From the IMG/VR virus record IMGVR_UViG_3300044859_001080, positions 1 through 64,000 of that record: a stretch of 64,000 nucleotides of DNA; one strand, written 5' to 3'. Positions within the stretch are counted from its first letter, which is position 1; every line of letters starts with the position of its first letter. The position numbers were made by a program, and so were the translations under genes. The notes beneath the pieces are model-generated. The model was not told the origin of the DNA and made no database searches. It saw only the letters and a list, made by a program, of their open reading frames with translations. The DNA comes from a virus. Positions 1-64,000 of this stretch are shown piece by piece.

Positions 1-975
1 AGTAATATTGATGCTATTAAGGATAAGTTTTCTACAAAAACAAAGTATAAGCCTGAAGATTATTATTCTTGTGGTGATGCTTTTTATAATGCTTGTGGTG
101 TACCTGGTCCTGTTATGGGGGGTATAAGTATGTTTTTGGGACATTCCAATACAAGTAAGACAACTGCTATGATATTGGCTGCTGCTGACGCCCAGAAGAA
201 GGGTCATTTACCTATTTTTATTATCACAGAAAAGAAATGGAATTGGGCACATGCTGTTGAATTGGGGTTGAATGCTGAAATTAATGAAGATGGTGAGTGG
301 GATGGTGATTTCATTTTTAATGATTCATTTGATTACATTGAGCAGATGACAGAATTTATAAATGAAATTTTGGATGCACAAGAGAAAGGAGATTTACCTT
401 ATTCTGTTTTATTTTTGATTGATAGTATTGGTTCAATACCTTGTAAGATGACCTTTGATGGAAAGGGGGGTAAGATGCACAATGCTGCTGTTCTTGCTGA
501 CAAGGTTGGAATGGGTTTACATTCAAGGATTTCAAAATCAAAGAAAGAAGATTACCCCTACCATAATACCTTGGTTGTTATCAATCAACCTTGGGTTGAA
601 TTACCAGATTCTCCATTTGGTCAGCCAACAATTAAAGCAAAAGGTGGTGAGGCTCTTTGGTTGGCATCTTCTTTAATATTCTTATTTGGTAATCAGAAGA
701 ATTCAGGCATTAACCATATAACAGCAACAAAGAACGGCAGAACAGTTTCTTATGCTATTAGAACAAAGATTTCAATATTGAAAAACCACGTTACTGGTAT
801 TGCATATAAAGATGGTAAGATATTAGCCGTACCTCAAGGATATTTGCCAGATACAAAAGAGGCAATTGAAAAGTATAAAAAAGAATATTCCCAATATTGG
901 AATGGTATTTTGTCTGGTGATGGTGATATTACCTTTTCAGAAAAAGATGAAGAAGACGCTATAATTTTTGAATAA
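1..975 (+). CDS. recA: RecA/UvsX-like recombinase (5'-truncated; frame open from base 1)
   Basis: Walker A-like GHSNTSKT, Walker B FLIDSIG, VINQ and KAKGGEAL motifs; the frame is open upstream of ATG 115 (SNIDAIKDKFST...GVPGPVMGG). Confidence 0.85.
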   Translation, partial: SNIDAIKDKFSTKTKYKPEDYYSCGDAFYNACGVPGPVMGGISMFLGHSNTSKTTAMILAAADAQKKGHLPIFIITEKKWNWAHAVELGLNAEINEDGEWDGDFIFNDSFDYIEQMTEFINEILDAQEKGDLPYSVLFLIDSIGSIPCKMTFDGKGGKMHNAAVLADKVGMGLHSRISKSKKEDYPYHNTLVVINQPWVELPDSPFGQPTIKAKGGEALWLASSLIFLFGNQKNSGINHITATKNGRTVSYAIRTKISILKNHVTGIAYKDGKILAVPQGYLPDTKEAIEKYKKEYSQYWNGILSGDGDITFSEKDEEDAIIFE

Positions 976-976
976 G

Positions 977-1966
977 ATGAAGAAAACCCTACTAATTGAT
1001 GGCAACAACCTATTTACAATAGGTTTCCACGGAGTAAGAGAATTCTATGCCGATGGTAAGCACATTGGTGGGGTTTTCCATTTTTTAAACACAATTAGGT
1101 TATTTCTTGAAAAACATAATCATGATAAGGTTGTTGTATTTTGGGATGGGAATGAGAACTCATTAATAAGAAAACAAATATATCCAAAATATAAGGAGAA
1201 TCGCAAGATTTCAATGGATGAACATAAGTATGAATCTTATTTATATCAGAGGGAACGAGTTAAGGATTATCTTGAAGAAGTTTTTGTTAGACAATGCCAG
1301 GTGAATCAGAATGAGGCTGATGATTTGATTGCTTATTATACACAAATAGCTAAAGGTGAAAAGATGATTATTTTTTCAGCAGATAAAGATTTAACTCAAT
1401 TGATTGGGGAAAATGTTACAGTGTATTCACCAAGTTCAAAGACATATAGTAAGAATGGGGATTTGATTCATTTCAAGGATATTGACATACCCCATAATAA
1501 TGTCTATATTTATAAAGTAATTGTGGGGGATACTTCTGATAATATTGATGGGATATCTAATTTTGGGGAAAAGAAATTAAAAACATTCTTTCCTAATTTT
1601 GAGAAGAGAGATTACCAGTTGGATGAAATATTAAATGAAGCAAAAGTTTTGCTTGAAGAAAAAAAGAATAAATCTCTGGATAATTTGGTGTTAGGTATTA
1701 GCAAATCTGGTTTTGCTGGAGAAGAGTTTTTTGATAAAATTGGTAGAATAATTGATTTAAAAAATCCATTAATAACTGATAACGGAAAGGAAATGGTTAA
1801 TGAGATTTGCAACGATAAACTTGACCCAACAGATAGGAGTTATAAGAATTTAATGAAATTAATGAATGAGGATGGGTTCTTTAAGTTCCTTCCAAAGAGG
1901 GATGATGCGTGGGTTGATTTTGTTAGACCATTTATGAAATTGAGTAGAAAAGAAAGAAAAAATTAA
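977..1966 (+). CDS. 5'-3' exonuclease / flap endonuclease (PolI N-terminal, T4 RNase H-like)
   Basis: LLIDGNNL, YPKYKENR, EADDLIA, SADKDLTQL, GDTSDNIDG motifs; ATG 977 preferred over TTG 968. Confidence 0.92.
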   Translation: MKKTLLIDGNNLFTIGFHGVREFYADGKHIGGVFHFLNTIRLFLEKHNHDKVVVFWDGNENSLIRKQIYPKYKENRKISMDEHKYESYLYQRERVKDYLEEVFVRQCQVNQNEADDLIAYYTQIAKGEKMIIFSADKDLTQLIGENVTVYSPSSKTYSKNGDLIHFKDIDIPHNNVYIYKVIVGDTSDNIDGISNFGEKKLKTFFPNFEKRDYQLDEILNEAKVLLEEKKNKSLDNLVLGISKSGFAGEEFFDKIGRIIDLKNPLITDNGKEMVNEICNDKLDPTDRSYKNLMKLMNEDGFFKFLPKRDDAWVDFVRPFMKLSRKERKN

Positions 1967-1983
1967 TAATTAAACAACATTTT

Positions 1984-2442
1984 ATGAAACAGAATGAAAC
2001 AACAAAGGTGGAATTTTTATTGACATTGAACAACAACATTATTGTTCAGAGGTTTTTAAACATTAAAAATATTAATCCAGATGCAAAAGATTCGGTAGAA
2101 TTGTATGATTTTGTTAAGTATTTTTCAGAAGATTTGGAGAAGTATTTAAAGATGAAATCAATTGGCTATTTGGTGGACAACAAAGATAATATTTTGTATG
2201 ACCCCACAATAATGGAGACGTCATCAACAGATGAGGCTGAATTTTTTAATATTTATGTTAAAATTTCTGACCAAGTTATTTCTCACAGGATAATTGATGG
2301 CAAGCTTTATCCACCAAAGGTAAGATACACAGTTGATATTCGTAATTTTATTAAGGAAACATTAAAAGAATTAACAAACATTTTAATTAGTGAAAATTTA
2401 ACACACGAGTATTTAGAAAAGAATTTATTGTCTAACTATTAA
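1984..2442 (+). CDS. Hypothetical protein in replication cluster
   Basis: 152 aa ORF with A-rich leader, tightly packed between exonuclease and helicase. Confidence 0.75.
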   Translation: MKQNETTKVEFLLTLNNNIIVQRFLNIKNINPDAKDSVELYDFVKYFSEDLEKYLKMKSIGYLVDNKDNILYDPTIMETSSTDEAEFFNIYVKISDQVISHRIIDGKLYPPKVRYTVDIRNFIKETLKELTNILISENLTHEYLEKNLLSNY

Positions 2443-2452
2443 TAATTTTTTT

Positions 2453-3826
2453 ATGTCAAAGAATTTTGATTATTTGGGGCAGACGTTCCAACTACAATTA
2501 ATCAATCAGATTATATTAGATAAGGAATTTGCTAGGGCAATATTGGACTTTATTAAGATATCTTATTTTGAGAATAAGTATTTCAAATTAATCATTCAAA
2601 TGATTAAGGAGTATCATAAGAAATATGATGCTGCCCCCAACTTTCAAACATTGGAAGTTGTTGCAAAGTCTGAAATATCACAAGAATTGGCTTTAAAAAT
2701 TGTTATTGATACCATAAGTAAGATTAGTTCAGCACCACTTGATGGTGTTGAACTTGTCCAAGAAAAGGCACTTAAATTCTGCAAACAAGAAGAGGTTAAG
2801 ATTGTCTTGGAAAGAGCACAAAAAGTTATCAATGAGGGTGATTTTGAATCTTATGACCAACTTGAAGAATTATTAAGATATGCACTTCAGGTTGGGGTTA
2901 AAGAAACAAATGGTTTTGAAGTTTTCAATGATTTGATTGGTGTATTAGATGAGGATTATAGACACCCCATACCAATGGGCGTGAAGGGTATAGACGTTCT
3001 CTTAAAGGGGGGTTTAGCCAAGGGTGAGGTTGGTATTATATTTGCAGGTCCAGGTATTGGCAAATCAACTCTATTGACCTTGGTTGCAAACACAGCTTTC
3101 AATAATAACTATAATGTTTTGCATATATTCTTTGAGGATAATCCCAAGATTATACAAAGAAAGCATTTGACTCTTTGGACTAAAATATCCCCAGATGAAC
3201 TGCCTAATAACAAAGAAATAGTATTAGAAACTGTTAATAATATAAAAGAAACCCACACAAATAAATTAATATTAAAGAAATTGCCATCTGATACTTTAAC
3301 AATGAATCAGATTAAGAATCAAATTAGAAAGGTTATTGCTGATGGTATTAAACTTGATTTGGTTGTTTTGGATTATATTGATTGTGTTGTACCTGATAGA
3401 CAAGGTAATGATGAGTGGAAAAATGAGGGATCTGTTATACGTCATTTTGAGGCAATGTGCCATGAGTTAAATATTGCTGGATGGCTTGGTACACAAGGAA
3501 ATCGGTCTTCAATTTCTGCAAATGTGGTAACAAACGACCAGATGGGGGGTTCAATTAAGAAAGCCCAGGTTGGACACGTTATTATTAGTATTGCAAAAAG
3601 TCTTCAGCAAAAGGAGATGAATTTGGCCACAGTTGCCATTACCAAATCAAGGATTGGAAAAGATGGTATAGTATTTGAGAATTGCAAGTTTGATAATGAA
3701 ATGCTTGAAATTGATACAGATACAACCGCAACATTCCTTGGATTTGAAGAACAACAAGTTGAACGTAAGAAAGAAAGGATTAAGGAGTTATTGGTTAAGA
3801 AAAATAGCAATGATAATTTTTTATAA
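2453..3826 (+). CDS. dnaB: Replicative DNA helicase, DnaB/T4 gp41-like
   Basis: Walker A AGPGIGKST, Walker B VVLDYID, TQGNR, ITKSRIG motifs. Confidence 0.92.
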   Translation: MSKNFDYLGQTFQLQLINQIILDKEFARAILDFIKISYFENKYFKLIIQMIKEYHKKYDAAPNFQTLEVVAKSEISQELALKIVIDTISKISSAPLDGVELVQEKALKFCKQEEVKIVLERAQKVINEGDFESYDQLEELLRYALQVGVKETNGFEVFNDLIGVLDEDYRHPIPMGVKGIDVLLKGGLAKGEVGIIFAGPGIGKSTLLTLVANTAFNNNYNVLHIFFEDNPKIIQRKHLTLWTKISPDELPNNKEIVLETVNNIKETHTNKLILKKLPSDTLTMNQIKNQIRKVIADGIKLDLVVLDYIDCVVPDRQGNDEWKNEGSVIRHFEAMCHELNIAGWLGTQGNRSSISANVVTNDQMGGSIKKAQVGHVIISIAKSLQQKEMNLATVAITKSRIGKDGIVFENCKFDNEMLEIDTDTTATFLGFEEQQVERKKERIKELLVKKNSNDNFL

Positions 3827-3874
3827 AAATTTGATTTTATAATTAAAATTGAATACTTTTATTTTCTGGTTTTA

Positions 3875-3881
3875 TATTTAT
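3875..3881 (+). promoter_or_regulatory. TATTTAT motif, putative phage promoter for nrdBA
   Basis: Same heptamer seen at a similar distance upstream of about 10 operon-leading starts in this window. Confidence 0.45.
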
Positions 3882-3904
3882 CTTAACCAAATAAAAAAAG
3901 GAAT

Positions 3905-4882
3905 ATGAAGAACATTTTTGAAAAGAGGGTAAATATTTTGCCTTATGAATATCCATCTTTATTAGCATATAAGGATGCTATAAGACATGCTTACTGGTTG
4001 CACAGTGAATTTAATTTCACAACTGATATTGATGACTATAAAACAAAAATATCAAATGAGGAGAGGGAAGTTATTAAAAGGTCAATGTTGGCTATTGCAC
4101 AAATTGAGGTGAATGTCAAAACATTCTGGGCTGACTTATACAAGAGAATGCCAATAACTGAAATTGGTGATGTTGGTATGACGTTCTCCGAAAGCGAAGT
4201 TCGACACAAGGATGCTTATGCACAATTATTACGAATTCTTGGATTAGAAGATGAGTTTAAATCAGTTATTGAAATCCCTGCCATAAAGAATAGAATTAGT
4301 TATCTATCAAAATATTTGGATGGTACAAGGAGTAAGGAGAATAAAATGTACACAAAGTCTATATTGTTGTTCTCATTATTTATTGAACATGTGAGTTTAT
4401 TTAGCCAGTTTTTAATTATGATGTCCTTTAACAAGGAGAAAAATCTATTCAAGGGTATTTCAAATGTGGTTGAGGCAACCTCAAAGGAGGAAGAAATTCA
4501 TGGTAATTTTGGTTCAGAACTTATCAATATTATCAAGGAAGAAAACCCAGAATGGTTTGATGCTGAATTTGAGGAATTGATTGTTTCTGCTTGTCATAAA
4601 GCATATGCTGCTGAATGTGGAATACTAGATTGGATATTTGAAAATGGTGAATTAAGTTTCTTATCAAAAGATACAATTAAACATTTCATTCAGAATAGAT
4701 TTAACAACTCATTAAGTAGAATTGGAATGAAGCCAGTATTTGAGGTTGATTTTACAGAGATTGAGAAGACGTTATGGTTTGATGTGGAGATTTTATCAAC
4801 AAAGGAGGGGGATTTCTTCTATAAGAAATCGGTGGATTATAATAAAAAAAGCAAGAGCATAACAGAAGATGATTTATTTTAA
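3905..4882 (+). CDS. nrdB: Ribonucleotide reductase small subunit (beta), class Id-like
   Basis: Ferritin-like metal ligands QIE68VNVK72, ESEVRH-xxx-Y, IEHVSLF, EEEIH; C-terminus KSITEDDLF. Confidence 0.95.
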   Translation: MKNIFEKRVNILPYEYPSLLAYKDAIRHAYWLHSEFNFTTDIDDYKTKISNEEREVIKRSMLAIAQIEVNVKTFWADLYKRMPITEIGDVGMTFSESEVRHKDAYAQLLRILGLEDEFKSVIEIPAIKNRISYLSKYLDGTRSKENKMYTKSILLFSLFIEHVSLFSQFLIMMSFNKEKNLFKGISNVVEATSKEEEIHGNFGSELINIIKEENPEWFDAEFEELIVSACHKAYAAECGILDWIFENGELSFLSKDTIKHFIQNRFNNSLSRIGMKPVFEVDFTEIEKTLWFDVEILSTKEGDFFYKKSVDYNKKSKSITEDDLF

Positions 4883-4894
4883 AAAACAAATATA

Positions 4895-6520
4895 ATGAAT
4901 AAAGAAAAATATTATTGGTTAAATGATGAGAGTAGGCTTTTCTTATCAAGGGGGTATATAAATGAAACCCCCGAGCAAAGGATTAAAGATATTGCTAATA
5001 AAGCAGAGGGGTATTTAAAAATTGATGGGTTTGCTGTTAAATTTGAGGAATATATGGCAAGGGGTTTTTATAGCCTTTCTACACCAGTATGGATTAATTT
5101 TGGTAAAGAAAAGGGGTTGCCTATATCCTGTTATGGATCCAATATTGATGACACATTAGATAGCATTTTAAATGCTGGAAGAGAGATTGGTATGATGTCA
5201 AAATATGGTGGTGGAACTAGTGCTTATTTAGGTAATATTAGAGCAAGGGGAACTAAAATATCAACAGGTGGTACAGCAGATGGACCAGTTCATTATGCAA
5301 GGGTGTATGACACAGTAGTTGATGTATGCAAACAATCAGAGGCAAGAAGGGGTGCATGTGCAGTTTGGTTGCCAGTTGAACATGAGGATATTATGGAGTT
5401 TCTTGATATTGGATCAGAGGGCAATCCAATCCAGAATTTACAATATGGTGTTACTGTTACAGATAATTGGATTAATGATATGAAGGGGGGAGACCCAAGC
5501 AAGAGAAAGATATGGGCAAAAATTATTCAAAGACGTAATGAGTTTGGTTTTCCATATATTATGTTTAAGGATAACTCAAACAATAATTCCCCCTACAAAG
5601 AGTTGGGTATGGAGATAACTGCAAGTAACTTGTGTTCCGAAATTCAATTGCCGACAGATTCATTAAACTCATTTGTTTGTTGTTTAGGTTCATTGAATTT
5701 ACTTCATTGGGATGAGATAGTTGAGACTGATGCAATTGAGGTTTACACAATGTTCTTAAATGCAGTTATGGATGAATTTATATTGAAGTCAGGTAAAATG
5801 GCTGGTATGAAAAGGGCTAATAGATTTGCATCACAGCATAGAGCAATTGGTTTGGGTGTTTTAGGATATCATTCATTATTTCAATCCAAGTTAATACCAT
5901 TTGAATCTTTGATGGCAAAACAATTAAATCATCAAATATTTAAAATAATTAAAGAGAAATCAGAATTGGCTTCAAAATATTTATATGAAGAGAAGGGATA
6001 TAAATGTTTAAGAGAGGGTTATGCCAACACAACATTAATTGCTATTGCCCCAACCAAGTCAAGTTCATTTATTTTAGGGCAAGTAAGTATGGGTATTGAG
6101 CCAATCAAATCAAATTATTTTATTAAAGATTTGGCTAAATCAAAAACAATTTATAAGAATCCATTTTTGGATATTGAATTGGATAAGTATGGTTTAAATA
6201 CGCCAGAAACCTGGGAGAGTATTTTGAAGAAAGATGGATCAGTTCAGCATTTGGATTTTCCCACAAAAGAGGTGTTTAAATCATTTATTGAAATATCACC
6301 AAAAGAATTGATATTACAAGCAGCACAGAGGCAAAAATTTATTGACCAATCACAGTCATTAAATTTGATGATACATCCATCAGTTCCAGCAAAGGATATA
6401 AATCAATTATATCTATATGCTCATGAAGAGGGGGTTAAGACGCTTTACTATCAGTTTAGCCAAAGTTCAGCACAATCATTTGCAAGAAATATTAATGAGT
6501 GTGTGAGTTGTGAATCGTAG
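4895..6520 (+). CDS. nrdA: Ribonucleotide reductase large subunit (alpha), short, no ATP cone
   Basis: ISCY, SNLCSEI, VCCLGS, APTKSSS, KTLYY, C-terminal CVSCES. Confidence 0.95.
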   Translation: MNKEKYYWLNDESRLFLSRGYINETPEQRIKDIANKAEGYLKIDGFAVKFEEYMARGFYSLSTPVWINFGKEKGLPISCYGSNIDDTLDSILNAGREIGMMSKYGGGTSAYLGNIRARGTKISTGGTADGPVHYARVYDTVVDVCKQSEARRGACAVWLPVEHEDIMEFLDIGSEGNPIQNLQYGVTVTDNWINDMKGGDPSKRKIWAKIIQRRNEFGFPYIMFKDNSNNNSPYKELGMEITASNLCSEIQLPTDSLNSFVCCLGSLNLLHWDEIVETDAIEVYTMFLNAVMDEFILKSGKMAGMKRANRFASQHRAIGLGVLGYHSLFQSKLIPFESLMAKQLNHQIFKIIKEKSELASKYLYEEKGYKCLREGYANTTLIAIAPTKSSSFILGQVSMGIEPIKSNYFIKDLAKSKTIYKNPFLDIELDKYGLNTPETWESILKKDGSVQHLDFPTKEVFKSFIEISPKELILQAAQRQKFIDQSQSLNLMIHPSVPAKDINQLYLYAHEEGVKTLYYQFSQSSAQSFARNINECVSCES

Positions 6521-6542
6521 ATTTGATACAATTTGTTAAATA

Positions 6543-6581
6543 AAAAACCCCCAGCCTATTAGTTTAGATTTGGGGGTTTTT
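6543..6581. terminator. Probable bidirectional intrinsic terminator
   Basis: Perfect 11-bp inverted repeat AAAAACCCCCA (6543-6553) / TGGGGGTTTTT (6571-6581) between convergent genes. Confidence 0.8.
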
Positions 6582-6602
6582 AATATTAGTATTGATTTAA
6601 AC

Positions 6603-6863
6603 TTATTTGCCACTCAATGTATCATAAAAATCTTCAAGTTTTGATAAATCAGATTTACTAAATGCAAAATTAGTATTCTCAAATTTATCTTTCATTGTTG
6701 AAAGTTTATCCATAATTTTGTTAATCATAGATATTGCTTTTTTACCAGTTGTTGCTTTACTTTCTTTATGGTAGTCCATAAAAAGGCCTTCACTTCCTTT
6801 ATCTTCAACAATTCTTTTAACTAGTTTATTTAAACCAGCTTCTGTTAATCTTATTGTTCTCAT
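6603..6863 (-). CDS. Small protein with RLTE-x-LxxLVKRIVE leader (putative head-packaged protein)
   Basis: Likely start is ATG at 6863 (MRTIRLTEAGLNKLVKRIVED), preceded by A-run and TATTTATA. Confidence 0.7.
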   Translation of the reverse strand: MRTIRLTEAGLNKLVKRIVEDKGSEGLFMDYHKESKATTGKKAISMINKIMDKLSTMKDKFENTNFAFSKSDLSKLEDFYDTLSGK

Positions 6864-6874
6864 AATTTTTTTTA

Positions 6875-6931
6875 TATAAATATACAATAAATTAAAATAG
6901 TTTACAAATTTGTGAAAAAGATATATTTATA
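6875..6931. promoter_or_regulatory. Divergent pair of TATTTATA motifs (putative late promoters)
   Basis: TATTTATA on minus strand (6875-6882) and plus strand (6924-6931), each just upstream of an ATG. Confidence 0.6.
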
Positions 6932-6946
6932 TTTAAATGAGTTATA

Positions 6947-7423
6947 ATGGCTGAAGGTTTTACATATGGTGTTGATTTCCCTTTTGATACATCTTTAAGG
7001 GGTGATGCATTAAAGATGACAGAATATATTGGTGATGAGATAAGAGCGTCATTATTACATTTGTTATTAACAAGAAAGGGTAGTAGATATTATTTACCAG
7101 ATTTTGGAACAAGGCTATATGAATTTTTATTTGAACCTTTGGATATTGTTTCATTTGATGTTATTGAGGCAGATATTAGAGATTCTGTTGCCAAATACAT
7201 ACCAAATTTAACTATAATAAATATTGTTATTGAACCTTTGGATGTTAGTGAAGAGGTTAATACATCAAAATTAAATATTGATGATTTTGGTTTAAAACCA
7301 TCTGACAAGATATATAGATCACCGGGTAATGGTACTTATCAAAATACAGCAAAAATAAAAATTGAATTCACATCAAACACAAATGCGTTTGCTGGGAGTG
7401 ATTTTGTGGTTATAAATATATAA
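6947..7423 (+). CDS. Baseplate wedge protein, T4 gp25/GPW-like
   Basis: LLLTRKGSRYYLPDFGTRLYEFLFEP signature. Confidence 0.9.
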   Translation: MAEGFTYGVDFPFDTSLRGDALKMTEYIGDEIRASLLHLLLTRKGSRYYLPDFGTRLYEFLFEPLDIVSFDVIEADIRDSVAKYIPNLTIINIVIEPLDVSEEVNTSKLNIDDFGLKPSDKIYRSPGNGTYQNTAKIKIEFTSNTNAFAGSDFVVINI

Positions 7424-7424
7424 T

Positions 7425-9257
7425 ATGGCAGATAGACAAATTTCATATGGCGTTAGAGATTTTCAAGGAATAAGAGCAGAATTATTAAATTATGTTAAAA
7501 CTTATTATCCTGATTTAATAAATGATTTTAATGATGCATCAATATTTTCAGTATTTCTTGATTTAAATGCTGCGGTTGCTGATAATTTACATTATCATAT
7601 TGATAGAAGTTTACAAGAAACTGTTTTACAATATGCACAACAGAAATCATCAATATATAATATAGCAAGAACATATGGATTAAAATTGCCTGGGCAAAGG
7701 CCATCTTTAACTTTGTGTGATTTTTCCATAACTGTTCCGGTATCAAGTGATAAGCCAGATGGAAAGTTTGCTGGTCTTCTTCAAAGAGGGGCGCAAGTTT
7801 TGGGTAATGGAGTTATATTTGAAACAATTAATGATATTGATTTTTCATCTGACTATGATGCACAAGGTAATAAGAATAGAACGGTTATACCAAATTCATT
7901 AAATAGTAATATAATTAACTATACGTTAACAAAAAGAGAACCTGTAATTAATGGTGTGACAAAAGTATTTAAAAGGGTTATTACCTCATCTGATGTTAGA
8001 CCATTTTTTGAATTGTTTTTACCAGAGAAGAATGTTTTGGGTATTACTAGTGTGATAACAAGAGATGGGCAAATTGGAACAGTCCCCCCAAATTCAGAAT
8101 TTATTGGTGATACTAATAAATGGTATGAAGTAGATTCATTGGCAGAAGATAGGGTATTTATTGTTGATACAACAAAAAACACGGGATCCTCCCCTATTAA
8201 AGTTGGTAAATATATTCAAACAGAAAATAGATTTGTATCAGAATTTACTCCAGAAGGATATAAAAAAATTACATTTGGTAATGGGGTTAATACAGCATTG
8301 GAACAATTGAATCAATTTACAACAACAGGGCAATTTCCAACATTGCAGAATTATTTAAATAATTTTTCATTAGGAAGAACATTAAAGCCAAATACAACTT
8401 TATTTATTCAATATAGAGTTGGGGGTGGGTTAAATACAAATTTGGGGCCAAACACCATTAATCAAGTTGGTGTTAATACATTTTCTATTACTAATGGTAG
8501 TCCATCACAACAATCAGCAGTCATTAATTCATTGAGGGTTAACAATGCTTTCCCTGCAATTGGGGGTGCTGGTTTGCCAAGTGTTGAAGAGGTTAGAAAT
8601 TTTGTTTCATTTAATTTTGCGGCACAAAAACGTGCGGTAACAATAAGAGACTATGAATCAATCATAAGAAATATGCCCCCACAATTTGGTGCACCAGCAA
8701 AGGTTTCAGTTCAAGAAGTTGATAATAAAATCCAAATTCTTGTTTTGTCATATGATAATAATGGGAAATTGATTAGTGATAATTCAAGATTTTTAACAGA
8801 TAACATTGCCAATTATGTTTCAAATTATAGGATGATTAATGACTATGTTGTTGTTTCATCAGCAAAGATACTTGATGTTAGTATTGATGCCAATATCATA
8901 GTTGTTCAAGGGTTTGACACCAAAAGCATTGTTGAATCTGTCATATCTACCATTAACACCTATTTCTCACCACAGAATATGCAATTGGGTAAAGATATTA
9001 ATTTATCTGAATTAAAAGGTAATATTCAAAAATTGACAGGGGTTGTGACAATTTCAAATCTTACAATTAAAAATGAGATTGGGGGTGATTATTCTGGGGA
9101 TTTTGCAACAACAAGATTGGTTCCTGGGGCATCAAGAGTGATGGTTCCAACTGATGAGATAATTTTTGCTCAACCATCAGAAATATATCACATTAGATAT
9201 CCAGAGAGAGATATAAGGATTAGTGTTAAAACAAACTCAGGAGTTACAATAGGATAA
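7425..9257 (+). CDS. Baseplate wedge protein, T4 gp6 / baseplate J-like
   Basis: RDFQGIRAEL..YYP, ITFGNG, YRVGGG, AQKRAVTIRDY motifs; follows gp25. Confidence 0.88.
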   Translation: MADRQISYGVRDFQGIRAELLNYVKTYYPDLINDFNDASIFSVFLDLNAAVADNLHYHIDRSLQETVLQYAQQKSSIYNIARTYGLKLPGQRPSLTLCDFSITVPVSSDKPDGKFAGLLQRGAQVLGNGVIFETINDIDFSSDYDAQGNKNRTVIPNSLNSNIINYTLTKREPVINGVTKVFKRVITSSDVRPFFELFLPEKNVLGITSVITRDGQIGTVPPNSEFIGDTNKWYEVDSLAEDRVFIVDTTKNTGSSPIKVGKYIQTENRFVSEFTPEGYKKITFGNGVNTALEQLNQFTTTGQFPTLQNYLNNFSLGRTLKPNTTLFIQYRVGGGLNTNLGPNTINQVGVNTFSITNGSPSQQSAVINSLRVNNAFPAIGGAGLPSVEEVRNFVSFNFAAQKRAVTIRDYESIIRNMPPQFGAPAKVSVQEVDNKIQILVLSYDNNGKLISDNSRFLTDNIANYVSNYRMINDYVVVSSAKILDVSIDANIIVVQGFDTKSIVESVISTINTYFSPQNMQLGKDINLSELKGNIQKLTGVVTISNLTIKNEIGGDYSGDFATTRLVPGASRVMVPTDEIIFAQPSEIYHIRYPERDIRISVKTNSGVTIG

Positions 9258-9324
9258 TTCATTTATTTTACGTGTTTAGTCTTTATATTATATACAATAA
9301 AATATTTACTTAAAAAAAGGCTTG

Positions 9325-12300
9325 ATGCAAAATACATATAGAATAAAAACCAATATTGGACAAGATAATTTTGTTAATTTTCAGTTAGACCAAAATATTG
9401 AATTTCTTGAAATTTTATCATTTAAAGTTAGACAATCTGATATCTATACATTGGATTGTGCCAATTATGGGGTTGTTGCAGGTAGGATTACAGCAAATAA
9501 TGGTTTTGGATTGGCAAATGCTAGGGTATCAGTATTTATTCCACTATCAACAGAGGATGAAGATAATGCATTAATCAACTCAATTTACCCATATAAATCT
9601 ATTGGTGATAAAAATGAGGAGGGATATAGATATAATTTATTACCATATGAACCATCTTATGAAGGTCATGTTGCCACAGGTAATTTTCCATCATTGAATG
9701 ATGTTTTGGCAAAAAACCAATATATTGAAGTTTATGAGAAATATTATAAATTCACTGTAAAGACAAATGATAGTGGTGATTATATGATATTTGGAGTTCC
9801 AATTGGGGGACATACAGTTTTTATGGATTTGGATTTATCTGACATTGGGGCATTTTCATTAACTCCCCAAGATTTGATAAGGATGGGCAGAGCAGCAGAG
9901 GGTCAATTTAAGGGAAATTCATTTCAAGCATCAACAGATTTGGAATCATTGCCACAAATTGTTTCATTATCTAAAGGGATAGAAGTTTCACCATTCTGGG
10001 GGGATCCAGAAACTTGTGATTCAACAATTAATAGAGTTGATTTTGATTTAAGAACAGATGCTAGTATTGATATTCAACCAACATCAATCTTTATTGGGTC
10101 AATATTTGGAACAAATAACATAGATAGCGTTAAACTTAATTGTGGGGTTAAAGAATCTTTGGGGAATTTATGTTTGCTTGAAACTGGTCCAGGACTAATT
10201 CAATCAATTAGACAAACAAAAAGTATTGATTCAGATGGTTTGCCCATTCTTGAATTTTATGAATTGGATAATGGGGGTAGAGTTATTGATGGGGATGGTA
10301 CTTGGGTTGTTGAAATGCCAATGAATTTGGATTATATCATAACTGATGAGAATGGAAATTTGCAAATAACAGAAGATGAAACAATAGGTATTCCAACAAG
10401 GGGAAAATATAGATTTAACATAAAATGGGAAGATTCTATTAGTTTAACAAACACAACAAGAAAAGCCAATTTTTTGGTGCCAAATATTAAAGAATATGGG
10501 TGGACAGAAGGGGGTGGTAATCCATCAAGTTCTGGGAGTAATGATGAAGCCAAAAAGGCACAAAGTGGTTCATATTATTTTGGACTTGATTGGAAAAAAT
10601 ATACAAACAAGATTGCTGCAATTAATTGTGAAGATACATTTTATGAATTTGAATATAATAAAGTATATACTGTTTCTGGATTGGTTGATCAATATCAGGG
10701 TGGGACAAATAAAGGCAAATTTATTGGAATTAAAGAAATTGGGGATAGAAGTTGTGAGCAAGTAATAAATAAATACCCAGTTAATGATGGTGTGAAAAAC
10801 TTTGATTTGTTTTATTACTTATTTTCAATAATATTGCAAATTATTCAGTTTATTAATATTCCATTAATATTTGGATATCATTTGATTTCTTTTTTGTGGA
10901 ATTTTATGGCTGTAATATTATTACCAGCAATAATTGTACTTTTGGGTTTTTTCATTAAAAATTATATATCTAATGTAATTAAAAATTATGCAATATCTGT
11001 TGCTTTATTTTCAGCAGGGATTATACCAACATTACCAACATTTGCATCATTTTTATTATTCCAAATTAGTAAAGATTTATTACTATTAGGCCCAATTTTA
11101 TTTTTACTTGTTTATTTGACAATTAATTTTAAAAAAATAGTTAAGAAAAAATTAAAATTAATTCATTTGCCAAATATAACTTACCCAAATTGTGAGTTTT
11201 GCATTTGTGATATGGAAGAAGTTGATGTTGATTTAGGTAGTGGAATACAAAACAATGGAGTATTATCTCAGGTATCCAATTATACATTATATTATGATAA
11301 GTTATCACAAAATTTTGATTGGAAATTAATGGGTAATATTATTGAGAATAATACTAGTGATAATATAAATTATAAAGATAGTTTTAATTATGAAGATGAT
11401 AAGCCATTATTATTATTTACTATTGCTCAATCAATTGGGGGTAGGACAGACAACTCATCTGGAATAAATCCTAAAAAAATTGGTGAGACAGATATTAAAA
11501 TGCCTAGGTCAGATGAATTTCAATTAATACAAATTGATAAAAAAATTAGTATATATAGTGAAACATTGCCTATTGGTGAAAGAATTAATTATTTTAATTT
11601 AAGGGAGAATTATTTTTATGAAAAAAATAAGGTTAAAGTTACTTTTGCTAATGATATTATTGAAAATAGAAATAAATTTCATTATGACAATGTAATTGTT
11701 TTATTATCTGAAGCCTATTTTGATTCTGGGGATATATTAAGTTTTGTTAATAATTCATTATCAAAAGATCCTAATTTTTTGGTCACCGGAACAACAATTG
11801 AAGGTGAGATTATATATGGAGTTAATGGAACAACTAAAATAACAAATACAAATAACATTATAAATGTTAAATATGCAAATACTCAAGATACAGAAGGTAG
11901 TCAAACATATAAATTACCATTTATAACAGGAGCAACAAGCACATCGTATTATGCTTCGGATATTGAGTATTTCCAAGTTATTACTGGTATAACATATTCA
12001 GATTATATAAAATTATCAGATACAAATACTAAAGGTTATTTACCTAGTGTTTTAACTTCACCTGCTGTACTTAGAGTTAAAATTGGTGGTCAAGGTACAC
12101 CCGGGGATGAGTTGGTGGTAGATAACCCAATCCAATATTTCAATGGTATTGAAAATCAATATGTTTTAATATTACAAAGAGGAGTTGATCCATATTCTCC
12201 AGAATATGATAATAAGTATGATTTGAGTAAAATATTTGGATATGAATTTGGCAATATAATTATAAATAGTGCTACCAAATTAAATATACCAATTCAAAAG

Positions 12301-14427
12301 TTGAATGAATATGCTGGCAATATTAGGCTTTTAGGTAAAGGAGGTAACTCATCAGACTTTATAACAACACAAACATTAACAAATCAAGAAGATATTTTCT
12401 TTGAATCTTACAGTTTTCAACCAGGAATTGAATTTAGACCATATGAATCAGATTCTGTTTCATATTATTCTGGTATATTTGGTCGTAATTCACCAATAAC
12501 TAAACCTTTTATTATTAAATTAGGCCTTATTCCTACATTAATTAAGTATATAAAAAATTGGGTAAGTGCTGAACCTATTGATTCTGATAATAATTTTTTT
12601 ATTGTCAATAGTGAACGTGCGGGGAGGGAAAAGGATTATCCAAAGAAGACCCCTATCCAATGGATTGATTCAAAATATAGCAATTCAAAATTGGATTTTA
12701 ATGGTGGTACATATATGGTTGGTAAAGGTGATGTTGTGGCAAATAATAAATATGATATTAATCCATTTGAATTTGATAATTTCATGTTATACTATTCATA
12801 TAGTTCGCATTTAGAATTAAAGAATAGAAAGTTATCTCATTCTAATAGTAACAAAATTATTTTAAGAACAGATAGGCTACCAACATCAGATGGTTTAGAT
12901 GGTAAAAATTGGTATAGTAATGGGGTTGGTATATTACAACAAAATAACTCTTTTACAATATATAAATATCCTAAAAAATCAACAGGAGAAAATTCACCCT
13001 TATATATTAATGCTGGTTTTGATGCTGATATTTTGGCAAATGATTTAGAGGGGCTACCAGGGTATGCAAGTGTAAATACATCATTTAATTCTTGTAAAGA
13101 TTTAGTTCCCCTATCTTGTTATGAAAATAAAAATGATTCAGAAACATTATCTATAACTGAAAAATGTAAGTCAACTAAAAGACAATCTATATATATTAAG
13201 GATGGTTGTTACCAATTAGTTAGACGACCTATACTTGATTTATTGCCAGACATTGATGCATTCCGTGAATGGGCTTTTAGGTTTAAATTAAATTATGGTT
13301 TATGTAGAGGTATTGTATCAGAAACATTTGTTAATAACTGGGTTAATGGATCTTTGTTTATGCCATCATTTAAATCAAACACTATTGGTGCATATAGAAA
13401 TAATCCACAATATTGCAAGGATATTGTTTATTATGATAATACAACTTCAAACTTTTATTATAGAAGTTCCCCTTATTATAGTGGAACAACTATGGGGCAA
13501 TTTGTTGGCAACCAGAATAATTATATTGCAAACAAGTTAAATTATTATAATTTAATGTATCCAACAACCATAATTAATTTGGGTATTAAAAATAAGTTAT
13601 TAATTGGGTCAAGGGGATTTGATACTTATGGATATATGGTAAATCAAATAAATTATACAAGTTATTCAGATAATTCTGATTTAATTAACATGTTTGTTAT
13701 GAGTAGGGTTTTGGATTCTAGTATATTGAAAAATCTTAATAAGAATACTAATATAACAATAAATTCATTTTTTAGTAGAAATGGTAAAAAGGTAGATGGT
13801 GATTTGGCACAATTAATGTCTATTAATTCAGAATTTGGCGTTGTGAAGTTTTCATCAGAATTTTATTCTTTCACCAATAATAATTCACCATCTTTAATTT
13901 TTAGAGAAAAGGGTAGAAATTATATGGGGGTATTTTATTCATCATTGCAAGATGATTTAACCTATAAAGATTATATATCACCTGGTAGGATTGGTTTTAG
14001 AGATAGTATTACAAATTCATTAATCCCAAGATATTTTGATATTAGATCACAAGAGGTTCCATTTTATTCTTGGGAATTGGCAGAAAATTCTAATAGCATT
14101 TTTGGAACAGACAAGAATAATTGGGGAACACAAAAAGTTGATATTGTTGCAAAAAAGTATCAATCTCTTGAAAGAATTAAACCCAGAAATAATGATACAG
14201 CAAAGTTTAGTGAATATGATAGCACAGATTATTTTGTTTCAGACAATTCAGATATAGCATATAATTCACATAGGGGTTATATATATTCTGATATAAATGG
14301 TAAATATAATAAAACTAAACAAGAAAATACAAAATTTGTTGTTGGTGCACCATTTCATTTTTATTTTGGAATAAAGAAAGGATTTTCATCTTTGGATAAA
14401 TTTAAAACAAAATATTTGAATGAATAA
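9325..14427 (+). CDS. Large (1700 aa) putative baseplate/tail structural protein with internal hydrophobic block
   Basis: Long ORF in baseplate cluster; N-terminal GVVAGRI/ANARVSVF and TNDSGDYMIFGVP (carboxypeptidase-regulatory-like beta domain); TM-like segment near aa 495-600. Confidence 0.7.
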   Translation: MQNTYRIKTNIGQDNFVNFQLDQNIEFLEILSFKVRQSDIYTLDCANYGVVAGRITANNGFGLANARVSVFIPLSTEDEDNALINSIYPYKSIGDKNEEGYRYNLLPYEPSYEGHVATGNFPSLNDVLAKNQYIEVYEKYYKFTVKTNDSGDYMIFGVPIGGHTVFMDLDLSDIGAFSLTPQDLIRMGRAAEGQFKGNSFQASTDLESLPQIVSLSKGIEVSPFWGDPETCDSTINRVDFDLRTDASIDIQPTSIFIGSIFGTNNIDSVKLNCGVKESLGNLCLLETGPGLIQSIRQTKSIDSDGLPILEFYELDNGGRVIDGDGTWVVEMPMNLDYIITDENGNLQITEDETIGIPTRGKYRFNIKWEDSISLTNTTRKANFLVPNIKEYGWTEGGGNPSSSGSNDEAKKAQSGSYYFGLDWKKYTNKIAAINCEDTFYEFEYNKVYTVSGLVDQYQGGTNKGKFIGIKEIGDRSCEQVINKYPVNDGVKNFDLFYYLFSIILQIIQFINIPLIFGYHLISFLWNFMAVILLPAIIVLLGFFIKNYISNVIKNYAISVALFSAGIIPTLPTFASFLLFQISKDLLLLGPILFLLVYLTINFKKIVKKKLKLIHLPNITYPNCEFCICDMEEVDVDLGSGIQNNGVLSQVSNYTLYYDKLSQNFDWKLMGNIIENNTSDNINYKDSFNYEDDKPLLLFTIAQSIGGRTDNSSGINPKKIGETDIKMPRSDEFQLIQIDKKISIYSETLPIGERINYFNLRENYFYEKNKVKVTFANDIIENRNKFHYDNVIVLLSEAYFDSGDILSFVNNSLSKDPNFLVTGTTIEGEIIYGVNGTTKITNTNNIINVKYANTQDTEGSQTYKLPFITGATSTSYYASDIEYFQVITGITYSDYIKLSDTNTKGYLPSVLTSPAVLRVKIGGQGTPGDELVVDNPIQYFNGIENQYVLILQRGVDPYSPEYDNKYDLSKIFGYEFGNIIINSATKLNIPIQKLNEYAGNIRLLGKGGNSSDFITTQTLTNQEDIFFESYSFQPGIEFRPYESDSVSYYSGIFGRNSPITKPFIIKLGLIPTLIKYIKNWVSAEPIDSDNNFFIVNSERAGREKDYPKKTPIQWIDSKYSNSKLDFNGGTYMVGKGDVVANNKYDINPFEFDNFMLYYSYSSHLELKNRKLSHSNSNKIILRTDRLPTSDGLDGKNWYSNGVGILQQNNSFTIYKYPKKSTGENSPLYINAGFDADILANDLEGLPGYASVNTSFNSCKDLVPLSCYENKNDSETLSITEKCKSTKRQSIYIKDGCYQLVRRPILDLLPDIDAFREWAFRFKLNYGLCRGIVSETFVNNWVNGSLFMPSFKSNTIGAYRNNPQYCKDIVYYDNTTSNFYYRSSPYYSGTTMGQFVGNQNNYIANKLNYYNLMYPTTIINLGIKNKLLIGSRGFDTYGYMVNQINYTSYSDNSDLINMFVMSRVLDSSILKNLNKNTNITINSFFSRNGKKVDGDLAQLMSINSEFGVVKFSSEFYSFTNNNSPSLIFREKGRNYMGVFYSSLQDDLTYKDYISPGRIGFRDSITNSLIPRYFDIRSQEVPFYSWELAENSNSIFGTDKNNWGTQKVDIVAKKYQSLERIKPRNNDTAKFSEYDSTDYFVSDNSDIAYNSHRGYIYSDINGKYNKTKQENTKFVVGAPFHFYFGIKKGFSSLDKFKTKYLNE

Positions 14428-16081
14428 CTATATTATAGTACCAAGCATTTATAGAAATAAGATTGGGGATGAAATTGATTCACAAATATCAGTTGACCTT
14501 GTTAATTCATCCAAAGAATTAATTGAATTTGATAGAAGTGTTAACATAGATTTAAAGGAATTGTATGAGAAGGAGAAGAGTGCATCATTTAAGATACGAC
14601 CAGTTTATAACATAAGTTATTTATATAATAATATATATTCTGGAACAACAACAACCAAATATGAAGATGAATTAATTTATCCATTAAAATCTTCATTAAT
14701 CATTCAATCTAAAAATGTTAGAAAGGGGTTATTACAATCTTATGAGTTTGATTTTTTTAGACCAAAAACAACAACTGCTTTTGGTTTTGAAAGCATTAGT
14801 GCATTTACATATAATTGGAATTATTATTTAACTTATCCATCTTCTGAAGATAATAAAAAGATATTAAATATTGGTTTTAAGGGAAAAGATTTTGAATGGG
14901 TTGCTGGTGATGGCATTCCATTTGTTTCTGAAAATATAACAATTAATGGTTTTAATGTGACAAAAATTATTTGTGGATTAAATCATAATTTGAATTTAGG
15001 GGAGAGTGTGATGATTAAAATTGGTAATAATGAATCTTTGCATAATATATTATCATTTGGTGATGGTTCTTTTAATTCTGAAAAGACTATAATTAACATC
15101 ATTAACATTAATGATAAAATAAAAGGAAATGTATATGGAACATTAAGGCGTGTTACAAATAGTGCCAATAGCGGTGAAACCATTTCAAAATATTATATTA
15201 GAAAACACAAAGTTATAAAAGGGGGTGATAGAGTTGTTGCCACAAAAGCAGGATTTCAATCTGGTATTTATGATGGGATAGAAACATTAAGTTATGATGA
15301 TAATAATAATAAATTCCCAACAAAAAGAATAGGTTCAAATAAATCATATAATTTTACCATACAGGATGAAATTGATATTGAAGGAATTGTTGATAATAGA
15401 AACAGACCTTTAACTGAATTATATTTAACAATTTTATTTAAAGGGTATTCTGGGTTTTTTGCATCAAAAAATAAACCAATGAAACAAGGCTGGGATTTTA
15501 ATAGAAGTGAGTCAGTTAGTGATTGGTGGGATGATAGCAACACATTATCCAATAGCAATATTATGGCAATATCATATTCAGATGACGCAAAATCAAATTT
15601 TTATTATTACAATCCCCCCAATGAATTTGATGGTGATTTTTGTGAATATAATGAATATAATCAAGAGGAGATTGTTATTTCAGATTTTTATTATAAAATA
15701 AAACATAATGAAAGTGTTTTTAGGGTTGCTGGTTATGATAATAATAAGTCAGGATATTATTATAAGCCACATAATAGAATGACATTAAAGGTATTTTCAA
15801 ATTATGTTGAATCAGTTGGTTTAACATCAAAAGATAACATCCCAAGCTATGCATTCTATTCAAAATTTGATGCCCAATTTAGGTGGAGAGATATTTATAG
15901 TGTTGGTTTTTTTGATGAGAATTCAAATGGGGTTAATTACCCATATGTTAATGATACATTTTATCCATTTTCAGATGTAATATTCAAATTAATACCAGAT
16001 ACTTCTGGGTATGATTTTAATTCATTATTAAATGATGGGAGCGGTGTTGTTGTAAAACCTATTATTGATGAGTGTGAATAA
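14420..16081 (+). CDS. Putative structural protein
   Basis: 553 aa ORF overlapping both neighbours in the structural operon. Confidence 0.65.
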
Positions 16082-16628
16082 ATATAAATTAAGATTACCA
16101 AATGTTAATGATTTAACCATAAGCATTCCTGTTAGTATTAATGTGGAAAATTTAGGTCAAGATGATGTTATTGAACAATATGAAGATACAATAATTAGCA
16201 ATGCAATAAATGATAAGATAGATTACGAGATAGTTAGATTTCAACATAAGGGATATTTTCCTCCAATTCCAGTGTCAGCATCGCCAACACCAACACCAAC
16301 CCCAACACCAACCCCAACTATGACCTCTACTGTAACACCAACCAATACGACAACACCAACATATACACCAACACCATCAGTTACACCAACTATACAACCA
16401 TCAGCATCTGCTACACCAACATTTACACCAACCCCATCAATAACACCAACTATAACACCAACAACTTCAATAACACCATCAATAACACCAACCATAACAC
16501 CAACAACTTCAATAACACCAACAAATACAACAACTCCAACAATGACGCCAACACCATCAGCAACGGAATTAAGATATTATTCATCAAATAATCTAATAGT
16601 ATTCAATCAAAATTGTAATTCAAATTAA
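16068..16628 (+). CDS. Putative structural protein with Pro/Thr-rich tract
   Basis: ~65 aa globular N-terminus followed by ~95 aa of [11 protein letters not shown] repeats. Confidence 0.65.
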
Positions 16629-16629
16629 T

Positions 16630-17535
16630 ATGAGTGAATTTAACGTATATGCGCCAACACCTGGTAGTGGATGTTCAAGTTGGTTTAATCATGCAACTAG
16701 TGGTGATGCTTGTAATTCAATATTTTGCACAACAATACCAACAACTTGTGTGGGGGATTGTGATAAGTTATATGTGACAAACCAAAGAACTCCACAGAGA
16801 ATAGAGATTAATGATATTATTTACATTGGGACAGATACTGGTTATGAGATATTACCTGAAGGTTGGTATGTTAGCAGTACAAAGGGTACGGTATTCAATA
16901 TTAATTCAAGTGGTGTTTTGATAAGTGTCAATACTTGTTCTGGTACAACTTATGTTACAGATTTGGATGGGAATTATTATGGTACAGCTACCATTGGAAC
17001 ACAAACTTGGTTTACAGAAAATTTAAGAACAACAAGGTATAATAATGGTGCTGATATTCCAAATGTAACTAATAGTACAACTTGGAGTAATTTAACAATT
17101 GGTGCTTATTGTGCATATAATAATAATAATATTGATAATTGTTTTGGGTATTTGTATAATTTTTATGCAACAACTAATCTATGTCCAACCGAGTATAGAG
17201 TTCCCACATTGGCTGACTATGCAACTTTATCCACATATCTGGGGGGTAATAGTATTTCAGGTGGGAAGATGAAAACAGAAGGAGTTGTATGGTGGGATAG
17301 CCCAAATGATGGGGCAACAAATACTAGTGGATTTAGTGGTTATCCAGCAGGTAGAAGAGTGTATAATGGTAATTTTAATTTCTTTGGGGAAACGGGTACT
17401 TTTTGGACTAATACAACAACTGGATGTATTGTTAATTTTGCCAAAATAATTCAATTAAAATATAATAATAATAATTTGGATTTCCAATGTGATGATAAAA
17501 ACAATGGGTATTCGGTTAGATGTATAAAAAATTAA
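16630..17535 (+). CDS. FISUMP (Fibrobacter succinogenes major paralogous domain) protein
   Basis: DLDGNYY..IGTQTWFTENL, GYLYN, CPxxYRVPT, GFSGYPAG, GYSVRCIKN. Confidence 0.85.
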   Translation: MSEFNVYAPTPGSGCSSWFNHATSGDACNSIFCTTIPTTCVGDCDKLYVTNQRTPQRIEINDIIYIGTDTGYEILPEGWYVSSTKGTVFNINSSGVLISVNTCSGTTYVTDLDGNYYGTATIGTQTWFTENLRTTRYNNGADIPNVTNSTTWSNLTIGAYCAYNNNNIDNCFGYLYNFYATTNLCPTEYRVPTLADYATLSTYLGGNSISGGKMKTEGVVWWDSPNDGATNTSGFSGYPAGRRVYNGNFNFFGETGTFWTNTTTGCIVNFAKIIQLKYNNNNLDFQCDDKNNGYSVRCIKN

Positions 17536-17539
17536 TATA

Positions 17540-18130
17540 ATGGCAACAGATTATAGTTTAAATATAAAATTTAATTTTTTACAAGGAATTGATATTACCA
17601 ATAATATAAATTGGAAGACAACGTATTTGACCCCAAATAATGGATATATTGAAAATGATGTAAGATTTAATACAAATAGTTTTAATAATTCATTTTTCAA
17701 ATTAGATTATTATGACACCCCTTTTAGTAAATCGCAAAAATTATATTTTACAACTATATTACAAGCCAGCAATGGAATTCAATCAAATAATTTAATAATT
17801 CCAGAGTATTATTTGGATCACGACATTAATACAGAGGGTTTTTATATTTATTGGTTAAGGGATAAGACAATATTTAATCTTGATACTTTTTATGTTAGTG
17901 CAACATTTTTCAATGGTAAAACTGGAATGGTTAAAAGAATGTCAAATATTTGCCAAGGGGATTCAAATTTGAGTGATAGATATAATTTAAATGAAGTTTT
18001 TGATTTTCATTATAAATTAAAATTGGATTATGATAATAAGACATATGAATATTTTGATATTAAAAAAGATAATAGGATTGGTATTTCTGGATCACCAATT
18101 TTATGGTATGAATATATAAGCAGAAAATGA
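17540..18130 (+). CDS. Putative structural protein
   Basis: 196 aa aromatic-rich ORF (SFFKLDYYDT, EGFYIYWL) in operon. Confidence 0.65.
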   Translation: MATDYSLNIKFNFLQGIDITNNINWKTTYLTPNNGYIENDVRFNTNSFNNSFFKLDYYDTPFSKSQKLYFTTILQASNGIQSNNLIIPEYYLDHDINTEGFYIYWLRDKTIFNLDTFYVSATFFNGKTGMVKRMSNICQGDSNLSDRYNLNEVFDFHYKLKLDYDNKTYEYFDIKKDNRIGISGSPILWYEYISRK

Positions 18131-19158
18131 TATATAAAATTAAAATATCCCCTGAGTCGGTATCATCATTAATTAAATACTTTGATTATAGTGGTAAGAC
18201 AATTGGCGTTTATACTGGTATGACAAATATTTTATCAGGTGGGACAAATGGGGCATCAACATTAACAGGATTAACAATTCCTATTTTGTTAACGCAAGAT
18301 ATTGTTGATATGGGGTATTATTCAGAATTTGATGGTGCAATAACACAAAAAGATGTTGCAACAAACTTTGTATTTTCTGGGGAAAATGATAGTAGAATTT
18401 GTGTTTCAAATACCTCAATAGTTAAGACATCAACATTGGATTCTACTTATTTGATAGATTGGGGTGATGGGCAAATTGAACAAATGATATCTCCTAAATT
18501 GTGCCATACTTATACCAAATCAGATGGGGAATTTACTTTAACATTAACACAAAGAAATAATTTTGGTTCAAACATTGTCAGTAAGACAATAAAAAAACCA
18601 TTTAAATTAGCTACCATATCAAATCCATTTGGCACAACATCATATATACCAAATGCTGGTCCTTGGAAGAATACTAATATAAATTATGATTATATCTTCA
18701 CAGGGGATACTGGATTAAAAAAATATTCATACAATGATGTTAGTTCAGTTGATGTGTCTGGTTATACAAAATCAAGATTAAATGATTTGGCTATTTATGG
18801 TAAAGATGAATTTAAAGTTGGTAAGTTGGTAAATAAAAATGGTTTTGAGGGAAAATTAACAGAAATTAAAGAAACCATTTTCACAGCATATACCATTAGC
18901 AATATTGATTATATTGATTATCAAAATGGAATAACAATATTTAAAACAAATATTAAAAAAGAGCCAATATACCCAAGTCCAATTGTTAAAAATGATTTAT
19001 TAATGAAGAGCGTTTCTGATGTTCAAATTTTTTCAAATGTTTTTATTGAGAGGGGGAAAAATTCTGGATATGAAAGAGTTCAAAGACTTGGTGAGGTGAG
19101 AACTTTGTTAGATATGGAAAAATATGGATATGGATATTTTAATTTAACAAATAAATAA
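18127..19158 (+). CDS. Structural protein with PKD-like domain
   Basis: YLIDWGDG...HTY...FTLTLT PKD motif. Confidence 0.65.
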   Translation: MIYKIKISPESVSSLIKYFDYSGKTIGVYTGMTNILSGGTNGASTLTGLTIPILLTQDIVDMGYYSEFDGAITQKDVATNFVFSGENDSRICVSNTSIVKTSTLDSTYLIDWGDGQIEQMISPKLCHTYTKSDGEFTLTLTQRNNFGSNIVSKTIKKPFKLATISNPFGTTSYIPNAGPWKNTNINYDYIFTGDTGLKKYSYNDVSSVDVSGYTKSRLNDLAIYGKDEFKVGKLVNKNGFEGKLTEIKETIFTAYTISNIDYIDYQNGITIFKTNIKKEPIYPSPIVKNDLLMKSVSDVQIFSNVFIERGKNSGYERVQRLGEVRTLLDMEKYGYGYFNLTNK

Positions 19159-19167
19159 AGAATAAAC

Positions 19168-19175
19168 TATTTATA
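19168..19175 (+). promoter_or_regulatory. TATTTATA putative late promoter
   Basis: 18 nt upstream of ATG 19194. Confidence 0.6.
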
Positions 19176-19193
19176 TTAATATAAAAAAAAATT

Positions 19194-20087
19194 ATGGCAA
19201 TTGGTACATATGGCACGGTTAGACCTAGTGATGTAAATCCTGAAGATGTTGAGATTATAATGGTTTACTCCCCAACCAGGGATCAGAGTGAAACAATTGT
19301 GCAAAAAAAATTATCAGCAACTGATATTTTGACCCCTTATTTTGAGGATGCAAATAATGTTGAATTATTGGGGGGTTTATATAAGTTAACATTACCAGCA
19401 ACAGAATTTAATGCATTGGGTTATTATACTGTTTATTTAAGACCAGCACAAATTAGAACAAAAATTACTGATTGTGGGGTGTTAAGTGCTCTTCCTAATG
19501 TTAAGGGGATTGTTATCAATTTGGATAATGTTCCAGCAGACTTTAGAAATAAATTTGCATCACCCCAAGAGTTGGTTGGGTATCGTGTTGAATATTTAAA
19601 TAATAAACAAAAAGTTCCAAATTTCTTTAGAATAGTTACATCATCTTTTTTTTGTGAACCCATAGTGACAAATGAAGTAAATACTAGTGTAAAATCAATT
19701 AGATATAGATATGTTGATAATGACACTAATTTGGTGTTTTTAACATTATCACCAAGTAGTTCACCTTCAAACAAAACCAATGCAGTTCCATTTATTGGGC
19801 AGCCAAATCAAGAAATTATTATAACAAATAGTTATTTCAACCCCACAACGCTTGAAATTGAAATGGTTGAACATGATATATCCACATTGGCAATTGGTTT
19901 ATTTGGCAACCAAACTAAATCAGTTGAAGATGGTATCTATACTTTATATGATACAGCAAATAATATTTACAAACAATATAATTTATTTGAAGTTAGAAAC
20001 CAATTTACTAATTTATTATATGAAGTTAGACAAGATAGGGGGGATGATGTTGACATAAGTAAAAATTTAGATAATATACTAGAATAA
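19194..20087 (+). CDS. Putative virion structural protein
   Basis: 297 aa ORF with own upstream motif, in structural cluster. Confidence 0.65.
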   Translation: MAIGTYGTVRPSDVNPEDVEIIMVYSPTRDQSETIVQKKLSATDILTPYFEDANNVELLGGLYKLTLPATEFNALGYYTVYLRPAQIRTKITDCGVLSALPNVKGIVINLDNVPADFRNKFASPQELVGYRVEYLNNKQKVPNFFRIVTSSFFCEPIVTNEVNTSVKSIRYRYVDNDTNLVFLTLSPSSSPSNKTNAVPFIGQPNQEIIITNSYFNPTTLEIEMVEHDISTLAIGLFGNQTKSVEDGIYTLYDTANNIYKQYNLFEVRNQFTNLLYEVRQDRGDDVDISKNLDNILE

Positions 20088-23053
20088 TGCCAAAAATAAT
20101 TATAACAGATTCACCTGGTAGTGGGGTTGGAGTTTTTGATAATATTGTTGGACTTCAAGTTACTGAAGGAGGGGGGTTAACGCTTGGAACTTTTGAGTTT
20201 AGGTCATCCATAACAGATGATGCCCCTATTACTTTATATGTTAATTCATTTAGTAATCCAATAACTCTTGAATCTTTAAGTATTGATAATAATAGTAGTT
20301 TTAGGGAATTAGTTTCAAAGGAATTAAATGTTTACCCCAACTATGATTTGACCCAAGTTATGGGGTTTACCTTATATGGATCATTGGCAAAAAGATTTTC
20401 AGTATCTATAACAAAAATAATAAATTATTATCCAGCATCAATTGATATAAATTTATATGATATTAATTTTAGTACAGGATATACAGCAACAAATATTTTA
20501 TATGACCAAGTTTTAAATGAAACTGAATTTGATATAAATATTGAAAAAATATATAACCCATTTGGAATTGATTTTTCTAAAAATGCTGAAACTAATATAA
20601 AATCTAGGGAAATTGCTATTTCAGAATATAGAAATTTATCAAAATTTTATTTGGATTATGATTTGCAATTAAATGGGGTAAATTATCCCTTGTTAAATTT
20701 GGATAAATCAAATAATCTTAATACTGGGGTGTTAAAGATTATTGTTGAAGGTAATCCATTTTCTGGGGGTTCTCAATCAGTTGATTCTTATATCATCAAG
20801 CCAAATGATTATTTGTATAATTTGGTATTAAAAACTGATTTTGATGAGATTGAGCAATATATGCTAAATACCATATCCATACCAAAATATACTATGACTT
20901 TACAAGTCCCAGAAGAAAATATCAATGGGGAATTTTTGGTATATAATAGGGATATTACATTTCCATTAGATGGTATTTGGAATATTGACATTTCAAGTTC
21001 AAGTTTCACCAATTATATAAATGAATTACAAGAAATTGCAGAATACTTTGATAGTGTTAGGACAAATTTAATTTCAAGATTTTTGGTTTCAGACTCTTTG
21101 AAAGAATTTGATACATTTGACAGAAGGGTTGAAAGTGTTTTACAGATATATGGTAGAAGTTTTGATGAAGTTAAGAAGTTTATTGATTCTCTTGCTTTTA
21201 TGAATTCTGTTAATTATACCCCAAAAAATGATATACCATCACAATTATTATCAAATTTGGCAAATACATTAGGTTGGGCAGAGAATTTCCAATTTATAAC
21301 GGATCAGACTTTAGTTGAATCTTTATTTGGAAATAATAGTGATTTTAAATTTCCAGCATATAATCGTTCACAAACTCCATTAGAATTAAACTATTCTTTT
21401 TATAGAAATTTGGTTATAAATTCATTTTACCTTTTCAAATCCAAGGGGACAAGAAAATCCATTGAGTTTATTCTTAAATTATTTGGCATACCAGATGCAT
21501 TAATAGAATTTAATGAACATATTTATTTGGCTGACCAAAAAATAAATTTAGATAAATTTAATTCTGAATTAGTTAAAATTAATACTGGGTCATATATTGA
21601 TAATGATCCAATTGTATTAAGTACAACATATCCACTTTCAGGTAGAACATATAGTGCATTTACAGCAAATACCAGAATTGTAAATACCACTAAAGTTAAT
21701 TACCCCCTTGATGTGACAACAGGTTATCCACAGATAAAAGAAACAGATGATTTTTTCTTTCAGATGGGGGCAGGTTGGTATCAATTAACTCCTGAACATA
21801 GAAGTTTACAAGTTAATACCAGAAGGCAAGTTGGGACTGAAATAACTTATGGGGTTGAATTTGAGAAATTAACGTATGGTGAAAAATATTTGGATAGGTT
21901 AAGGAAATTTCCATACATTGATGAGGGGTTTAGTTTGGAGAAAGTTATTGATAATAAAAAATCTTGGAATAGTTCTAATTTATTATTAAGAAATTCATCT
22001 GATGGGGATTATAATGCTTATTATACTTTACCAGATGAGAGATTATTGTTAAATGTAAAAAATGTTAGTTTATTTTTAAATCCAGCACAAGGATTGCTTT
22101 ATGATATATGGGTTCAATCAAGAGAAAAGGATTACCCAATTCCGCAATCTGGATTAACATATCCTTATCCTACAACTGGGGGAACAGATTCAACCATAAT
22201 TAATCCACAACCAAAATCAAAATCATTTTTTGAATTTGCTCAAACTTTTGCAAATGATATGATTAATGTTAGGAATAGGTTATACATCACAGATGGTAAA
22301 ACCGGGGGATATCCAGTATTACAATCCATATTTTGGAAATATATTGAAGCAAAGATAACTAATAATATTGATACCAATCAATATACTTATGATAAATTAA
22401 TTGAATATGTGAATGGGATTAACCCAAATTGGATTAATCTTGTTGAACAAATGATTCCAGCAACAACATTATGGATGGGGGGTGTTAAATATGAGAATTC
22501 ACCATTTCATAGACAAAAATATGCATATAAAAGATTTAGTATAACTGGAGGAACATCACCACAAGTGATAACAACAGGCAATGGTGTTGTGGTATTTGGT
22601 TTAACATCAATTGCAGATGGAGACGAGTATATCACTTCACCAATATTTAAAGATATATGCGATAAAAATAATATTAATCTTCTAGTTTATCCATCAAAAT
22701 CATTTAATGATATTTTGGGTGATAGTATTTCAGAGGCAAAACTTGATTTTAGTGATACATGTTCTAGTGATAATGTATTGACAACTTGGTATGTTGAAAT
22801 AATATTAAATAATACAATAGTATCCAAAGTTGAGTTTTATAATGGTTTGGGTAGTGATGATGTTCCTACTAGTTCTGCTTGGAATTCAGCAGTTTTAACA
22901 GGATTAGAAGGGGTGACCAAATATGATATAAATTATTCTTTACCAAACAATAACAATGTTACTTTTGTTGATTTTGCTTGCAACAATGAAAATACATATG
23001 ATAGTACATTGGTGATAAACGTTGGTATTGATATAACTTTAATTTGCGAATAA
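20087..23053 (+). CDS. Baseplate protein with P2 gpI / T4 gp7-like motif
   Basis: LLSNLANTLGW ... LFKSKGTRKSIEFILKLFG motif. Confidence 0.65.
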   Translation: MPKIIITDSPGSGVGVFDNIVGLQVTEGGGLTLGTFEFRSSITDDAPITLYVNSFSNPITLESLSIDNNSSFRELVSKELNVYPNYDLTQVMGFTLYGSLAKRFSVSITKIINYYPASIDINLYDINFSTGYTATNILYDQVLNETEFDINIEKIYNPFGIDFSKNAETNIKSREIAISEYRNLSKFYLDYDLQLNGVNYPLLNLDKSNNLNTGVLKIIVEGNPFSGGSQSVDSYIIKPNDYLYNLVLKTDFDEIEQYMLNTISIPKYTMTLQVPEENINGEFLVYNRDITFPLDGIWNIDISSSSFTNYINELQEIAEYFDSVRTNLISRFLVSDSLKEFDTFDRRVESVLQIYGRSFDEVKKFIDSLAFMNSVNYTPKNDIPSQLLSNLANTLGWAENFQFITDQTLVESLFGNNSDFKFPAYNRSQTPLELNYSFYRNLVINSFYLFKSKGTRKSIEFILKLFGIPDALIEFNEHIYLADQKINLDKFNSELVKINTGSYIDNDPIVLSTTYPLSGRTYSAFTANTRIVNTTKVNYPLDVTTGYPQIKETDDFFFQMGAGWYQLTPEHRSLQVNTRRQVGTEITYGVEFEKLTYGEKYLDRLRKFPYIDEGFSLEKVIDNKKSWNSSNLLLRNSSDGDYNAYYTLPDERLLLNVKNVSLFLNPAQGLLYDIWVQSREKDYPIPQSGLTYPYPTTGGTDSTIINPQPKSKSFFEFAQTFANDMINVRNRLYITDGKTGGYPVLQSIFWKYIEAKITNNIDTNQYTYDKLIEYVNGINPNWINLVEQMIPATTLWMGGVKYENSPFHRQKYAYKRFSITGGTSPQVITTGNGVVVFGLTSIADGDEYITSPIFKDICDKNNINLLVYPSKSFNDILGDSISEAKLDFSDTCSSDNVLTTWYVEIILNNTIVSKVEFYNGLGSDDVPTSSAWNSAVLTGLEGVTKYDINYSLPNNNNVTFVDFACNNENTYDSTLVINVGIDITLICE

Positions 23054-25242
23054 TGGCAGCATTTGATTATTTTTTGAGTTTAACAGGCGACTGCACTAAT
23101 ACAAATTCTGGTGCAATACTTCTTGAATTAAGTGGAGGAACGCCACCTTATAGTATTGAATTTATTAATCCATATATTGATAGTACCCCTTATATAACAA
23201 TAACTGAACCAGTATTAATTACAAGTTTATCAGCAACAACTTATGGGGTTAGAGTGAATGATTCAACTGCTCCAGATAATTTAGAATTTTATTTAAATAT
23301 TCCAATATCTAGTGGAGTTTGTACCTCAATATTGTCAACAATCAATTCAACATGTGGGGATTCAAATGGTTCAGTAACTGGAACAACAACATCTCTATTT
23401 TCAACAACAGATTGTTATTTATATACTAGTGGAAATACCTTAATATCAAACAATATTTTTAATTCGGAGGAAATTATTTTTGAAAATTTAAGTGCAGACA
23501 CTTATTATATTTATGTTGAAGATATTGGGGGTTGTACAGCAAAAACAGAAAATTTTATAATAAAAAATTCCACATCATTTGATTATGGTTATTTTATTGT
23601 TAAAAATTCACCTTGCTTTACTGGATCAACAGGTGCAATATACATAACAGGTCAAACAAATCCTGGGCCTTATAGTTATTTTTGGAACAATGGAGCAACT
23701 GGGAATACAATCACAAATTTACCCACAGATTCTTATTCTGTTAGTGTTACAGATGGTCAAGGCTGTGTTAACACCAAAATAATTATAGTTGAAGAGGCAG
23801 AATCTATGGGATTATTACAGATAATTCCCACACAACCATCATGCTTTACTGCAACAGGTTCTTTAGACGTTACCATTAGTGGAGGTACTGCGCCATATTA
23901 TTTTTCAGCAAGTACAGGATTTTATGATATAACATATAGTAATAACATTGTGATTACTGGATTAACATCTGGTACTTATGACATAAGGGTTATAGATGGT
24001 GCATTATGTTCACTTGATATTACAACAAGTTTAGTTAGTGAAAATTCTGTTTCAAGCGTTGAATTTATTGGAACAAATTCATTATGTGGCTCATCTAATG
24101 GGATTATATCAATTAATATATTGGGGGGAACTGGACCATATACTTATGGGTTAATTCAACCAAGTGGGGATACAATAACAAATACCACAACTTCAACAAA
24201 TTATTTATTTACCAATTTAGGAACTGGTACATATACAGTTTATATGCAAGATTCTTCAGGTTGTTACTATGATGAAGAAGTGACAATTATTGCTGAAGAT
24301 AAATTTGAATTAAATTATTCATTAACTGGGACAACTTGTAATTCAAACAATGGTACTCTTTTTGCATATATTACAACAGGGGGCACACCCCCATACGATT
24401 TTTATTTGGATGATGTAAATAGCATTTTAGATACAAATTTAACAGGATATACTTTTACAAATTTAAGAGATGGGAATAAGACTTTAAGAGTTATTGATTC
24501 AACTGGTTGTGAGCAGATAAAAGTATTAACAATACCCACAAGTAATTATTTGGATTTTTCATTATATCCAACATCATGTGTGAATGGTAATGATGGTACA
24601 ATAACAGCTTTGATAACTGATGGGTTGCCACCTTTTACATACACTTGGTCAAGTAATGTATCTGGTAATCCACAATCAATATCAGCAACTGGGTTAACTA
24701 GTGGTGATTATTCATTAACAATTGTGGATAATAATGGTTGTTCATTAACCAGAGATGTAAGTATAAGTTGTTTTAGTACAGTAAAGTCGTATCAAACATA
24801 CATTGTTGATTCAAAAGTATTTGGGATAAATTCAATAAATAAATTTGGATTATTAGATTTCTTGAATGAGGGCTTTAGTGATTTGGTGAATATGGAGTTT
24901 AGTGGATCAACCACTATAATCGATCCAAAATGTAATTTAAACTCAGCAATCTTCACAACAGAATATACGTTAGAACCAAGTGGTATCACAAGTGGAAATA
25001 CATTCTACACAGGATATACAAGAACAGATGTTCCAACAGATTCGGTTTATGCAGAATCCATAGTTGATTTGTTGGCTGGTAATACCCTAAAAGGATTACT
25101 TGGAATCCCAGGAATACAGAGTGTGTCTTATGACTTAATAACAAATACAATAAACATCATAGCAGAACCAGGAGATAGTATAACCTCACAAGTATTAACC
25201 ATAAAATTGAAAATAGATTATGATATATCTTGTAAATTATGA
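23053..25242 (+). CDS. SprB-repeat-containing, Cys-rich virion-associated protein
   Basis: Repeated GG(T)xPYxY...L..G.Y...V.D..GC units (SGGTPPYS, SGGTAPYY, LGGTGPYT, TGGTPPYD, DGLPPFTYTWS); ATG overlaps upstream TAA (TAATG). Confidence 0.75.
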   Translation: MAAFDYFLSLTGDCTNTNSGAILLELSGGTPPYSIEFINPYIDSTPYITITEPVLITSLSATTYGVRVNDSTAPDNLEFYLNIPISSGVCTSILSTINSTCGDSNGSVTGTTTSLFSTTDCYLYTSGNTLISNNIFNSEEIIFENLSADTYYIYVEDIGGCTAKTENFIIKNSTSFDYGYFIVKNSPCFTGSTGAIYITGQTNPGPYSYFWNNGATGNTITNLPTDSYSVSVTDGQGCVNTKIIIVEEAESMGLLQIIPTQPSCFTATGSLDVTISGGTAPYYFSASTGFYDITYSNNIVITGLTSGTYDIRVIDGALCSLDITTSLVSENSVSSVEFIGTNSLCGSSNGIISINILGGTGPYTYGLIQPSGDTITNTTTSTNYLFTNLGTGTYTVYMQDSSGCYYDEEVTIIAEDKFELNYSLTGTTCNSNNGTLFAYITTGGTPPYDFYLDDVNSILDTNLTGYTFTNLRDGNKTLRVIDSTGCEQIKVLTIPTSNYLDFSLYPTSCVNGNDGTITALITDGLPPFTYTWSSNVSGNPQSISATGLTSGDYSLTIVDNNGCSLTRDVSISCFSTVKSYQTYIVDSKVFGINSINKFGLLDFLNEGFSDLVNMEFSGSTTIIDPKCNLNSAIFTTEYTLEPSGITSGNTFYTGYTRTDVPTDSVYAESIVDLLAGNTLKGLLGIPGIQSVSYDLITNTINIIAEPGDSITSQVLTIKLKIDYDISCKL

Positions 25243-25790
25243 CAAACATTATTATTTCAAGTATAAGTGGGGCAACTCCTTTAAATATATATGTATCTGA
25301 TGCATTTGGGGGGAATGAAAACTATCTGGGTCAAGTAACAACATTACCTTTGGTGGTTGATATAACATATGAATTACCTATTATATTTAATTCAGCTCCC
25401 CAAGTTACCATTATTATTGAGGATAGTGAAGGATGCAGAACAACAAAGAAATTAAATTGTTATATTAATTGTGATATTGTTTATAGTATAACTGATATTA
25501 CATCAATTACTCCAACTCCAACTCCAACCCCATCTTCAACTCCAGGGTATATTCCAATTGCCTCATCAAATAATAAAATAACATTAACATCTATAATAGG
25601 AACTCCACCATTTGGTATTTATATATCAGACATAAATAGGAATTATGAAACTTATATTACAACAATAACAAATACTGGAATATTACCACTTACCATTGAT
25701 GTCCCCAATAGATTTTCTGGGTCAAATCAAGTTATTGTTACCATAAAAGATATAAATTCTTGTAGTTATTTTAAAATAATAGATTGTTAA
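25239..25790 (+). CDS. Two-domain beta protein with Pro/Thr linker
   Basis: Two similar ~75 aa domains (ISSISGATPLNIYVSD / LTSIIGTPPFGIYISD) joined by TPTPTPTP. Confidence 0.65.
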   Translation: MTNIIISSISGATPLNIYVSDAFGGNENYLGQVTTLPLVVDITYELPIIFNSAPQVTIIIEDSEGCRTTKKLNCYINCDIVYSITDITSITPTPTPTPSSTPGYIPIASSNNKITLTSIIGTPPFGIYISDINRNYETYITTITNTGILPLTIDVPNRFSGSNQVIVTIKDINSCSYFKIIDC

Positions 25791-27236
25791 ATGGCAACAT
25801 ATAAATTAATTGTAGTAAATATTGATCCAATATGTGAGAATAGCATAGAGAATGAGATAACAGGGGTTACTGCTTGTTCAAGGTATTTCTTACAATTAAA
25901 TCCCTCATCTCACTCAAAAGGTCCATTTAATTTTTATATTGATACAATTGATAGTGAGCCAATATATAGCAATATAACAAGAGAGCAATTTTTGGCTGGA
26001 ATAACTCTTGAGATTTTATGCACAACCCCAACTCCAACACCATCTATAACACCAACCCCAAGTATAACACCATCTATAACACAGACGCCAACAAAGACGC
26101 CAACACAGACGCCAACACCATCTGTAACATCAACAAACACTCCAACACCAACAAATACCCCAACAAAGACAAATACTCCAACACCAACCATAACTCCAAC
26201 AGTTACCCCAACAACACCGGAAGAGTATGAGGCTTATTTATTTATTGAGCCAGTTAGTATGAATGTGGAGTTCAATTCTTGGATGTCATCTGGTGGTAGT
26301 TTATTTAGGGGATTTTCAAATGGTATTGCTCCATCAATAAGTGCAGCAACATTTAATGACCAGATTAATAGGTATATATCCTTTTCAGGTTGGGGAGCAA
26401 ATGCACCACAAGTAAGAACAACAAAGATACGCCAAAATAGTGGTGGATTTGATGAATATGGTAATTTAATTCAAGCTTATTTATTCAAGACGCATGAAGT
26501 TCCAGCATATTTGACAACAGGTTATTCTTGGTATACTTGGGTTATACCAAATATGGACACAAATAGAAATCTTGTTAGCAACATTGGGGTTAATGAATAT
26601 GGGGATTCAACATCATTAGTCCCGGTTAATACAAATTTATTATATGCAGAATTAACGGTAATATATAGTGGCTTCACAATTCCACAAAATTATTATCATA
26701 TATATACAACATTTAGCAATACAAATTTCAGATTAAATAATGATAACAAAATATATTTTAAGGGAAATTCCTTAATACCAGATTTAAATGGTTGCAATTG
26801 TTTTGATGTTTATTTGGATCCGTCAACCCCATCAGTATTATCTTGTTATGATGTTTGTAGGGAGGTTGCAAATACCAGAATATGTGGAAAAACAACAACA
26901 TTTAATGGTGCAAATGGTCAGAAATATTATATTGATTTTCAATCATGTATAAACAATGACGATAGCAGTTGGAATGGGGCAAAGAATTTTAGCATAAACG
27001 GATATTGCTATTCAACTGATTCAGTTGGGGTTATTACTGGTTCAACAATATGCCCATCACCAACTCCAACACCAACAAATACATTAACACCAACACCAAC
27101 TATAACTATGACTCAAACTAAAACCCCTACCCCAACAAGGACAATTACTCCTACTAACACAAAGACGCCAACAAATACAGCAACTCCTACACCAACAAAC
27201 ACATTAACTCCAACACCAACTCCTACACCAATTTAA
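25791..27236 (+). CDS. Structural protein with two Pro/Thr-rich tracts and Cys-rich domain
   Basis: PT tracts at ~26021-26218 and ~27052-27230. Confidence 0.65.
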   Translation: MATYKLIVVNIDPICENSIENEITGVTACSRYFLQLNPSSHSKGPFNFYIDTIDSEPIYSNITREQFLAGITLEILCTTPTPTPSITPTPSITPSITQTPTKTPTQTPTPSVTSTNTPTPTNTPTKTNTPTPTITPTVTPTTPEEYEAYLFIEPVSMNVEFNSWMSSGGSLFRGFSNGIAPSISAATFNDQINRYISFSGWGANAPQVRTTKIRQNSGGFDEYGNLIQAYLFKTHEVPAYLTTGYSWYTWVIPNMDTNRNLVSNIGVNEYGDSTSLVPVNTNLLYAELTVIYSGFTIPQNYYHIYTTFSNTNFRLNNDNKIYFKGNSLIPDLNGCNCFDVYLDPSTPSVLSCYDVCREVANTRICGKTTTFNGANGQKYYIDFQSCINNDDSSWNGAKNFSINGYCYSTDSVGVITGSTICPSPTPTPTNTLTPTPTITMTQTKTPTPTRTITPTNTKTPTNTATPTPTNTLTPTPTPTPI

Positions 27237-27302
27237 TTTCAACACCAACAAATAGAATAACATTTACAACCATTTAAGTTATGGTTAAAATGTAATTTTA
27301 TA

Positions 27303-27310
27303 TATTTATA
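27303..27310 (+). promoter_or_regulatory. TATTTATA putative late promoter
   Basis: 19 nt upstream of ATG 27330. Confidence 0.6.
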
Positions 27311-27329
27311 AAAAATAATAAATTAGTTA

Positions 27330-29837
27330 ATGAGTTTTAATTATAAAAATCCTAAATCATCAGTTGTACTATCTGGGCCAAATTCAGTTAGGACAGATTC
27401 AAATACCGGAAGCAATTTTAGTTCATTCCAAGTTGGTGGTTTTTACGAGGTTTTTAAATTAAGTGATTTAAATTTTAACATACCAAGTGGTGCAACAGGG
27501 ACAATATTATATTCAGGAAATACCATTCCCATTGATTTTAGTTATAATGCACCAAACAATTTTCCAAATGTAGTCAATTTATATTCAGATGGGATTTCTT
27601 CTGGAAGGAGAAAACTTGGTATGATTGCTTATGTTTATGAGAATAATAAGACATATCAATACCAAATACCAAACTATGAAACATTATTTAATAATGCTAT
27701 AAATGTTGGTTCTGTTGTAAATATTGATTTTGGTTATCAGATATATGATAATACAGATGAAGGTAAATTATTGTTAAATGCTTGGACAGGGTCAACCATT
27801 GAAGGCATAAGTGGAGTAACAAGAGGGGATGCAAGATGGGTTGAGTTCAATCCAGAGATTTATATCACAGGTGGAACATATAGTTCAGGAGATACCACAT
27901 TATATTTATATGATAGTTCAGGGAATACAATACCAATATCAGGGTTTAGCATTAGTATTAGTGGGGGAACAACGGGGACATCTGGAACAAGTGGTACATC
28001 TGGTGGTTTAGCAGGAACATCTGGAACAAGTGGCTCATCTGGTGATCCATTAACTGAATTAGAAATAACAGGAGTTCAGAATAATTCTAATAGAACATTT
28101 ACAATATCTGAATCTGTTGATATAAGTAATCATTTATTTTTTTATAATGGGCAATTGCAACAATATGGTGTAGATTATACCATATTATCAGGCACAACTT
28201 TAGTAATTGATAATGCTAATCCGCCACCAACACCAAATTGTATATTAAAGATATATGGTAGTGTTGTTATTGGTTTTAATGGAACATCTGGAACATCTGG
28301 AACAAGTGGTTCAAGTGGTTCATCTGGAACAAGTGGTTCATCTGGTAATCCATTAACTGAATTAGAAATAACAGGAGTTCAGAATAATTCTAATAGAACA
28401 TTTACAATATCTGAATCTGTTGATATAGGTAATCATTTATTTTTTTATAATGGGCAATTGCAACAATATGATGTAGATTATACCATATTGTCAGGTACAA
28501 CTTTAGTAATCAATAATGCTAATCCACCACCAACACCAAATTGTATATTAAAGATATATGGTGGTGTTGTTATTGGTGTTAATGGTACATCAGGTACAAG
28601 TGGGAGTAATGGAACATCTGGAACAAGTGGTTCATCTGGCAGTTCAGGAACATCAGGCACAGAGGGAACAAGTGGTTCATCTGGAAGCAGCGGAACATCA
28701 GGTATAGATGGGACAAGTGGTTCATCTGGAAGCAGCGGAACATCAGGTATAGATGGAACATCAGGCACGTCAGGAACAAGTGGTACGTCAGGTAGTAGTG
28801 GGTTACAAGGTATAAGTGCAGGTCAAGTTTATTATTTCAATGAAAGCCAAAATTCAGATGTTAATGGGTATAAAGCCCTATCAATTACTCCACTTGACAC
28901 ACCACAACAAAGTGTTGTTATATTAGTTCCAGGTAATTCAACAGGGACATTAGTTTCAGATTATATAACGCCTGAATTAGGTTTTTCTGTAATACCAGGT
29001 GGGACACAAAAATTTCATTTACATTTCTTAAAAACAAATCAAAATGATTTGATGGATGTTTATGTTGAGATACAATTGGCTAATTTTAGTGGACAAACAA
29101 TTGGACCAATAATAACATCAAATGTTAGTCTTATAAATTGGTTAGATGGGTCAACACCAGTTGAGGCAAATGTTGATATAACTTTACCAACAACAACAAT
29201 CAATCCAACTAATAGGATGATTGTTAGAATATATCTTAATAATCAACAAGGTTCATCAAAAAATGTTACATATTATACAGAAGGGAATAGTAATTATTCA
29301 TTTGTTTTAACATCTACTGGTGCAATAGGAGGAACAAGTGGTATTTCAGGTTCTAGTGGCTCATCAGGGACAAGTGGTTCATCTGGGAGTAGCGGTACAT
29401 CTGGAACAAGTGGTTCATCTGGAACAAGTGTAGCACTTTATTTACTTGAAGCATATGCAGACGTTGTTTATACTTTACCAGGTAGTTTTACTAATGATAC
29501 TTGTAGATATAGTATTGTGAATAATAGTGTAAATGTATCAAGTGCATGGTTTAATACTTCAACTTATACCTTTACACCACTAAAAGCAGGTTATTGGGAA
29601 ATTGCGGCTAGTTATGATGTCTATAGAAATGGAGAAGCTAATATGGGAATACAAAAAAATGGCAGTACTATAGGAATAGCGGGTTCAATATCTTCAATAA
29701 TACAACAAGTAAGAAAAATTTTATATCTAAATGGCTCAACTGACTATGTAAATATTATTAATAATGGTTCTAATGCAAATGCAAGAACACAAGAAGTAAC
29801 TAGGTCTTGGTTTCAAGCAATATGGTTAGGAGAATAA
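27330..29837 (+). CDS. Tail-fibre-like protein with GTSGSS linkers, duplicated NGQLQ-DY domain and C-terminal C1q-like domain
   Basis: G-X-Y Ser/Thr linkers; two near-identical ~80 aa domains; FNTSTYTFTP..AGYW...YLNGSTDYV...SWFQA C1q/TNF-like end. Confidence 0.7.
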   Translation: MSFNYKNPKSSVVLSGPNSVRTDSNTGSNFSSFQVGGFYEVFKLSDLNFNIPSGATGTILYSGNTIPIDFSYNAPNNFPNVVNLYSDGISSGRRKLGMIAYVYENNKTYQYQIPNYETLFNNAINVGSVVNIDFGYQIYDNTDEGKLLLNAWTGSTIEGISGVTRGDARWVEFNPEIYITGGTYSSGDTTLYLYDSSGNTIPISGFSISISGGTTGTSGTSGTSGGLAGTSGTSGSSGDPLTELEITGVQNNSNRTFTISESVDISNHLFFYNGQLQQYGVDYTILSGTTLVIDNANPPPTPNCILKIYGSVVIGFNGTSGTSGTSGSSGSSGTSGSSGNPLTELEITGVQNNSNRTFTISESVDIGNHLFFYNGQLQQYDVDYTILSGTTLVINNANPPPTPNCILKIYGGVVIGVNGTSGTSGSNGTSGTSGSSGSSGTSGTEGTSGSSGSSGTSGIDGTSGSSGSSGTSGIDGTSGTSGTSGTSGSSGLQGISAGQVYYFNESQNSDVNGYKALSITPLDTPQQSVVILVPGNSTGTLVSDYITPELGFSVIPGGTQKFHLHFLKTNQNDLMDVYVEIQLANFSGQTIGPIITSNVSLINWLDGSTPVEANVDITLPTTTINPTNRMIVRIYLNNQQGSSKNVTYYTEGNSNYSFVLTSTGAIGGTSGISGSSGSSGTSGSSGSSGTSGTSGSSGTSVALYLLEAYADVVYTLPGSFTNDTCRYSIVNNSVNVSSAWFNTSTYTFTPLKAGYWEIAASYDVYRNGEANMGIQKNGSTIGIAGSISSIIQQVRKILYLNGSTDYVNIINNGSNANARTQEVTRSWFQAIWLGE
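28018..28586 (+). repeat. Direct repeat, 303-bp period (28018-28283 and 28321-28586)
   Basis: Near-identical DNA encoding PLTELEITGVQNNSNRTFTISESVDI...CILKIYG twice. Confidence 0.9.
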
Positions 29838-29949
29838 TATTTAAAGATATAGAATACTATTTTTTATAAAGTAAGTGTTTTAGTATATATGTTTTTTTTA
29901 TAAAGTATATAATAATTTTATATTTTAGGTTTTTTTTAAAACCTTAAAG

Positions 29950-29956
29950 TATTTAT
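29950..29956 (+). promoter_or_regulatory. TATTTAT putative late promoter
   Basis: 22 nt upstream of ATG 29979. Confidence 0.5.
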
Positions 29957-29978
29957 GTATAAGTAAAAAAATAATAAT

Positions 29979-32900
29979 ATGCCAACTAGATTAAATATTT
30001 ATGGTCAGGCCATTTCAACAACGAAGAAAAGGCCGTGTATTGTTGCAACAACAGGTCATATAGTACTATCTGGAGCAACAACACCAACATCAATTGATGG
30101 GATTAATATTGATGTTAATGATAGAATACTGGTGTGGCAACAAAATTCGCCACAAAATAATGGAATATACAAATTAGAAACATCAGAATTATTAAGCCGT
30201 GATTATGATTTTAATATCAGTGACGATGTTTATACTGGTGTTGAGGTTTTGGTATTATCAGGATTAACATATTCTGGTAAAACATTTTATTTAACAACAA
30301 CAGATGAGATAACAATTGGAAGTAGTTTATTAACATTTGATATTCTTGCTGGTCAAAATGGAACAAGCGGAAGTTCAGGAACAAGTGGTTCATCAGGAAC
30401 AAGTGGCTCATCTGGAACAAGCGGAAGTTCAGGAACAAGTGGCTCATCTGGAACAAGTGGAAGTTCAGGAACAAGTGGCTCATCAGGAACAAGTGGAAGT
30501 TCAGGAACAAGTGGAAGTTCAGGAACAAGTGGTTCATCTGGAACAAGTGGCTCATCAGGAACAAGTGGAAGTTCAGGAACAAGTGGAAGTTCAGGTACAA
30601 GTGGTTCATCAGGTACAAGCGGAAGTTCAGGAACAAGTGGCTCATCAGGAACAAGTGGAAGTTCAGGAACAAGTGGAAGTTCAGGAACAAGTGGAAGTTC
30701 AGGTACAAGCGGAAGTTCAGGAACAAGTGGTTCATCAGGAACAAGTGGAAGTTCAGGAACAAGTGGAAGTTCAGGAACAAGTGGAAGTTCAGGAACAAGT
30801 GGTTCATCTGGAACAAGTGGAAGTTCAGGAACAAGTGGTTCATCAGGTACAAGCGGAAGTTCAGGAACAAGTGGTTCATCTGGAACAAGCGGTTCATCTG
30901 GAACAAGCGGAAGTTCAGGTACAAGTGGAAGTTCTGGAACAAGTGGAAGTTCAGGTACAAGCGGAAGTTCAGGAACAAGTGGTTCATCTGGAACAAGCGG
31001 TTCATCTGGAACAAGCGGAAGTTCAGGTACAAGTGGAAGTTCTGGAACAAGTGGAAGTTCAGGAACAAGTGGTTCATCAGGTACAAGTGGCTCATCTGGA
31101 ACAAGCGGTTCATCAGGTACAAGTGGTTCATCTGGAACAAGCGGAAGTTCAGGAACAAGTGGAAGTTCAGGAACAAGTGGAAGTTCAGGAACAAGTGGAA
31201 GTTCAGGAACAAGTGGAAGTTCAGGAACAAGTGGCTCATCAGGTACAAGTGGCTCATCAGGTACAAGTGGCTCATCTGGAACAAGCGGAAGTTCAGGAAC
31301 AAGTGGAAGTTCAGGAACAAGTGGAAGTTCAGGAACAAGTGGAAGTTCAGGAACAAGTGGCTCATCAGGTACAAGTGGCTCATCTGGAACAAGCGGAAGT
31401 TCAGGTACAAGTGGAAGTTCAGGAACAAGTGGAAGTTCAGGAACAAGTGGCTCATCAGGTACAAGCGGTTCATCAGGTACAAGCGGAAGTTCAGGAACAA
31501 GTGGCTCATCAGGAACAAGTGGCTCATCTGGAACAAGCGGAAGTTCAGGAACAAGCGGAAGTTCAGGTACAAGTGGAAGTTCAGGAACAAGTGGCTCATC
31601 TGGAACAAGTGGCTCATCTGGAACAAGCGGTTCATCAGGTACAAGTGGTTCATCTGGAACAAGCGGAAGTTCAGGAACAAGTGGTTCATCTGGAACAAGC
31701 GGAAGTTCAGGAACAAGTGGTTCATCTGGAACAAGCGGAAGTTCAGGAACAAGTGGTTCATCTGGAACAAGTGGTACTGATGGAACAAGTGGCTCATCTG
31801 GAACAAGTGGCTCATCTGGAACAAGTGGCTCATCTGGAACAAGCGGTTCATCAGGTACAAGCGGAAGTTCAGGAACAAGTGGTTCATCTGGAACAAGTGG
31901 TACTGATGGAACAAGTGGCTCATCTGGAACAAGTGGAAGTTCAGGAACAAGTGGCTCATCTGGAACAAGTGGCTCATCTGGAACAAGCGGTTCATCAGGT
32001 ACAAGTGGTTCATCTGGAACAAGCGGAAGTTCAGGAACAAGTGGTTCATCTGGAACAAGTGGTACTGATGGAACAAGTGGCTCATCTGGAACAAGTGGAA
32101 GTTCAGGAACAAGTGGCTCATCTGGAACAAGCGGAAGTTCAGGAACAAGTGGAAGTTCAGGAACAAGTGGTTCATCTGGAACAAGCGGAAGTTCAGGTAC
32201 AAGTGGAACAGCAGGAACAAGTGGAACAAGTCCATCAATAGTAGAATTATCTATTTCAGGTGCAACAAATGGGTCAAATAGAACATTTACCATTTCTCAA
32301 GAAATTGACCAAGAGGCTAGTTTATTCTTTGTTAATGGTCAATTACAACAATATGGTGATGATTATACCATTGCTGGAAATCAATTAACAATTGACTCAG
32401 AAAACCCAGCACCAACATCAACATACATATTAAAATTATTTGGCGGTGGTATTCTTTTTGGTATCAATGGAACAAGTGGAACATCAGCCTTTATTACCTC
32501 ATCAGCATCAACACCATCACCAATAGATGCAAATTCAATGTGTTTTTGGTTTGACACAGTAAATTTAGAGCCAATGGTTTCTTATTGTGGGTATAGTGGA
32601 GCAGCTTCATGGTCAGCAGGGGGTGCATTGATAACAGGAAACCAGCAATTTGCAGGAGCAGGAACACAGAATGAAGGACTTGTATTTGGAGGTACTGGTC
32701 CTGTATCTTGCACTGAAGAATATAATGGCACATCTTGGTCAACAGGTGGTGCATTAGCAACAGCAAGATGTGGTTTAGCAGGAGCAGGAACACAAAATGT
32801 AGGACTTGCTTTTGGTGGACATAGTTCATATGGTTCTTGCACAGAAGAATATAATGGTACATCTTGGTCAGCAGGAGGTGCATTAGCAACAGCAAGACGA

Positions 32901-33929
32901 TTTTTAGCAGGAGCAGGAACACAGAATGCAGCGCTTGCAGCAGGAGGTACTTATCCAATAACGTCTTGCACAGAAGAATACAATGGTACATCTTGGTCAG
33001 AAGGAGGTGCATTAGCAACAGCAAGATGTGGTTTAGCAGGAGCAGGATCACAGAATGCAGGACTTGCATTTGGAGGTAATGGTCCTTTATCTTGCACAGA
33101 AGAATATAATGGTACATCTTGGTCAGCAGGTGGTGTATTAATAGTTGCAAGAAGATTATTAGCAGGAGCAGGAACACAAAACGCAGGACTTGCATTTGGA
33201 GGAACTCCATCAGGATCTTGCACAGAAGAATACAATGGCACATTATGGTCAGCAGGAGGTGCACTGATAACAGGAAGACAAAATTTGGCTGGAGCAGGAA
33301 TACAGAATGCAGCGCTTGCAGCAGGAGGTGGTTATGGATCATTAACTTGCACCGAAGAATACTCAGCACCAATAGTTTTGATTGATAGTTCAGGTACAGG
33401 AACACCAGGTGCAAGTGGAAGTTCAGGAACAAGTGGTGCAGCAGGAAGTAGTGGCACATCAGGTGCATCTGGAACAAGTGGTTCGTCTGGAACAAGTGGT
33501 TCTAATGCTGGAATAACATCATATACAAACCCAGTTGATAATAGGGTATTAACCTCAGTATCATCAACGTCAATAAATGCTGAAGCCAACTTAACTTTTG
33601 ATGGTAGTGTTTTAACTGTTACAGGAACTATAACAGAAACATCAACAGAAAAAGTAAAAGAAAATATAGAAGAAATTAGTAATCCTTTAGAGATTGTGAA
33701 AAAATTAAGAGGAGTAGAATATAACAAAATAGGTAATTCTATAAAAGAAATTGGTTTAATTGCAGAGGAAGTAGATAAAGTGCTACCACAAGTGGTAATA
33801 AAAGATTATGAAGGTAAACCAGCATCTGTCTCATATTCAAGAATAACAGCAATATTAATTGAAGCAATAAAAATACAGAATAAACAAATTGAAAATTTAA
33901 CAAAAAGGATTGAAGTATTAGAAAAATAA
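29979..33929 (+). CDS. Long tail fibre: N-terminal fibre domain, Gly-X-Y (GTSGSS) stalk, Kelch propeller, peptidase S74 intramolecular chaperone
   Basis: DRILVWQQ..QNNGIY N-domain; 624 aa G-X-Y tract; six Kelch blades (32538-33389); STEKVKENI...IGLIAEEV...VSYSRITAILIEAIK S74-like C-terminus. Confidence 0.85.
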   Translation: MPTRLNIYGQAISTTKKRPCIVATTGHIVLSGATTPTSIDGINIDVNDRILVWQQNSPQNNGIYKLETSELLSRDYDFNISDDVYTGVEVLVLSGLTYSGKTFYLTTTDEITIGSSLLTFDILAGQNGTSGSSGTSGSSGTSGSSGTSGSSGTSGSSGTSGSSGTSGSSGTSGSSGTSGSSGTSGSSGTSGSSGTSGSSGTSGSSGTSGSSGTSGSSGTSGSSGTSGSSGTSGSSGTSGSSGTSGSSGTSGSSGTSGSSGTSGSSGTSGSSGTSGSSGTSGSSGTSGSSGTSGSSGTSGSSGTSGSSGTSGSSGTSGSSGTSGSSGTSGSSGTSGSSGTSGSSGTSGSSGTSGSSGTSGSSGTSGSSGTSGSSGTSGSSGTSGSSGTSGSSGTSGSSGTSGSSGTSGSSGTSGSSGTSGSSGTSGSSGTSGSSGTSGSSGTSGSSGTSGSSGTSGSSGTSGSSGTSGSSGTSGSSGTSGSSGTSGSSGTSGSSGTSGSSGTSGSSGTSGSSGTSGSSGTSGSSGTSGSSGTSGSSGTSGSSGTSGSSGTSGSSGTSGSSGTSGSSGTSGSSGTSGSSGTSGSSGTSGSSGTSGSSGTSGTDGTSGSSGTSGSSGTSGSSGTSGSSGTSGSSGTSGSSGTSGTDGTSGSSGTSGSSGTSGSSGTSGSSGTSGSSGTSGSSGTSGSSGTSGSSGTSGTDGTSGSSGTSGSSGTSGSSGTSGSSGTSGSSGTSGSSGTSGSSGTSGTAGTSGTSPSIVELSISGATNGSNRTFTISQEIDQEASLFFVNGQLQQYGDDYTIAGNQLTIDSENPAPTSTYILKLFGGGILFGINGTSGTSAFITSSASTPSPIDANSMCFWFDTVNLEPMVSYCGYSGAASWSAGGALITGNQQFAGAGTQNEGLVFGGTGPVSCTEEYNGTSWSTGGALATARCGLAGAGTQNVGLAFGGHSSYGSCTEEYNGTSWSAGGALATARRFLAGAGTQNAALAAGGTYPITSCTEEYNGTSWSEGGALATARCGLAGAGSQNAGLAFGGNGPLSCTEEYNGTSWSAGGVLIVARRLLAGAGTQNAGLAFGGTPSGSCTEEYNGTLWSAGGALITGRQNLAGAGIQNAALAAGGGYGSLTCTEEYSAPIVLIDSSGTGTPGASGSSGTSGAAGSSGTSGASGTSGSSGTSGSNAGITSYTNPVDNRVLTSVSSTSINAEANLTFDGSVLTVTGTITETSTEKVKENIEEISNPLEIVKKLRGVEYNKIGNSIKEIGLIAEEVDKVLPQVVIKDYEGKPASVSYSRITAILIEAIKIQNKQIENLTKRIEVLEK
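30360..32231 (+). repeat. 18-bp tandem coding repeat (~104 units, GTSGSS)
   Basis: GGAACAAG(T/C)GG(AAGTTCA | TTCATCT | CTCATCA...) units; three GTD and one GTA variants. Confidence 0.97.
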
Positions 33930-33934
33930 TACTA

Positions 33935-33942
33935 TATTTATA
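33935..33942 (+). promoter_or_regulatory. TATTTATA putative late promoter
   Basis: 15 nt upstream of ATG 33958. Confidence 0.6.
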
Positions 33943-33957
33943 TTAAATCAAAAAAAC

Positions 33958-34200
33958 ATGAAAAAGTATTATCAAGTAGAAAATTATGGACATGGGTTTA
34001 TTACCCACCAAGAAAATGAAACTGCACATATTGCTGGTTATCCTGGCAACATTTGGGTTACAGAAAACACAACATGGGCACAAAGAGTGAGTGCTGTTGA
34101 AAAGACAAAAGAGCAGGCTCAAGTAATTGTTGATGCTGCTGTTGCATCTTCATATACACCACCTAATAGCACAACTCCACCACCAATAATTTTACCTTAA
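33958..34200 (+). CDS. Small hypothetical protein (possible fibre assembly/accessory)
   Basis: 80 aa ORF with promoter motif and A-rich leader, directly after the fibre. Confidence 0.65.
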   Translation: MKKYYQVENYGHGFITHQENETAHIAGYPGNIWVTENTTWAQRVSAVEKTKEQAQVIVDAAVASSYTPPNSTTPPPIILP

Positions 34201-34211
34201 AAAAAAAGTAC

Positions 34212-34892
34212 ATGAATAAAGAATTGCAAATCACAGAAGATTTAAGAGAAATTATTAGTGTTTTAAATGATGAGGACGCACAAACCATTTTATCATTAAA
34301 AGATGAATTAATGGATAATTGGCAAAAAAAACAAATATTTAGAACTGAAACCGAAATGAGAGTTTCGGTTCTAAATGATGCCAAACATCCAACAAATGCT
34401 TCAAAGTATTGGCAATCAGTTAGGGAAATGTCAGCACATTTTGATGCCTTAATGAATTTAAGTTTTGATTTAAGAAAAAACACAGTTGATAAATTAAGAC
34501 TTGATAAGAAGGTTCAAGATTTGTTAGAGGATGAAGAACTTAATAGATTTGATATTATGGAAGCAAACATTGATTTGGACCGCAACATCTATGATAGAAA
34601 TTGTATGTTGCAAGTTTCCAAGGATAGAGTTAGAGAGTTAAGTACGTGGAGTAAGATTAAATCTGAATTAGACAACGAAACTTTTGACACTAAAAATGTT
34701 AATACTCATCAAGCAGAATCGCTTCACAGGTATTTTGAGAATAGGGTTAAATCATTAAATGATGCATCAGCTCCAGGAGAAATAATGAATGCTATGGGTC
34801 CATATTTATCATTCAATAGAATGAAGAATGAGGAAGGTACATTATTAAATTTTTTAGGAGAAGTTCCAGAAGACAAGAAGAAATTAAATTAA
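34212..34892 (+). CDS. Coiled-coil hypothetical protein
   Basis: 226 aa, helical and charged; FRTETEMRVSVLND.KHPT.ASKYWQ block. Confidence 0.7.
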   Translation: MNKELQITEDLREIISVLNDEDAQTILSLKDELMDNWQKKQIFRTETEMRVSVLNDAKHPTNASKYWQSVREMSAHFDALMNLSFDLRKNTVDKLRLDKKVQDLLEDEELNRFDIMEANIDLDRNIYDRNCMLQVSKDRVRELSTWSKIKSELDNETFDTKNVNTHQAESLHRYFENRVKSLNDASAPGEIMNAMGPYLSFNRMKNEEGTLLNFLGEVPEDKKKLN

Positions 34893-34895
34893 TTT

Positions 34896-35480
34896 ATGAC
34901 TAATTTTATTTACACAAAAAACAATGCACTATCAGGAAATGTTTGCCTTAATTTAATAAAGGCTTTTGAAGAATCTGATTTAAAACAACCAGGTGTTCTT
35001 TATGGCCCAGAGGGTATTTCATCTGATAGTGATAAGAAATCAACCGACATCACATTTGATCCCTCTTTTATGAATAAAGAACCTTGGTCTTTATTATTGG
35101 AGGATGTTATTGTTTCAGTTAAAACTGGTGTGTTAGATTATTTAAATAGGCATTCAACTGCAATGTCAAAAATGGATCCTATTGATTTATATACATATTT
35201 TAATATGCAAAAATATGAACCAAATGAAGGGTTTTTTGGTTGGCATTGTGAGAGAGCTGGTATAAAGCATTCTGACAGATTATTGGTTTGGATGGTTTAT
35301 TTAAATACTTTGACAGATAGAGGTGAAACTGAATTTTTTTATCAGCAACACTTTGAAAGACCAGAGAGAGGGAAACTTGTCATTTGGCCATCAGATTGGT
35401 CTCATTTGCATAGAGGTGTTCCATCACCTACTGAAACTAAATACATCCTAACTGGGTGGTTCACACATATAAAGAATTAA
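34896..35480 (+). CDS. 2OG-Fe(II) oxygenase (prolyl-hydroxylase-like)
   Basis: WHCE, WMVYLN, GETEF, HLHRG, KYILTGW. Confidence 0.88.
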   Translation: MTNFIYTKNNALSGNVCLNLIKAFEESDLKQPGVLYGPEGISSDSDKKSTDITFDPSFMNKEPWSLLLEDVIVSVKTGVLDYLNRHSTAMSKMDPIDLYTYFNMQKYEPNEGFFGWHCERAGIKHSDRLLVWMVYLNTLTDRGETEFFYQQHFERPERGKLVIWPSDWSHLHRGVPSPTETKYILTGWFTHIKN

Positions 35481-35483
35481 TTT

Positions 35484-36086
35484 ATGGATTTTTCTATACA
35501 TGAGGAGACATGGTTTTCCACACCTATATGGGAGGCAGAAGTTAAGAACATTGATAATAATGAAATAAAGGATTATTGTTTGTGGTTAAGGGATAACACA
35601 AAAGGTGCATTCATCTCAAATAGAGGTGGTTGGCATAGTAGTGAGATTGTTTTACCATTACCAAATGAATTAATGTCATTATTTAATAATCTTGAATTAT
35701 TTGCTAATGAACAATGCTACAAACATCTAGGTGTGGGAAACTTAAAATTGGGTAATTTTTGGGTTAACATAAACACCAATGGGTCATACAATCTTTTGCA
35801 TGACCATCAAAATAGTATATTATCTGGTGTATATTATGTTTCTGTTCCATATGATAATATGGGAGACTTGGTATTACATAGAGGTGATACAGCAGAATAT
35901 TTTTTGAAGTCAGATGTTGAGAGGGTTAGCACAAAGACAAATTCTTTTGTTGCAGTAAAGAAGCCCATTGAATCTTTATTTTACATTTTTCCTAGTTGGG
36001 TTAGACATCATGTTGAATCAAACTATTCAGATGGTGAGAGAATATCAATTGCATTTAATTTTATACAAGACAAGAAGAAAATATGA
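35484..36086 (+). CDS. 2OG-Fe(II) oxygenase, TIGR02466-like
   Basis: WVNIN..HDH..LSGVYY..FPSWVRHHV..RISIAFN. Confidence 0.88.
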   Translation: MDFSIHEETWFSTPIWEAEVKNIDNNEIKDYCLWLRDNTKGAFISNRGGWHSSEIVLPLPNELMSLFNNLELFANEQCYKHLGVGNLKLGNFWVNINTNGSYNLLHDHQNSILSGVYYVSVPYDNMGDLVLHRGDTAEYFLKSDVERVSTKTNSFVAVKKPIESLFYIFPSWVRHHVESNYSDGERISIAFNFIQDKKKI

Positions 36087-36721
36087 AAGCACAAGTATTT
36101 GCAATATTCCCAACACCTTTATATGTGGCAAATTATGAGGGTGATTTAAAAGAGGTTATTGAATATTTTGATAGGAATGAAATGCAAGACACCAAAGCAG
36201 GGTATGGTATGATTTCAAACAATAGTTATATATTGGATAATCCAATATGTGATGAGGTGAATAAGTTTTTTATGGAATCCTTTAAAGATTTTGCAACAAA
36301 TGTAATGAGATATAGATATGAGGATTTGCAATTTGCACAATCCTGGTTGACATATAAAGCACCAAAACAATTCCATAAAGCACATACCCATCCAAACACC
36401 TTATTGGCTGGTGTTTTTTATTATGATGCACAAGAGGATGATGCTGCCATTTGTTTTTCAAAAGATGTTAAATCATTTAATAGATCATACTTTGAGCCAT
36501 CATTACTAGATGATTATCAAAATCATTCATTCTCACAAGAGGAGATATATTATAAACCAAAGAAAAATGATTTTTTAATATTCCCCTCTTGGTTAACACA
36601 TGGTGTTCCACCAAACAATACAAATAGGGTGAGAAAAGCATTAGGTGTCAATGCTTTAACAAAAGGCACATTAGGTGATAAAGAAACCATTTCAGAAATT
36701 ATATTTGGAAGATACAAATGA
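36083..36721 (+). CDS. 2OG-Fe(II) oxygenase, TIGR02466-like
   Basis: FPTPLY, HTHPN..LAGVFY..FPSWLTHGV..RKALGVN. Confidence 0.88.
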   Translation: MKAQVFAIFPTPLYVANYEGDLKEVIEYFDRNEMQDTKAGYGMISNNSYILDNPICDEVNKFFMESFKDFATNVMRYRYEDLQFAQSWLTYKAPKQFHKAHTHPNTLLAGVFYYDAQEDDAAICFSKDVKSFNRSYFEPSLLDDYQNHSFSQEEIYYKPKKNDFLIFPSWLTHGVPPNNTNRVRKALGVNALTKGTLGDKETISEIIFGRYK

Positions 36722-37536
36722 AACAAAAGATATTTTTTAATTCAACGTTACCAAGGAGTGGTAGCACTTTATTACAAAACATAATGGGACAAAATCCTGA
36801 ATTTCATGTAACACCAACATCAGGTCTAATTGATTTGATGTTAGGAGCAAGAATAGGATACAATCAAAACCATGAATCAAAGGCTGGTGATACAGAAATG
36901 TGGAAAGAGGGTTTCTATAATTTCTGTAAAGAAGGTATAAAAGCATATGTTTCATCACAAACATCAAAACCATATTATTTGGATAAGAATAGGGTATGGG
37001 CGTTTTATTATAACCTATTATCAAATGTGGTAGAAAATCCAAAAGTAATATATATGGTTAGGGATTTACCATCCATATTTGCATCAATGGAGAAGAAGTT
37101 TAGAATGAATCCTGATAAAGATGATGGCACAATGGATAATATCAAAATGAAAGGGACAACAACACATAAGAGAGTTGAACTATGGGCGCAAACAGTTCCT
37201 GTAGGTTATTCATTGGAAAAATTACAACAAACATTATTGGATGGTACAGCAAAGAACTTTCTATTCATTAAATATGAAGACCTATGCAGTAATCCAGAAA
37301 TGGTGATGAGAAACATTTATAAATATTTAGAAGTAGATGATTTCAAACATAATTTTCAACATATAAGTCAAGTCACAGTAGAAAATGATGCAATACATGG
37401 GATATATGGTGATCATATTATAAGGAATAGTTTGAATATGTTACCAAATGATTCAAAAAATGTGCTAGGTCAATATACAGTTGATTCCATAAAGACATCC
37501 TATAAGTGGTACAATGATTTCTTTGGGTATAAATAA
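36718..37536 (+). CDS. PAPS-dependent sulfotransferase
   Basis: 5'-PSB loop LPRSGSTLL, 3'-PB VRD...FAS, IKYEDL. Confidence 0.88.
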   Translation: MKQKIFFNSTLPRSGSTLLQNIMGQNPEFHVTPTSGLIDLMLGARIGYNQNHESKAGDTEMWKEGFYNFCKEGIKAYVSSQTSKPYYLDKNRVWAFYYNLLSNVVENPKVIYMVRDLPSIFASMEKKFRMNPDKDDGTMDNIKMKGTTTHKRVELWAQTVPVGYSLEKLQQTLLDGTAKNFLFIKYEDLCSNPEMVMRNIYKYLEVDDFKHNFQHISQVTVENDAIHGIYGDHIIRNSLNMLPNDSKNVLGQYTVDSIKTSYKWYNDFFGYK

Positions 37537-37549
37537 AGTTAGGAGATGA

Positions 37550-37557
37550 TATTTATA
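37550..37557 (+). promoter_or_regulatory. TATTTATA putative late promoter
   Basis: 13 nt upstream of ATG 37571. Confidence 0.6.
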
Positions 37558-37570
37558 ATAAAAAAAGAAT

Positions 37571-38521
37571 ATGGCAAAATTACAAAGTACAGAAATAATA
37601 GGAGTTGCAAATAGACCTGCAACAATATGTTCAAATACGATGTGCATTTGGTTTGATACAGTTAATTTAAAACCAGTCATTTCATATTGTGGATATAGTC
37701 CTCCTTGGTCAGTAGGTGGCGCAATGATAACAGCAAGATGTGGTTTAGCAGGAGCAGGAACGCAAGATGCAGGTCTTGTGTTTGGAGGCTTTGCTAGTTT
37801 TTCTCCAAAATCTTGTACAGAAGAATACGATGGTGCATCTTGGTCAGCAGGTGGTGCATTATCAATAGCAAGACTTGGTTTAGCAGGAGCAGGAACACAG
37901 AATGAAGGACTTGCTTTTGGGGGAGGCGCTAGTTATTCTCCAATATCTTGTACAGAAGAATATAATGGCACATCGTGGTCATCAGGCGGTGCATTGATAG
38001 AAGCAAGGAGTTCTTTAGCAGGAGTAGGAACACAAAATGCAGGACTTGCATTAGGAGGTTATGCTAGTTATTCTCCATCATCTTGCACAGAAGAATATGA
38101 TGGTACAACTTGGGCAACAGGAGGTGCATTGATAGAAGCAAGGAGTTCTTTAGCAGGAGCAGGAACACAGAATGCAGGACTTGCTTTTGGAGGAACTCCA
38201 TCAGGATCTTGCACAGAAGAATACAATGGTACATCTTGGTCAGCAGGAGGTGCGTTGATAACAGCAAAATGTGGCTTAGCAGGAGCAGGAACACAGAATG
38301 CAGGACTTGCTTTTGGTGGTAACTCTTTTGCTGTGCCTGATACACAAGAATATAACGGCAGTTCTTGGGTGGCAGGCGGCAAATTATTATCAGTGAGATG
38401 TTCTTTAGCAGGAGCAGGGACGCAAAGTGCAGGACTTGCTATGGGTGGGTATAATGGTTCATGTGTTTCTTGTACAGAAGAATACATTAAAACAATCGCA
38501 ATAATAGATTCAATACGATAA
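37571..38521 (+). CDS. Six-blade Kelch-like propeller protein, cassette A
   Basis: Six ~46 aa repeats W.AGGAL..AR..LAGAGTQ.AGLAFGG-loop-CTEEY. Confidence 0.85.
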   Translation: MAKLQSTEIIGVANRPATICSNTMCIWFDTVNLKPVISYCGYSPPWSVGGAMITARCGLAGAGTQDAGLVFGGFASFSPKSCTEEYDGASWSAGGALSIARLGLAGAGTQNEGLAFGGGASYSPISCTEEYNGTSWSSGGALIEARSSLAGVGTQNAGLALGGYASYSPSSCTEEYDGTTWATGGALIEARSSLAGAGTQNAGLAFGGTPSGSCTEEYNGTSWSAGGALITAKCGLAGAGTQNAGLAFGGNSFAVPDTQEYNGSSWVAGGKLLSVRCSLAGAGTQSAGLAMGGYNGSCVSCTEEYIKTIAIIDSIR

Positions 38522-39564
38522 TATGGCAAAATTACAAAGTACAGAAATAATAGGAGTTGCAAATAGACCAGCAGTAATATGCGCTGATACTGTATGTTTA
38601 TGGTTTAATACAACAATTAAACAGTTAGTTTTCTCATATTCCGGTTTTTCAGGATCCTGGTCGGCAGGGAATGCATTGATAACAGCAAGAGGTTATTTAG
38701 CAGGAGCAGGGACGCAGAATGCAGGACTTGCTATAGGCGGGTATAATGGTAGTATTCTTTCTTGCACGGAAGAATACGATGGTACATCATGGTCAGCAGG
38801 CGGAGCATTATCAATAGCAAGATATCGGTTAGGAGGAGCAGGGACACAGAGTGTAGGACTTGTGTTTGGAGGCCGTAATCCGGGCGCTCTTTCTTGTACA
38901 GAAGAATACGATGGGACATCTTGGTTAGCAGGCGGAGCATTGATAATAGCGAGGTTTGGACCAGCAAGTGCAGGTACACAGGACGCAGGACTTGCATTTG
39001 GAGGTTTTGTAAATAATAGTAGTACCTGCACTGAAGAGTACAATGGTACATCTTGGTCAACAGGTGGCGCATTGATTAGTTCAAGACATAATTTAGCAGG
39101 AGCAGGAACACAGAATGCAGGACTTGCTTTTGGGGGAACATTTCCAAATGGTGATTGCACTGAAGAATACAACGGCACAACTTGGTTAACAGGTGGTGCA
39201 TTGATAATAGGAAGAGAAGGTACAGGGACAGGAACACAGAATGAAGGACTTTTTATAGGAGGCATAGTAACAAATACTGGTGTTTCTTGTACAGAAGAAT
39301 ATGATGGCGCATCTTGGTCAGTAGGTGGGGCAATGATAGTAGCAAGGCACACACTAGCAGGTGCAGGAACACAAAGCGCAGGACTTGCTATAGGTGGGTA
39401 TATGAATAATGGAGTTTCTTGTACAGAAGAGTACACTAAAACAATAACAATAGTAGATTCAATACGATAATATGGCAAAATTACAAAGTACAGAAATAAT
39501 AGGAGTTGCAAATAGACCAGCAGTAATATGCACTGATACTGTATGTTTATGGTTTGATACAACA
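38465..39564 (+). repeat. ~150-bp direct repeat spanning gene junctions (38465-38615 and 39414-39564)
   Basis: 78-bp identical core TAGATTCAATACGATAATATGGCAAAATTAC...GTAATATGC; 949-bp period; the first ~50 bp of the coding start also at 37568. Confidence 0.9.
38523..39470 (+). CDS. Six-blade Kelch-like propeller protein, cassette B
   Basis: Same MAKLQSTEIIGVANRPA leader and six repeats. Confidence 0.85.
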   Translation: MAKLQSTEIIGVANRPAVICADTVCLWFNTTIKQLVFSYSGFSGSWSAGNALITARGYLAGAGTQNAGLAIGGYNGSILSCTEEYDGTSWSAGGALSIARYRLGGAGTQSVGLVFGGRNPGALSCTEEYDGTSWLAGGALIIARFGPASAGTQDAGLAFGGFVNNSSTCTEEYNGTSWSTGGALISSRHNLAGAGTQNAGLAFGGTFPNGDCTEEYNGTTWLTGGALIIGREGTGTGTQNEGLFIGGIVTNTGVSCTEEYDGASWSVGGAMIVARHTLAGAGTQSAGLAIGGYMNNGVSCTEEYTKTITIVDSIR

Positions 39565-40416
39565 AATTTGAAATCAATGGCATCATATTGCACTTTTTTA
39601 GGATCCTGGTCTGCAGGAGGTGCATTGATAACAGCAAGACTTGGTTTAGCAGGAGCAGGAACACAGAATGAAGGACTTGCTTTTGGAGGATATTGTAATG
39701 AAGGTTTATCATGTACAGAAGAATATAATGGCACAAGTTGGTCAGCAGGGGGTGCATTAATAACAGCAAGACATTTTTTAGCAGGAGCAGGAACAGAAAA
39801 CGCAGGACTTGCTTTTGGTGGTAGTTATTCAGGTTCATGTACCGAAGAATATAATGGTACGGCTTGGTCAGCAGGGGGTGCATTGATAGAAGCAAGGAGT
39901 TCTTTAGCAGGAGTAGGAACACAGAATGCAGGACTTGCTATGGGGGGCGGTGGTTATTCTCCAATATCTTGTACAGAAGAATATGATGGTATATCGTGGT
40001 CATCAGGCGGTGCATTGATAGAAGCAAGGAGTTCTTTAGCAGGAGTAGGAACACAAAATGCAGGACTTGCATTAGGAGGTGGTGGTTATGGACCAACATC
40101 TTATACAGAAGAATACAATGGCACAACTTGGACAACAGGAGGTGCATTGATAGAAGGAAGGGGTTCTTTAGCAGGAGCAGGCTCACAGAATGCAGGACTT
40201 GCTTTTGGTGGTGCTGCTAGTTATTCTCCAAAATCTTGTACAGAAGAATATAATGGCACATCTTGGTCATCACGCGGAGCATTATTAATAGCAAGGTGTT
40301 CTTTAGCAGGAGCAGGAACACAAAGCGTAGGGCTTGCTTTTGGAGGAACTCCATCAGGATCTTGTACAGAAGAATATGATGGAGATATTTTAATAATAAG
40401 AGACATTATTTTATAA
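39472..40416 (+). CDS. Six-blade Kelch-like propeller protein, cassette C
   Basis: Same leader and six repeats. Confidence 0.85.
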   Translation: MAKLQSTEIIGVANRPAVICTDTVCLWFDTTNLKSMASYCTFLGSWSAGGALITARLGLAGAGTQNEGLAFGGYCNEGLSCTEEYNGTSWSAGGALITARHFLAGAGTENAGLAFGGSYSGSCTEEYNGTAWSAGGALIEARSSLAGVGTQNAGLAMGGGGYSPISCTEEYDGISWSSGGALIEARSSLAGVGTQNAGLALGGGGYGPTSYTEEYNGTTWTTGGALIEGRGSLAGAGSQNAGLAFGGAASYSPKSCTEEYNGTSWSSRGALLIARCSLAGAGTQSVGLAFGGTPSGSCTEEYDGDILIIRDIIL

Positions 40417-40487
40417 ATGTTTTAAAAATCATCATACACAATAGTAGATTGCGTCTTATAATTATAAAACCTATAAATAAAAAATTA

Positions 40488-41375
40488 ATGGATTTAACAA
40501 CAGAAAAAATTTTAGTATGGCACATTCAAGGTGGATTAGGAAAGAATGTTGCAGCTACATCATTACCAAAGACAATAAAAGAAATTTATCCAGATAGACA
40601 ACTTATAATGGTTGTATCATATCCTGAAGTTTTTCTAAATAATCCTTATGTTGATAGGGTGTATCCATTAGGTAATTGCCCCTACTTTTACCAGGATTTT
40701 GTAGAGAACAAGGATACTCTTGTTTTTAGACATGAGCCGTATCATCAAACGGGTCATATACATAAGGAGAAGCATCTGGTAAGTAACTGGTGTGATTTGC
40801 TTAATATAGAGTATAGCAATCAGATACCCCAACTTTTCCCAAATTACGCAGAGAAGGTTAATGCAAAGAAATGGTTTAGGGATAAACCAGTGGTGGTATT
40901 ACAAACATCTGGTGGTGATTTAGAATCAAAGAATATATATTCTTGGTGTAGGGATATGCCACAAGATATTGCACAATTGATTGTTGACAAGTACAAGGAC
41001 AGCCACCATATATTCCATATAACAAGGAAAGGTGGTTATGTTTTGAATGATACAGAGAGGCTTGATGTTAAGTTATCTAATATGGAGTTGTTTAGTATAT
41101 TGACAGTTTCGTCCAAGAGATTTTTAATAGATTCTTCTTTGCAACATGCGGCAGTTGCTATTAATTTGCGGTCAACTGTGTTTTGGATTGGAACATCACC
41201 CAAGGTTTTTGGGTATGACTTGCACAATAATATTGTTGCAAATCAGCCCAAAAACAAGAACCAATTAATTGGTTCATACTTGTTTGACTATCAGTTTGAT
41301 TTTAATGTACATGAGTGTCCGTATAGCACATTGGATGAAATGTTTGATATGGATTTTGTTATATCAAATATTTAA
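40488..41375 (+). CDS. GT-B glycosyltransferase, GT9 / heptosyltransferase-like
   Basis: GGLGKNVAAT, FLNNPYVDRV, IDSSLQHAA, STVFWIGT; ATG 40488 preferred over TTG 40449. Confidence 0.72.
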   Translation: MDLTTEKILVWHIQGGLGKNVAATSLPKTIKEIYPDRQLIMVVSYPEVFLNNPYVDRVYPLGNCPYFYQDFVENKDTLVFRHEPYHQTGHIHKEKHLVSNWCDLLNIEYSNQIPQLFPNYAEKVNAKKWFRDKPVVVLQTSGGDLESKNIYSWCRDMPQDIAQLIVDKYKDSHHIFHITRKGGYVLNDTERLDVKLSNMELFSILTVSSKRFLIDSSLQHAAVAINLRSTVFWIGTSPKVFGYDLHNNIVANQPKNKNQLIGSYLFDYQFDFNVHECPYSTLDEMFDMDFVISNI

Positions 41376-44087
41376 ATTTGTATGCTGTTTCAAATTAAGT
41401 ATAACATCTTCGGGTGTTATACTTTTTTGGCATTCGTGTTGTCTGGATGTTCCTTTATGTATTGGGCACCAGTTCCAATCTCCTTTATCAAATTTGAAGT
41501 TTGGGTTTGTCCAACAAGAGTTGCATACATTATGATTATATATTCTTGTTGTATTTGTTGTGAATTCATGATTTAAATCAGTGAAATTGTTAATCATAAC
41601 CACATGTTTATTAATTGCCCAACTTAACCAACTCAAGCCACTTCCCAGACCAATGAATATTTCAGAATGGTGAATATAATTCATAATGTTATTTATGTCA
41701 TAATTGTTTGGAGTTATGGCATTTTTGATATTATTTCCTTCTTTTGAAATGTTTATAACGGTATATCCTTTGCTATTTAAAAATTCTGTTAGTTCATCCC
41801 ATCCATTTGGGTATAGCCAGAATTTTAAGGCTGATGTGGAGTGGGTTGCAATTGTTATGTATTTTTCTTTTATGGGTCTTTTCTTTGGTATGAAATCAAT
41901 GGTTGGTTTTATTTCGGTATAATCTAGGCCAAGGATATTTGTTGCTGTCATTTGTAATGGTATTATATTTGGTAATATTGGTTCCATTTGATTATTATAG
42001 AACCAACCAAGGGTATATTTTGCATGTATATTTTGGGCAACTTGACCAGGTATAATGAACTCAATGTTTGGATATGTTTTTTCAAAGAAGTTATTCCAGA
42101 AGGTTGATGCAACAACCTTGCAATTATGTTTTTTTGAGAATTCATCAATGTAAGGCATCCATGCAACGGAATCACCAAGAGATTTTGAATCAATGGCAAT
42201 ATAAACCCTTTTATTGGTTAAATCCATATTAAAGACATGTTTCCCTTTTTGGTTGCTAACAGTGATTTCCCAATCAACAAAATATTTTATGGATGATTTT
42301 GTCCAATTGTTTCTCCCAATATTTGATTTGTATTCAATTTTGTTTGTTTTTTTATTTTTGAATGTAATATCATATCTTATGTTTGGACCACCAGTTATTT
42401 CAACAAATGGACCATCAATAAAATTAATATTAATATTTGGTTCAATATCAGTTGTTTTTAATTCATATATGTCAAAACTTGAAAATTGGTTATGAACACC
42501 TTCCAAGTCTGTTGTTACTTTATCAGTTAAGCATTTTTCAACAACATTAAACTTATAATCTTTGATTAAATCATACATTTTTTCCTCAAACTTCTTGAAG
42601 TTGATATAAAATATTAATTTTGTTTTGTAATAGTTAAATAACTCCAATAATGGGGTTATGTTGCCAGAAAAGAAATTGGTTTTATATCCATCATTTTTAT
42701 CTATGTTATTATTGTAATATAAAATTAAATCCTTTGAATTAAGCTGTTTATAATTATCATTTAATGTGTCAGAATATATTAATGTATCATAATTTACAAT
42801 ATGTATTTTCTTTTTGTTTAATTTATCTGCAAAGTTGACACCCTGCTTTATTAAGTTATAAACTCCAAAACTATGTTCAAAAGGCATTGAAGTACTTGTT
42901 TTTTCCCCTTTTGCATTTATCTTCCAATATTCAAATATAACATTATGTTCTTCATATTCATCTTTATCCAATAATTGATTATCTTTTGAATATAATACAT
43001 AATCACATAATGATTGGGTTTCTTCATCAACTGGTTTATTGCATGATAATATGATTTCTGTATTGATGGTTGACAAACATCTTTTTAGCATATTTTTTCT
43101 AAATAAGTTATTTGTGTGAGCCAATACAATGGTTACTTCATCTTCATTTCTTTTTTTATCTTCATTCAATAGATTGATTAATAATTTCTTATTCTCTTCT
43201 GGGTTATCTGTGGAATATACTGCCTTATTATCATAATAATTTTCATATGTATGTAAGTTTTTTGTTATAATTTTAAGACCAAAGGATGATGCTTCTTTTA
43301 ATGATAAGGGATTCAATTCATATATTGATGGGAAATAGAATAAATCAGACGCTTCATAATAATTCAATGGGTTTTCTTGTTCCCCGTGTATAACGCAATT
43401 CTTTGGTAAATCATCCAATATTGGTTTCCAATATTCATAGAAGTTTCCAGCCATATTTCCAACAAAATGAAATATTATTTTCTCATCTTGGCACAATCTA
43501 GCGACTTCAATTATTTCCTTTTGGTTTTTACCTTGTGTAAATAATCCAACATGTAGGACATGTTTATAAGAGGGGTCAAATCCAAGGAGTTCTTGTTTTT
43601 GCTTTTTCTTTGGTATTTTCTTTGGAATGTGGTATTCCCATATGGTTAATGGAACTCCTGTTTTTACAAATTGCTTCTTGCTCCATTCTGATACTAAGAT
43701 ATATTTATCTGGATGAAATTTTATATCATTTGGATTTGTCCATGATCCATGTGTGGTGACAAATATCTTATAACCTTGGTCACGTTGAAATATCTTGAAA
43801 AGGATATCATCTGACAAATTGAATTCAGGTACTTCTTGAAAATGAATAATGTCAGGACTAATGTTATTTATGTGTGTTAATATTTCAGATTTATCATCCC
43901 CAAGTGTAATAACATTTACAAGTTCTTTAATCTTATTCTTTTGTACAACATAATCACCGCTTACATTTGCTATTTCAATGACATAAATATTATATACAGG
44001 AAGAAATTCTTCAATTTGTTTGAGAAGATATTGCGGTAAACCCCCAGTTGATAAATGCGGTGTTACAAATAATAATTTTTCTTTCAT
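41364..44087 (-). CDS. Multidomain glycosyltransferase: GT4-like N-terminus plus C-terminal AAH/TibC-like O-heptosyltransferase
   Basis: PHLSTGGLPQY and FPSIYELNPLSLKEA (GT4-like); SKSLGDSVAW, FIGLGSGLSWLSW, CNSCW..CP..EC iron-finger motif. Confidence 0.8.
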   Translation of the reverse strand: MKEKLLFVTPHLSTGGLPQYLLKQIEEFLPVYNIYVIEIANVSGDYVVQKNKIKELVNVITLGDDKSEILTHINNISPDIIHFQEVPEFNLSDDILFKIFQRDQGYKIFVTTHGSWTNPNDIKFHPDKYILVSEWSKKQFVKTGVPLTIWEYHIPKKIPKKKQKQELLGFDPSYKHVLHVGLFTQGKNQKEIIEVARLCQDEKIIFHFVGNMAGNFYEYWKPILDDLPKNCVIHGEQENPLNYYEASDLFYFPSIYELNPLSLKEASSFGLKIITKNLHTYENYYDNKAVYSTDNPEENKKLLINLLNEDKKRNEDEVTIVLAHTNNLFRKNMLKRCLSTINTEIILSCNKPVDEETQSLCDYVLYSKDNQLLDKDEYEEHNVIFEYWKINAKGEKTSTSMPFEHSFGVYNLIKQGVNFADKLNKKKIHIVNYDTLIYSDTLNDNYKQLNSKDLILYYNNNIDKNDGYKTNFFSGNITPLLELFNYYKTKLIFYINFKKFEEKMYDLIKDYKFNVVEKCLTDKVTTDLEGVHNQFSSFDIYELKTTDIEPNININFIDGPFVEITGGPNIRYDITFKNKKTNKIEYKSNIGRNNWTKSSIKYFVDWEITVSNQKGKHVFNMDLTNKRVYIAIDSKSLGDSVAWMPYIDEFSKKHNCKVVASTFWNNFFEKTYPNIEFIIPGQVAQNIHAKYTLGWFYNNQMEPILPNIIPLQMTATNILGLDYTEIKPTIDFIPKKRPIKEKYITIATHSTSALKFWLYPNGWDELTEFLNSKGYTVINISKEGNNIKNAITPNNYDINNIMNYIHHSEIFIGLGSGLSWLSWAINKHVVMINNFTDLNHEFTTNTTRIYNHNVCNSCWTNPNFKFDKGDWNWCPIHKGTSRQHECQKSITPEDVILNLKQHTNLNI

Positions 44088-44200
44088 TTTTTTATTTTTT
44101 TATTTTTAAAATAATATAATTTTCATACAAATCAATATTTTAATATGTAAAATTATTAATTTTAATTTATATTTTTATATGGATATTATACATTACTTAA

Positions 44201-44208
44201 TATTTATA
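44201..44208 (+). promoter_or_regulatory. TATTTATA putative late promoter
   Basis: 18 nt upstream of ATG 44227. Confidence 0.6.
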
Positions 44209-44226
44209 TCTTAAATACTATTTTAC

Positions 44227-44454
44227 ATGACAAATATAAGTGTTAACATTTTTGGTATAACTGGGCAAAGCCCTTATGATATTTATATTTGTCAACCATC
44301 TATAAATGATTGTATTTATATAAATACCATTTCTGGAACCACATATTCTTTTGATTTACCAAAACCAATAGATAATAATATCCAATACCTTGTTAAGATT
44401 ATTGATAATAATAATAGATTAATAACAAGTGTGGTAAATGTTTCAAACAACTAA
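44227..44454 (+). CDS. Small beta protein, paralogous to the domains of 25239-25790
   Basis: ITGQSPYDIYIC...YINTI...LP...VKIID resembles ISGATPLNIYVS...LP...IIIED. Confidence 0.65.
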   Translation: MTNISVNIFGITGQSPYDIYICQPSINDCIYINTISGTTYSFDLPKPIDNNIQYLVKIIDNNNRLITSVVNVSNN

Positions 44455-44460
44455 TTTAAT

Positions 44461-46107
44461 ATGGGGGTAACTTTATTCAAAGATTGTGCGGGGGATTATA
44501 AGTTTAGATTTAATTTGAAGGCTGTAAATCCAAATGTAGGGGATGTTTTTAGTATAGATGGCATTTATTTTAGTGGATTTGCAAGTGTTATTGAATATGC
44601 TGAAATTGGTGATTTGTTTGATTCAGATGGTACATTATTTGTTCAACAGAGGCAGTGTCCAGAAGTGATTGAGGAAATTCAAGAGGTTTTTGTGCATAAA
44701 ATAATTGAGGAGGTTGAAGAGATTATTGAACCAGAAGTGGTTGAGGAAGTTCAAGAGGTTGTTGAGCCAGAAGTGATTGAGGAAGTTCAAGAGATTTTTG
44801 TGTATAAAATAATTGAGGAAGTTGAAGAGATTGTTGAACCTGAAGTAATTGAGGAAATTCAAGAGGTTTTTGTGCATGAAATAATTGAGGAAGTTGAAGA
44901 GGTTGTTGAGCCAGAAGTGGTTGAGGTATTCCAAGTGCCTTTTAACCCCGGTGTATCCCCAGGTGATGCCATACAAGATTTTTGTGTATCGCCAACTTAT
45001 TCTATTTTGGGTACAAATGTTGGTAATTTTTCTGTTGCTGATGTTTTATATGATGATTATGTTTATTATACTGGTGAAACAAGTGGTGTCATTTATTTTA
45101 ATACAGATTTGGAACAATGGTGTTTAAGTGGTTCTTTGGGTGGTTCTTGTTTATTAACTGGTAAATCACCTTGTTATGGGGAACTTAATCCTGATTTATA
45201 TGAGGGTATTGTGTTTAGTGGAAATTGTCCAACACCAACCCCAAGCCCAGCATCTTGTGATATTGTTGATTTTTCTGCATATTTTAATTGTGAGTTATCT
45301 GCTTCAACAACTCCAACCCCAACTATTACCCCAACTCCAACTATAACCCCAACAATGACAATAACACCATCTTCAACTGGGGGATTGGCAGTTAATGTGG
45401 GGATGTCAGCATATACTTATGCATATCCAAGTTCTACCCCATCAATGACCCCTTCTGTAACAGCAACAAATGATAGATTGATTGGTGGAAGTTTGAATTA
45501 TGAGATGATGAGTAGAGTGTTTAGTTTTAAAGGTGTTAGGGTATTGGTTGATTGTAATACAAATGAGGAAGTGTATACAACACAAGATTTGATTTTAAGT
45601 GGGGTTCCAATTAAAGTGGGGGACATTATCAGAACATCAAACAATGGTGTCCAGAGGTGCTTCACATATGATAGGAATGAATCTACTGGTAGTTCAAATA
45701 TTAGCATTCAAACAATATTGAATGTTTATACTGGAACAACGTGTTCAAGTTGTGCAATAACACCAACACCAACACCAACTATGACAATGACCCCAAGCGT
45801 AACAATTACACCAAGTATTACATTAACACCATCTCCAACATCAAATCTTTTACATGTATTTGAGAGTTGCATTCCTTTGGATGGAAATACAATTAATTCA
45901 CAATTAATTCAGAATATTGGAATTGGTATTCCTATTGGTTTTGTTATTAAGGATTCTGATAATAATTGTTGGACATATTTGGGTGCATTTGATAAATCAT
46001 ATACTCCAGTTGGTAATATAAATTATTTCACATATACGGGAAATTATTTTGATACAAATGGGGGAACATTCATTGATTGTGTGAATTGTTTAAATAATTT
46101 GAGTTAA
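44461..46107 (+). CDS. Cys-rich structural protein with acidic Glu/Val repeat and Pro/Thr tracts
   Basis: PEVIEE repeats at aa ~67-160; several TPTP tracts; paired Cys. Confidence 0.65.
   Translation: MGVTLFKDCAGDYKFRFNLKAVNPNVGDVFSIDGIYFSGFASVIEYAEIGDLFDSDGTLFVQQRQCPEVIEEIQEVFVHKIIEEVEEIIEPEVVEEVQEVVEPEVIEEVQEIFVYKIIEEVEEIVEPEVIEEIQEVFVHEIIEEVEEVVEPEVVEVFQVPFNPGVSPGDAIQDFCVSPTYSILGTNVGNFSVADVLYDDYVYYTGETSGVIYFNTDLEQWCLSGSLGGSCLLTGKSPCYGELNPDLYEGIVFSGNCPTPTPSPASCDIVDFSAYFNCELSASTTPTPTITPTPTITPTMTITPSSTGGLAVNVGMSAYTYAYPSSTPSMTPSVTATNDRLIGGSLNYEMMSRVFSFKGVRVLVDCNTNEEVYTTQDLILSGVPIKVGDIIRTSNNGVQRCFTYDRNESTGSSNISIQTILNVYTGTTCSSCAITPTPTPTMTMTPSVTITPSITLTPSPTSNLLHVFESCIPLDGNTINSQLIQNIGIGIPIGFVIKDSDNNCWTYLGAFDKSYTPVGNINYFTYTGNYFDTNGGTFIDCVNCLNNLS
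44659..44930 (+). repeat. Tandem 72/36-bp coding repeat (PEV(I/V)EE(I/V)QE...)
   Basis: Units begin CC(A/T)GAAGT; arrangement 72-36-72-72-partial. Confidence 0.85.
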
Positions 46108-46118
46108 ATATATTATAT

Positions 46119-47249
46119 ATGGCAGAAGATATTATTACAATATACCCATTAAGCGTTGATGTGAATGTTAAAAAAACATCTGGTATTGGTAGAAAGGATG
46201 GGTCGCTTGAAATATTAGTATCAGGTGGGTTAGGTGGGTATATTATAAATGTTAATGGTAAATTAAATACAGGAAATATATTAACAGGTCTGGCATCTGG
46301 AGATTATATTATATTGGTTAATAATCCAGATTCTGGTCAGAGCATTAGTTTAACAAAAATTATTGAGGATCCAGTTGAACCAACTTATTGTACAAGATTT
46401 TTCCCGTTTCGTAATTTTTTAAATGATACTGGTAACACAACTTGTGATTATATATGTTCATCAAGCACATTAAGTCTTACCTTTTTTGTATATGCAAGAG
46501 GTAATACATTTGGTGAATTAAATAGTACATTATATAGGGGGTCAAGTAGTGCAGATTCAAAATCAAAATGTGAGGCTGGAATTAATATTTGGCCATCAGG
46601 GGATACAAGTTATAGGAAATTAAAATATAATAATTTTTGCCATTCAATTAGTGATTTAGGTGTTGTTACAGGGAGAACAAAATGTTTAGATATTGTTACA
46701 GCATCTGGTGGTACTTGGGCAATAGAAAATTTGAAAGTAACAACATTTAGAGATGGGACAGATATACCATTTGTTGCATCAACAACAGACTTAAATAATA
46801 TTTCAGGACCAGCATATACCTATTATAATTTCAATTCAGGGCTTGGGGATATTTATGGTTATCTATATAATTATGCTGCTATTACAGATGCAAGAAATTT
46901 GGCACCAAATGGATACCATATACCAACAAAAACTGAGTGGGATAATATATTTTTGGCATCAGAAATTAATGGTGTGAGTGGTGGTGGTAAATTAAAAGAA
47001 CGCAATTTATGGTTTGAACCAAATTTGGGTGCAGAAGACTTATATAATTTCTCATTGGTTGGTGGTGGTGGTTTGATAAATAATAATTTCATAAATAATA
47101 AAATTAATGGATATTATTGGACAACTACCAATACTGGTTTTGCAAATAAAAATTATATTGGATTGTTTTCATATAATGAATTATCAATGAGTTATATTGA
47201 AAATGTTGGGTTGAATTCATTTTATTCTGTTAGATTAAAAAAAGATTAA
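46119..47249 (+). CDS. SprB-like plus FISUMP domain protein
   Basis: DGSLEILVSGGLGGY..GLASGDY N-terminus; WAIENL..FRDG, YGYLYN, APNGYHIPT..EW, YSVRLKKD C-terminus. Confidence 0.75.
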   Translation: MAEDIITIYPLSVDVNVKKTSGIGRKDGSLEILVSGGLGGYIINVNGKLNTGNILTGLASGDYIILVNNPDSGQSISLTKIIEDPVEPTYCTRFFPFRNFLNDTGNTTCDYICSSSTLSLTFFVYARGNTFGELNSTLYRGSSSADSKSKCEAGINIWPSGDTSYRKLKYNNFCHSISDLGVVTGRTKCLDIVTASGGTWAIENLKVTTFRDGTDIPFVASTTDLNNISGPAYTYYNFNSGLGDIYGYLYNYAAITDARNLAPNGYHIPTKTEWDNIFLASEINGVSGGGKLKERNLWFEPNLGAEDLYNFSLVGGGGLINNNFINNKINGYYWTTTNTGFANKNYIGLFSYNELSMSYIENVGLNSFYSVRLKKD

Positions 47250-47252
47250 TAT

Positions 47253-48308
47253 ATGGCAATTAATGATTTGTGTTTGAATGTTTATTTTGAGAATGATATT
47301 ATAGGTCCATATAATTTTCAATATAGTGGAATAACAAATGGCAAAAATTATTGGCATTCAACAGGAAGTTCAATGACAATAATTTGGAATTTAAGTAATA
47401 AATATTGGGAAGTTTTAAATTGGACAGGAGTTACAAATACAGCATTAAGAAGTGTAAATTCAAGTGATATACCAACAAGTGATTGGAAAATAAGGGGTGT
47501 TGCACCAAAGAATGATGTTTTGGTTACATATGGTGAATGTGATGGATATTCACCCATTTTATTAAGGTCAAAAATAACAAACAATAGTTGTGTTGGAAAT
47601 TGTGATGGTGTTATTGTGGCATCATCTTTAGGGGGCATTAAGCCTTATGTATATTCAATAAATAATGGTCAAACATATTCAAGTTCACCAATTTTTAAGG
47701 GTATTTGTGAAGGCCAATATAATTTATATGTTTCAGGTCAAACAGGTGGTGTAGCTTCAATTGTTTCAAATGTTTCTTCAGAAAATGAATTATCAAGATA
47801 TGAAATTAATTTATCAAATATTTCAGAGCAATTTATATCAGATGATACAATTCAAACAACATGGAAATTAAATATTAATCCAGAGTTAAAGGCTGGACAT
47901 GTATTAACATTAACAATGAATGCAAATCTTGAAACTTCATTATACCAACCAGGTTCAGCAAGTACAAACAATATTATTTCAGTTTATAAAAATAATTCTT
48001 TGTTAACTCCAAACATAATATCAAATTCATTGGCAACAAACAGACCATATTGTTCGCCAAATTTGATTAATACCACATATTCAGCATTAACTTATTCAAC
48101 AACAATAATTAGTGGAGATACATTAACAGGGACAACAACATCCATTATAAATAATAATGGTTATCAAGTGGATTCAAATGGTTGCTCAACAAAGGTGGAA
48201 CAAAAAAATACAATAAGAATTGATTCAGCCAAGATAAATACTTGCAGATGTTGTGAGATAATATTTAATTCTCAAAATTATGTTGGAATAAATTCACATA
48301 TTAAATAA
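47253..48308 (+). CDS. Structural protein with SprB-like repeat
   Basis: CDGVI...GGIKPYVYSINNG...GICEGQY. Confidence 0.65.
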   Translation: MAINDLCLNVYFENDIIGPYNFQYSGITNGKNYWHSTGSSMTIIWNLSNKYWEVLNWTGVTNTALRSVNSSDIPTSDWKIRGVAPKNDVLVTYGECDGYSPILLRSKITNNSCVGNCDGVIVASSLGGIKPYVYSINNGQTYSSSPIFKGICEGQYNLYVSGQTGGVASIVSNVSSENELSRYEINLSNISEQFISDDTIQTTWKLNINPELKAGHVLTLTMNANLETSLYQPGSASTNNIISVYKNNSLLTPNIISNSLATNRPYCSPNLINTTYSALTYSTTIISGDTLTGTTTSIINNNGYQVDSNGCSTKVEQKNTIRIDSAKINTCRCCEIIFNSQNYVGINSHIK

Positions 48309-48324
48309 TTATATATAAAAGATA

Positions 48325-50514
48325 ATGAGTTATATTTTAAAAAATACATCTGGAAAAATAATTACAAGAATAACTGATGTTGGTAGGAAGGCAATATCAA
48401 AGGGGTTGTTCAATATTTCTTATTTCCAAGTTGGAGATAGTGAGATTGATTATATTGGAGATAATATTACAAATAATAATGTATTAATGCCAGCTTTTTG
48501 CGAGCATAATGATAATGCTGGTGGGTATAATGTTAACAAACAAAATGTAAAATATCCCTACTTTCTAAATGGTGCAATTGGTACAACATATGGAATTCCA
48601 TTTAATGAGTCAACAATAAAGGAATTTTATAATTTGGCAACAGATAAGGGATTTTTTGTTAGTGGAGTTACAACATATTCAGCCCAGACAACATCAGCAT
48701 ATACGGTTTCATCAAATTATATTGCAAGTATGCCAACAATAACTGGTCAAACAAGTTTATTGTTATCAGCAAATACATGTTCAGCAACAACTGGTGTTCC
48801 AAAAGTTGGTGATTTTCTTACCATTATTTTAGATGGTGTTGGGGATTGTGGTAGCATAAGAAATTCTTTTCCAATATTGACTTATAAGATTAGTGCATCA
48901 ACAATAAGTGGTAGTAATTATATTGTTGGATTGGATAGAAACCTACCAATATATTCAGCAAAGACAAGTGGAGGTGAGATAGCAAGATGTTTAATTTATC
49001 CATCAGGGATGACTGCGTTATATGATAGTGTTACACCAATGCCAAATTGGTCAAATGATGTTTTTAATTATGAAACGATTTGTGATACATCAGCAACAGT
49101 AGATACAAGAGTTTGGAATATGAATATTCCTTGGTCGCAAACTGTGGCAGGAATAACAGGGGATACTTATGAGGATTATACAAAATATGGATCACAATCA
49201 TATTTGGGAACAAAAGAATATTTGTATTCAAATTCTGGGCAAACATTATCAAGTGATAATGGTGCAGTTTATTATTATGATTCAAGATTGAATAAAATTA
49301 TTGTTGAATCAAAAAATCAAAAAGCAGTTGCAGTAATTCATTATACAAATCAATCTATTGATAATGTTTATGGGGAAAAATTTGCAACAATGCCATTTGA
49401 TGTTGCTGACCCAAAGGATACTAATGATTTGGCAAGAAAATTTAAATTAACAATTCCAACATTGATGTGGCATAAGTCTGATGGTTCAAGTATTGGGCAA
49501 AGTTTTTATATTGATCCCCCAAATGAACCAGGTAAATCTATTCCATATTATATCAAATCAACAAAGAATTCTGATATGAATCAGCCGGGCATTCGTTTCT
49601 TTAATTTATGGGATACAAATGAAAATTCAAAAAATGAGTTAAATAGAGTAGGAAGGGTTTTTCCTGATAGTAAAATTGTGGTTATTGATGATGATGAATT
49701 GGTTGCGGCATTGTCATATAAATCAAATAGGAATTGGACATTACCTGCACCAGAAGTTAGTTTAATAACACCAAATTTATTTGATACAGATACATCAAAT
49801 GATATTGGTGTTTTGACTGGGGATGGAAAAACTTTATGGGTTACATATCGTTTGGATTCAACAGGGTTTACAAATTCATTACATTGCAATTATTATCAAA
49901 ATATTGTTGGTCCTGATACTGGTTGTACAATAACAGCTCAGAATGTTGCGGTTAAATTTGGGGAAGAATTTCCATTTTTATATACAAATAATAGTTTGTC
50001 AGGTTTTTCAGCAAATGAAATTAAAATTTTGGCACAAAGAACAAATACAAATAGTTTGCCAGAACCAAACCAATGGAGAATAATTGATTTTACAAGCCAG
50101 ATTGCTTCAACAAAAATAAATGGATATATCCCAGAATCAGGTTTAACTAAAACAACATTTGTTATTACAGAATCAAATTACACAGCTGCAACAATATATG
50201 ATTTGGCAAAATTCATTGATGTTCCTTTAAATAGTCAACCAACAAAGTTAAATTTTGGGGATGAATATTATTTTTATGGAAACATTCAAACTGGAATTGT
50301 GGCAACAATATATGAAATGAAATATGCTGTTAATCTTGTTATAACACAATTTTCAACAACAACAAATCCAACTTATGTAACTGGTAAGAATAAGTATATT
50401 ACTGAAATTGGACTTTACAATTCCAACAAAGAACTTATGGTTATATCAAAATTAAGTTCACCTATTGAGAGAGTTTTGGGGGATCAACAATTTAACATAA
50501 GTTTAGATTTTTAA
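48325..50514 (+). CDS. Putative baseplate/tail structural protein
   Basis: N-terminal ITDVGRKAI..FQVGDSEIDY and C-terminal ITEIGLYN..ELMVISKL, typical of phage baseplate/collar proteins. Confidence 0.65.
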   Translation: MSYILKNTSGKIITRITDVGRKAISKGLFNISYFQVGDSEIDYIGDNITNNNVLMPAFCEHNDNAGGYNVNKQNVKYPYFLNGAIGTTYGIPFNESTIKEFYNLATDKGFFVSGVTTYSAQTTSAYTVSSNYIASMPTITGQTSLLLSANTCSATTGVPKVGDFLTIILDGVGDCGSIRNSFPILTYKISASTISGSNYIVGLDRNLPIYSAKTSGGEIARCLIYPSGMTALYDSVTPMPNWSNDVFNYETICDTSATVDTRVWNMNIPWSQTVAGITGDTYEDYTKYGSQSYLGTKEYLYSNSGQTLSSDNGAVYYYDSRLNKIIVESKNQKAVAVIHYTNQSIDNVYGEKFATMPFDVADPKDTNDLARKFKLTIPTLMWHKSDGSSIGQSFYIDPPNEPGKSIPYYIKSTKNSDMNQPGIRFFNLWDTNENSKNELNRVGRVFPDSKIVVIDDDELVAALSYKSNRNWTLPAPEVSLITPNLFDTDTSNDIGVLTGDGKTLWVTYRLDSTGFTNSLHCNYYQNIVGPDTGCTITAQNVAVKFGEEFPFLYTNNSLSGFSANEIKILAQRTNTNSLPEPNQWRIIDFTSQIASTKINGYIPESGLTKTTFVITESNYTAATIYDLAKFIDVPLNSQPTKLNFGDEYYFYGNIQTGIVATIYEMKYAVNLVITQFSTTTNPTYVTGKNKYITEIGLYNSNKELMVISKLSSPIERVLGDQQFNISLDF

Positions 50515-51116
50515 TGGTAAATAAAATAGATATTAATTCGCCCAAAGTATTGGGACTTGATGTGTCAACAAAGACAATTGGAATTGCTTTGTTTGATACT
50601 AATTCTGAAAAATTATTGGAATTAACACATTTGTCGCCAATTCCAAAATCAGAAATGAATTCAAAGATAGAAGAACTTATTGTTAAGTCAACTTTATTCA
50701 AATTAAAATTGGAAGATTATAAAAATCTTGGAATAACAAAAGTAATTATAGAAGAACCATTATTAACTTCAAACAATGTAAATACTGTTGGTATATTAAT
50801 GAGGTTTAATACATTAGTTTGTAAAGAAGTTTTTGATGTATTGAATATTATGCCAGAATTTATTTCAACATACAATGCAAGAAAGTTTGCTTATCCAGAA
50901 TTAACTCAAAAGAATAAAAACGGTAAAGAAGTTTTGTTTGGGGGGTTGGACAAATCAATGGATAAGAAAAAATTAATATTGGATTTGGTTGCAGTGAAAG
51001 AACCCCAAATCACTTGGCATTACGACAAGAAGGGAAATTTGAAAAAAGAAAATTTTGACCAAACTGATGCTTATACAGCAGTCCTTGGATATATGAAGAT
51101 GAAAAACATTTGGTAA
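50514..51116 (+). CDS. RuvC-like Holliday junction resolvase
   Basis: VLGLDVST, IIEEP, DQTDAY acidic catalytic motifs. Confidence 0.8.
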   Translation: MVNKIDINSPKVLGLDVSTKTIGIALFDTNSEKLLELTHLSPIPKSEMNSKIEELIVKSTLFKLKLEDYKNLGITKVIIEEPLLTSNNVNTVGILMRFNTLVCKEVFDVLNIMPEFISTYNARKFAYPELTQKNKNGKEVLFGGLDKSMDKKKLILDLVAVKEPQITWHYDKKGNLKKENFDQTDAYTAVLGYMKMKNIW

Positions 51117-51141
51117 TTCGCAAATTCTTACATATATTTGC
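51109..51141 (+). promoter_or_regulatory. Bacteroidota primary-sigma-type promoter
   Basis: TTTG (51109) - 20 nt - TATATTTGC (51133). Confidence 0.65.
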
Positions 51142-51144
51142 GAA

Positions 51145-52053
51145 ATGGAGAATCAAGATAAAGAAATAGAAGTTATATTGGGTTTGATAAGTGATGTGAT
51201 TGGTGAACCAGTCAAATCATTTACCACAAAACACCAATACACATATAATTGCCCCCTTTGCGATGAAGGGGAGAATAAAGGCAATCTTGAAGTATCACTA
51301 TTAAAACATTTATATCATTGTTGGAGCTGTGGTGATGATTCTGAAAAGACACATGGTCCACTTGGCAAGTTATTTGATGTATTTGGCACAAAGAAGCAAA
51401 AGAGATTATATGATTTGGTTAAACCTGAGAACTTAAAGGTTAATGATATTTTTTATCCAAAATTAAGATTACCAGAGGGGTTTGTTACCTTTGAAGATTC
51501 TCATCCATTGCATATCCCTAGGAAAGAAGCATACAATTATTTGCTTGATAGGGGAATAACAGATGATATGATAAAAAAATATAACATTGGTTATACTGTA
51601 AAAGGGGATTTTGCTTATAGAATAATAATTCCATCGTATGATAAGGGTGGGGTATTAAATTATTTCTTGGGGAGATCATGGGTTAAGAGAAAGATTAAAT
51701 ATAAGAATGCCAATGCCCCAAAAGATGAGATTATATTTAATGAACATTTAATTAATTGGTCAGAAGATATATATTTGACTGAAGGGGTTTTTGATAGTAT
51801 ATTTCTACCCAATCCAATTCCATTATTGGGCAAGCATCTTAGTAATAAGTTATTTACTTTATTGTATGAAAAGGCAGAGAAGGATATTATTCTTTGTCTG
51901 GATGGGGATGCTTATAAGGATTCATTAAGATTATATAATGAGTTAAATGGGGGAAATTTATATGATAGAATAAAGATGGTTAAATTACCTTATGACAAAG
52001 ATGTTTGTGAGTTAAGGGGGGATATTGATAAATATTATATTAAAATTAAGTAA
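51145..52053 (+). CDS. DNA primase (Zn-binding plus TOPRIM)
   Basis: CPLCD..HCWSC Zn site, YLLDRGI, EGVFD, LDGDA. Confidence 0.85.
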   Translation: MENQDKEIEVILGLISDVIGEPVKSFTTKHQYTYNCPLCDEGENKGNLEVSLLKHLYHCWSCGDDSEKTHGPLGKLFDVFGTKKQKRLYDLVKPENLKVNDIFYPKLRLPEGFVTFEDSHPLHIPRKEAYNYLLDRGITDDMIKKYNIGYTVKGDFAYRIIIPSYDKGGVLNYFLGRSWVKRKIKYKNANAPKDEIIFNEHLINWSEDIYLTEGVFDSIFLPNPIPLLGKHLSNKLFTLLYEKAEKDIILCLDGDAYKDSLRLYNELNGGNLYDRIKMVKLPYDKDVCELRGDIDKYYIKIK

Positions 52054-52054
52054 A

Positions 52055-52879
52055 ATGAATTTACATGAGGTTGCAAAAGATATTAGAGATATTATTGCTA
52101 AAAGACAAGAAGAATTAAATTTGACATTTATTGAGGAGGATCACATATATCATATGAATGGTAAAAGTGATTATCCTTCTGTATCAAAAATAATTAAAAA
52201 ATATTACAAGGAATTTCCAGGAGAAGAAATTGCTCACAGAAAAGCAAAGGGGGATGAGGTTAAAGCACAAAAGTATTTGACTGAATGGGCAGAAAGTGCA
52301 AACTATGCAGCAAACCTTGGTTCTAGTGTCCATTTCTTTTTGGAGCAAAGACTAATTCATATGTATGGTGATTATAAGAAAATTAGGCAACCTGTTTTTG
52401 AGTGTGATTTAACACAAGAGATTATGTCTGATAGAATGATATCAGCTGGTTTTGCTTATCTTAATCTTATGCATGATAGAGGTGCTGTTCTTATTGACAC
52501 AGAAATGGTATTGGGGGATCCCGACCTTGGGTATGTTGGCCAGCCAGATAAGGTATGGTTAATCCCAAATAAGGAAAAGACAGATTATGGAATTGTTATT
52601 ACAGACTGGAAGACAAACAAGGAGAAAAGTTTCCAGGTTTCCACCTTCACAGAGAATATGTTTAAACCCTTTGAGAAGTATTCCAGCACAGCCCTAGCGC
52701 ATTATTATATACAATTACCACTCTATGGTAGGCTGCTACTTAAAATGCTCTCACAATCAAAATATGAGGGAATTAACTTTTATGGTTCAGTTATTTGTCA
52801 TCTAAAATCAGAGGGGGGTTATGCAGAATATAAAGTTCCAAAAGAGGTGAATGAGATTGTTTTTAATCTAAAAATATAG
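52055..52879 (+). CDS. PD-(D/E)XK exonuclease (RecB/Cas4-like)
   Basis: GSSVH, E, GQPD, DWKT, YYIQLPLY; ATG 52055. Confidence 0.8.
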   Translation: MNLHEVAKDIRDIIAKRQEELNLTFIEEDHIYHMNGKSDYPSVSKIIKKYYKEFPGEEIAHRKAKGDEVKAQKYLTEWAESANYAANLGSSVHFFLEQRLIHMYGDYKKIRQPVFECDLTQEIMSDRMISAGFAYLNLMHDRGAVLIDTEMVLGDPDLGYVGQPDKVWLIPNKEKTDYGIVITDWKTNKEKSFQVSTFTENMFKPFEKYSSTALAHYYIQLPLYGRLLLKMLSQSKYEGINFYGSVICHLKSEGGYAEYKVPKEVNEIVFNLKI

Positions 52880-52900
52880 TTAGAAATATTTTCACAGAAG

Positions 52901-52933
52901 TTTGGTTTGTTTGAATATTGTTCTTATCTTTGC
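52901..52933 (+). promoter_or_regulatory. Bacteroidota primary-sigma-type promoter
   Basis: TTTG (52901) - 20 nt - TATCTTTGC (52925), followed by A/C-rich leader. Confidence 0.75.
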
Positions 52934-52955
52934 AACCTAATCAAAACAAAACAAC

Positions 52956-53750
52956 ATGACAACCAACCAATTCAAGTATGTGGGACAAGGAATTAAGCCA
53001 GAAAACTTTATATATGTTGGCTATTACACCTCATTTACAGTACCAAATGGTGAGGATGGGTATGACACCGAGACCGAGTTTGAGGTTGATTTTGATAAGA
53101 TTGGCGTGGATGACCCAAAAGGTTGGATGGGTAATTTTGACCCAAAGGGCAACAAATGTTCTTGTTGCAACCATGCCATAAAGAGGGGGTCATTCTTCTT
53201 GAATCAAGAAACCTCTGATTTAATTTATGTTGGGTTTGATTGTACCAACAACATTATGAAATATACCTTTGATGTTGAAGGTATTACCAAGCAAACTATG
53301 GCTCAACGCAAGAGAAGGTTGAAGCAGATTGAAATAGCCAAGATATTAACATCTAATGAAGGTTTGGAGGAAACATTATCTGTTAATGATGTTAAAATTA
53401 GAGAGATTGCAAGCAAGTTCTTCAGTTCAGGCAAGATTTCAGAGAAACAAATAGAATTTATTAAAGTTTTAGCAGAGAGAAGAAGGCAGTTGGAATTAGT
53501 TGCAAATGAGGTTGTTGTGGGAAGGTATAAAAGTTTATTCAGAGTTATTTCCTGCAAAGGTATTGTTGACTCCTACACTGGTTCAGTTAAATACAAGTTG
53601 TTGATTGAGAATATTGAAGGTAAATGGAAGGCCTATGGTAATGTAGGTAGCCTTATTGGGCTTGGTGAGGAAATTACTGCTACTGCAACATTCAAAAAAT
53701 CAGATAATGACCCATTATTTGGTTATTTCAGCAGAATTAAAGTTTGGTAG
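52956..53750 (+). CDS. Hypothetical early protein with Zn-ribbon-like motif
   Basis: CSCCNH...VGFDC; possible C-terminal OB-like fold. Confidence 0.7.
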   Translation: MTTNQFKYVGQGIKPENFIYVGYYTSFTVPNGEDGYDTETEFEVDFDKIGVDDPKGWMGNFDPKGNKCSCCNHAIKRGSFFLNQETSDLIYVGFDCTNNIMKYTFDVEGITKQTMAQRKRRLKQIEIAKILTSNEGLEETLSVNDVKIREIASKFFSSGKISEKQIEFIKVLAERRRQLELVANEVVVGRYKSLFRVISCKGIVDSYTGSVKYKLLIENIEGKWKAYGNVGSLIGLGEEITATATFKKSDNDPLFGYFSRIKVW

Positions 53751-53808
53751 ATTCACCCCTTATTATTTATTATATACATTTCATTAACAAATTAAAATAT
53801 AAAATAAT

Positions 53809-54039
53809 ATGGACTTTACATTAGGCGTGCTTTTAAAATCAAAATCATTTGGTTTGTTTGCAAATGCAATAGGTGAATATTGTACAGTTAGCACTTTTTA
53901 TGTAAAAAATACAAAAAAAATTCAAGTAATTTTTGCAAAACCAGGAGAAATAGCAAAAAGACCTGCAATTAATACAATTTCTGAAAATAAAGTAAAAAAA
54001 TTACTTATAAATGAAGGTTTCCAATTAGTGGAAAAATAA
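53809..54039 (+). CDS. Small hypothetical protein
   Basis: 76 aa ORF filling intergenic space, A-rich leader. Confidence 0.55.
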   Translation: MDFTLGVLLKSKSFGLFANAIGEYCTVSTFYVKNTKKIQVIFAKPGEIAKRPAINTISENKVKKLLINEGFQLVEK

Positions 54040-54095
54040 TATTGGCAATATATTGATAGAATGATTTTATTTATCTATGTTTACAAAAAAACAAT

Positions 54096-54875
54096 ATGAT
54101 AAATAAAATCATTCATTTTTCTGATTTACATATTAGGTTATATAAGGATCATAATTTGTTTAGGGAAATATTATCTGAAGCATTTAGCCAATGGGTAGAA
54201 CTAAAACCAGACAGAATTGTTTTTACAGGAGATTTGGTACATAGCAAGAACCAGATGACTCCTGAACTTGTAGAGTTTATTGTCTGGGTTCTTGAGGAGT
54301 GTGCAAAGATTAGTAAGACCATTATCATAATTGGCAATCATGATTTCCTAGAAACAAATATGGATAGATTAGATGCTATTACTCCAATTGTAGATTCAAT
54401 AAAAAATCCAAAAATTAGTTATCTTAAAGATCGGGGGGTTTATGTTGATGAGAACATTAACTGGTGTGTATATTCGTTAATGCAACATAATATCCCCCCA
54501 GACATCCCAAGTTCCGAATCATTTAATATTGGCTTATTTCATGGTCCAGTTAATGGATTGAAAACTGATTTAGGTTTTAGTATTGAAGATGGTTATGAAA
54601 CTGATATATTTAAGGGTTGTGATATTGTTTTTTGTGGTGATATTCACAAACGTGCAATATTTGATATTCCTGGGGGTAAAAAAGCAATAATGGTTGGTAG
54701 CACAATTCAACATAATATGGGGGAAACCATATCAAATCATGGATATGGAATATATACAATTGATGATGATAAATATGAATTTGTTGATTTGGATAACCCC
54801 CAGCCATATTTAAGTTTTAAGATAACTTCATATGATGATATAAAAAATAATAATGAAATTTTAACAAACAAATAA
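54096..54875 (+). CDS. sbcD: SbcD/Mre11/T4 gp47-like metallophosphoesterase nuclease
   Basis: SDLH, GDLVH, GNHD, HG, GDIH motifs. Confidence 0.88.
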   Translation: MINKIIHFSDLHIRLYKDHNLFREILSEAFSQWVELKPDRIVFTGDLVHSKNQMTPELVEFIVWVLEECAKISKTIIIIGNHDFLETNMDRLDAITPIVDSIKNPKISYLKDRGVYVDENINWCVYSLMQHNIPPDIPSSESFNIGLFHGPVNGLKTDLGFSIEDGYETDIFKGCDIVFCGDIHKRAIFDIPGGKKAIMVGSTIQHNMGETISNHGYGIYTIDDDKYEFVDLDNPQPYLSFKITSYDDIKNNNEILTNK

Positions 54876-54876
54876 T

Positions 54877-55467
54877 ATGAAAACACAGATTATAACAAAT
54901 GATGCTTTCTTTATTGATATCATCAGATATTGTGAGGTAAATAATATTCCAGATATTGATGATTTCGTATCACAATGTTTGAAGTCAGGATTTTATATTG
55001 AGAAGTATGGGGTATTAGGTCATAATGTTGAAAGCCAACCCAAAGAAATTATCAGAGAGGTTGAAAAGATTGTTGAAGTCACAGTTGATAGAATTGTTGA
55101 AAAGATTGTGGAGGTTGATAGGATTGTTGAAGTCCCAGTTGATAGGATTGTTGAGATAACAAAAGAAGTCCCCATATATAAAGAAATAATTAAGGAAGTG
55201 CAGACTGGGGGTGTTAGGGTTGAAATCAAAGAGATTGAGGTAATTAAGGAAGTTCCAGTTATCCAAGAAGTTTTTGTTATCAAGGAGGTTCAGATGGAGA
55301 ATACAGAATGTGAAAATGAATTAAGTGATTTCAAGATGAAAGTTAATTCAATGACTGAAGAATTAATAAATAAGAATAGAATTATAGAAGATTATAGAAG
55401 ATTATTTTCTGATATGACAAATCAGTCAGCAAGATATCATAAATCATCAAACATAAAAATTAGATAA
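54877..55467 (+). CDS. Protein with alveolin/articulin-like EKIVEV repeats and coiled coil
   Basis: EVEKIVEVTVDRIVEKIVEVDRIVEVPVDRIVE...KEVP. Confidence 0.7.
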   Translation: MKTQIITNDAFFIDIIRYCEVNNIPDIDDFVSQCLKSGFYIEKYGVLGHNVESQPKEIIREVEKIVEVTVDRIVEKIVEVDRIVEVPVDRIVEITKEVPIYKEIIKEVQTGGVRVEIKEIEVIKEVPVIQEVFVIKEVQMENTECENELSDFKMKVNSMTEELINKNRIIEDYRRLFSDMTNQSARYHKSSNIKIR

Positions 55468-55468
55468 T

Positions 55469-55807
55469 ATGGACATTTTAATTTGGGTTTTCACAAGCTA
55501 CGGTCTTATGAACATAATGGTTTATGGATCAATATTTTCAGGGTTAAGAGATTTTTTTAACAATACAGGAAAGAGGGATATTTTAATTATATCCCCCATT
55601 TTTAGATTTATTTATGGGATTATATCTTGTCCAATGTGTTTCAGCACTTGGGGTGGATTTTTCTTGGGGGCATTCATTTATTCCCCAACAATGCAATATC
55701 TTGGAAGTTGTTATGAGATGTCTTGGTTTTTTGATGGGATATTTTCATCAGGAGTTGTTTGGGCATTAAATTCAATTATTGAATGGTATGAAAATAAATC
55801 AAACTAA
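55469..55807 (+). CDS. Small membrane protein, DUF1360-like
   Basis: Hydrophobic segments and ISCPMCFSTW motif. Confidence 0.65.
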   Translation: MDILIWVFTSYGLMNIMVYGSIFSGLRDFFNNTGKRDILIISPIFRFIYGIISCPMCFSTWGGFFLGAFIYSPTMQYLGSCYEMSWFFDGIFSSGVVWALNSIIEWYENKSN

Positions 55808-55808
55808 T

Positions 55809-58130
55809 ATGGAAGAAAACAAAACATGGGTTAACCCCAATATTAGGGTTATCTGGGAGGATCATCCAGAGAATATTACCCAAGATAAGATTAAAGATGT
55901 TAGGCAATATTTTGCAAGAAAATATGGGACAACAAATGTTAATGTTATTACCAAAGTAAAATATGAAGATAAGGTGTTGCAATCAATTGATGTATCATCA
56001 AATATCTTGGATATTAATTATCAAAATAATTTGATTAGGAATTTGCTTGAAACAAATAGCAATTTGGATTATTATGATAAAATTATGGAAATCAATAATA
56101 TTGTTGAAAACAAATTGGTGCTGGAAAATCAAGAGCCAACACAATTCAATAAATGGTATATTAAGAGAATTAGATTTAGCAATTTCTTATCTTTTGGTGA
56201 AAACCAAGAACTTGATTTTGATAAATTAAATGGGATAACCATTGTTGAATCAACCCCCCAGAACACAGGTGGTAAAACCACTTTGACCATTGACTTATTA
56301 TTATTTTTATTTTTTAATACCACAACAAAGAGCAGCAAGGCAGAAGATATTTTTAATAAATTCACAAACAAAGATACAGTTCAGGTTGTTGGGGATATTG
56401 TTATTGATGGTGAGGAATATATGATATCCAGAAGAATGGATAGGAAAAAGAATAAGACAGAAGAATGGAAAGTAAAAAGTGAATTATCATTTGATAAGAA
56501 ATTAAAAAATGGTGAAATTCAGAATTTGAAGGGGGAGCAAAGAAGGGAAACCGAATTATTTATTAAGAACACAATTGGCAATATGGATGATTTCTTGGCC
56601 ACCATATTAACAACTGGGAACAATCTTGAAGATTTATTGGAATCAAAACCCACAGCCAGGGGTCAATTGTTGGGGAGATTTTTGGGGTTGGAACATTTAA
56701 AGAAAAAGGAGGATTTTGGCAAAGAAGTTTATCAAGAATTTTCAAAACGAATGTTCTCAAACGTTTACAATGTGGAGAAATTAAAGACAGAGAATCTGGA
56801 TTTGGTTGAAGAAGTTAAGGAGTTGGAAATAAATTTGGAAAAATTAAGTAAAGATTTAAAAGATTATGAAGAAAGACTGGAAAAAGGTAATCAGTATAAA
56901 AATGAATTATATACTTCAAAGTATTCTGATATTGATAAGGAATTATTAATTGTAAATGTGCAATCATTGGAAACTGAAATAGCAACAATCAATGCAAATA
57001 ATTTCAGAATAAATGATATGATTAAAGCAATTAATTCTGATAAGCCAGAAAATTTCTATGATGAAGATGAACATGATATCTTGAAGGAAAATATTATGGA
57101 CACCAAATTGAATAAACAATTATTGAAAGCAAAGATTGATGAAATAACAAAATTAATTAAAACTTATGGTAATGGTATTCAATGTGAACATTGCGGATTA
57201 AATCTTATTGATGCAGAATTTACAAAGGCAAAAGTGGATTCCTTGGATATTCACAAGAATGAATATGAAGTTATTTCAAATTTGGTTATTGAATTGGAAG
57301 CAAAACATGAACAACTCAATAAATTAAAAAAAGATTTTGATGCTTATGAAAAAAATAAGTTAATAATTAAAAAACATAACTTATCTTTGGAGGCAAATGT
57401 TATCAAAATAGAAAATTTAGAGAGAACCATTAAAAGATATTTGGAAGTTCAAGAGAAGATTAAAAAGAATAATCAAATAGATACATTAATAATTAAAGCA
57501 AATAGTAAGATAGATGAATTAACTTTTGAAAAAAATAAAATAACAAAAGATATTAGTGGTATTGAGATAAAAATATCAAATTATAAAGAAAAGACTGAAA
57601 AGAATTTAACAATTATTGAAAAAATATACAAAGAACAAGAAGAGGAAAAACAATATAAGATTTATTTGGATTTGTTTGGCAAGAATGGAATTTCTAAAAT
57701 GATAATGAAAACTATGTTGCCAGTTATTAATTCAGAATTGCAAAGATTATTATTAGATGTTTGTTATTTCACATTAGATGTCAAAGTTAATGACAAGAAT
57801 GAGGTTGAATTTGTTATGATTGATAATAACACTGGTGTTGAGAAATTAATGACAACAGGATCTGGATATGAGAAAACAATAGCATCATTGGCATTAAGAG
57901 CAGTATTAAGCAAAGTTTGTTCATTACCAAAACCAAATATCTGGGTTGCAGATGAAGTATTTGGTAAGGTGTCAAATGAAAATTTAGATATGATGGGTGA
58001 ATTTTTTATTCGATTAAAGAGTTATTTTGAAAAAATATTGTTAATTTCGCATAACCCTTTAATCAGCAACTGGGGGGAATCAAAAATAGTTGTTGAAAAG
58101 AAAAATAATGTTTCAAAAGTTTTGATTTAG
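55809..58130 (+). CDS. sbcC: SbcC/Rad50/T4 gp46-like ATPase
   Basis: NFLSFG, Walker A NTGGKTT, Zn-hook CEHC, signature GSGYEK, Walker B ADEVFG, ISH; ATG 55809. Confidence 0.9.
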   Translation: MEENKTWVNPNIRVIWEDHPENITQDKIKDVRQYFARKYGTTNVNVITKVKYEDKVLQSIDVSSNILDINYQNNLIRNLLETNSNLDYYDKIMEINNIVENKLVLENQEPTQFNKWYIKRIRFSNFLSFGENQELDFDKLNGITIVESTPQNTGGKTTLTIDLLLFLFFNTTTKSSKAEDIFNKFTNKDTVQVVGDIVIDGEEYMISRRMDRKKNKTEEWKVKSELSFDKKLKNGEIQNLKGEQRRETELFIKNTIGNMDDFLATILTTGNNLEDLLESKPTARGQLLGRFLGLEHLKKKEDFGKEVYQEFSKRMFSNVYNVEKLKTENLDLVEEVKELEINLEKLSKDLKDYEERLEKGNQYKNELYTSKYSDIDKELLIVNVQSLETEIATINANNFRINDMIKAINSDKPENFYDEDEHDILKENIMDTKLNKQLLKAKIDEITKLIKTYGNGIQCEHCGLNLIDAEFTKAKVDSLDIHKNEYEVISNLVIELEAKHEQLNKLKKDFDAYEKNKLIIKKHNLSLEANVIKIENLERTIKRYLEVQEKIKKNNQIDTLIIKANSKIDELTFEKNKITKDISGIEIKISNYKEKTEKNLTIIEKIYKEQEEEKQYKIYLDLFGKNGISKMIMKTMLPVINSELQRLLLDVCYFTLDVKVNDKNEVEFVMIDNNTGVEKLMTTGSGYEKTIASLALRAVLSKVCSLPKPNIWVADEVFGKVSNENLDMMGEFFIRLKSYFEKILLISHNPLISNWGESKIVVEKKNNVSKVLI

Positions 58131-58151
58131 AAAAATAATTGTTAACTTTGC
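58121..58151 (+). promoter_or_regulatory. Bacteroidota primary-sigma-type promoter
   Basis: TTTG (58121) - 18 nt - TAACTTTGC (58143). Confidence 0.6.
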
Positions 58152-58162
58152 AAAAAAATAAA

Positions 58163-58648
58163 ATGAAGAATTACAACTTGACAATTTACAAACCAAAGAA
58201 AAATTTTGTATTAGATTCTTTTATTGATGAGTTTTCTAATATATCTGACACAGAACCATTAATGACAGAGGTTGGTGATTCTATCATTATGATTTTTGGT
58301 TCAGATGTTGACTTGGTTGATTTAGCCACAGTACTATCAAGTATTTTATTTGATACTTGTTATGGTTATACATTAGTTGAGATAGTGAATGATTATGCTG
58401 CATTCTTTCCAATGGAAAACTTTGTAAGTCTGGGACTAAATGATGCACCAAATGAATTTAGCAAAGGGAATAAACCATTCCTTGGTATTTTAAAAAGTGA
58501 TAATTTAACCAAAGTCTACTCAGTTATTAATGAAGGTGAATCAGAAACAGATTTGGATTTAATCCTTGAAAAGATTTCCAGCAAGGGTATTAGTTCATTG
58601 ACATCAATTGAAAAAGAATTATTACAGAATTTCTCTAAACAAAATTAA
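58163..58648 (+). CDS. Hypothetical protein with C-terminal DUF6576-like motif
   Basis: LDLILEKISSKGISSLTSIEKELL; ATG 58163. Confidence 0.65.
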   Translation: MKNYNLTIYKPKKNFVLDSFIDEFSNISDTEPLMTEVGDSIIMIFGSDVDLVDLATVLSSILFDTCYGYTLVEIVNDYAAFFPMENFVSLGLNDAPNEFSKGNKPFLGILKSDNLTKVYSVINEGESETDLDLILEKISSKGISSLTSIEKELLQNFSKQN

Positions 58649-58651
58649 AAA

Positions 58652-59449
58652 ATGAAAGAAAAAAAGTTTCTAATGATTAACCAGTCTGAAATATCATCTT
58701 ACTTAAAAGATGTTAGAAAACACAAAGTTATGAACGCTGAAAGAGAGCGTGAATTGGCTAAAATTATGTTAAATCCCAACACAACTGATGCACAGAAGTC
58801 ATTAGTTAAGAAGGAATTAGTTGAAGGCAATTTAAGGTTTGTTATTAGTGTGTGTAAGCAGTATCAAAACCAGGGGTTGGATTTGTCTGATTTGATTGCA
58901 GAAGGTAATTATGGGTTATTGAAAGCAATTGATAAGTTTGATTGGACCAAGAATTTAAGATTTATTTCTTATGGTGTGTGGTGGATTAAGCAAGCTATTA
59001 TTGAATCCTTAAATGATAATGCTAGAACAATAAGACTGCCTGTTAATATTGTTCAAGAATATCATAAGATTAAAAAGTTCTTAAATGAATTTGATAATAG
59101 TACACCAAGTAAATTGACAAATCTGGCACACACAATTGACTTAGATTCAACTTTAAATGAAGATGGGGATACATTACTTAATGTGATTAAGAATGAGAAT
59201 GCTGACAACCCAGAGGATGTATTTAGCACCAAGCAAATTTTAAGGGAAAAACTTTTGAATATTTTATGCTTGCTCGATTGTAGAGAAAAGGTTATCATTG
59301 AGGATTACTTTGGATTAAATGGCTCAGTTAGGACATTAGAAGAAATTGGTGGCGAGTTTAACCTAACAAAAGAAAGAGTTCGCCAAATAAAAGAAAAAGC
59401 ACTAAAAAAACTCAGAAATGAGTCAAAAGTGTTATTTGAATATATTTAA
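58652..59449 (+). CDS. RNA polymerase sigma-70 factor (RpoD-like, lacking region 1.1)
   Basis: Region 1.2 SYLKDV; region 2 NLRFVISV..DLIAEGN.GL..A..FD..RF.SY.VWWI; region 4 TLEEIG..LTKERVRQIKEKAL. Confidence 0.92.
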   Translation: MKEKKFLMINQSEISSYLKDVRKHKVMNAERERELAKIMLNPNTTDAQKSLVKKELVEGNLRFVISVCKQYQNQGLDLSDLIAEGNYGLLKAIDKFDWTKNLRFISYGVWWIKQAIIESLNDNARTIRLPVNIVQEYHKIKKFLNEFDNSTPSKLTNLAHTIDLDSTLNEDGDTLLNVIKNENADNPEDVFSTKQILREKLLNILCLLDCREKVIIEDYFGLNGSVRTLEEIGGEFNLTKERVRQIKEKALKKLRNESKVLFEYI

Positions 59450-59469
59450 TAATAATAAAAAACAACAAC

Positions 59470-59754
59470 ATGGAAAATTTTAGAAAATTTTTAGCAAAGA
59501 ATTTTACATTAATTGTATTTATTTTTTTGGTTATTGGCTGGTTTAAAGGATGTGGTGACACAAAAGAAATTGGTAAAATTAACGATGAAATTAAAGCAAT
59601 TAAAGATTCAACTTACACCAAAATGGAATTGGATAAACAATTAAAAATCATGAGTCTTGAAACTGAAAAAAGGTTTATTCAATCTACTGATAGAAAAATA
59701 CTTGATGTAAACAGGCAAGCACAAATAGATTTAGAATTAGAAAAACTTAAATAA
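59470..59754 (+). CDS. Small N-terminally membrane-anchored protein
   Basis: One TM segment then KGC and a helical tail. Confidence 0.65.
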   Translation: MENFRKFLAKNFTLIVFIFLVIGWFKGCGDTKEIGKINDEIKAIKDSTYTKMELDKQLKIMSLETEKRFIQSTDRKILDVNRQAQIDLELEKLK

Positions 59755-60588
59755 ATGAATATTGTTAGTAAGAATTTAGAAAAAATAGTATATTTTGCAT
59801 TTCTAGTGCCGATTATAACTGTAGCGGTTGTTTCAATATCACACGTTACTAGTTGGTATGGTTTAACTAATAATTCTACTTGGGCAATTTATTTATCTGT
59901 TGGTGTGGAGATTGCTGCTTTGTCAGCCTTGGCAGCAATCTCTGTTCATATGGGAAAGACTGTATATATACCTTTTGGTATAGTTACATTAATTCAATTG
60001 GTTGGAAACGTATTTTATTCCTACCAATACATTGATGAGTCATCAGAAGAATTTAAAGATTGGGTTGAGTTGTCAACTGTTTTCTTTCAATATATTATTG
60101 ATGAAAATGATATTGTTGGGCATAAAAGACTTCTTGCTATTTTCTCTGGTGGACTATTACCAGTTATATCCCTTTCTTTCTTACATATGTTGGTTAAGTT
60201 AAGAGATAAGGAAAAACTTCAAGATGAAGCTACTACACCAATATTAAATGATATTGAGTTAGAAGCGTTAAGTAGAGAGGCAGGTAAAATAGAGGCAAAA
60301 GAGGTTGAAGAAAAATATACCCCAACCAAGGAAGAATTAGGTTTGCTAGAAGTATATCTGGATAATCTAACAAAGGATAAGTCAGACCCAATACAACCCA
60401 AACCAAGAAAGAAAGGCAATAAGCCGGGGGTCACCCCAACTTTATTGGAAGATACATTATTGAGTGATGATTCTGAAATAGAAGTGCCTAAACCTGATAC
60501 AAGTAGAAAGAAGAAATTAGAATTAAATAATAATTCTGAAGATATAAGTAGATTAACATATAGAAAAAGAAATGCTGGAGATAATTAA
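59755..60588 (+). CDS. Multi-pass membrane protein (holin candidate)
   Basis: About 4 hydrophobic segments plus a charged C-terminal tail, upstream of an amidase-like gene. Confidence 0.55.
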   Translation: MNIVSKNLEKIVYFAFLVPIITVAVVSISHVTSWYGLTNNSTWAIYLSVGVEIAALSALAAISVHMGKTVYIPFGIVTLIQLVGNVFYSYQYIDESSEEFKDWVELSTVFFQYIIDENDIVGHKRLLAIFSGGLLPVISLSFLHMLVKLRDKEKLQDEATTPILNDIELEALSREAGKIEAKEVEEKYTPTKEELGLLEVYLDNLTKDKSDPIQPKPRKKGNKPGVTPTLLEDTLLSDDSEIEVPKPDTSRKKKLELNNNSEDISRLTYRKRNAGDN

Positions 60589-61174
60589 ATATGGTGAATT
60601 TAAACCAATAGGTAAGCAAAAGAATAAAAATAAGATAATATTAATTAATACATTTAGGGATGCCAAGAACTACTTGGTGTCCCTAAAATATAGGCATAAT
60701 GGTGAGTATGATAAAATTCCTAATTATATTATATCTAAAAAAGGTGAGGTTATTAAATTAATGGATGATGGGGGGTATTCTAATTTATTTGATGATAAGT
60801 TAATTAATTTTAATTCAGTTGTTATTGCTATTGAGAATTTGGGTTGGTTGGAAAAAAATCAAACCACAGGATTAAATAATAATTGGATTGGTGATATTTA
60901 TAATGGTCAACCCTATTATAAAAAGTGGAGGGATTATGATTTTTGGGATAATTATACAAATGCTCAAATTAATAGTTTGGCTATGTTGTGTTCTGAACTT
61001 TGTGATAAAATGGGGATTAATAAAAAATTTATAGGTCACAACACTAAAACTGAAATTGGGGTAAAATTTAATGGAATATTGAGTAGGAGTAATATATATA
61101 AAACTTATACAGATATATCACCATCTTTTGATATAAAACTTTTTGAAAAAATTTTAGAAAATGGTAGAAAATAG
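60572..61174 (+). CDS. N-acetylmuramoyl-L-alanine amidase (Amidase_2)-fold protein, apparently degenerate
   Basis: IIL..T, YII.KKGEV, NSVVIAIEN.G, YT.AQI.SL..L, DISPSFD; canonical Zn-ligand His residues not evident. Confidence 0.7.
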   Translation: MLEIIKYGEFKPIGKQKNKNKIILINTFRDAKNYLVSLKYRHNGEYDKIPNYIISKKGEVIKLMDDGGYSNLFDDKLINFNSVVIAIENLGWLEKNQTTGLNNNWIGDIYNGQPYYKKWRDYDFWDNYTNAQINSLAMLCSELCDKMGINKKFIGHNTKTEIGVKFNGILSRSNIYKTYTDISPSFDIKLFEKILENGRK

Positions 61175-61757
61175 TTATGATGAGATGAAATCTCTTTTAA
61201 AGAAATCTAAAATGTTGTTTGAGCAATTCTCAGATTCCGGAAGACTTAATACAGCAGATAGTATATCAAATAAAATACGTAGTAGTGTGGCTATGAGTTC
61301 TGATGATGGGAATCAAGATAATAGAACTATGGGGGGTATGAATAATGGTGAAGAAGAAACTCAAAAGAGTTCAGATCGTCAACAAAAATATAAAATATCT
61401 GGGGGTATATTTGTTTTACATGGAGATTCAAAAGCAGAGGTTGATAATATAACAACTGATGACAAATCATCATTCCAAGAAACAATGGATGAGTTTGTTG
61501 AAGAGGTTTCTGATTTGGTTGATTTTGATGAATTGCATTTGTATAAAAATAGTGTAGAGTGGGGTGGTAAATTGATAGATGATAATATTACTTTCCTATA
61601 TACAATTGGTGAGAATGGTGGTGTTTATATAAGCGCAGATATTGTAAAAATAGATGAGGATTTTTTAAGTATCATAACAAAATTAGAGCAGTATTATCAA
61701 AAATTTAAATCAAAATGGTCAAAAATGTTAGCAATAAGGAAGAAAACACCCAATTAA
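61161..61757 (+). CDS. Hypothetical acidic protein (possible head-associated)
   Basis: 198 aa; N-terminal leader ending LFE-Q. Confidence 0.65.
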   Translation: MVENSYDEMKSLLKKSKMLFEQFSDSGRLNTADSISNKIRSSVAMSSDDGNQDNRTMGGMNNGEEETQKSSDRQQKYKISGGIFVLHGDSKAEVDNITTDDKSSFQETMDEFVEEVSDLVDFDELHLYKNSVEWGGKLIDDNITFLYTIGENGGVYISADIVKIDEDFLSIITKLEQYYQKFKSKWSKMLAIRKKTPN

Positions 61758-62125
61758 CAGGTAATTTCAATAGTATTCTGGATGGGGTATTGAAATTAAT
61801 TTTAATATTAGGTTTGATATTTTTTGGTATTTGGATGTATAGGAAGACAGAACCCAAAGTTAAGTTAGACGATAAAACAAATCAAAAAATTGTTGAATTG
61901 GATCAATCAAATAAAAGAATTGAGAATAATCAAAAAATTCTGGAAGAAAAGATTGACAAGTACATTTTAGAGATAAATGAAATTGATAGAAATATCAAAG
62001 ACATAAACAATAAAAAAGAAATAGTTAGAAGATTTTATTATGAGAAAGTTATATCTATTGACACTTTCAATATGGTTGCCTTGGATAGTTTTTTCACAAA
62101 CAGATACAGTTTCTATTCAAACTAA
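61715..62125 (+). CDS. TM-anchored coiled-coil protein (i-spanin-like)
   Basis: N-terminal TM then coiled coil; overlaps next ORF by 86 bp. Confidence 0.55.
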   Translation: MVKNVSNKEENTQLTGNFNSILDGVLKLILILGLIFFGIWMYRKTEPKVKLDDKTNQKIVELDQSNKRIENNQKILEEKIDKYILEINEIDRNIKDINNKKEIVRRFYYEKVISIDTFNMVALDSFFTNRYSFYSN

Positions 62126-62453
62126 ATCATTCCCAATAACAATTGTTAAGGAAATAGCAAAAGATTTGATTAGATATGATTCAGTTAAGAATGAATTATT
62201 ACATGTTAACAACCTAATTCTGGAAACAGAAAAGAAAATATATTTAAAAGATTCTTTATTATTCTCATATATTGAAAAAGAACAAAAGTATAAAGATATT
62301 ATAAAAATAAATAATGAAAAGTATCAAGTACTTGAAAGTAATTTTGTGAGTAATCAAAATTTATTAAAGAAAGAAAAAATGAAAAACACAATAAATCAAA
62401 TCCTAATAGGTTTATCCATATTTGGATTCACATATTCTATAATTTTTAAATAA
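62040..62453 (+). CDS. Signal-peptide coiled-coil protein with C-terminal TM (spanin-like partner)
   Basis: MRKLYLL...VFS-QTD signal, coiled coil, ILIGLSIFGFTYSII tail. Confidence 0.55.
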   Translation: MRKLYLLTLSIWLPWIVFSQTDTVSIQTKSFPITIVKEIAKDLIRYDSVKNELLHVNNLILETEKKIYLKDSLLFSYIEKEQKYKDIIKINNEKYQVLESNFVSNQNLLKKEKMKNTINQILIGLSIFGFTYSIIFK

Positions 62454-62698
62454 TGGCATTAACACAATCTGAAAAAAAAGAAATTGAAGTTGTTGTTAGA
62501 AAAGAGATTAAAGATTTCTTTGAAAGTAGCACTTTATCCCAATATGAAAATAAGTTAATTGATAAATTACAAAAAGAATTCAGAAGGGGCAAATTTGAAG
62601 GTGAAGTTAAAGACATTACTGTAAAAATGTTTAGAGAGTTTTACCAATTTATGTGGATGAACAGAAGTTATTGGGAGCCTAAATTAAAAAATGCATAA
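62453..62698 (+). CDS. Small hypothetical protein
   Basis: 81 aa, TAATG-coupled to upstream gene. Confidence 0.65.
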   Translation: MALTQSEKKEIEVVVRKEIKDFFESSTLSQYENKLIDKLQKEFRRGKFEGEVKDITVKMFREFYQFMWMNRSYWEPKLKNA

Positions 62699-62699
62699 T

Positions 62700-64000
62700 A
62701 TGGAAGAACCAAATAAAGTATTTTCAAGTGCAATTGCTAGTGAGTTTGCAAAGAATCCTAGCGCTTATTCATCACAATATGATTATATTAGGATGGTAAA
62801 TAATGAGAATAGTTCAAAGGATAGAACAATTATAAACTTAGTAGATATTGAACGTAAACACAATAAAACAAAAGACTCTACAGAATATATTAATTTCTTG
62901 AAAAAAGAATTGCGTAAAGGCGCTGCTGTTGAGAAAGAACATACAGATAGTGTCAAAATGGCAAGAAAAATAGCCAAAGACCACCTATGGGAAGATCCCC
63001 ACTATTACAATAAATTAAAAAAGATGGAAACAAAAGAGGCCACTGGTTCAGGATCTGCTGGTGGGTATGTTGAGCCATTGTTTCCCAATCTTGAGAGTAT
63101 GAGTGAGGCTTGCTGGAAAGGATATAGGAGAGTAGGGGGTAAAATGAAAAATGGAAAGATGGTTCCAAATTGCGTTCCAATAAAGGAGAGTATATGGACA
63201 GAAGTTAATTTTAAGCCTATATTTAATGAAAGCAAGGTGGAAGCCAAGGAAGCAACATCAACTGCATCTACAGGGTCATATGAGGTTCCTGGAGCATGGG
63301 CTAAATCTACAAAAAAGAAAGATTGGAGAGGTAAATCAAAAACGCAAATACCTGGGGGTAAATTTGTGCAAGTAAGAAAGAAATGTTTAAAATTCCCTTA
63401 CTGTAACCAAGGCGATATAAAGGCATTAAAATTAACAGAACAAAATATGAACAAGAGAGAAATTCCAAACACAGCCCAAGAATTAATTAGGTTGATGCCT
63501 ACTGATTTAAAGAAATTATTTTTTGACCAATGGGGTGCAAAACAATCAACCAAATGGCATCCAGAGGGTAATTCATTAAAGCATATCATTTTGGTATTAA
63601 GGAGGGCATATAACAAATATGGGGATGATCCTAATATGATTATGGCAGCATTATTCCACGATTTAGGTAAAATGGATACTTATGCTATTAACCCAAAAAC
63701 AGGTGAACCAACTGCATATGGACATGATGCAAAATCTGGTGATTATGTAAAGCAATATGCTGATTGGATTTTATCATTTGAGGGAACAAATATTGATGTT
63801 ATTGAATATTTGGTTGTCAATCATATGAAGATGAAGCCATCAACTTGGAGTGTGATGAAACAAGCCAAGAAAGACCCCATAGAGCAGAATCCAGCATTTA
63901 AAAGTTTGCAAGATTTTGAAACAATTGATATTGGGGGGATTAGTGAGGCTTTAATAAACACTCCAAGATATCATATGATTATTAAAAAAGTTGCTAACAA
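62700..64000 (+). CDS. Modular protein (3'-truncated; absent from ORF track): DUF5661-like, CWKGY module, PYCNQG module and HD domain
   Basis: Hand translation from ATG 62700 is open to the window end: MEEPNKVF...GAAVEKEHTD..IAKDHLWEDPHYYNKL...CWKGY..VPNCVP...KCLKFPYCNQGDI...HPEGN..H..AALFHDLGK..GH. Confidence 0.85.
   Translation, partial: MEEPNKVFSSAIASEFAKNPSAYSSQYDYIRMVNNENSSKDRTIINLVDIERKHNKTKDSTEYINFLKKELRKGAAVEKEHTDSVKMARKIAKDHLWEDPHYYNKLKKMETKEATGSGSAGGYVEPLFPNLESMSEACWKGYRRVGGKMKNGKMVPNCVPIKESIWTEVNFKPIFNESKVEAKEATSTASTGSYEVPGAWAKSTKKKDWRGKSKTQIPGGKFVQVRKKCLKFPYCNQGDIKALKLTEQNMNKREIPNTAQELIRLMPTDLKKLFFDQWGAKQSTKWHPEGNSLKHIILVLRRAYNKYGDDPNMIMAALFHDLGKMDTYAINPKTGEPTAYGHDAKSGDYVKQYADWILSFEGTNIDVIEYLVVNHMKMKPSTWSVMKQAKKDPIEQNPAFKSLQDFETIDIGGISEALINTPRYHMIIKKVAN

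Follow-up and report, generated by a model that had tools for sequence, protein, structure and literature searches.

In an uncultured lake phage, ordinary recombination appears to reshuffle the likely binding loops of four propeller domains. The best reading of the data, to which we give a probability of about three in four, is non-reciprocal homologous recombination (ectopic gene conversion, concerted evolution) among the propeller blades. The window is the 64,000-nt stretch that was analysed, positions 1 to 64,000 of the IMG/VR record IMGVR_UViG_3300044859_001080, and all coordinates refer to it.

Propeller genes and their predicted fold

The propellers are encoded on the + strand by a fibre gene (F) and three tandem genes (A, B and C). 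According to the ORF list and translation, F (29979–33929, 1316 aa) contains an N-terminal domain, ~100 collagen-like GTSGSS hexapeptides, a six-bladed propeller (blades F1–F6, segmented at 32610–33362), a short second collagen-like run and a C-terminal Peptidase_S74 chaperone; Pfam detected Collagen (E 1.2e-89) and Peptidase_S74 (E 2.5e-10). Gene A (37571–38521, 316 aa; blades A1–A6 at 37706–38485) is predicted to be a stand-alone six-bladed Kelch-type propeller. It is followed by gene B (38523–39470, 315 aa; blades B1–B6 at 38658–39434), the most diverged propeller, with dS values of mostly 0.5–1.8 between its blades and those of the other genes, and by gene C (39472–40416, 314 aa; blades C1–C6 at 39607–40377). 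Blade segmentation was made independently of the original prediction and gave 24 blades (four propellers of six) with a length of 42–45 residues. The term 'cassette', in the sense of a silent donor copy, was rejected: each of A, B and C is a full gene, and other phages carry six-bladed orthologues of all three. The propeller genes are flanked by oxygenase/sulfotransferase genes on one side and by glycosyltransferase genes on the other.

Pfam assigned no family to A, B or C at E 0.01, and Kelch_1 was the single family to surface in a search up to E 10, where A (8.6 bits) and B (11 bits) missed its cut-off of 20.1 bits and C had no match. Models of A (pLDDT 91.0, pTM 0.85) and of C with its C-terminal strand included (pLDDT 91.9, pTM 0.86) were obtained with AF2, and a Foldseek search of the PDB with A gave top matches which, among those listed, were all six-bladed Kelch domains (E about 1e-15), with TM-scores of 0.66–0.71 when query-normalised and up to 0.79 when target-normalised, and sequence identities of 15–23%. 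The family profile also matched a Kelch protein among the PDB sequences (E 5.7e-14). Each blade carries a GG doublet, a Tyr, a Trp and an Arg, which we take to be the counterparts of the Kelch motif elements. Thus F, A, B and C are each predicted to encode a six-bladed Kelch-type β-propeller, which probably forms the host-binding head of a tail fibre.

Two elements vary in each blade. One is the D-A turn (xxARxx), which surrounds a conserved A-R, and the other is the B-C loop, which runs from G-G to C-T-E-E-Y. Strand order and β-meander topology place both on one propeller face in the predicted fold; Kelch domains bind ligands through the face carrying D-A turns and B-C loops. The variants IEARSS, TPSGSC, S[YF]SPKSC and YSPISC each occur in 2–4 blades of the present genome at unequal positions and had no match in 139 related loci and 120 homologous proteins, suggesting that they arose in the present lineage and were then copied between blades. 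Turn and loop types assort independently: the IEARSS turn is combined with any of four loops, and the TPSGS loop with any of three turns. Blade copying would redistribute these elements, which probably contact the receptor, over the 24 blade positions of the four proteins.

Shared tracts and blade kinship

An 88-nt tract of A3 (37972–38059), which encodes SWSSGGALIEARSSLAGVGTQNAGLALGG including the variable IEARSS turn, is identical to 39993–40080 in C4, and a 44-nt tract encoding FGGTPSGSCTEEYNG is common to F5 (33195–33238) and A4 (38186–38229). Both are exact and maximal, with not one base extendable on either side. These identities and their blade numbers agree with the original prediction, which had also correctly pointed to a recurrence of the F5/A4 loop in C6 (TPSGS, 32 nt exact, 38180–38211 = 40333–40364) and to an AS(F/Y)SPKS loop common to A1 and C5 (SPKSCTEEY, 27 nt exact, 37801–37827 = 40224–40250). 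Gene A further shares 54 nt of A2 (37867–37920) with C1 (39633–39686), a shift of minus one blade, and the 32-nt loop YSPISCTEEY of A2 (37932–37963) with C3 (39953–39984), and 47 nt are exactly common to A3, C3 and C4. The 88-nt tract forms the core of an extended shifted match, in which the 3′ half of A2, A3 and the core of A4 (37879–38190) correspond to the 3′ half of C3, C4 and the core of C5 (39903–40208) with 90% identity over 312 nt at an offset of 41 codons, i.e. one blade; A and C aligned in register showed 81.7% over 513 nt. In total, 24 exact tracts of at least 30 nt were found, 12 between different genes at different positions, four between different genes at the same position, five between blades of one gene and three at gene ends, and all tract copies are direct repeats on a single strand.

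Exchange appears to have taken place in register as well, as indicated by the 78 nt identical at the A/B (38505–38582) and B/C (39454–39531) junctions and by a dS of only 0.10 between B and C in the non-repeat N-terminal 45 codons (A–C 0.74; A–B 0.88). The first 50 nt are identical at all three gene starts of A, B and C (including 37568–37617). At the other end of gene C, the last blade closes on EEYDG, an internal-blade junction, and is followed by a new tail; a relic of the ancestral C-type C-terminus (KSSYTIVDCVL followed by a stop; 40424–40462, + strand) lies downstream, in frame, with two stop codons in between. The SSYTIVDC-coding DNA of this relic recurs unchanged at the 3′ end of the C-type gene in each of L007, L009 and L014. 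The EEYDG end and the tail stranded behind stop codons can be read as a scar supporting blade copying.

A blade-level phylogeny, named as a check in the original prediction, clustered the blades neither by gene (12 label changes, compared with 13.8 on average after shuffling and a value as low in 35 of 200 shuffles) nor by position (17 changes compared with 16.2; 425 of 500 shuffles as low). The mean nucleotide identity was 74.3% for blades at equal positions and 74.0% at unequal ones, and all five supported clades were out of register (A6+B1, B3+B6, F3+F6, A4+F5+C6 and C3+A3+C4). Blade pairs had dS values as different as 0.13 (A3–C4), 0.20 (A2–C3) and 0.27 (A2–C1), from which the blade copies would vary in age. 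For A3–C4 this was far below the A–C value of 0.74 for the N-terminus, with synonymous differences at 4 of 34 sites compared with 14 of 29 (Fisher p 0.002). These results bear out the argument that whole-gene duplication alone cannot give out-of-register sharing, and the label-change counts, the out-of-register clades and the low A3–C4 dS support the recombination between blades that had been proposed.

The GENECONV-type analysis that had likewise been suggested was run as a permutation of polymorphic columns. The A3–C4 run of 62 sites was reached in 0 of 500 permutations, and the A2–C1 run of 40 polymorphic sites had a global p of 0.002; p values were 0.002 for A3–C3 and C3–C4, 0.026 for F2–F4, and 0.044 for A3–A4, A4–C3 and A4–C4. 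A PHI-type test of the 24-blade alignment (66 informative sites) was not significant, with 341, 229 and 898 of 2000 permutations as low for windows of 5, 10 and 20 sites respectively, and gives no support; site incompatibility was high at all distances, which fits saturation or very fine mosaicism. In an underpowered run test on the 21 silent codon columns, the A3–C4 run covered 18 of 21 (pair p 0.012, global p 0.11). As this test was not globally significant, the sharp tract edges could partly reflect fast loop change after whole-blade copying rather than short conversion patches.

Exact tracts common to two different blade copies occur widely in the propeller family: among 120 non-redundant related loci, 56 had tracts of at least 40 nt, 23 of at least 60 nt and 10 of at least 80 nt. 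Blade identity was 74.0% within the present genome compared with 66.4% to the blades of seven related genomes, a difference that could in part be due to shared base composition. No relative above 68% protein identity was found in two collections, from which near-identical records may be left out. When 50,697 GenBank phage records, not checked specifically for membership of vB_PcaM_CBB, were searched by tblastn, A matched nothing and B gave only one remote match (29%).

Alternative explanations and proposed mechanism

Chance identity, convergence under protein-level selection combined with codon bias, and an assembly artefact together have an extremely small chance of accounting for the tracts. 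In favour of such readings, the residues of the framework show strong conservation, codon usage is biased in this AT-rich genome, and codon identity at equal residues is 0.69 overall; however, in 200 shuffles that redistributed synonymous codons among the blades and left the proteins unchanged, the longest inter-blade match averaged 28 nt and never exceeded 40 nt, compared with 84 nt observed within unit borders. A3 and C4 agree in 28 of 28 core codons (median pair 14, next-best 22), for which column-specific codon frequencies give a probability of about 1e-9 per pair, or 2.6e-7 over 276 pairs. As to assembly, we compared Logan contigs of four lake/freshwater runs (2020–2025) out of 24 runs listed as holding the stretch. 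All unique pieces mapped to the window with 0 differences, and the contigs stopped exactly 30 nt inside the repeats, the behaviour expected of k=31 graphs, with the same borders in all four runs; a two-copy direct repeat would permit a single linear path through all unique pieces. Usual Illumina reads are longer than the tracts, none of which exceeds 88 nt, and this also counts against an artefact. Only two low-depth joints were seen (depth 3.3 and 6.1, one contig each), and these may come from other phages. The tracts are thus not an assembly quirk of one sample, judging from the shared repeat borders and unique pieces, and assembly chimeras, which the original prediction had considered, found no support as far as the k=31 contigs of four runs allow, although none of these contigs spans the 88-nt tract. 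Neither a variant in the unique pieces nor a sign of ongoing shuffling in the population was found in the four runs, suggesting that the process is slow and not programmed.

A programmed generator (a diversity-generating retroelement, an inversion system of the shufflon type, or an expression site supplied by silent cassettes) would suit the several tandem copies with fixed framework and variable loops and the same 50 nt at three gene starts. It is nevertheless extremely improbable: reverse transcriptase (PF00078), resolvase/invertase (PF00239) and tyrosine recombinase (PF00589) were not found in the 85-kb record (a fragment estimated to be 28% complete), the copies are all direct repeats on one strand and differ by more than one base type, A, B and C are each complete and have orthologues in other phages, and the four metagenomes held no variants. 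Import of the tracts from co-infecting related phages is very unlikely too, as both copies of every tract discussed sit in the same genome and the tract-borne variants were absent from the 139 other loci and 120 proteins; in its favour, phage tail-fibre genes are well known as mosaic, and in the strain pair L041/L045, 12 of 18 differences fall in 73 nt of one blade with no donor above 83% identity in the DNA compared, which resembles outside import. A further possibility, which we consider unlikely, is that whole blades are amplified by unequal crossing-over and lost again back to six, so that propellers turn over from single blades without patch-wise conversion. Consistent with this, A3 and C4 are alike across the whole blade except for the loop, including the long silent run, blade-motif copies per ORF vary in the family (5, 6, 12, 18, 21 and 28), and continuous amplification of new propellers from single blades, Kelch included, is reported (PMC9218822). 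However, all four propellers have exactly six blades, as do the A-, B- and C-type orthologues, so each duplication would need an exactly compensating loss; several tracts (27–54 nt, loop only or core only) are far below blade length, turn and loop types assort independently, and tandem duplication cannot account for the exchange between F and A, which lie 4 kb from each other.

We therefore favour gene conversion among blades, a process of copying patches or whole blades with the blade number staying at six, and not of reordering blades. The framework DNA conserved across the 24 blades, which codes for W-x-x-G-G, L-A-G-A-G-T-Q-N-A-G-L-A-F-G-G and C-T-E-E-Y-N-G, provides many 20–40-nt stretches of identity, at which homologous recombination could copy patches of ~30 to 300 nt between blades of any position or gene. 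The route may be non-crossover repair (gene conversion) or template switching in recombination-dependent replication, which is typical of T4-like phages. Such copying would be non-reciprocal, and every propeller would therefore keep six blades; selection would then retain useful combinations of turn and loop, and the outcome would be concerted evolution with diversification. The window encodes a UvsX-like recombinase, an SbcCD-like pair and a 5′–3′ exonuclease, any of which may take part. Of the RecA/RuvC/SbcCD genes that had been proposed for the window, the first and the last have these UvsX-like and SbcCD-like counterparts, but RuvC (PF02075) was not found in the 85-kb record.

Comparison with known systems

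The six-bladed Kelch domains of KLHL12, KLHL17, KLHL20 and KEAP1, and the designed SAKe6, share the predicted fold and blade number. Compared with these domains, however, the phage propellers have 15–23% identity and shorter blades (42–45 residues), miss the Pfam Kelch_1 cut-off, and stand in a tail-fibre context without BTB/BACK domains. Tetart and co-workers reportedly dealt with the gp38 adhesins of T-even phages in 1998. A later study (Trojet et al. 2011, PMC3157838) describes glycine-rich motifs flanking hypervariable segments in gp38. gp38 resembles the present case as a phage receptor-binding module with an N-terminal attachment part followed by a C-terminal specificity part, its conserved glycine-rich structural motifs between hypervariable segments being said to ease the interchange of specificity determinants. 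However, the folds are unrelated, and gp38 exchange is described between phages, whereas the present exchange is between repeats and paralogues of one genome.

Phage-encoded Kelch-type six-bladed propellers are known from the jumbo phage vB_PcaM_CBB, where mass spectrometry detected one of them as a virion protein (Buttimer et al. 2017, PMC5259590); in contrast to the present propellers, the CBB proteins reach InterPro Kelch signatures, and the accessible part of that report describes no blade exchange. The genomic setting, between oxygenase/sulfotransferase and glycosyltransferase genes, recalls the host recognition cluster of pelagimyophages and cyanomyophages (Zaragoza-Solas et al. 2020, PMC7029224). 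In these T4-like aquatic myophages the cluster forms a hypervariable island within the structural region, where tail fibres occur together with glycosyltransferases and other enzymes. The text of PMC7029224, in so far as it was accessible, contains 0 occurrences of propeller or Kelch domains. The model in which single blades are continuously amplified into propellers (Pereira & Lupas 2022, PMC9218822; also Kopec & Lupas 2013, PMC3797127) likewise deals with highly similar blades, the Kelch superfamily included, with DNA-level repeat dynamics explaining internal symmetry. That model concerns recent birth from one blade, whereas the phage genes appear to be old orthologues between which parts are still exchanged. 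The main text of PMC9218822 uses none of the terms phage, gene conversion, concerted and recombination.

A close parallel is the HNWD/NWD family of Podospora anserina (het-d, het-e and het-r), whose WD40 propeller repeats undergo concerted evolution (Paoletti, Saupe & Clave 2007, PMC1805685; see also Chevanne et al. 2010, PMC2873952). The fungal fold is WD40 and the phage fold Kelch-type, the fungal proteins are NLRs and the phage genes structural, and repeat number varies among fungal alleles, whereas the phage blades are fixed at six; RIP has no place in the phage. Both are nevertheless multigene families of recognition proteins with β-propeller repeats, the receptor role of the phage propellers being only probable. 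In both, as far as these sources describe the fungal case, repeats are exchanged within and between loci and so do not cluster by locus or position, and the small number of positions that vary in each repeat map to the interaction face, a predicted one in the phage, where exchange reshuffles the variants.

Propeller genes, fold and family

The window (G+C 31.4%) is the first 64 kb of an IMG/VR record of 85,297 bp with a CheckV completeness estimate of 28%. It carries T4-like replication and recombination genes, namely those for a UvsX-like recombinase, a DnaB-like helicase, a primase, a ribonucleotide reductase, an SbcCD-like pair and a sigma factor, as well as a 5'-3' exonuclease gene and baseplate-wedge genes. 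The propeller genes belong to a cluster of genes for fibres and modifying enzymes, in which a collagen-like tail fibre gene (27330-29837) precedes the large fibre gene F (29979-33929), three 2OG-Fe(II) oxygenase genes with a sulfotransferase gene (34896-37536), and the tandem propeller genes A (37571-38521), B (38523-39470) and C (39472-40416), all on the plus strand. The last three are tightly packed over 37571-40416, with TAA-T-ATG between neighbours. Beyond gene C there is a gene without known function and then a large glycosyltransferase gene on the opposite strand; a double glycosyltransferase gene of 907 residues occupies 41364-44087. The oxygenases, sulfotransferase and double glycosyltransferase flanking the propeller genes may decorate the fibres.

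The fibre gene also contains approximately 100 tandem 18-nt units coding for GTSGSS (30234-32240), a collagen-like Gly-X-Y pattern with no proline, in which shifted 300-nt frames are 62-91% identical; this array is itself liable to slippage and assembly collapse. Fib_succ_major domains and SprB repeats, best known from surface proteins of Bacteroidota and Fibrobacter, were found in proteins of the structural region (16630-17535, 23044-25242, 46119-47249 and 47253-48308). They may be a hint to the host or merely shared adhesin modules, and a G+C content of 31% would also fit other streamlined freshwater hosts.

Delimited by conserved W and T-E-E-Y anchors, the propeller parts of F, A, B and C each consist of six blades of 38-45 codons, labelled by gene and position (F1-F6 to C1-C6). 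The repeat consensus is W-S-x-G-G-A-L-x-x-A-R-x-x-L-A-G-A-G-T-Q-N-A-G-L-A-F-G-G-(loop)-S-C-T-E-E-Y-N-G-T-S, in which we take GLAFGG to be strand B, CTEEY strand C, W-S-x-G-G strand D and LAGAG strand A of a Kelch repeat. AF2 models of A (pLDDT 91.0, pTM 0.85; alignment of 55 family members as input) and C (pLDDT 91.9, pTM 0.86) were all-beta with four strand segments per repeat, and the predicted fold is six four-stranded antiparallel blades closed in a ring of the Kelch type. All 45 PDB matches listed by Foldseek for A (ranks 1-50) were six-bladed Kelch domains or Kelch-based designs, including SAKe6, KLHL12, KLHL17, KLHL20 and KEAP1, with E values of about 1e-15, query-normalised TM scores of 0.66-0.71 and target-normalised scores up to 0.79. 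A profile of the 55 family members matched the PDB sequences of a 'Kelch protein' (9tsn_A; E 5.7e-14), KLHL12 (E 6.7e-12) and KEAP1 (about 1e-8). No Pfam family was matched by A, B or C at E 0.01, and against Kelch_1 (PF01344; gathering score 20.1) A scored 8.6 bits (E 1.8), B 11 bits (E 0.31) and C was unmatched. Since the cut-off was not reached, the proteins belong to a divergent Kelch branch outside the current Pfam models. The PHROGs match was phrog_27227, of unknown function, and the ESM Atlas grouped the protein with clusters that are purely viral, one of which carries the name Kelch-motif.

The family comprises at least 3006 proteins at E 1e-10 or better (8000 candidates scored), and members occur in at least 655-690 stretches of two contig collections. 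All members were viral or metagenomic, and the source names shown among the 120 best homologues were all 'hypothetical protein' or uninformative metagenome labels. Searches of 50,697 GenBank phage records (megablast and tblastn) returned no match to the locus or to A and a single one to B (29%), and no cultured representative; the family is thus nearly absent from GenBank phage records. The propeller of F lies between the collagen-like shaft and an S74 chaperone, and PF13884 is also carried by 18 of the 120 best homologues; the propellers were therefore taken as receptor-binding heads, which on this gene arrangement they probably are. Members of this large, unnamed family occupy the places of receptor-binding parts, either preceding an S74 chaperone within a fibre or as free-standing genes in tandem with an N-terminus in common.

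A, B and C have the same DNA over their first 16 codons (37571-37618, 38523-38570 and 39472-39519). The 16 residues that they encode were disordered in the models, with a pLDDT below 50 at residues 1-13 of A, and may be a common virion-docking peptide. In related phages, six-bladed genes stand in tandem sets of two to seven, with an N-terminus common within each set, and in other clades this N-terminus is set-specific (e.g. MSTYYQIFGGK or MPLPSSGQISF). Family ORFs with 12, 18, 21 or 28 motif copies also exist, the copy number differing between genes. Signatures at the two termini identified A-, B- and C-type genes in four related loci (L007, L009, L010 and L014) and partly in a fifth (L017), indicating that A, B and C are three old paralogues, neither recent duplicates nor silent cassettes.

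Kinship of blades across genes and positions

The original prediction held that identical DNA tracts had been exchanged out of register between blades, naming an 88-nt tract in A3 (37972-38059) and C4 (39993-40080) and a 44-nt tract in F5 (33195-33238) and A4 (38186-38229). Both were exactly identical and could not be extended, and the blade numbering was borne out by our independent segmentation at W and T-E-E-Y. An exhaustive search over 32300-40450 yielded 24 exact tracts of at least 30 nt: 12 joined different genes at different blade positions, four different genes at the same position and five lay within one gene, with three at gene ends. They included tracts of 54 nt (A2/C1), 47 nt (common to A3, C3 and C4), 32 nt (loops of A2 and C3) and 41-42 nt (between blades of F). 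The predicted sharing of loops also held, in that a 27-nt exact tract joins the S(F/Y)SPKS loops of A1 and C5, and the TPSGS loop is common to F5, A4 and C6, with a 32-nt exact tract between the loops of A4 and C6. In register, exact tracts of 78 nt run over both gene junctions (A/B and B/C) and of 50 nt over the starts of A, B and C. With the 88-nt tract as its core, a longer match displaced by one blade links A (37879-38190) to C (39903-40208), 90% identical over 312 nt; in register, A and C were 81.7% identical over 513 nt.

When synonymous codons were shuffled among the 24 blades with the proteins kept (200 shuffles), the longest match averaged 28 nt and never exceeded 40 nt; the longest observed inter-blade match measured 88 nt, or 84 nt when confined to unit borders. 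A3 and C4 had equal codons at 28 of 28 core positions, with 22 for the next-best pair and a median of 14. Column-specific codon frequencies put the chance that all 28 core codons agree at about 1e-9 for one pair and 2.6e-7 over 276 pairs. A GENECONV-like permutation on 102 polymorphic columns (n=500) gave the same answer for A3-C4, whose 62-site run was reached in 0 of 500 permutations. The pairs A2-C1, A3-C3 and C3-C4 had a global p of 0.002, F2-F4 a p of 0.026, and A3-A4, A4-C3 and A4-C4 a p of 0.044. A PHI-type test on 66 informative sites was not significant (341, 229 and 898 of 2000 permutations equally low), and a run test on 21 silent codon columns gave p 0.012 for the A3-C4 pair and a global p of 0.11. 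The out-of-register kinship of the blades is firmly shown; exactly where the conversion patches end is less certain, as sharp edges would also arise from fast loop change after the copying of a whole blade.

As the prediction required of exchanged blades, a maximum-likelihood tree of the 24 blades clustered neither by gene nor by position. Gene labels needed 12 changes on the tree (shuffled mean 13.8; 35 of 200 shuffles equally low) and position labels 17 (shuffled mean 16.2; 425 of 500). The supported clades were A6+B1 (96/93), B3+B6 (97/89), F3+F6 (98/96), A4+(F5+C6) (91/99) and C3+(A3+C4) (91/86), every one of which unites non-corresponding blades. Mean nucleotide identities were 74.3% for blades at equal positions in different genes (36 pairs), 74.0% at unequal positions (180 pairs) and 75.2% within genes (60 pairs). 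A6 (38366-38485) and B1 (38658-38789) are neighbours across a gene border, with the loop start YNGS in common and 92.7% identity over 55 nt.

Over the non-repeat N-terminal 45 codons, dS was 0.88 for A-B, 0.74 for A-C and 0.10 for B-C, the last value pointing to in-register homogenization. Among blades, dS was 0.13 for A3-C4, 0.20 for A2-C3 and 0.27 for A2-C1, with the B blades, A6 and F6 mostly at 0.5-1.9. Synonymous differences occupied 4 of 34 sites between A3 and C4 vs 14 of 29 at the N-termini of A and C (Fisher p 0.002); by this comparison, tracts exchanged between loci are younger than the genes themselves. No single blade shift stood out in dS, the A-C value being 0.41 in register and 0.34-0.36 at shifts +1 to +3, a flat profile that fits register-blind mixing and singles out no one event. 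Blade identity was 74.0% within this genome vs 66.4% to the blades of seven related genomes; higher within-genome identity was also seen in L010, L013 and L034 and was absent in L007, L009, L014 and L017, and base composition may contribute to it. In searches for close relatives, the best protein identity was 64% in IMG/VR and 68% in JGI metagenome contigs, records near the window's own genome having possibly been excluded. If blades exchange binding loops, gene- or blade-level phylogenies of such proteins are unreliable.

Similar blades might alternatively reflect recent amplification from one blade (PMC9218822). The similarity itself is what such amplification predicts; it fits less well than recombination between non-corresponding blades, since every blade gained would need a matching loss to leave six, several tracts cover less than a blade, turn and loop types assort independently, and F and A lie 4 kb apart. 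That core of the original prediction is supported by the tree, the dS values, the exact tracts and the lineage-specific motifs described below.

Variable turns, loops and the end of gene C

Variable columns of the blade (2, 7, 8, 11, 12, 21, 25 and 28-35) correspond to the A-R turn between strands D and A and the post-G-G loop between strands B and C. Per-column piN exceeded piS at columns 2, 7, 8, 11, 12, 21 and 28-35, and these columns had no majority residue in the 55-sequence family alignment; a codon-model test of diversifying selection would be biased by recombination. Successive loops of a beta-meander alternate between faces, so the D-A turn and the B-C loop should lie on the same face, with the conserved T-Q-N-A and N-G-T-S turns on the other. 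The ligand contacts of KEAP1 come from the same two kinds of loop.

The turn IEARSS occurs in A3, A4, C3 and C4 (IEGRGS in C5), the loop YSPIS in A2 and C3, and S(F/Y)SPKS in A1 and C5. IEARSS, TPSGS, S(F/Y)SPKS and YSPIS variants had no match in the 139 related loci (translated) and 120 homologous proteins, and the shorter string ALIEAR had one match in that set. Being absent elsewhere and present in several blades, these variants must have originated in this lineage, with copying from blade to blade afterwards. Turn type and loop type assort independently, which implies breakpoints inside blades or repeated convergence.

Gene C ends in C-T-E-E-Y-D-G-D-I-L-I-I-R-D-I-I-L-stop, with a new tail of 10 residues. 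Its E-E-Y-D-G is an internal-blade junction, and 24 nt there equal the end of C3. Downstream, at 40424-40462, K-S-S-Y-T-I-V-D-C-V-L-stop, a relic of the ancestral C-type C-terminus, lies in the frame of gene C behind two stop codons, and its SSYTIVDC codons are the same DNA as in the C-type genes of L007, L009 and L014. An internal-blade ending together with a stranded C-type tail shows that the end of the last blade of C was overwritten by internal-blade sequence. The new tail was still modelled as a closing strand.

Exact tracts between blade copies are also frequent elsewhere in the family. We kept 120 of the 139 related loci, dropping those with no qualifying propeller ORF or with an ORF identical to that of an earlier locus, and counted tracts within the same ORF, or in different ORFs at positions more than 45 nt apart. 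Of the 120 loci, 87 had tracts of at least 30 nt between two blade copies; the count fell to 56 loci at 40 nt, 23 at 60 nt and 10 at 80 nt, and the longest tract measured 119 nt. In multi-propeller ORFs this count mixes equal and unequal positions within propellers.

The near-identical strains represented by L041 (8299-8401) and L045 (2169-2271) differ at 18 of 3537 positions, 12 of which fall within 73 nt of one blade and four within 21 nt of another. This clustering looks like an imported patch, for which no donor above 83% identity was present in the DNA compared. In two further pairs, L019 (10195-13848) with L021 (1026-4678) and L011 (4318-10230) with L020 (1122-8240), the flanks were 98.7-99.1% identical and the high-identity alignment broke off where the propeller gene has its 3' end. 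Between close strains, propeller genes may therefore change faster than any other part.

Population evidence, mechanism and known systems

The 24 lake and freshwater runs listed, from 2020-2025, held 0.88-0.91 of the words sampled from 37400-40500. The contigs of four of them, one of which may be the source of the window, were compared with 32450-40500. The unique contig pieces shown had no differences from the window in any of the four runs, and wherever pieces were listed in a run they ended exactly 30 nt inside exact repeats (e.g. 33209-37597, 38287-38534, 38553-39121, 39104-39483, 39657-39906 and 40051-40362). Such breaks are what graphs with k=31 produce at repeats; those samples therefore contain the same tracts, with identical borders. 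No contig crossed the 88-nt tract, as k=31 contigs end at every repeat of at least 31 nt; a two-copy direct repeat should nevertheless permit a single linear order of the unique pieces, and the tracts are shorter than usual Illumina reads. Among the contigs of the four runs there were no length variants, and all four propellers of the window are six-bladed. Two low-depth joints, 38052->39833 in X10 (with 23 other letters between) and 39746->40104 in X2, were considered as blade-order variants and discounted as single contigs at depths of 3.3 and 6.1. If blades exchange binding loops, short-read assemblies of propeller loci need care.

How the patches moved can be narrowed from the gene content of the 85-kb record. 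A diversity-generating retroelement, defined by a reverse transcriptase beside a template/variable repeat pair, was rejected because no match to reverse transcriptase (PF00078) was found in the record, a fragment estimated to be 28% complete. A shufflon, an invertible tail-fibre switch or a store of silent cassettes would call for a site-specific recombinase and for copies that are inverted or partial and promoterless; here the copies are direct, they are complete ORFs with start codons and have orthologues elsewhere, and the record had no match to serine (PF00239) or tyrosine (PF00589) recombinases. With no reverse transcriptase, serine recombinase or tyrosine recombinase found in the record, direct copies and no variants in four metagenomes, homologous recombination is the simplest mechanism. 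It would act between identical framework stretches of 20-40 nt and copy patches among blades, and the exchange must be non-reciprocal because the blade number stays at six. The 'shuffling' of the original prediction thus stands as exchange between blades, and is better described as patch copying. T4-like phages replicate by recombination-dependent replication, and the exchange would probably take place during it. The products of the UvsX-like, SbcCD-like and 5'-3' exonuclease genes are candidate participants; RuvC (PF02075), which the prediction had also named, was not found in the 85-kb record.

A more far-reaching reading is that the four propellers form a self-contained library of 24 turns and 24 loops, re-dealt by phage recombination often enough to yield host-range variants in natural populations, with the framework DNA kept alike because likeness is useful: a retroelement-free system, similar to antibodies or VLRs, shared by a very large family of aquatic phages. 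We give this a probability of only about one in eight. Codon identity at equal residues was 0.69 vs 0.54 expected from pooled usage, which is compatible with such a library, as are the tracts of at least 40 nt in 56 of 120 related loci. The variant-free metagenomes count weakly against frequent re-dealing, their weight being low because contigs drop rare variants. Exchange of binding loops between blades, if it occurs, would offer a simple combinatorial route for host-range evolution in abundant freshwater and marine phages, and by analogy with designed Kelch proteins the scaffold may tolerate loop swaps.

In the open-access papers searched, we found no description of a Kelch-type propeller family in aquatic-phage tail fibres or of blade exchange in phages. 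Kelch-domain virion proteins are known from jumbo phage CBB (PMC5259590), and a seven-bladed propeller has been described in a nozzle, not in a fibre head (PMC12002296). The island around the propeller genes is similar to the host recognition cluster described for pelagimyophages and cyanomyophages, in a paper that says nothing of propellers (PMC7029224). The gp38 adhesins of T-even phages have glycine-rich conserved motifs around hypervariable segments (PMC3157838). The likeness to our proteins is one of design only, as homology is unsupported and the sole Pfam signal on A, B and C was the sub-threshold Kelch_1 (E up to 10).

In its way of working, the closest described system is the HNWD family of Podospora. 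The WD40 repeats of its ten genes are reported to be under concerted evolution within and between loci, with diversifying selection acting on four positions at the surface of each repeat (PMC1805685). As in HNWD, the blades described here clustered neither by locus nor by array position; unlike HNWD, in which repeat number varies, our four propellers are fixed at six. The protein family is large and undescribed; the process is ordinary homologous recombination, a new case of a known kind for which fungal WD40 recognition genes and T-even adhesins are close precedents.
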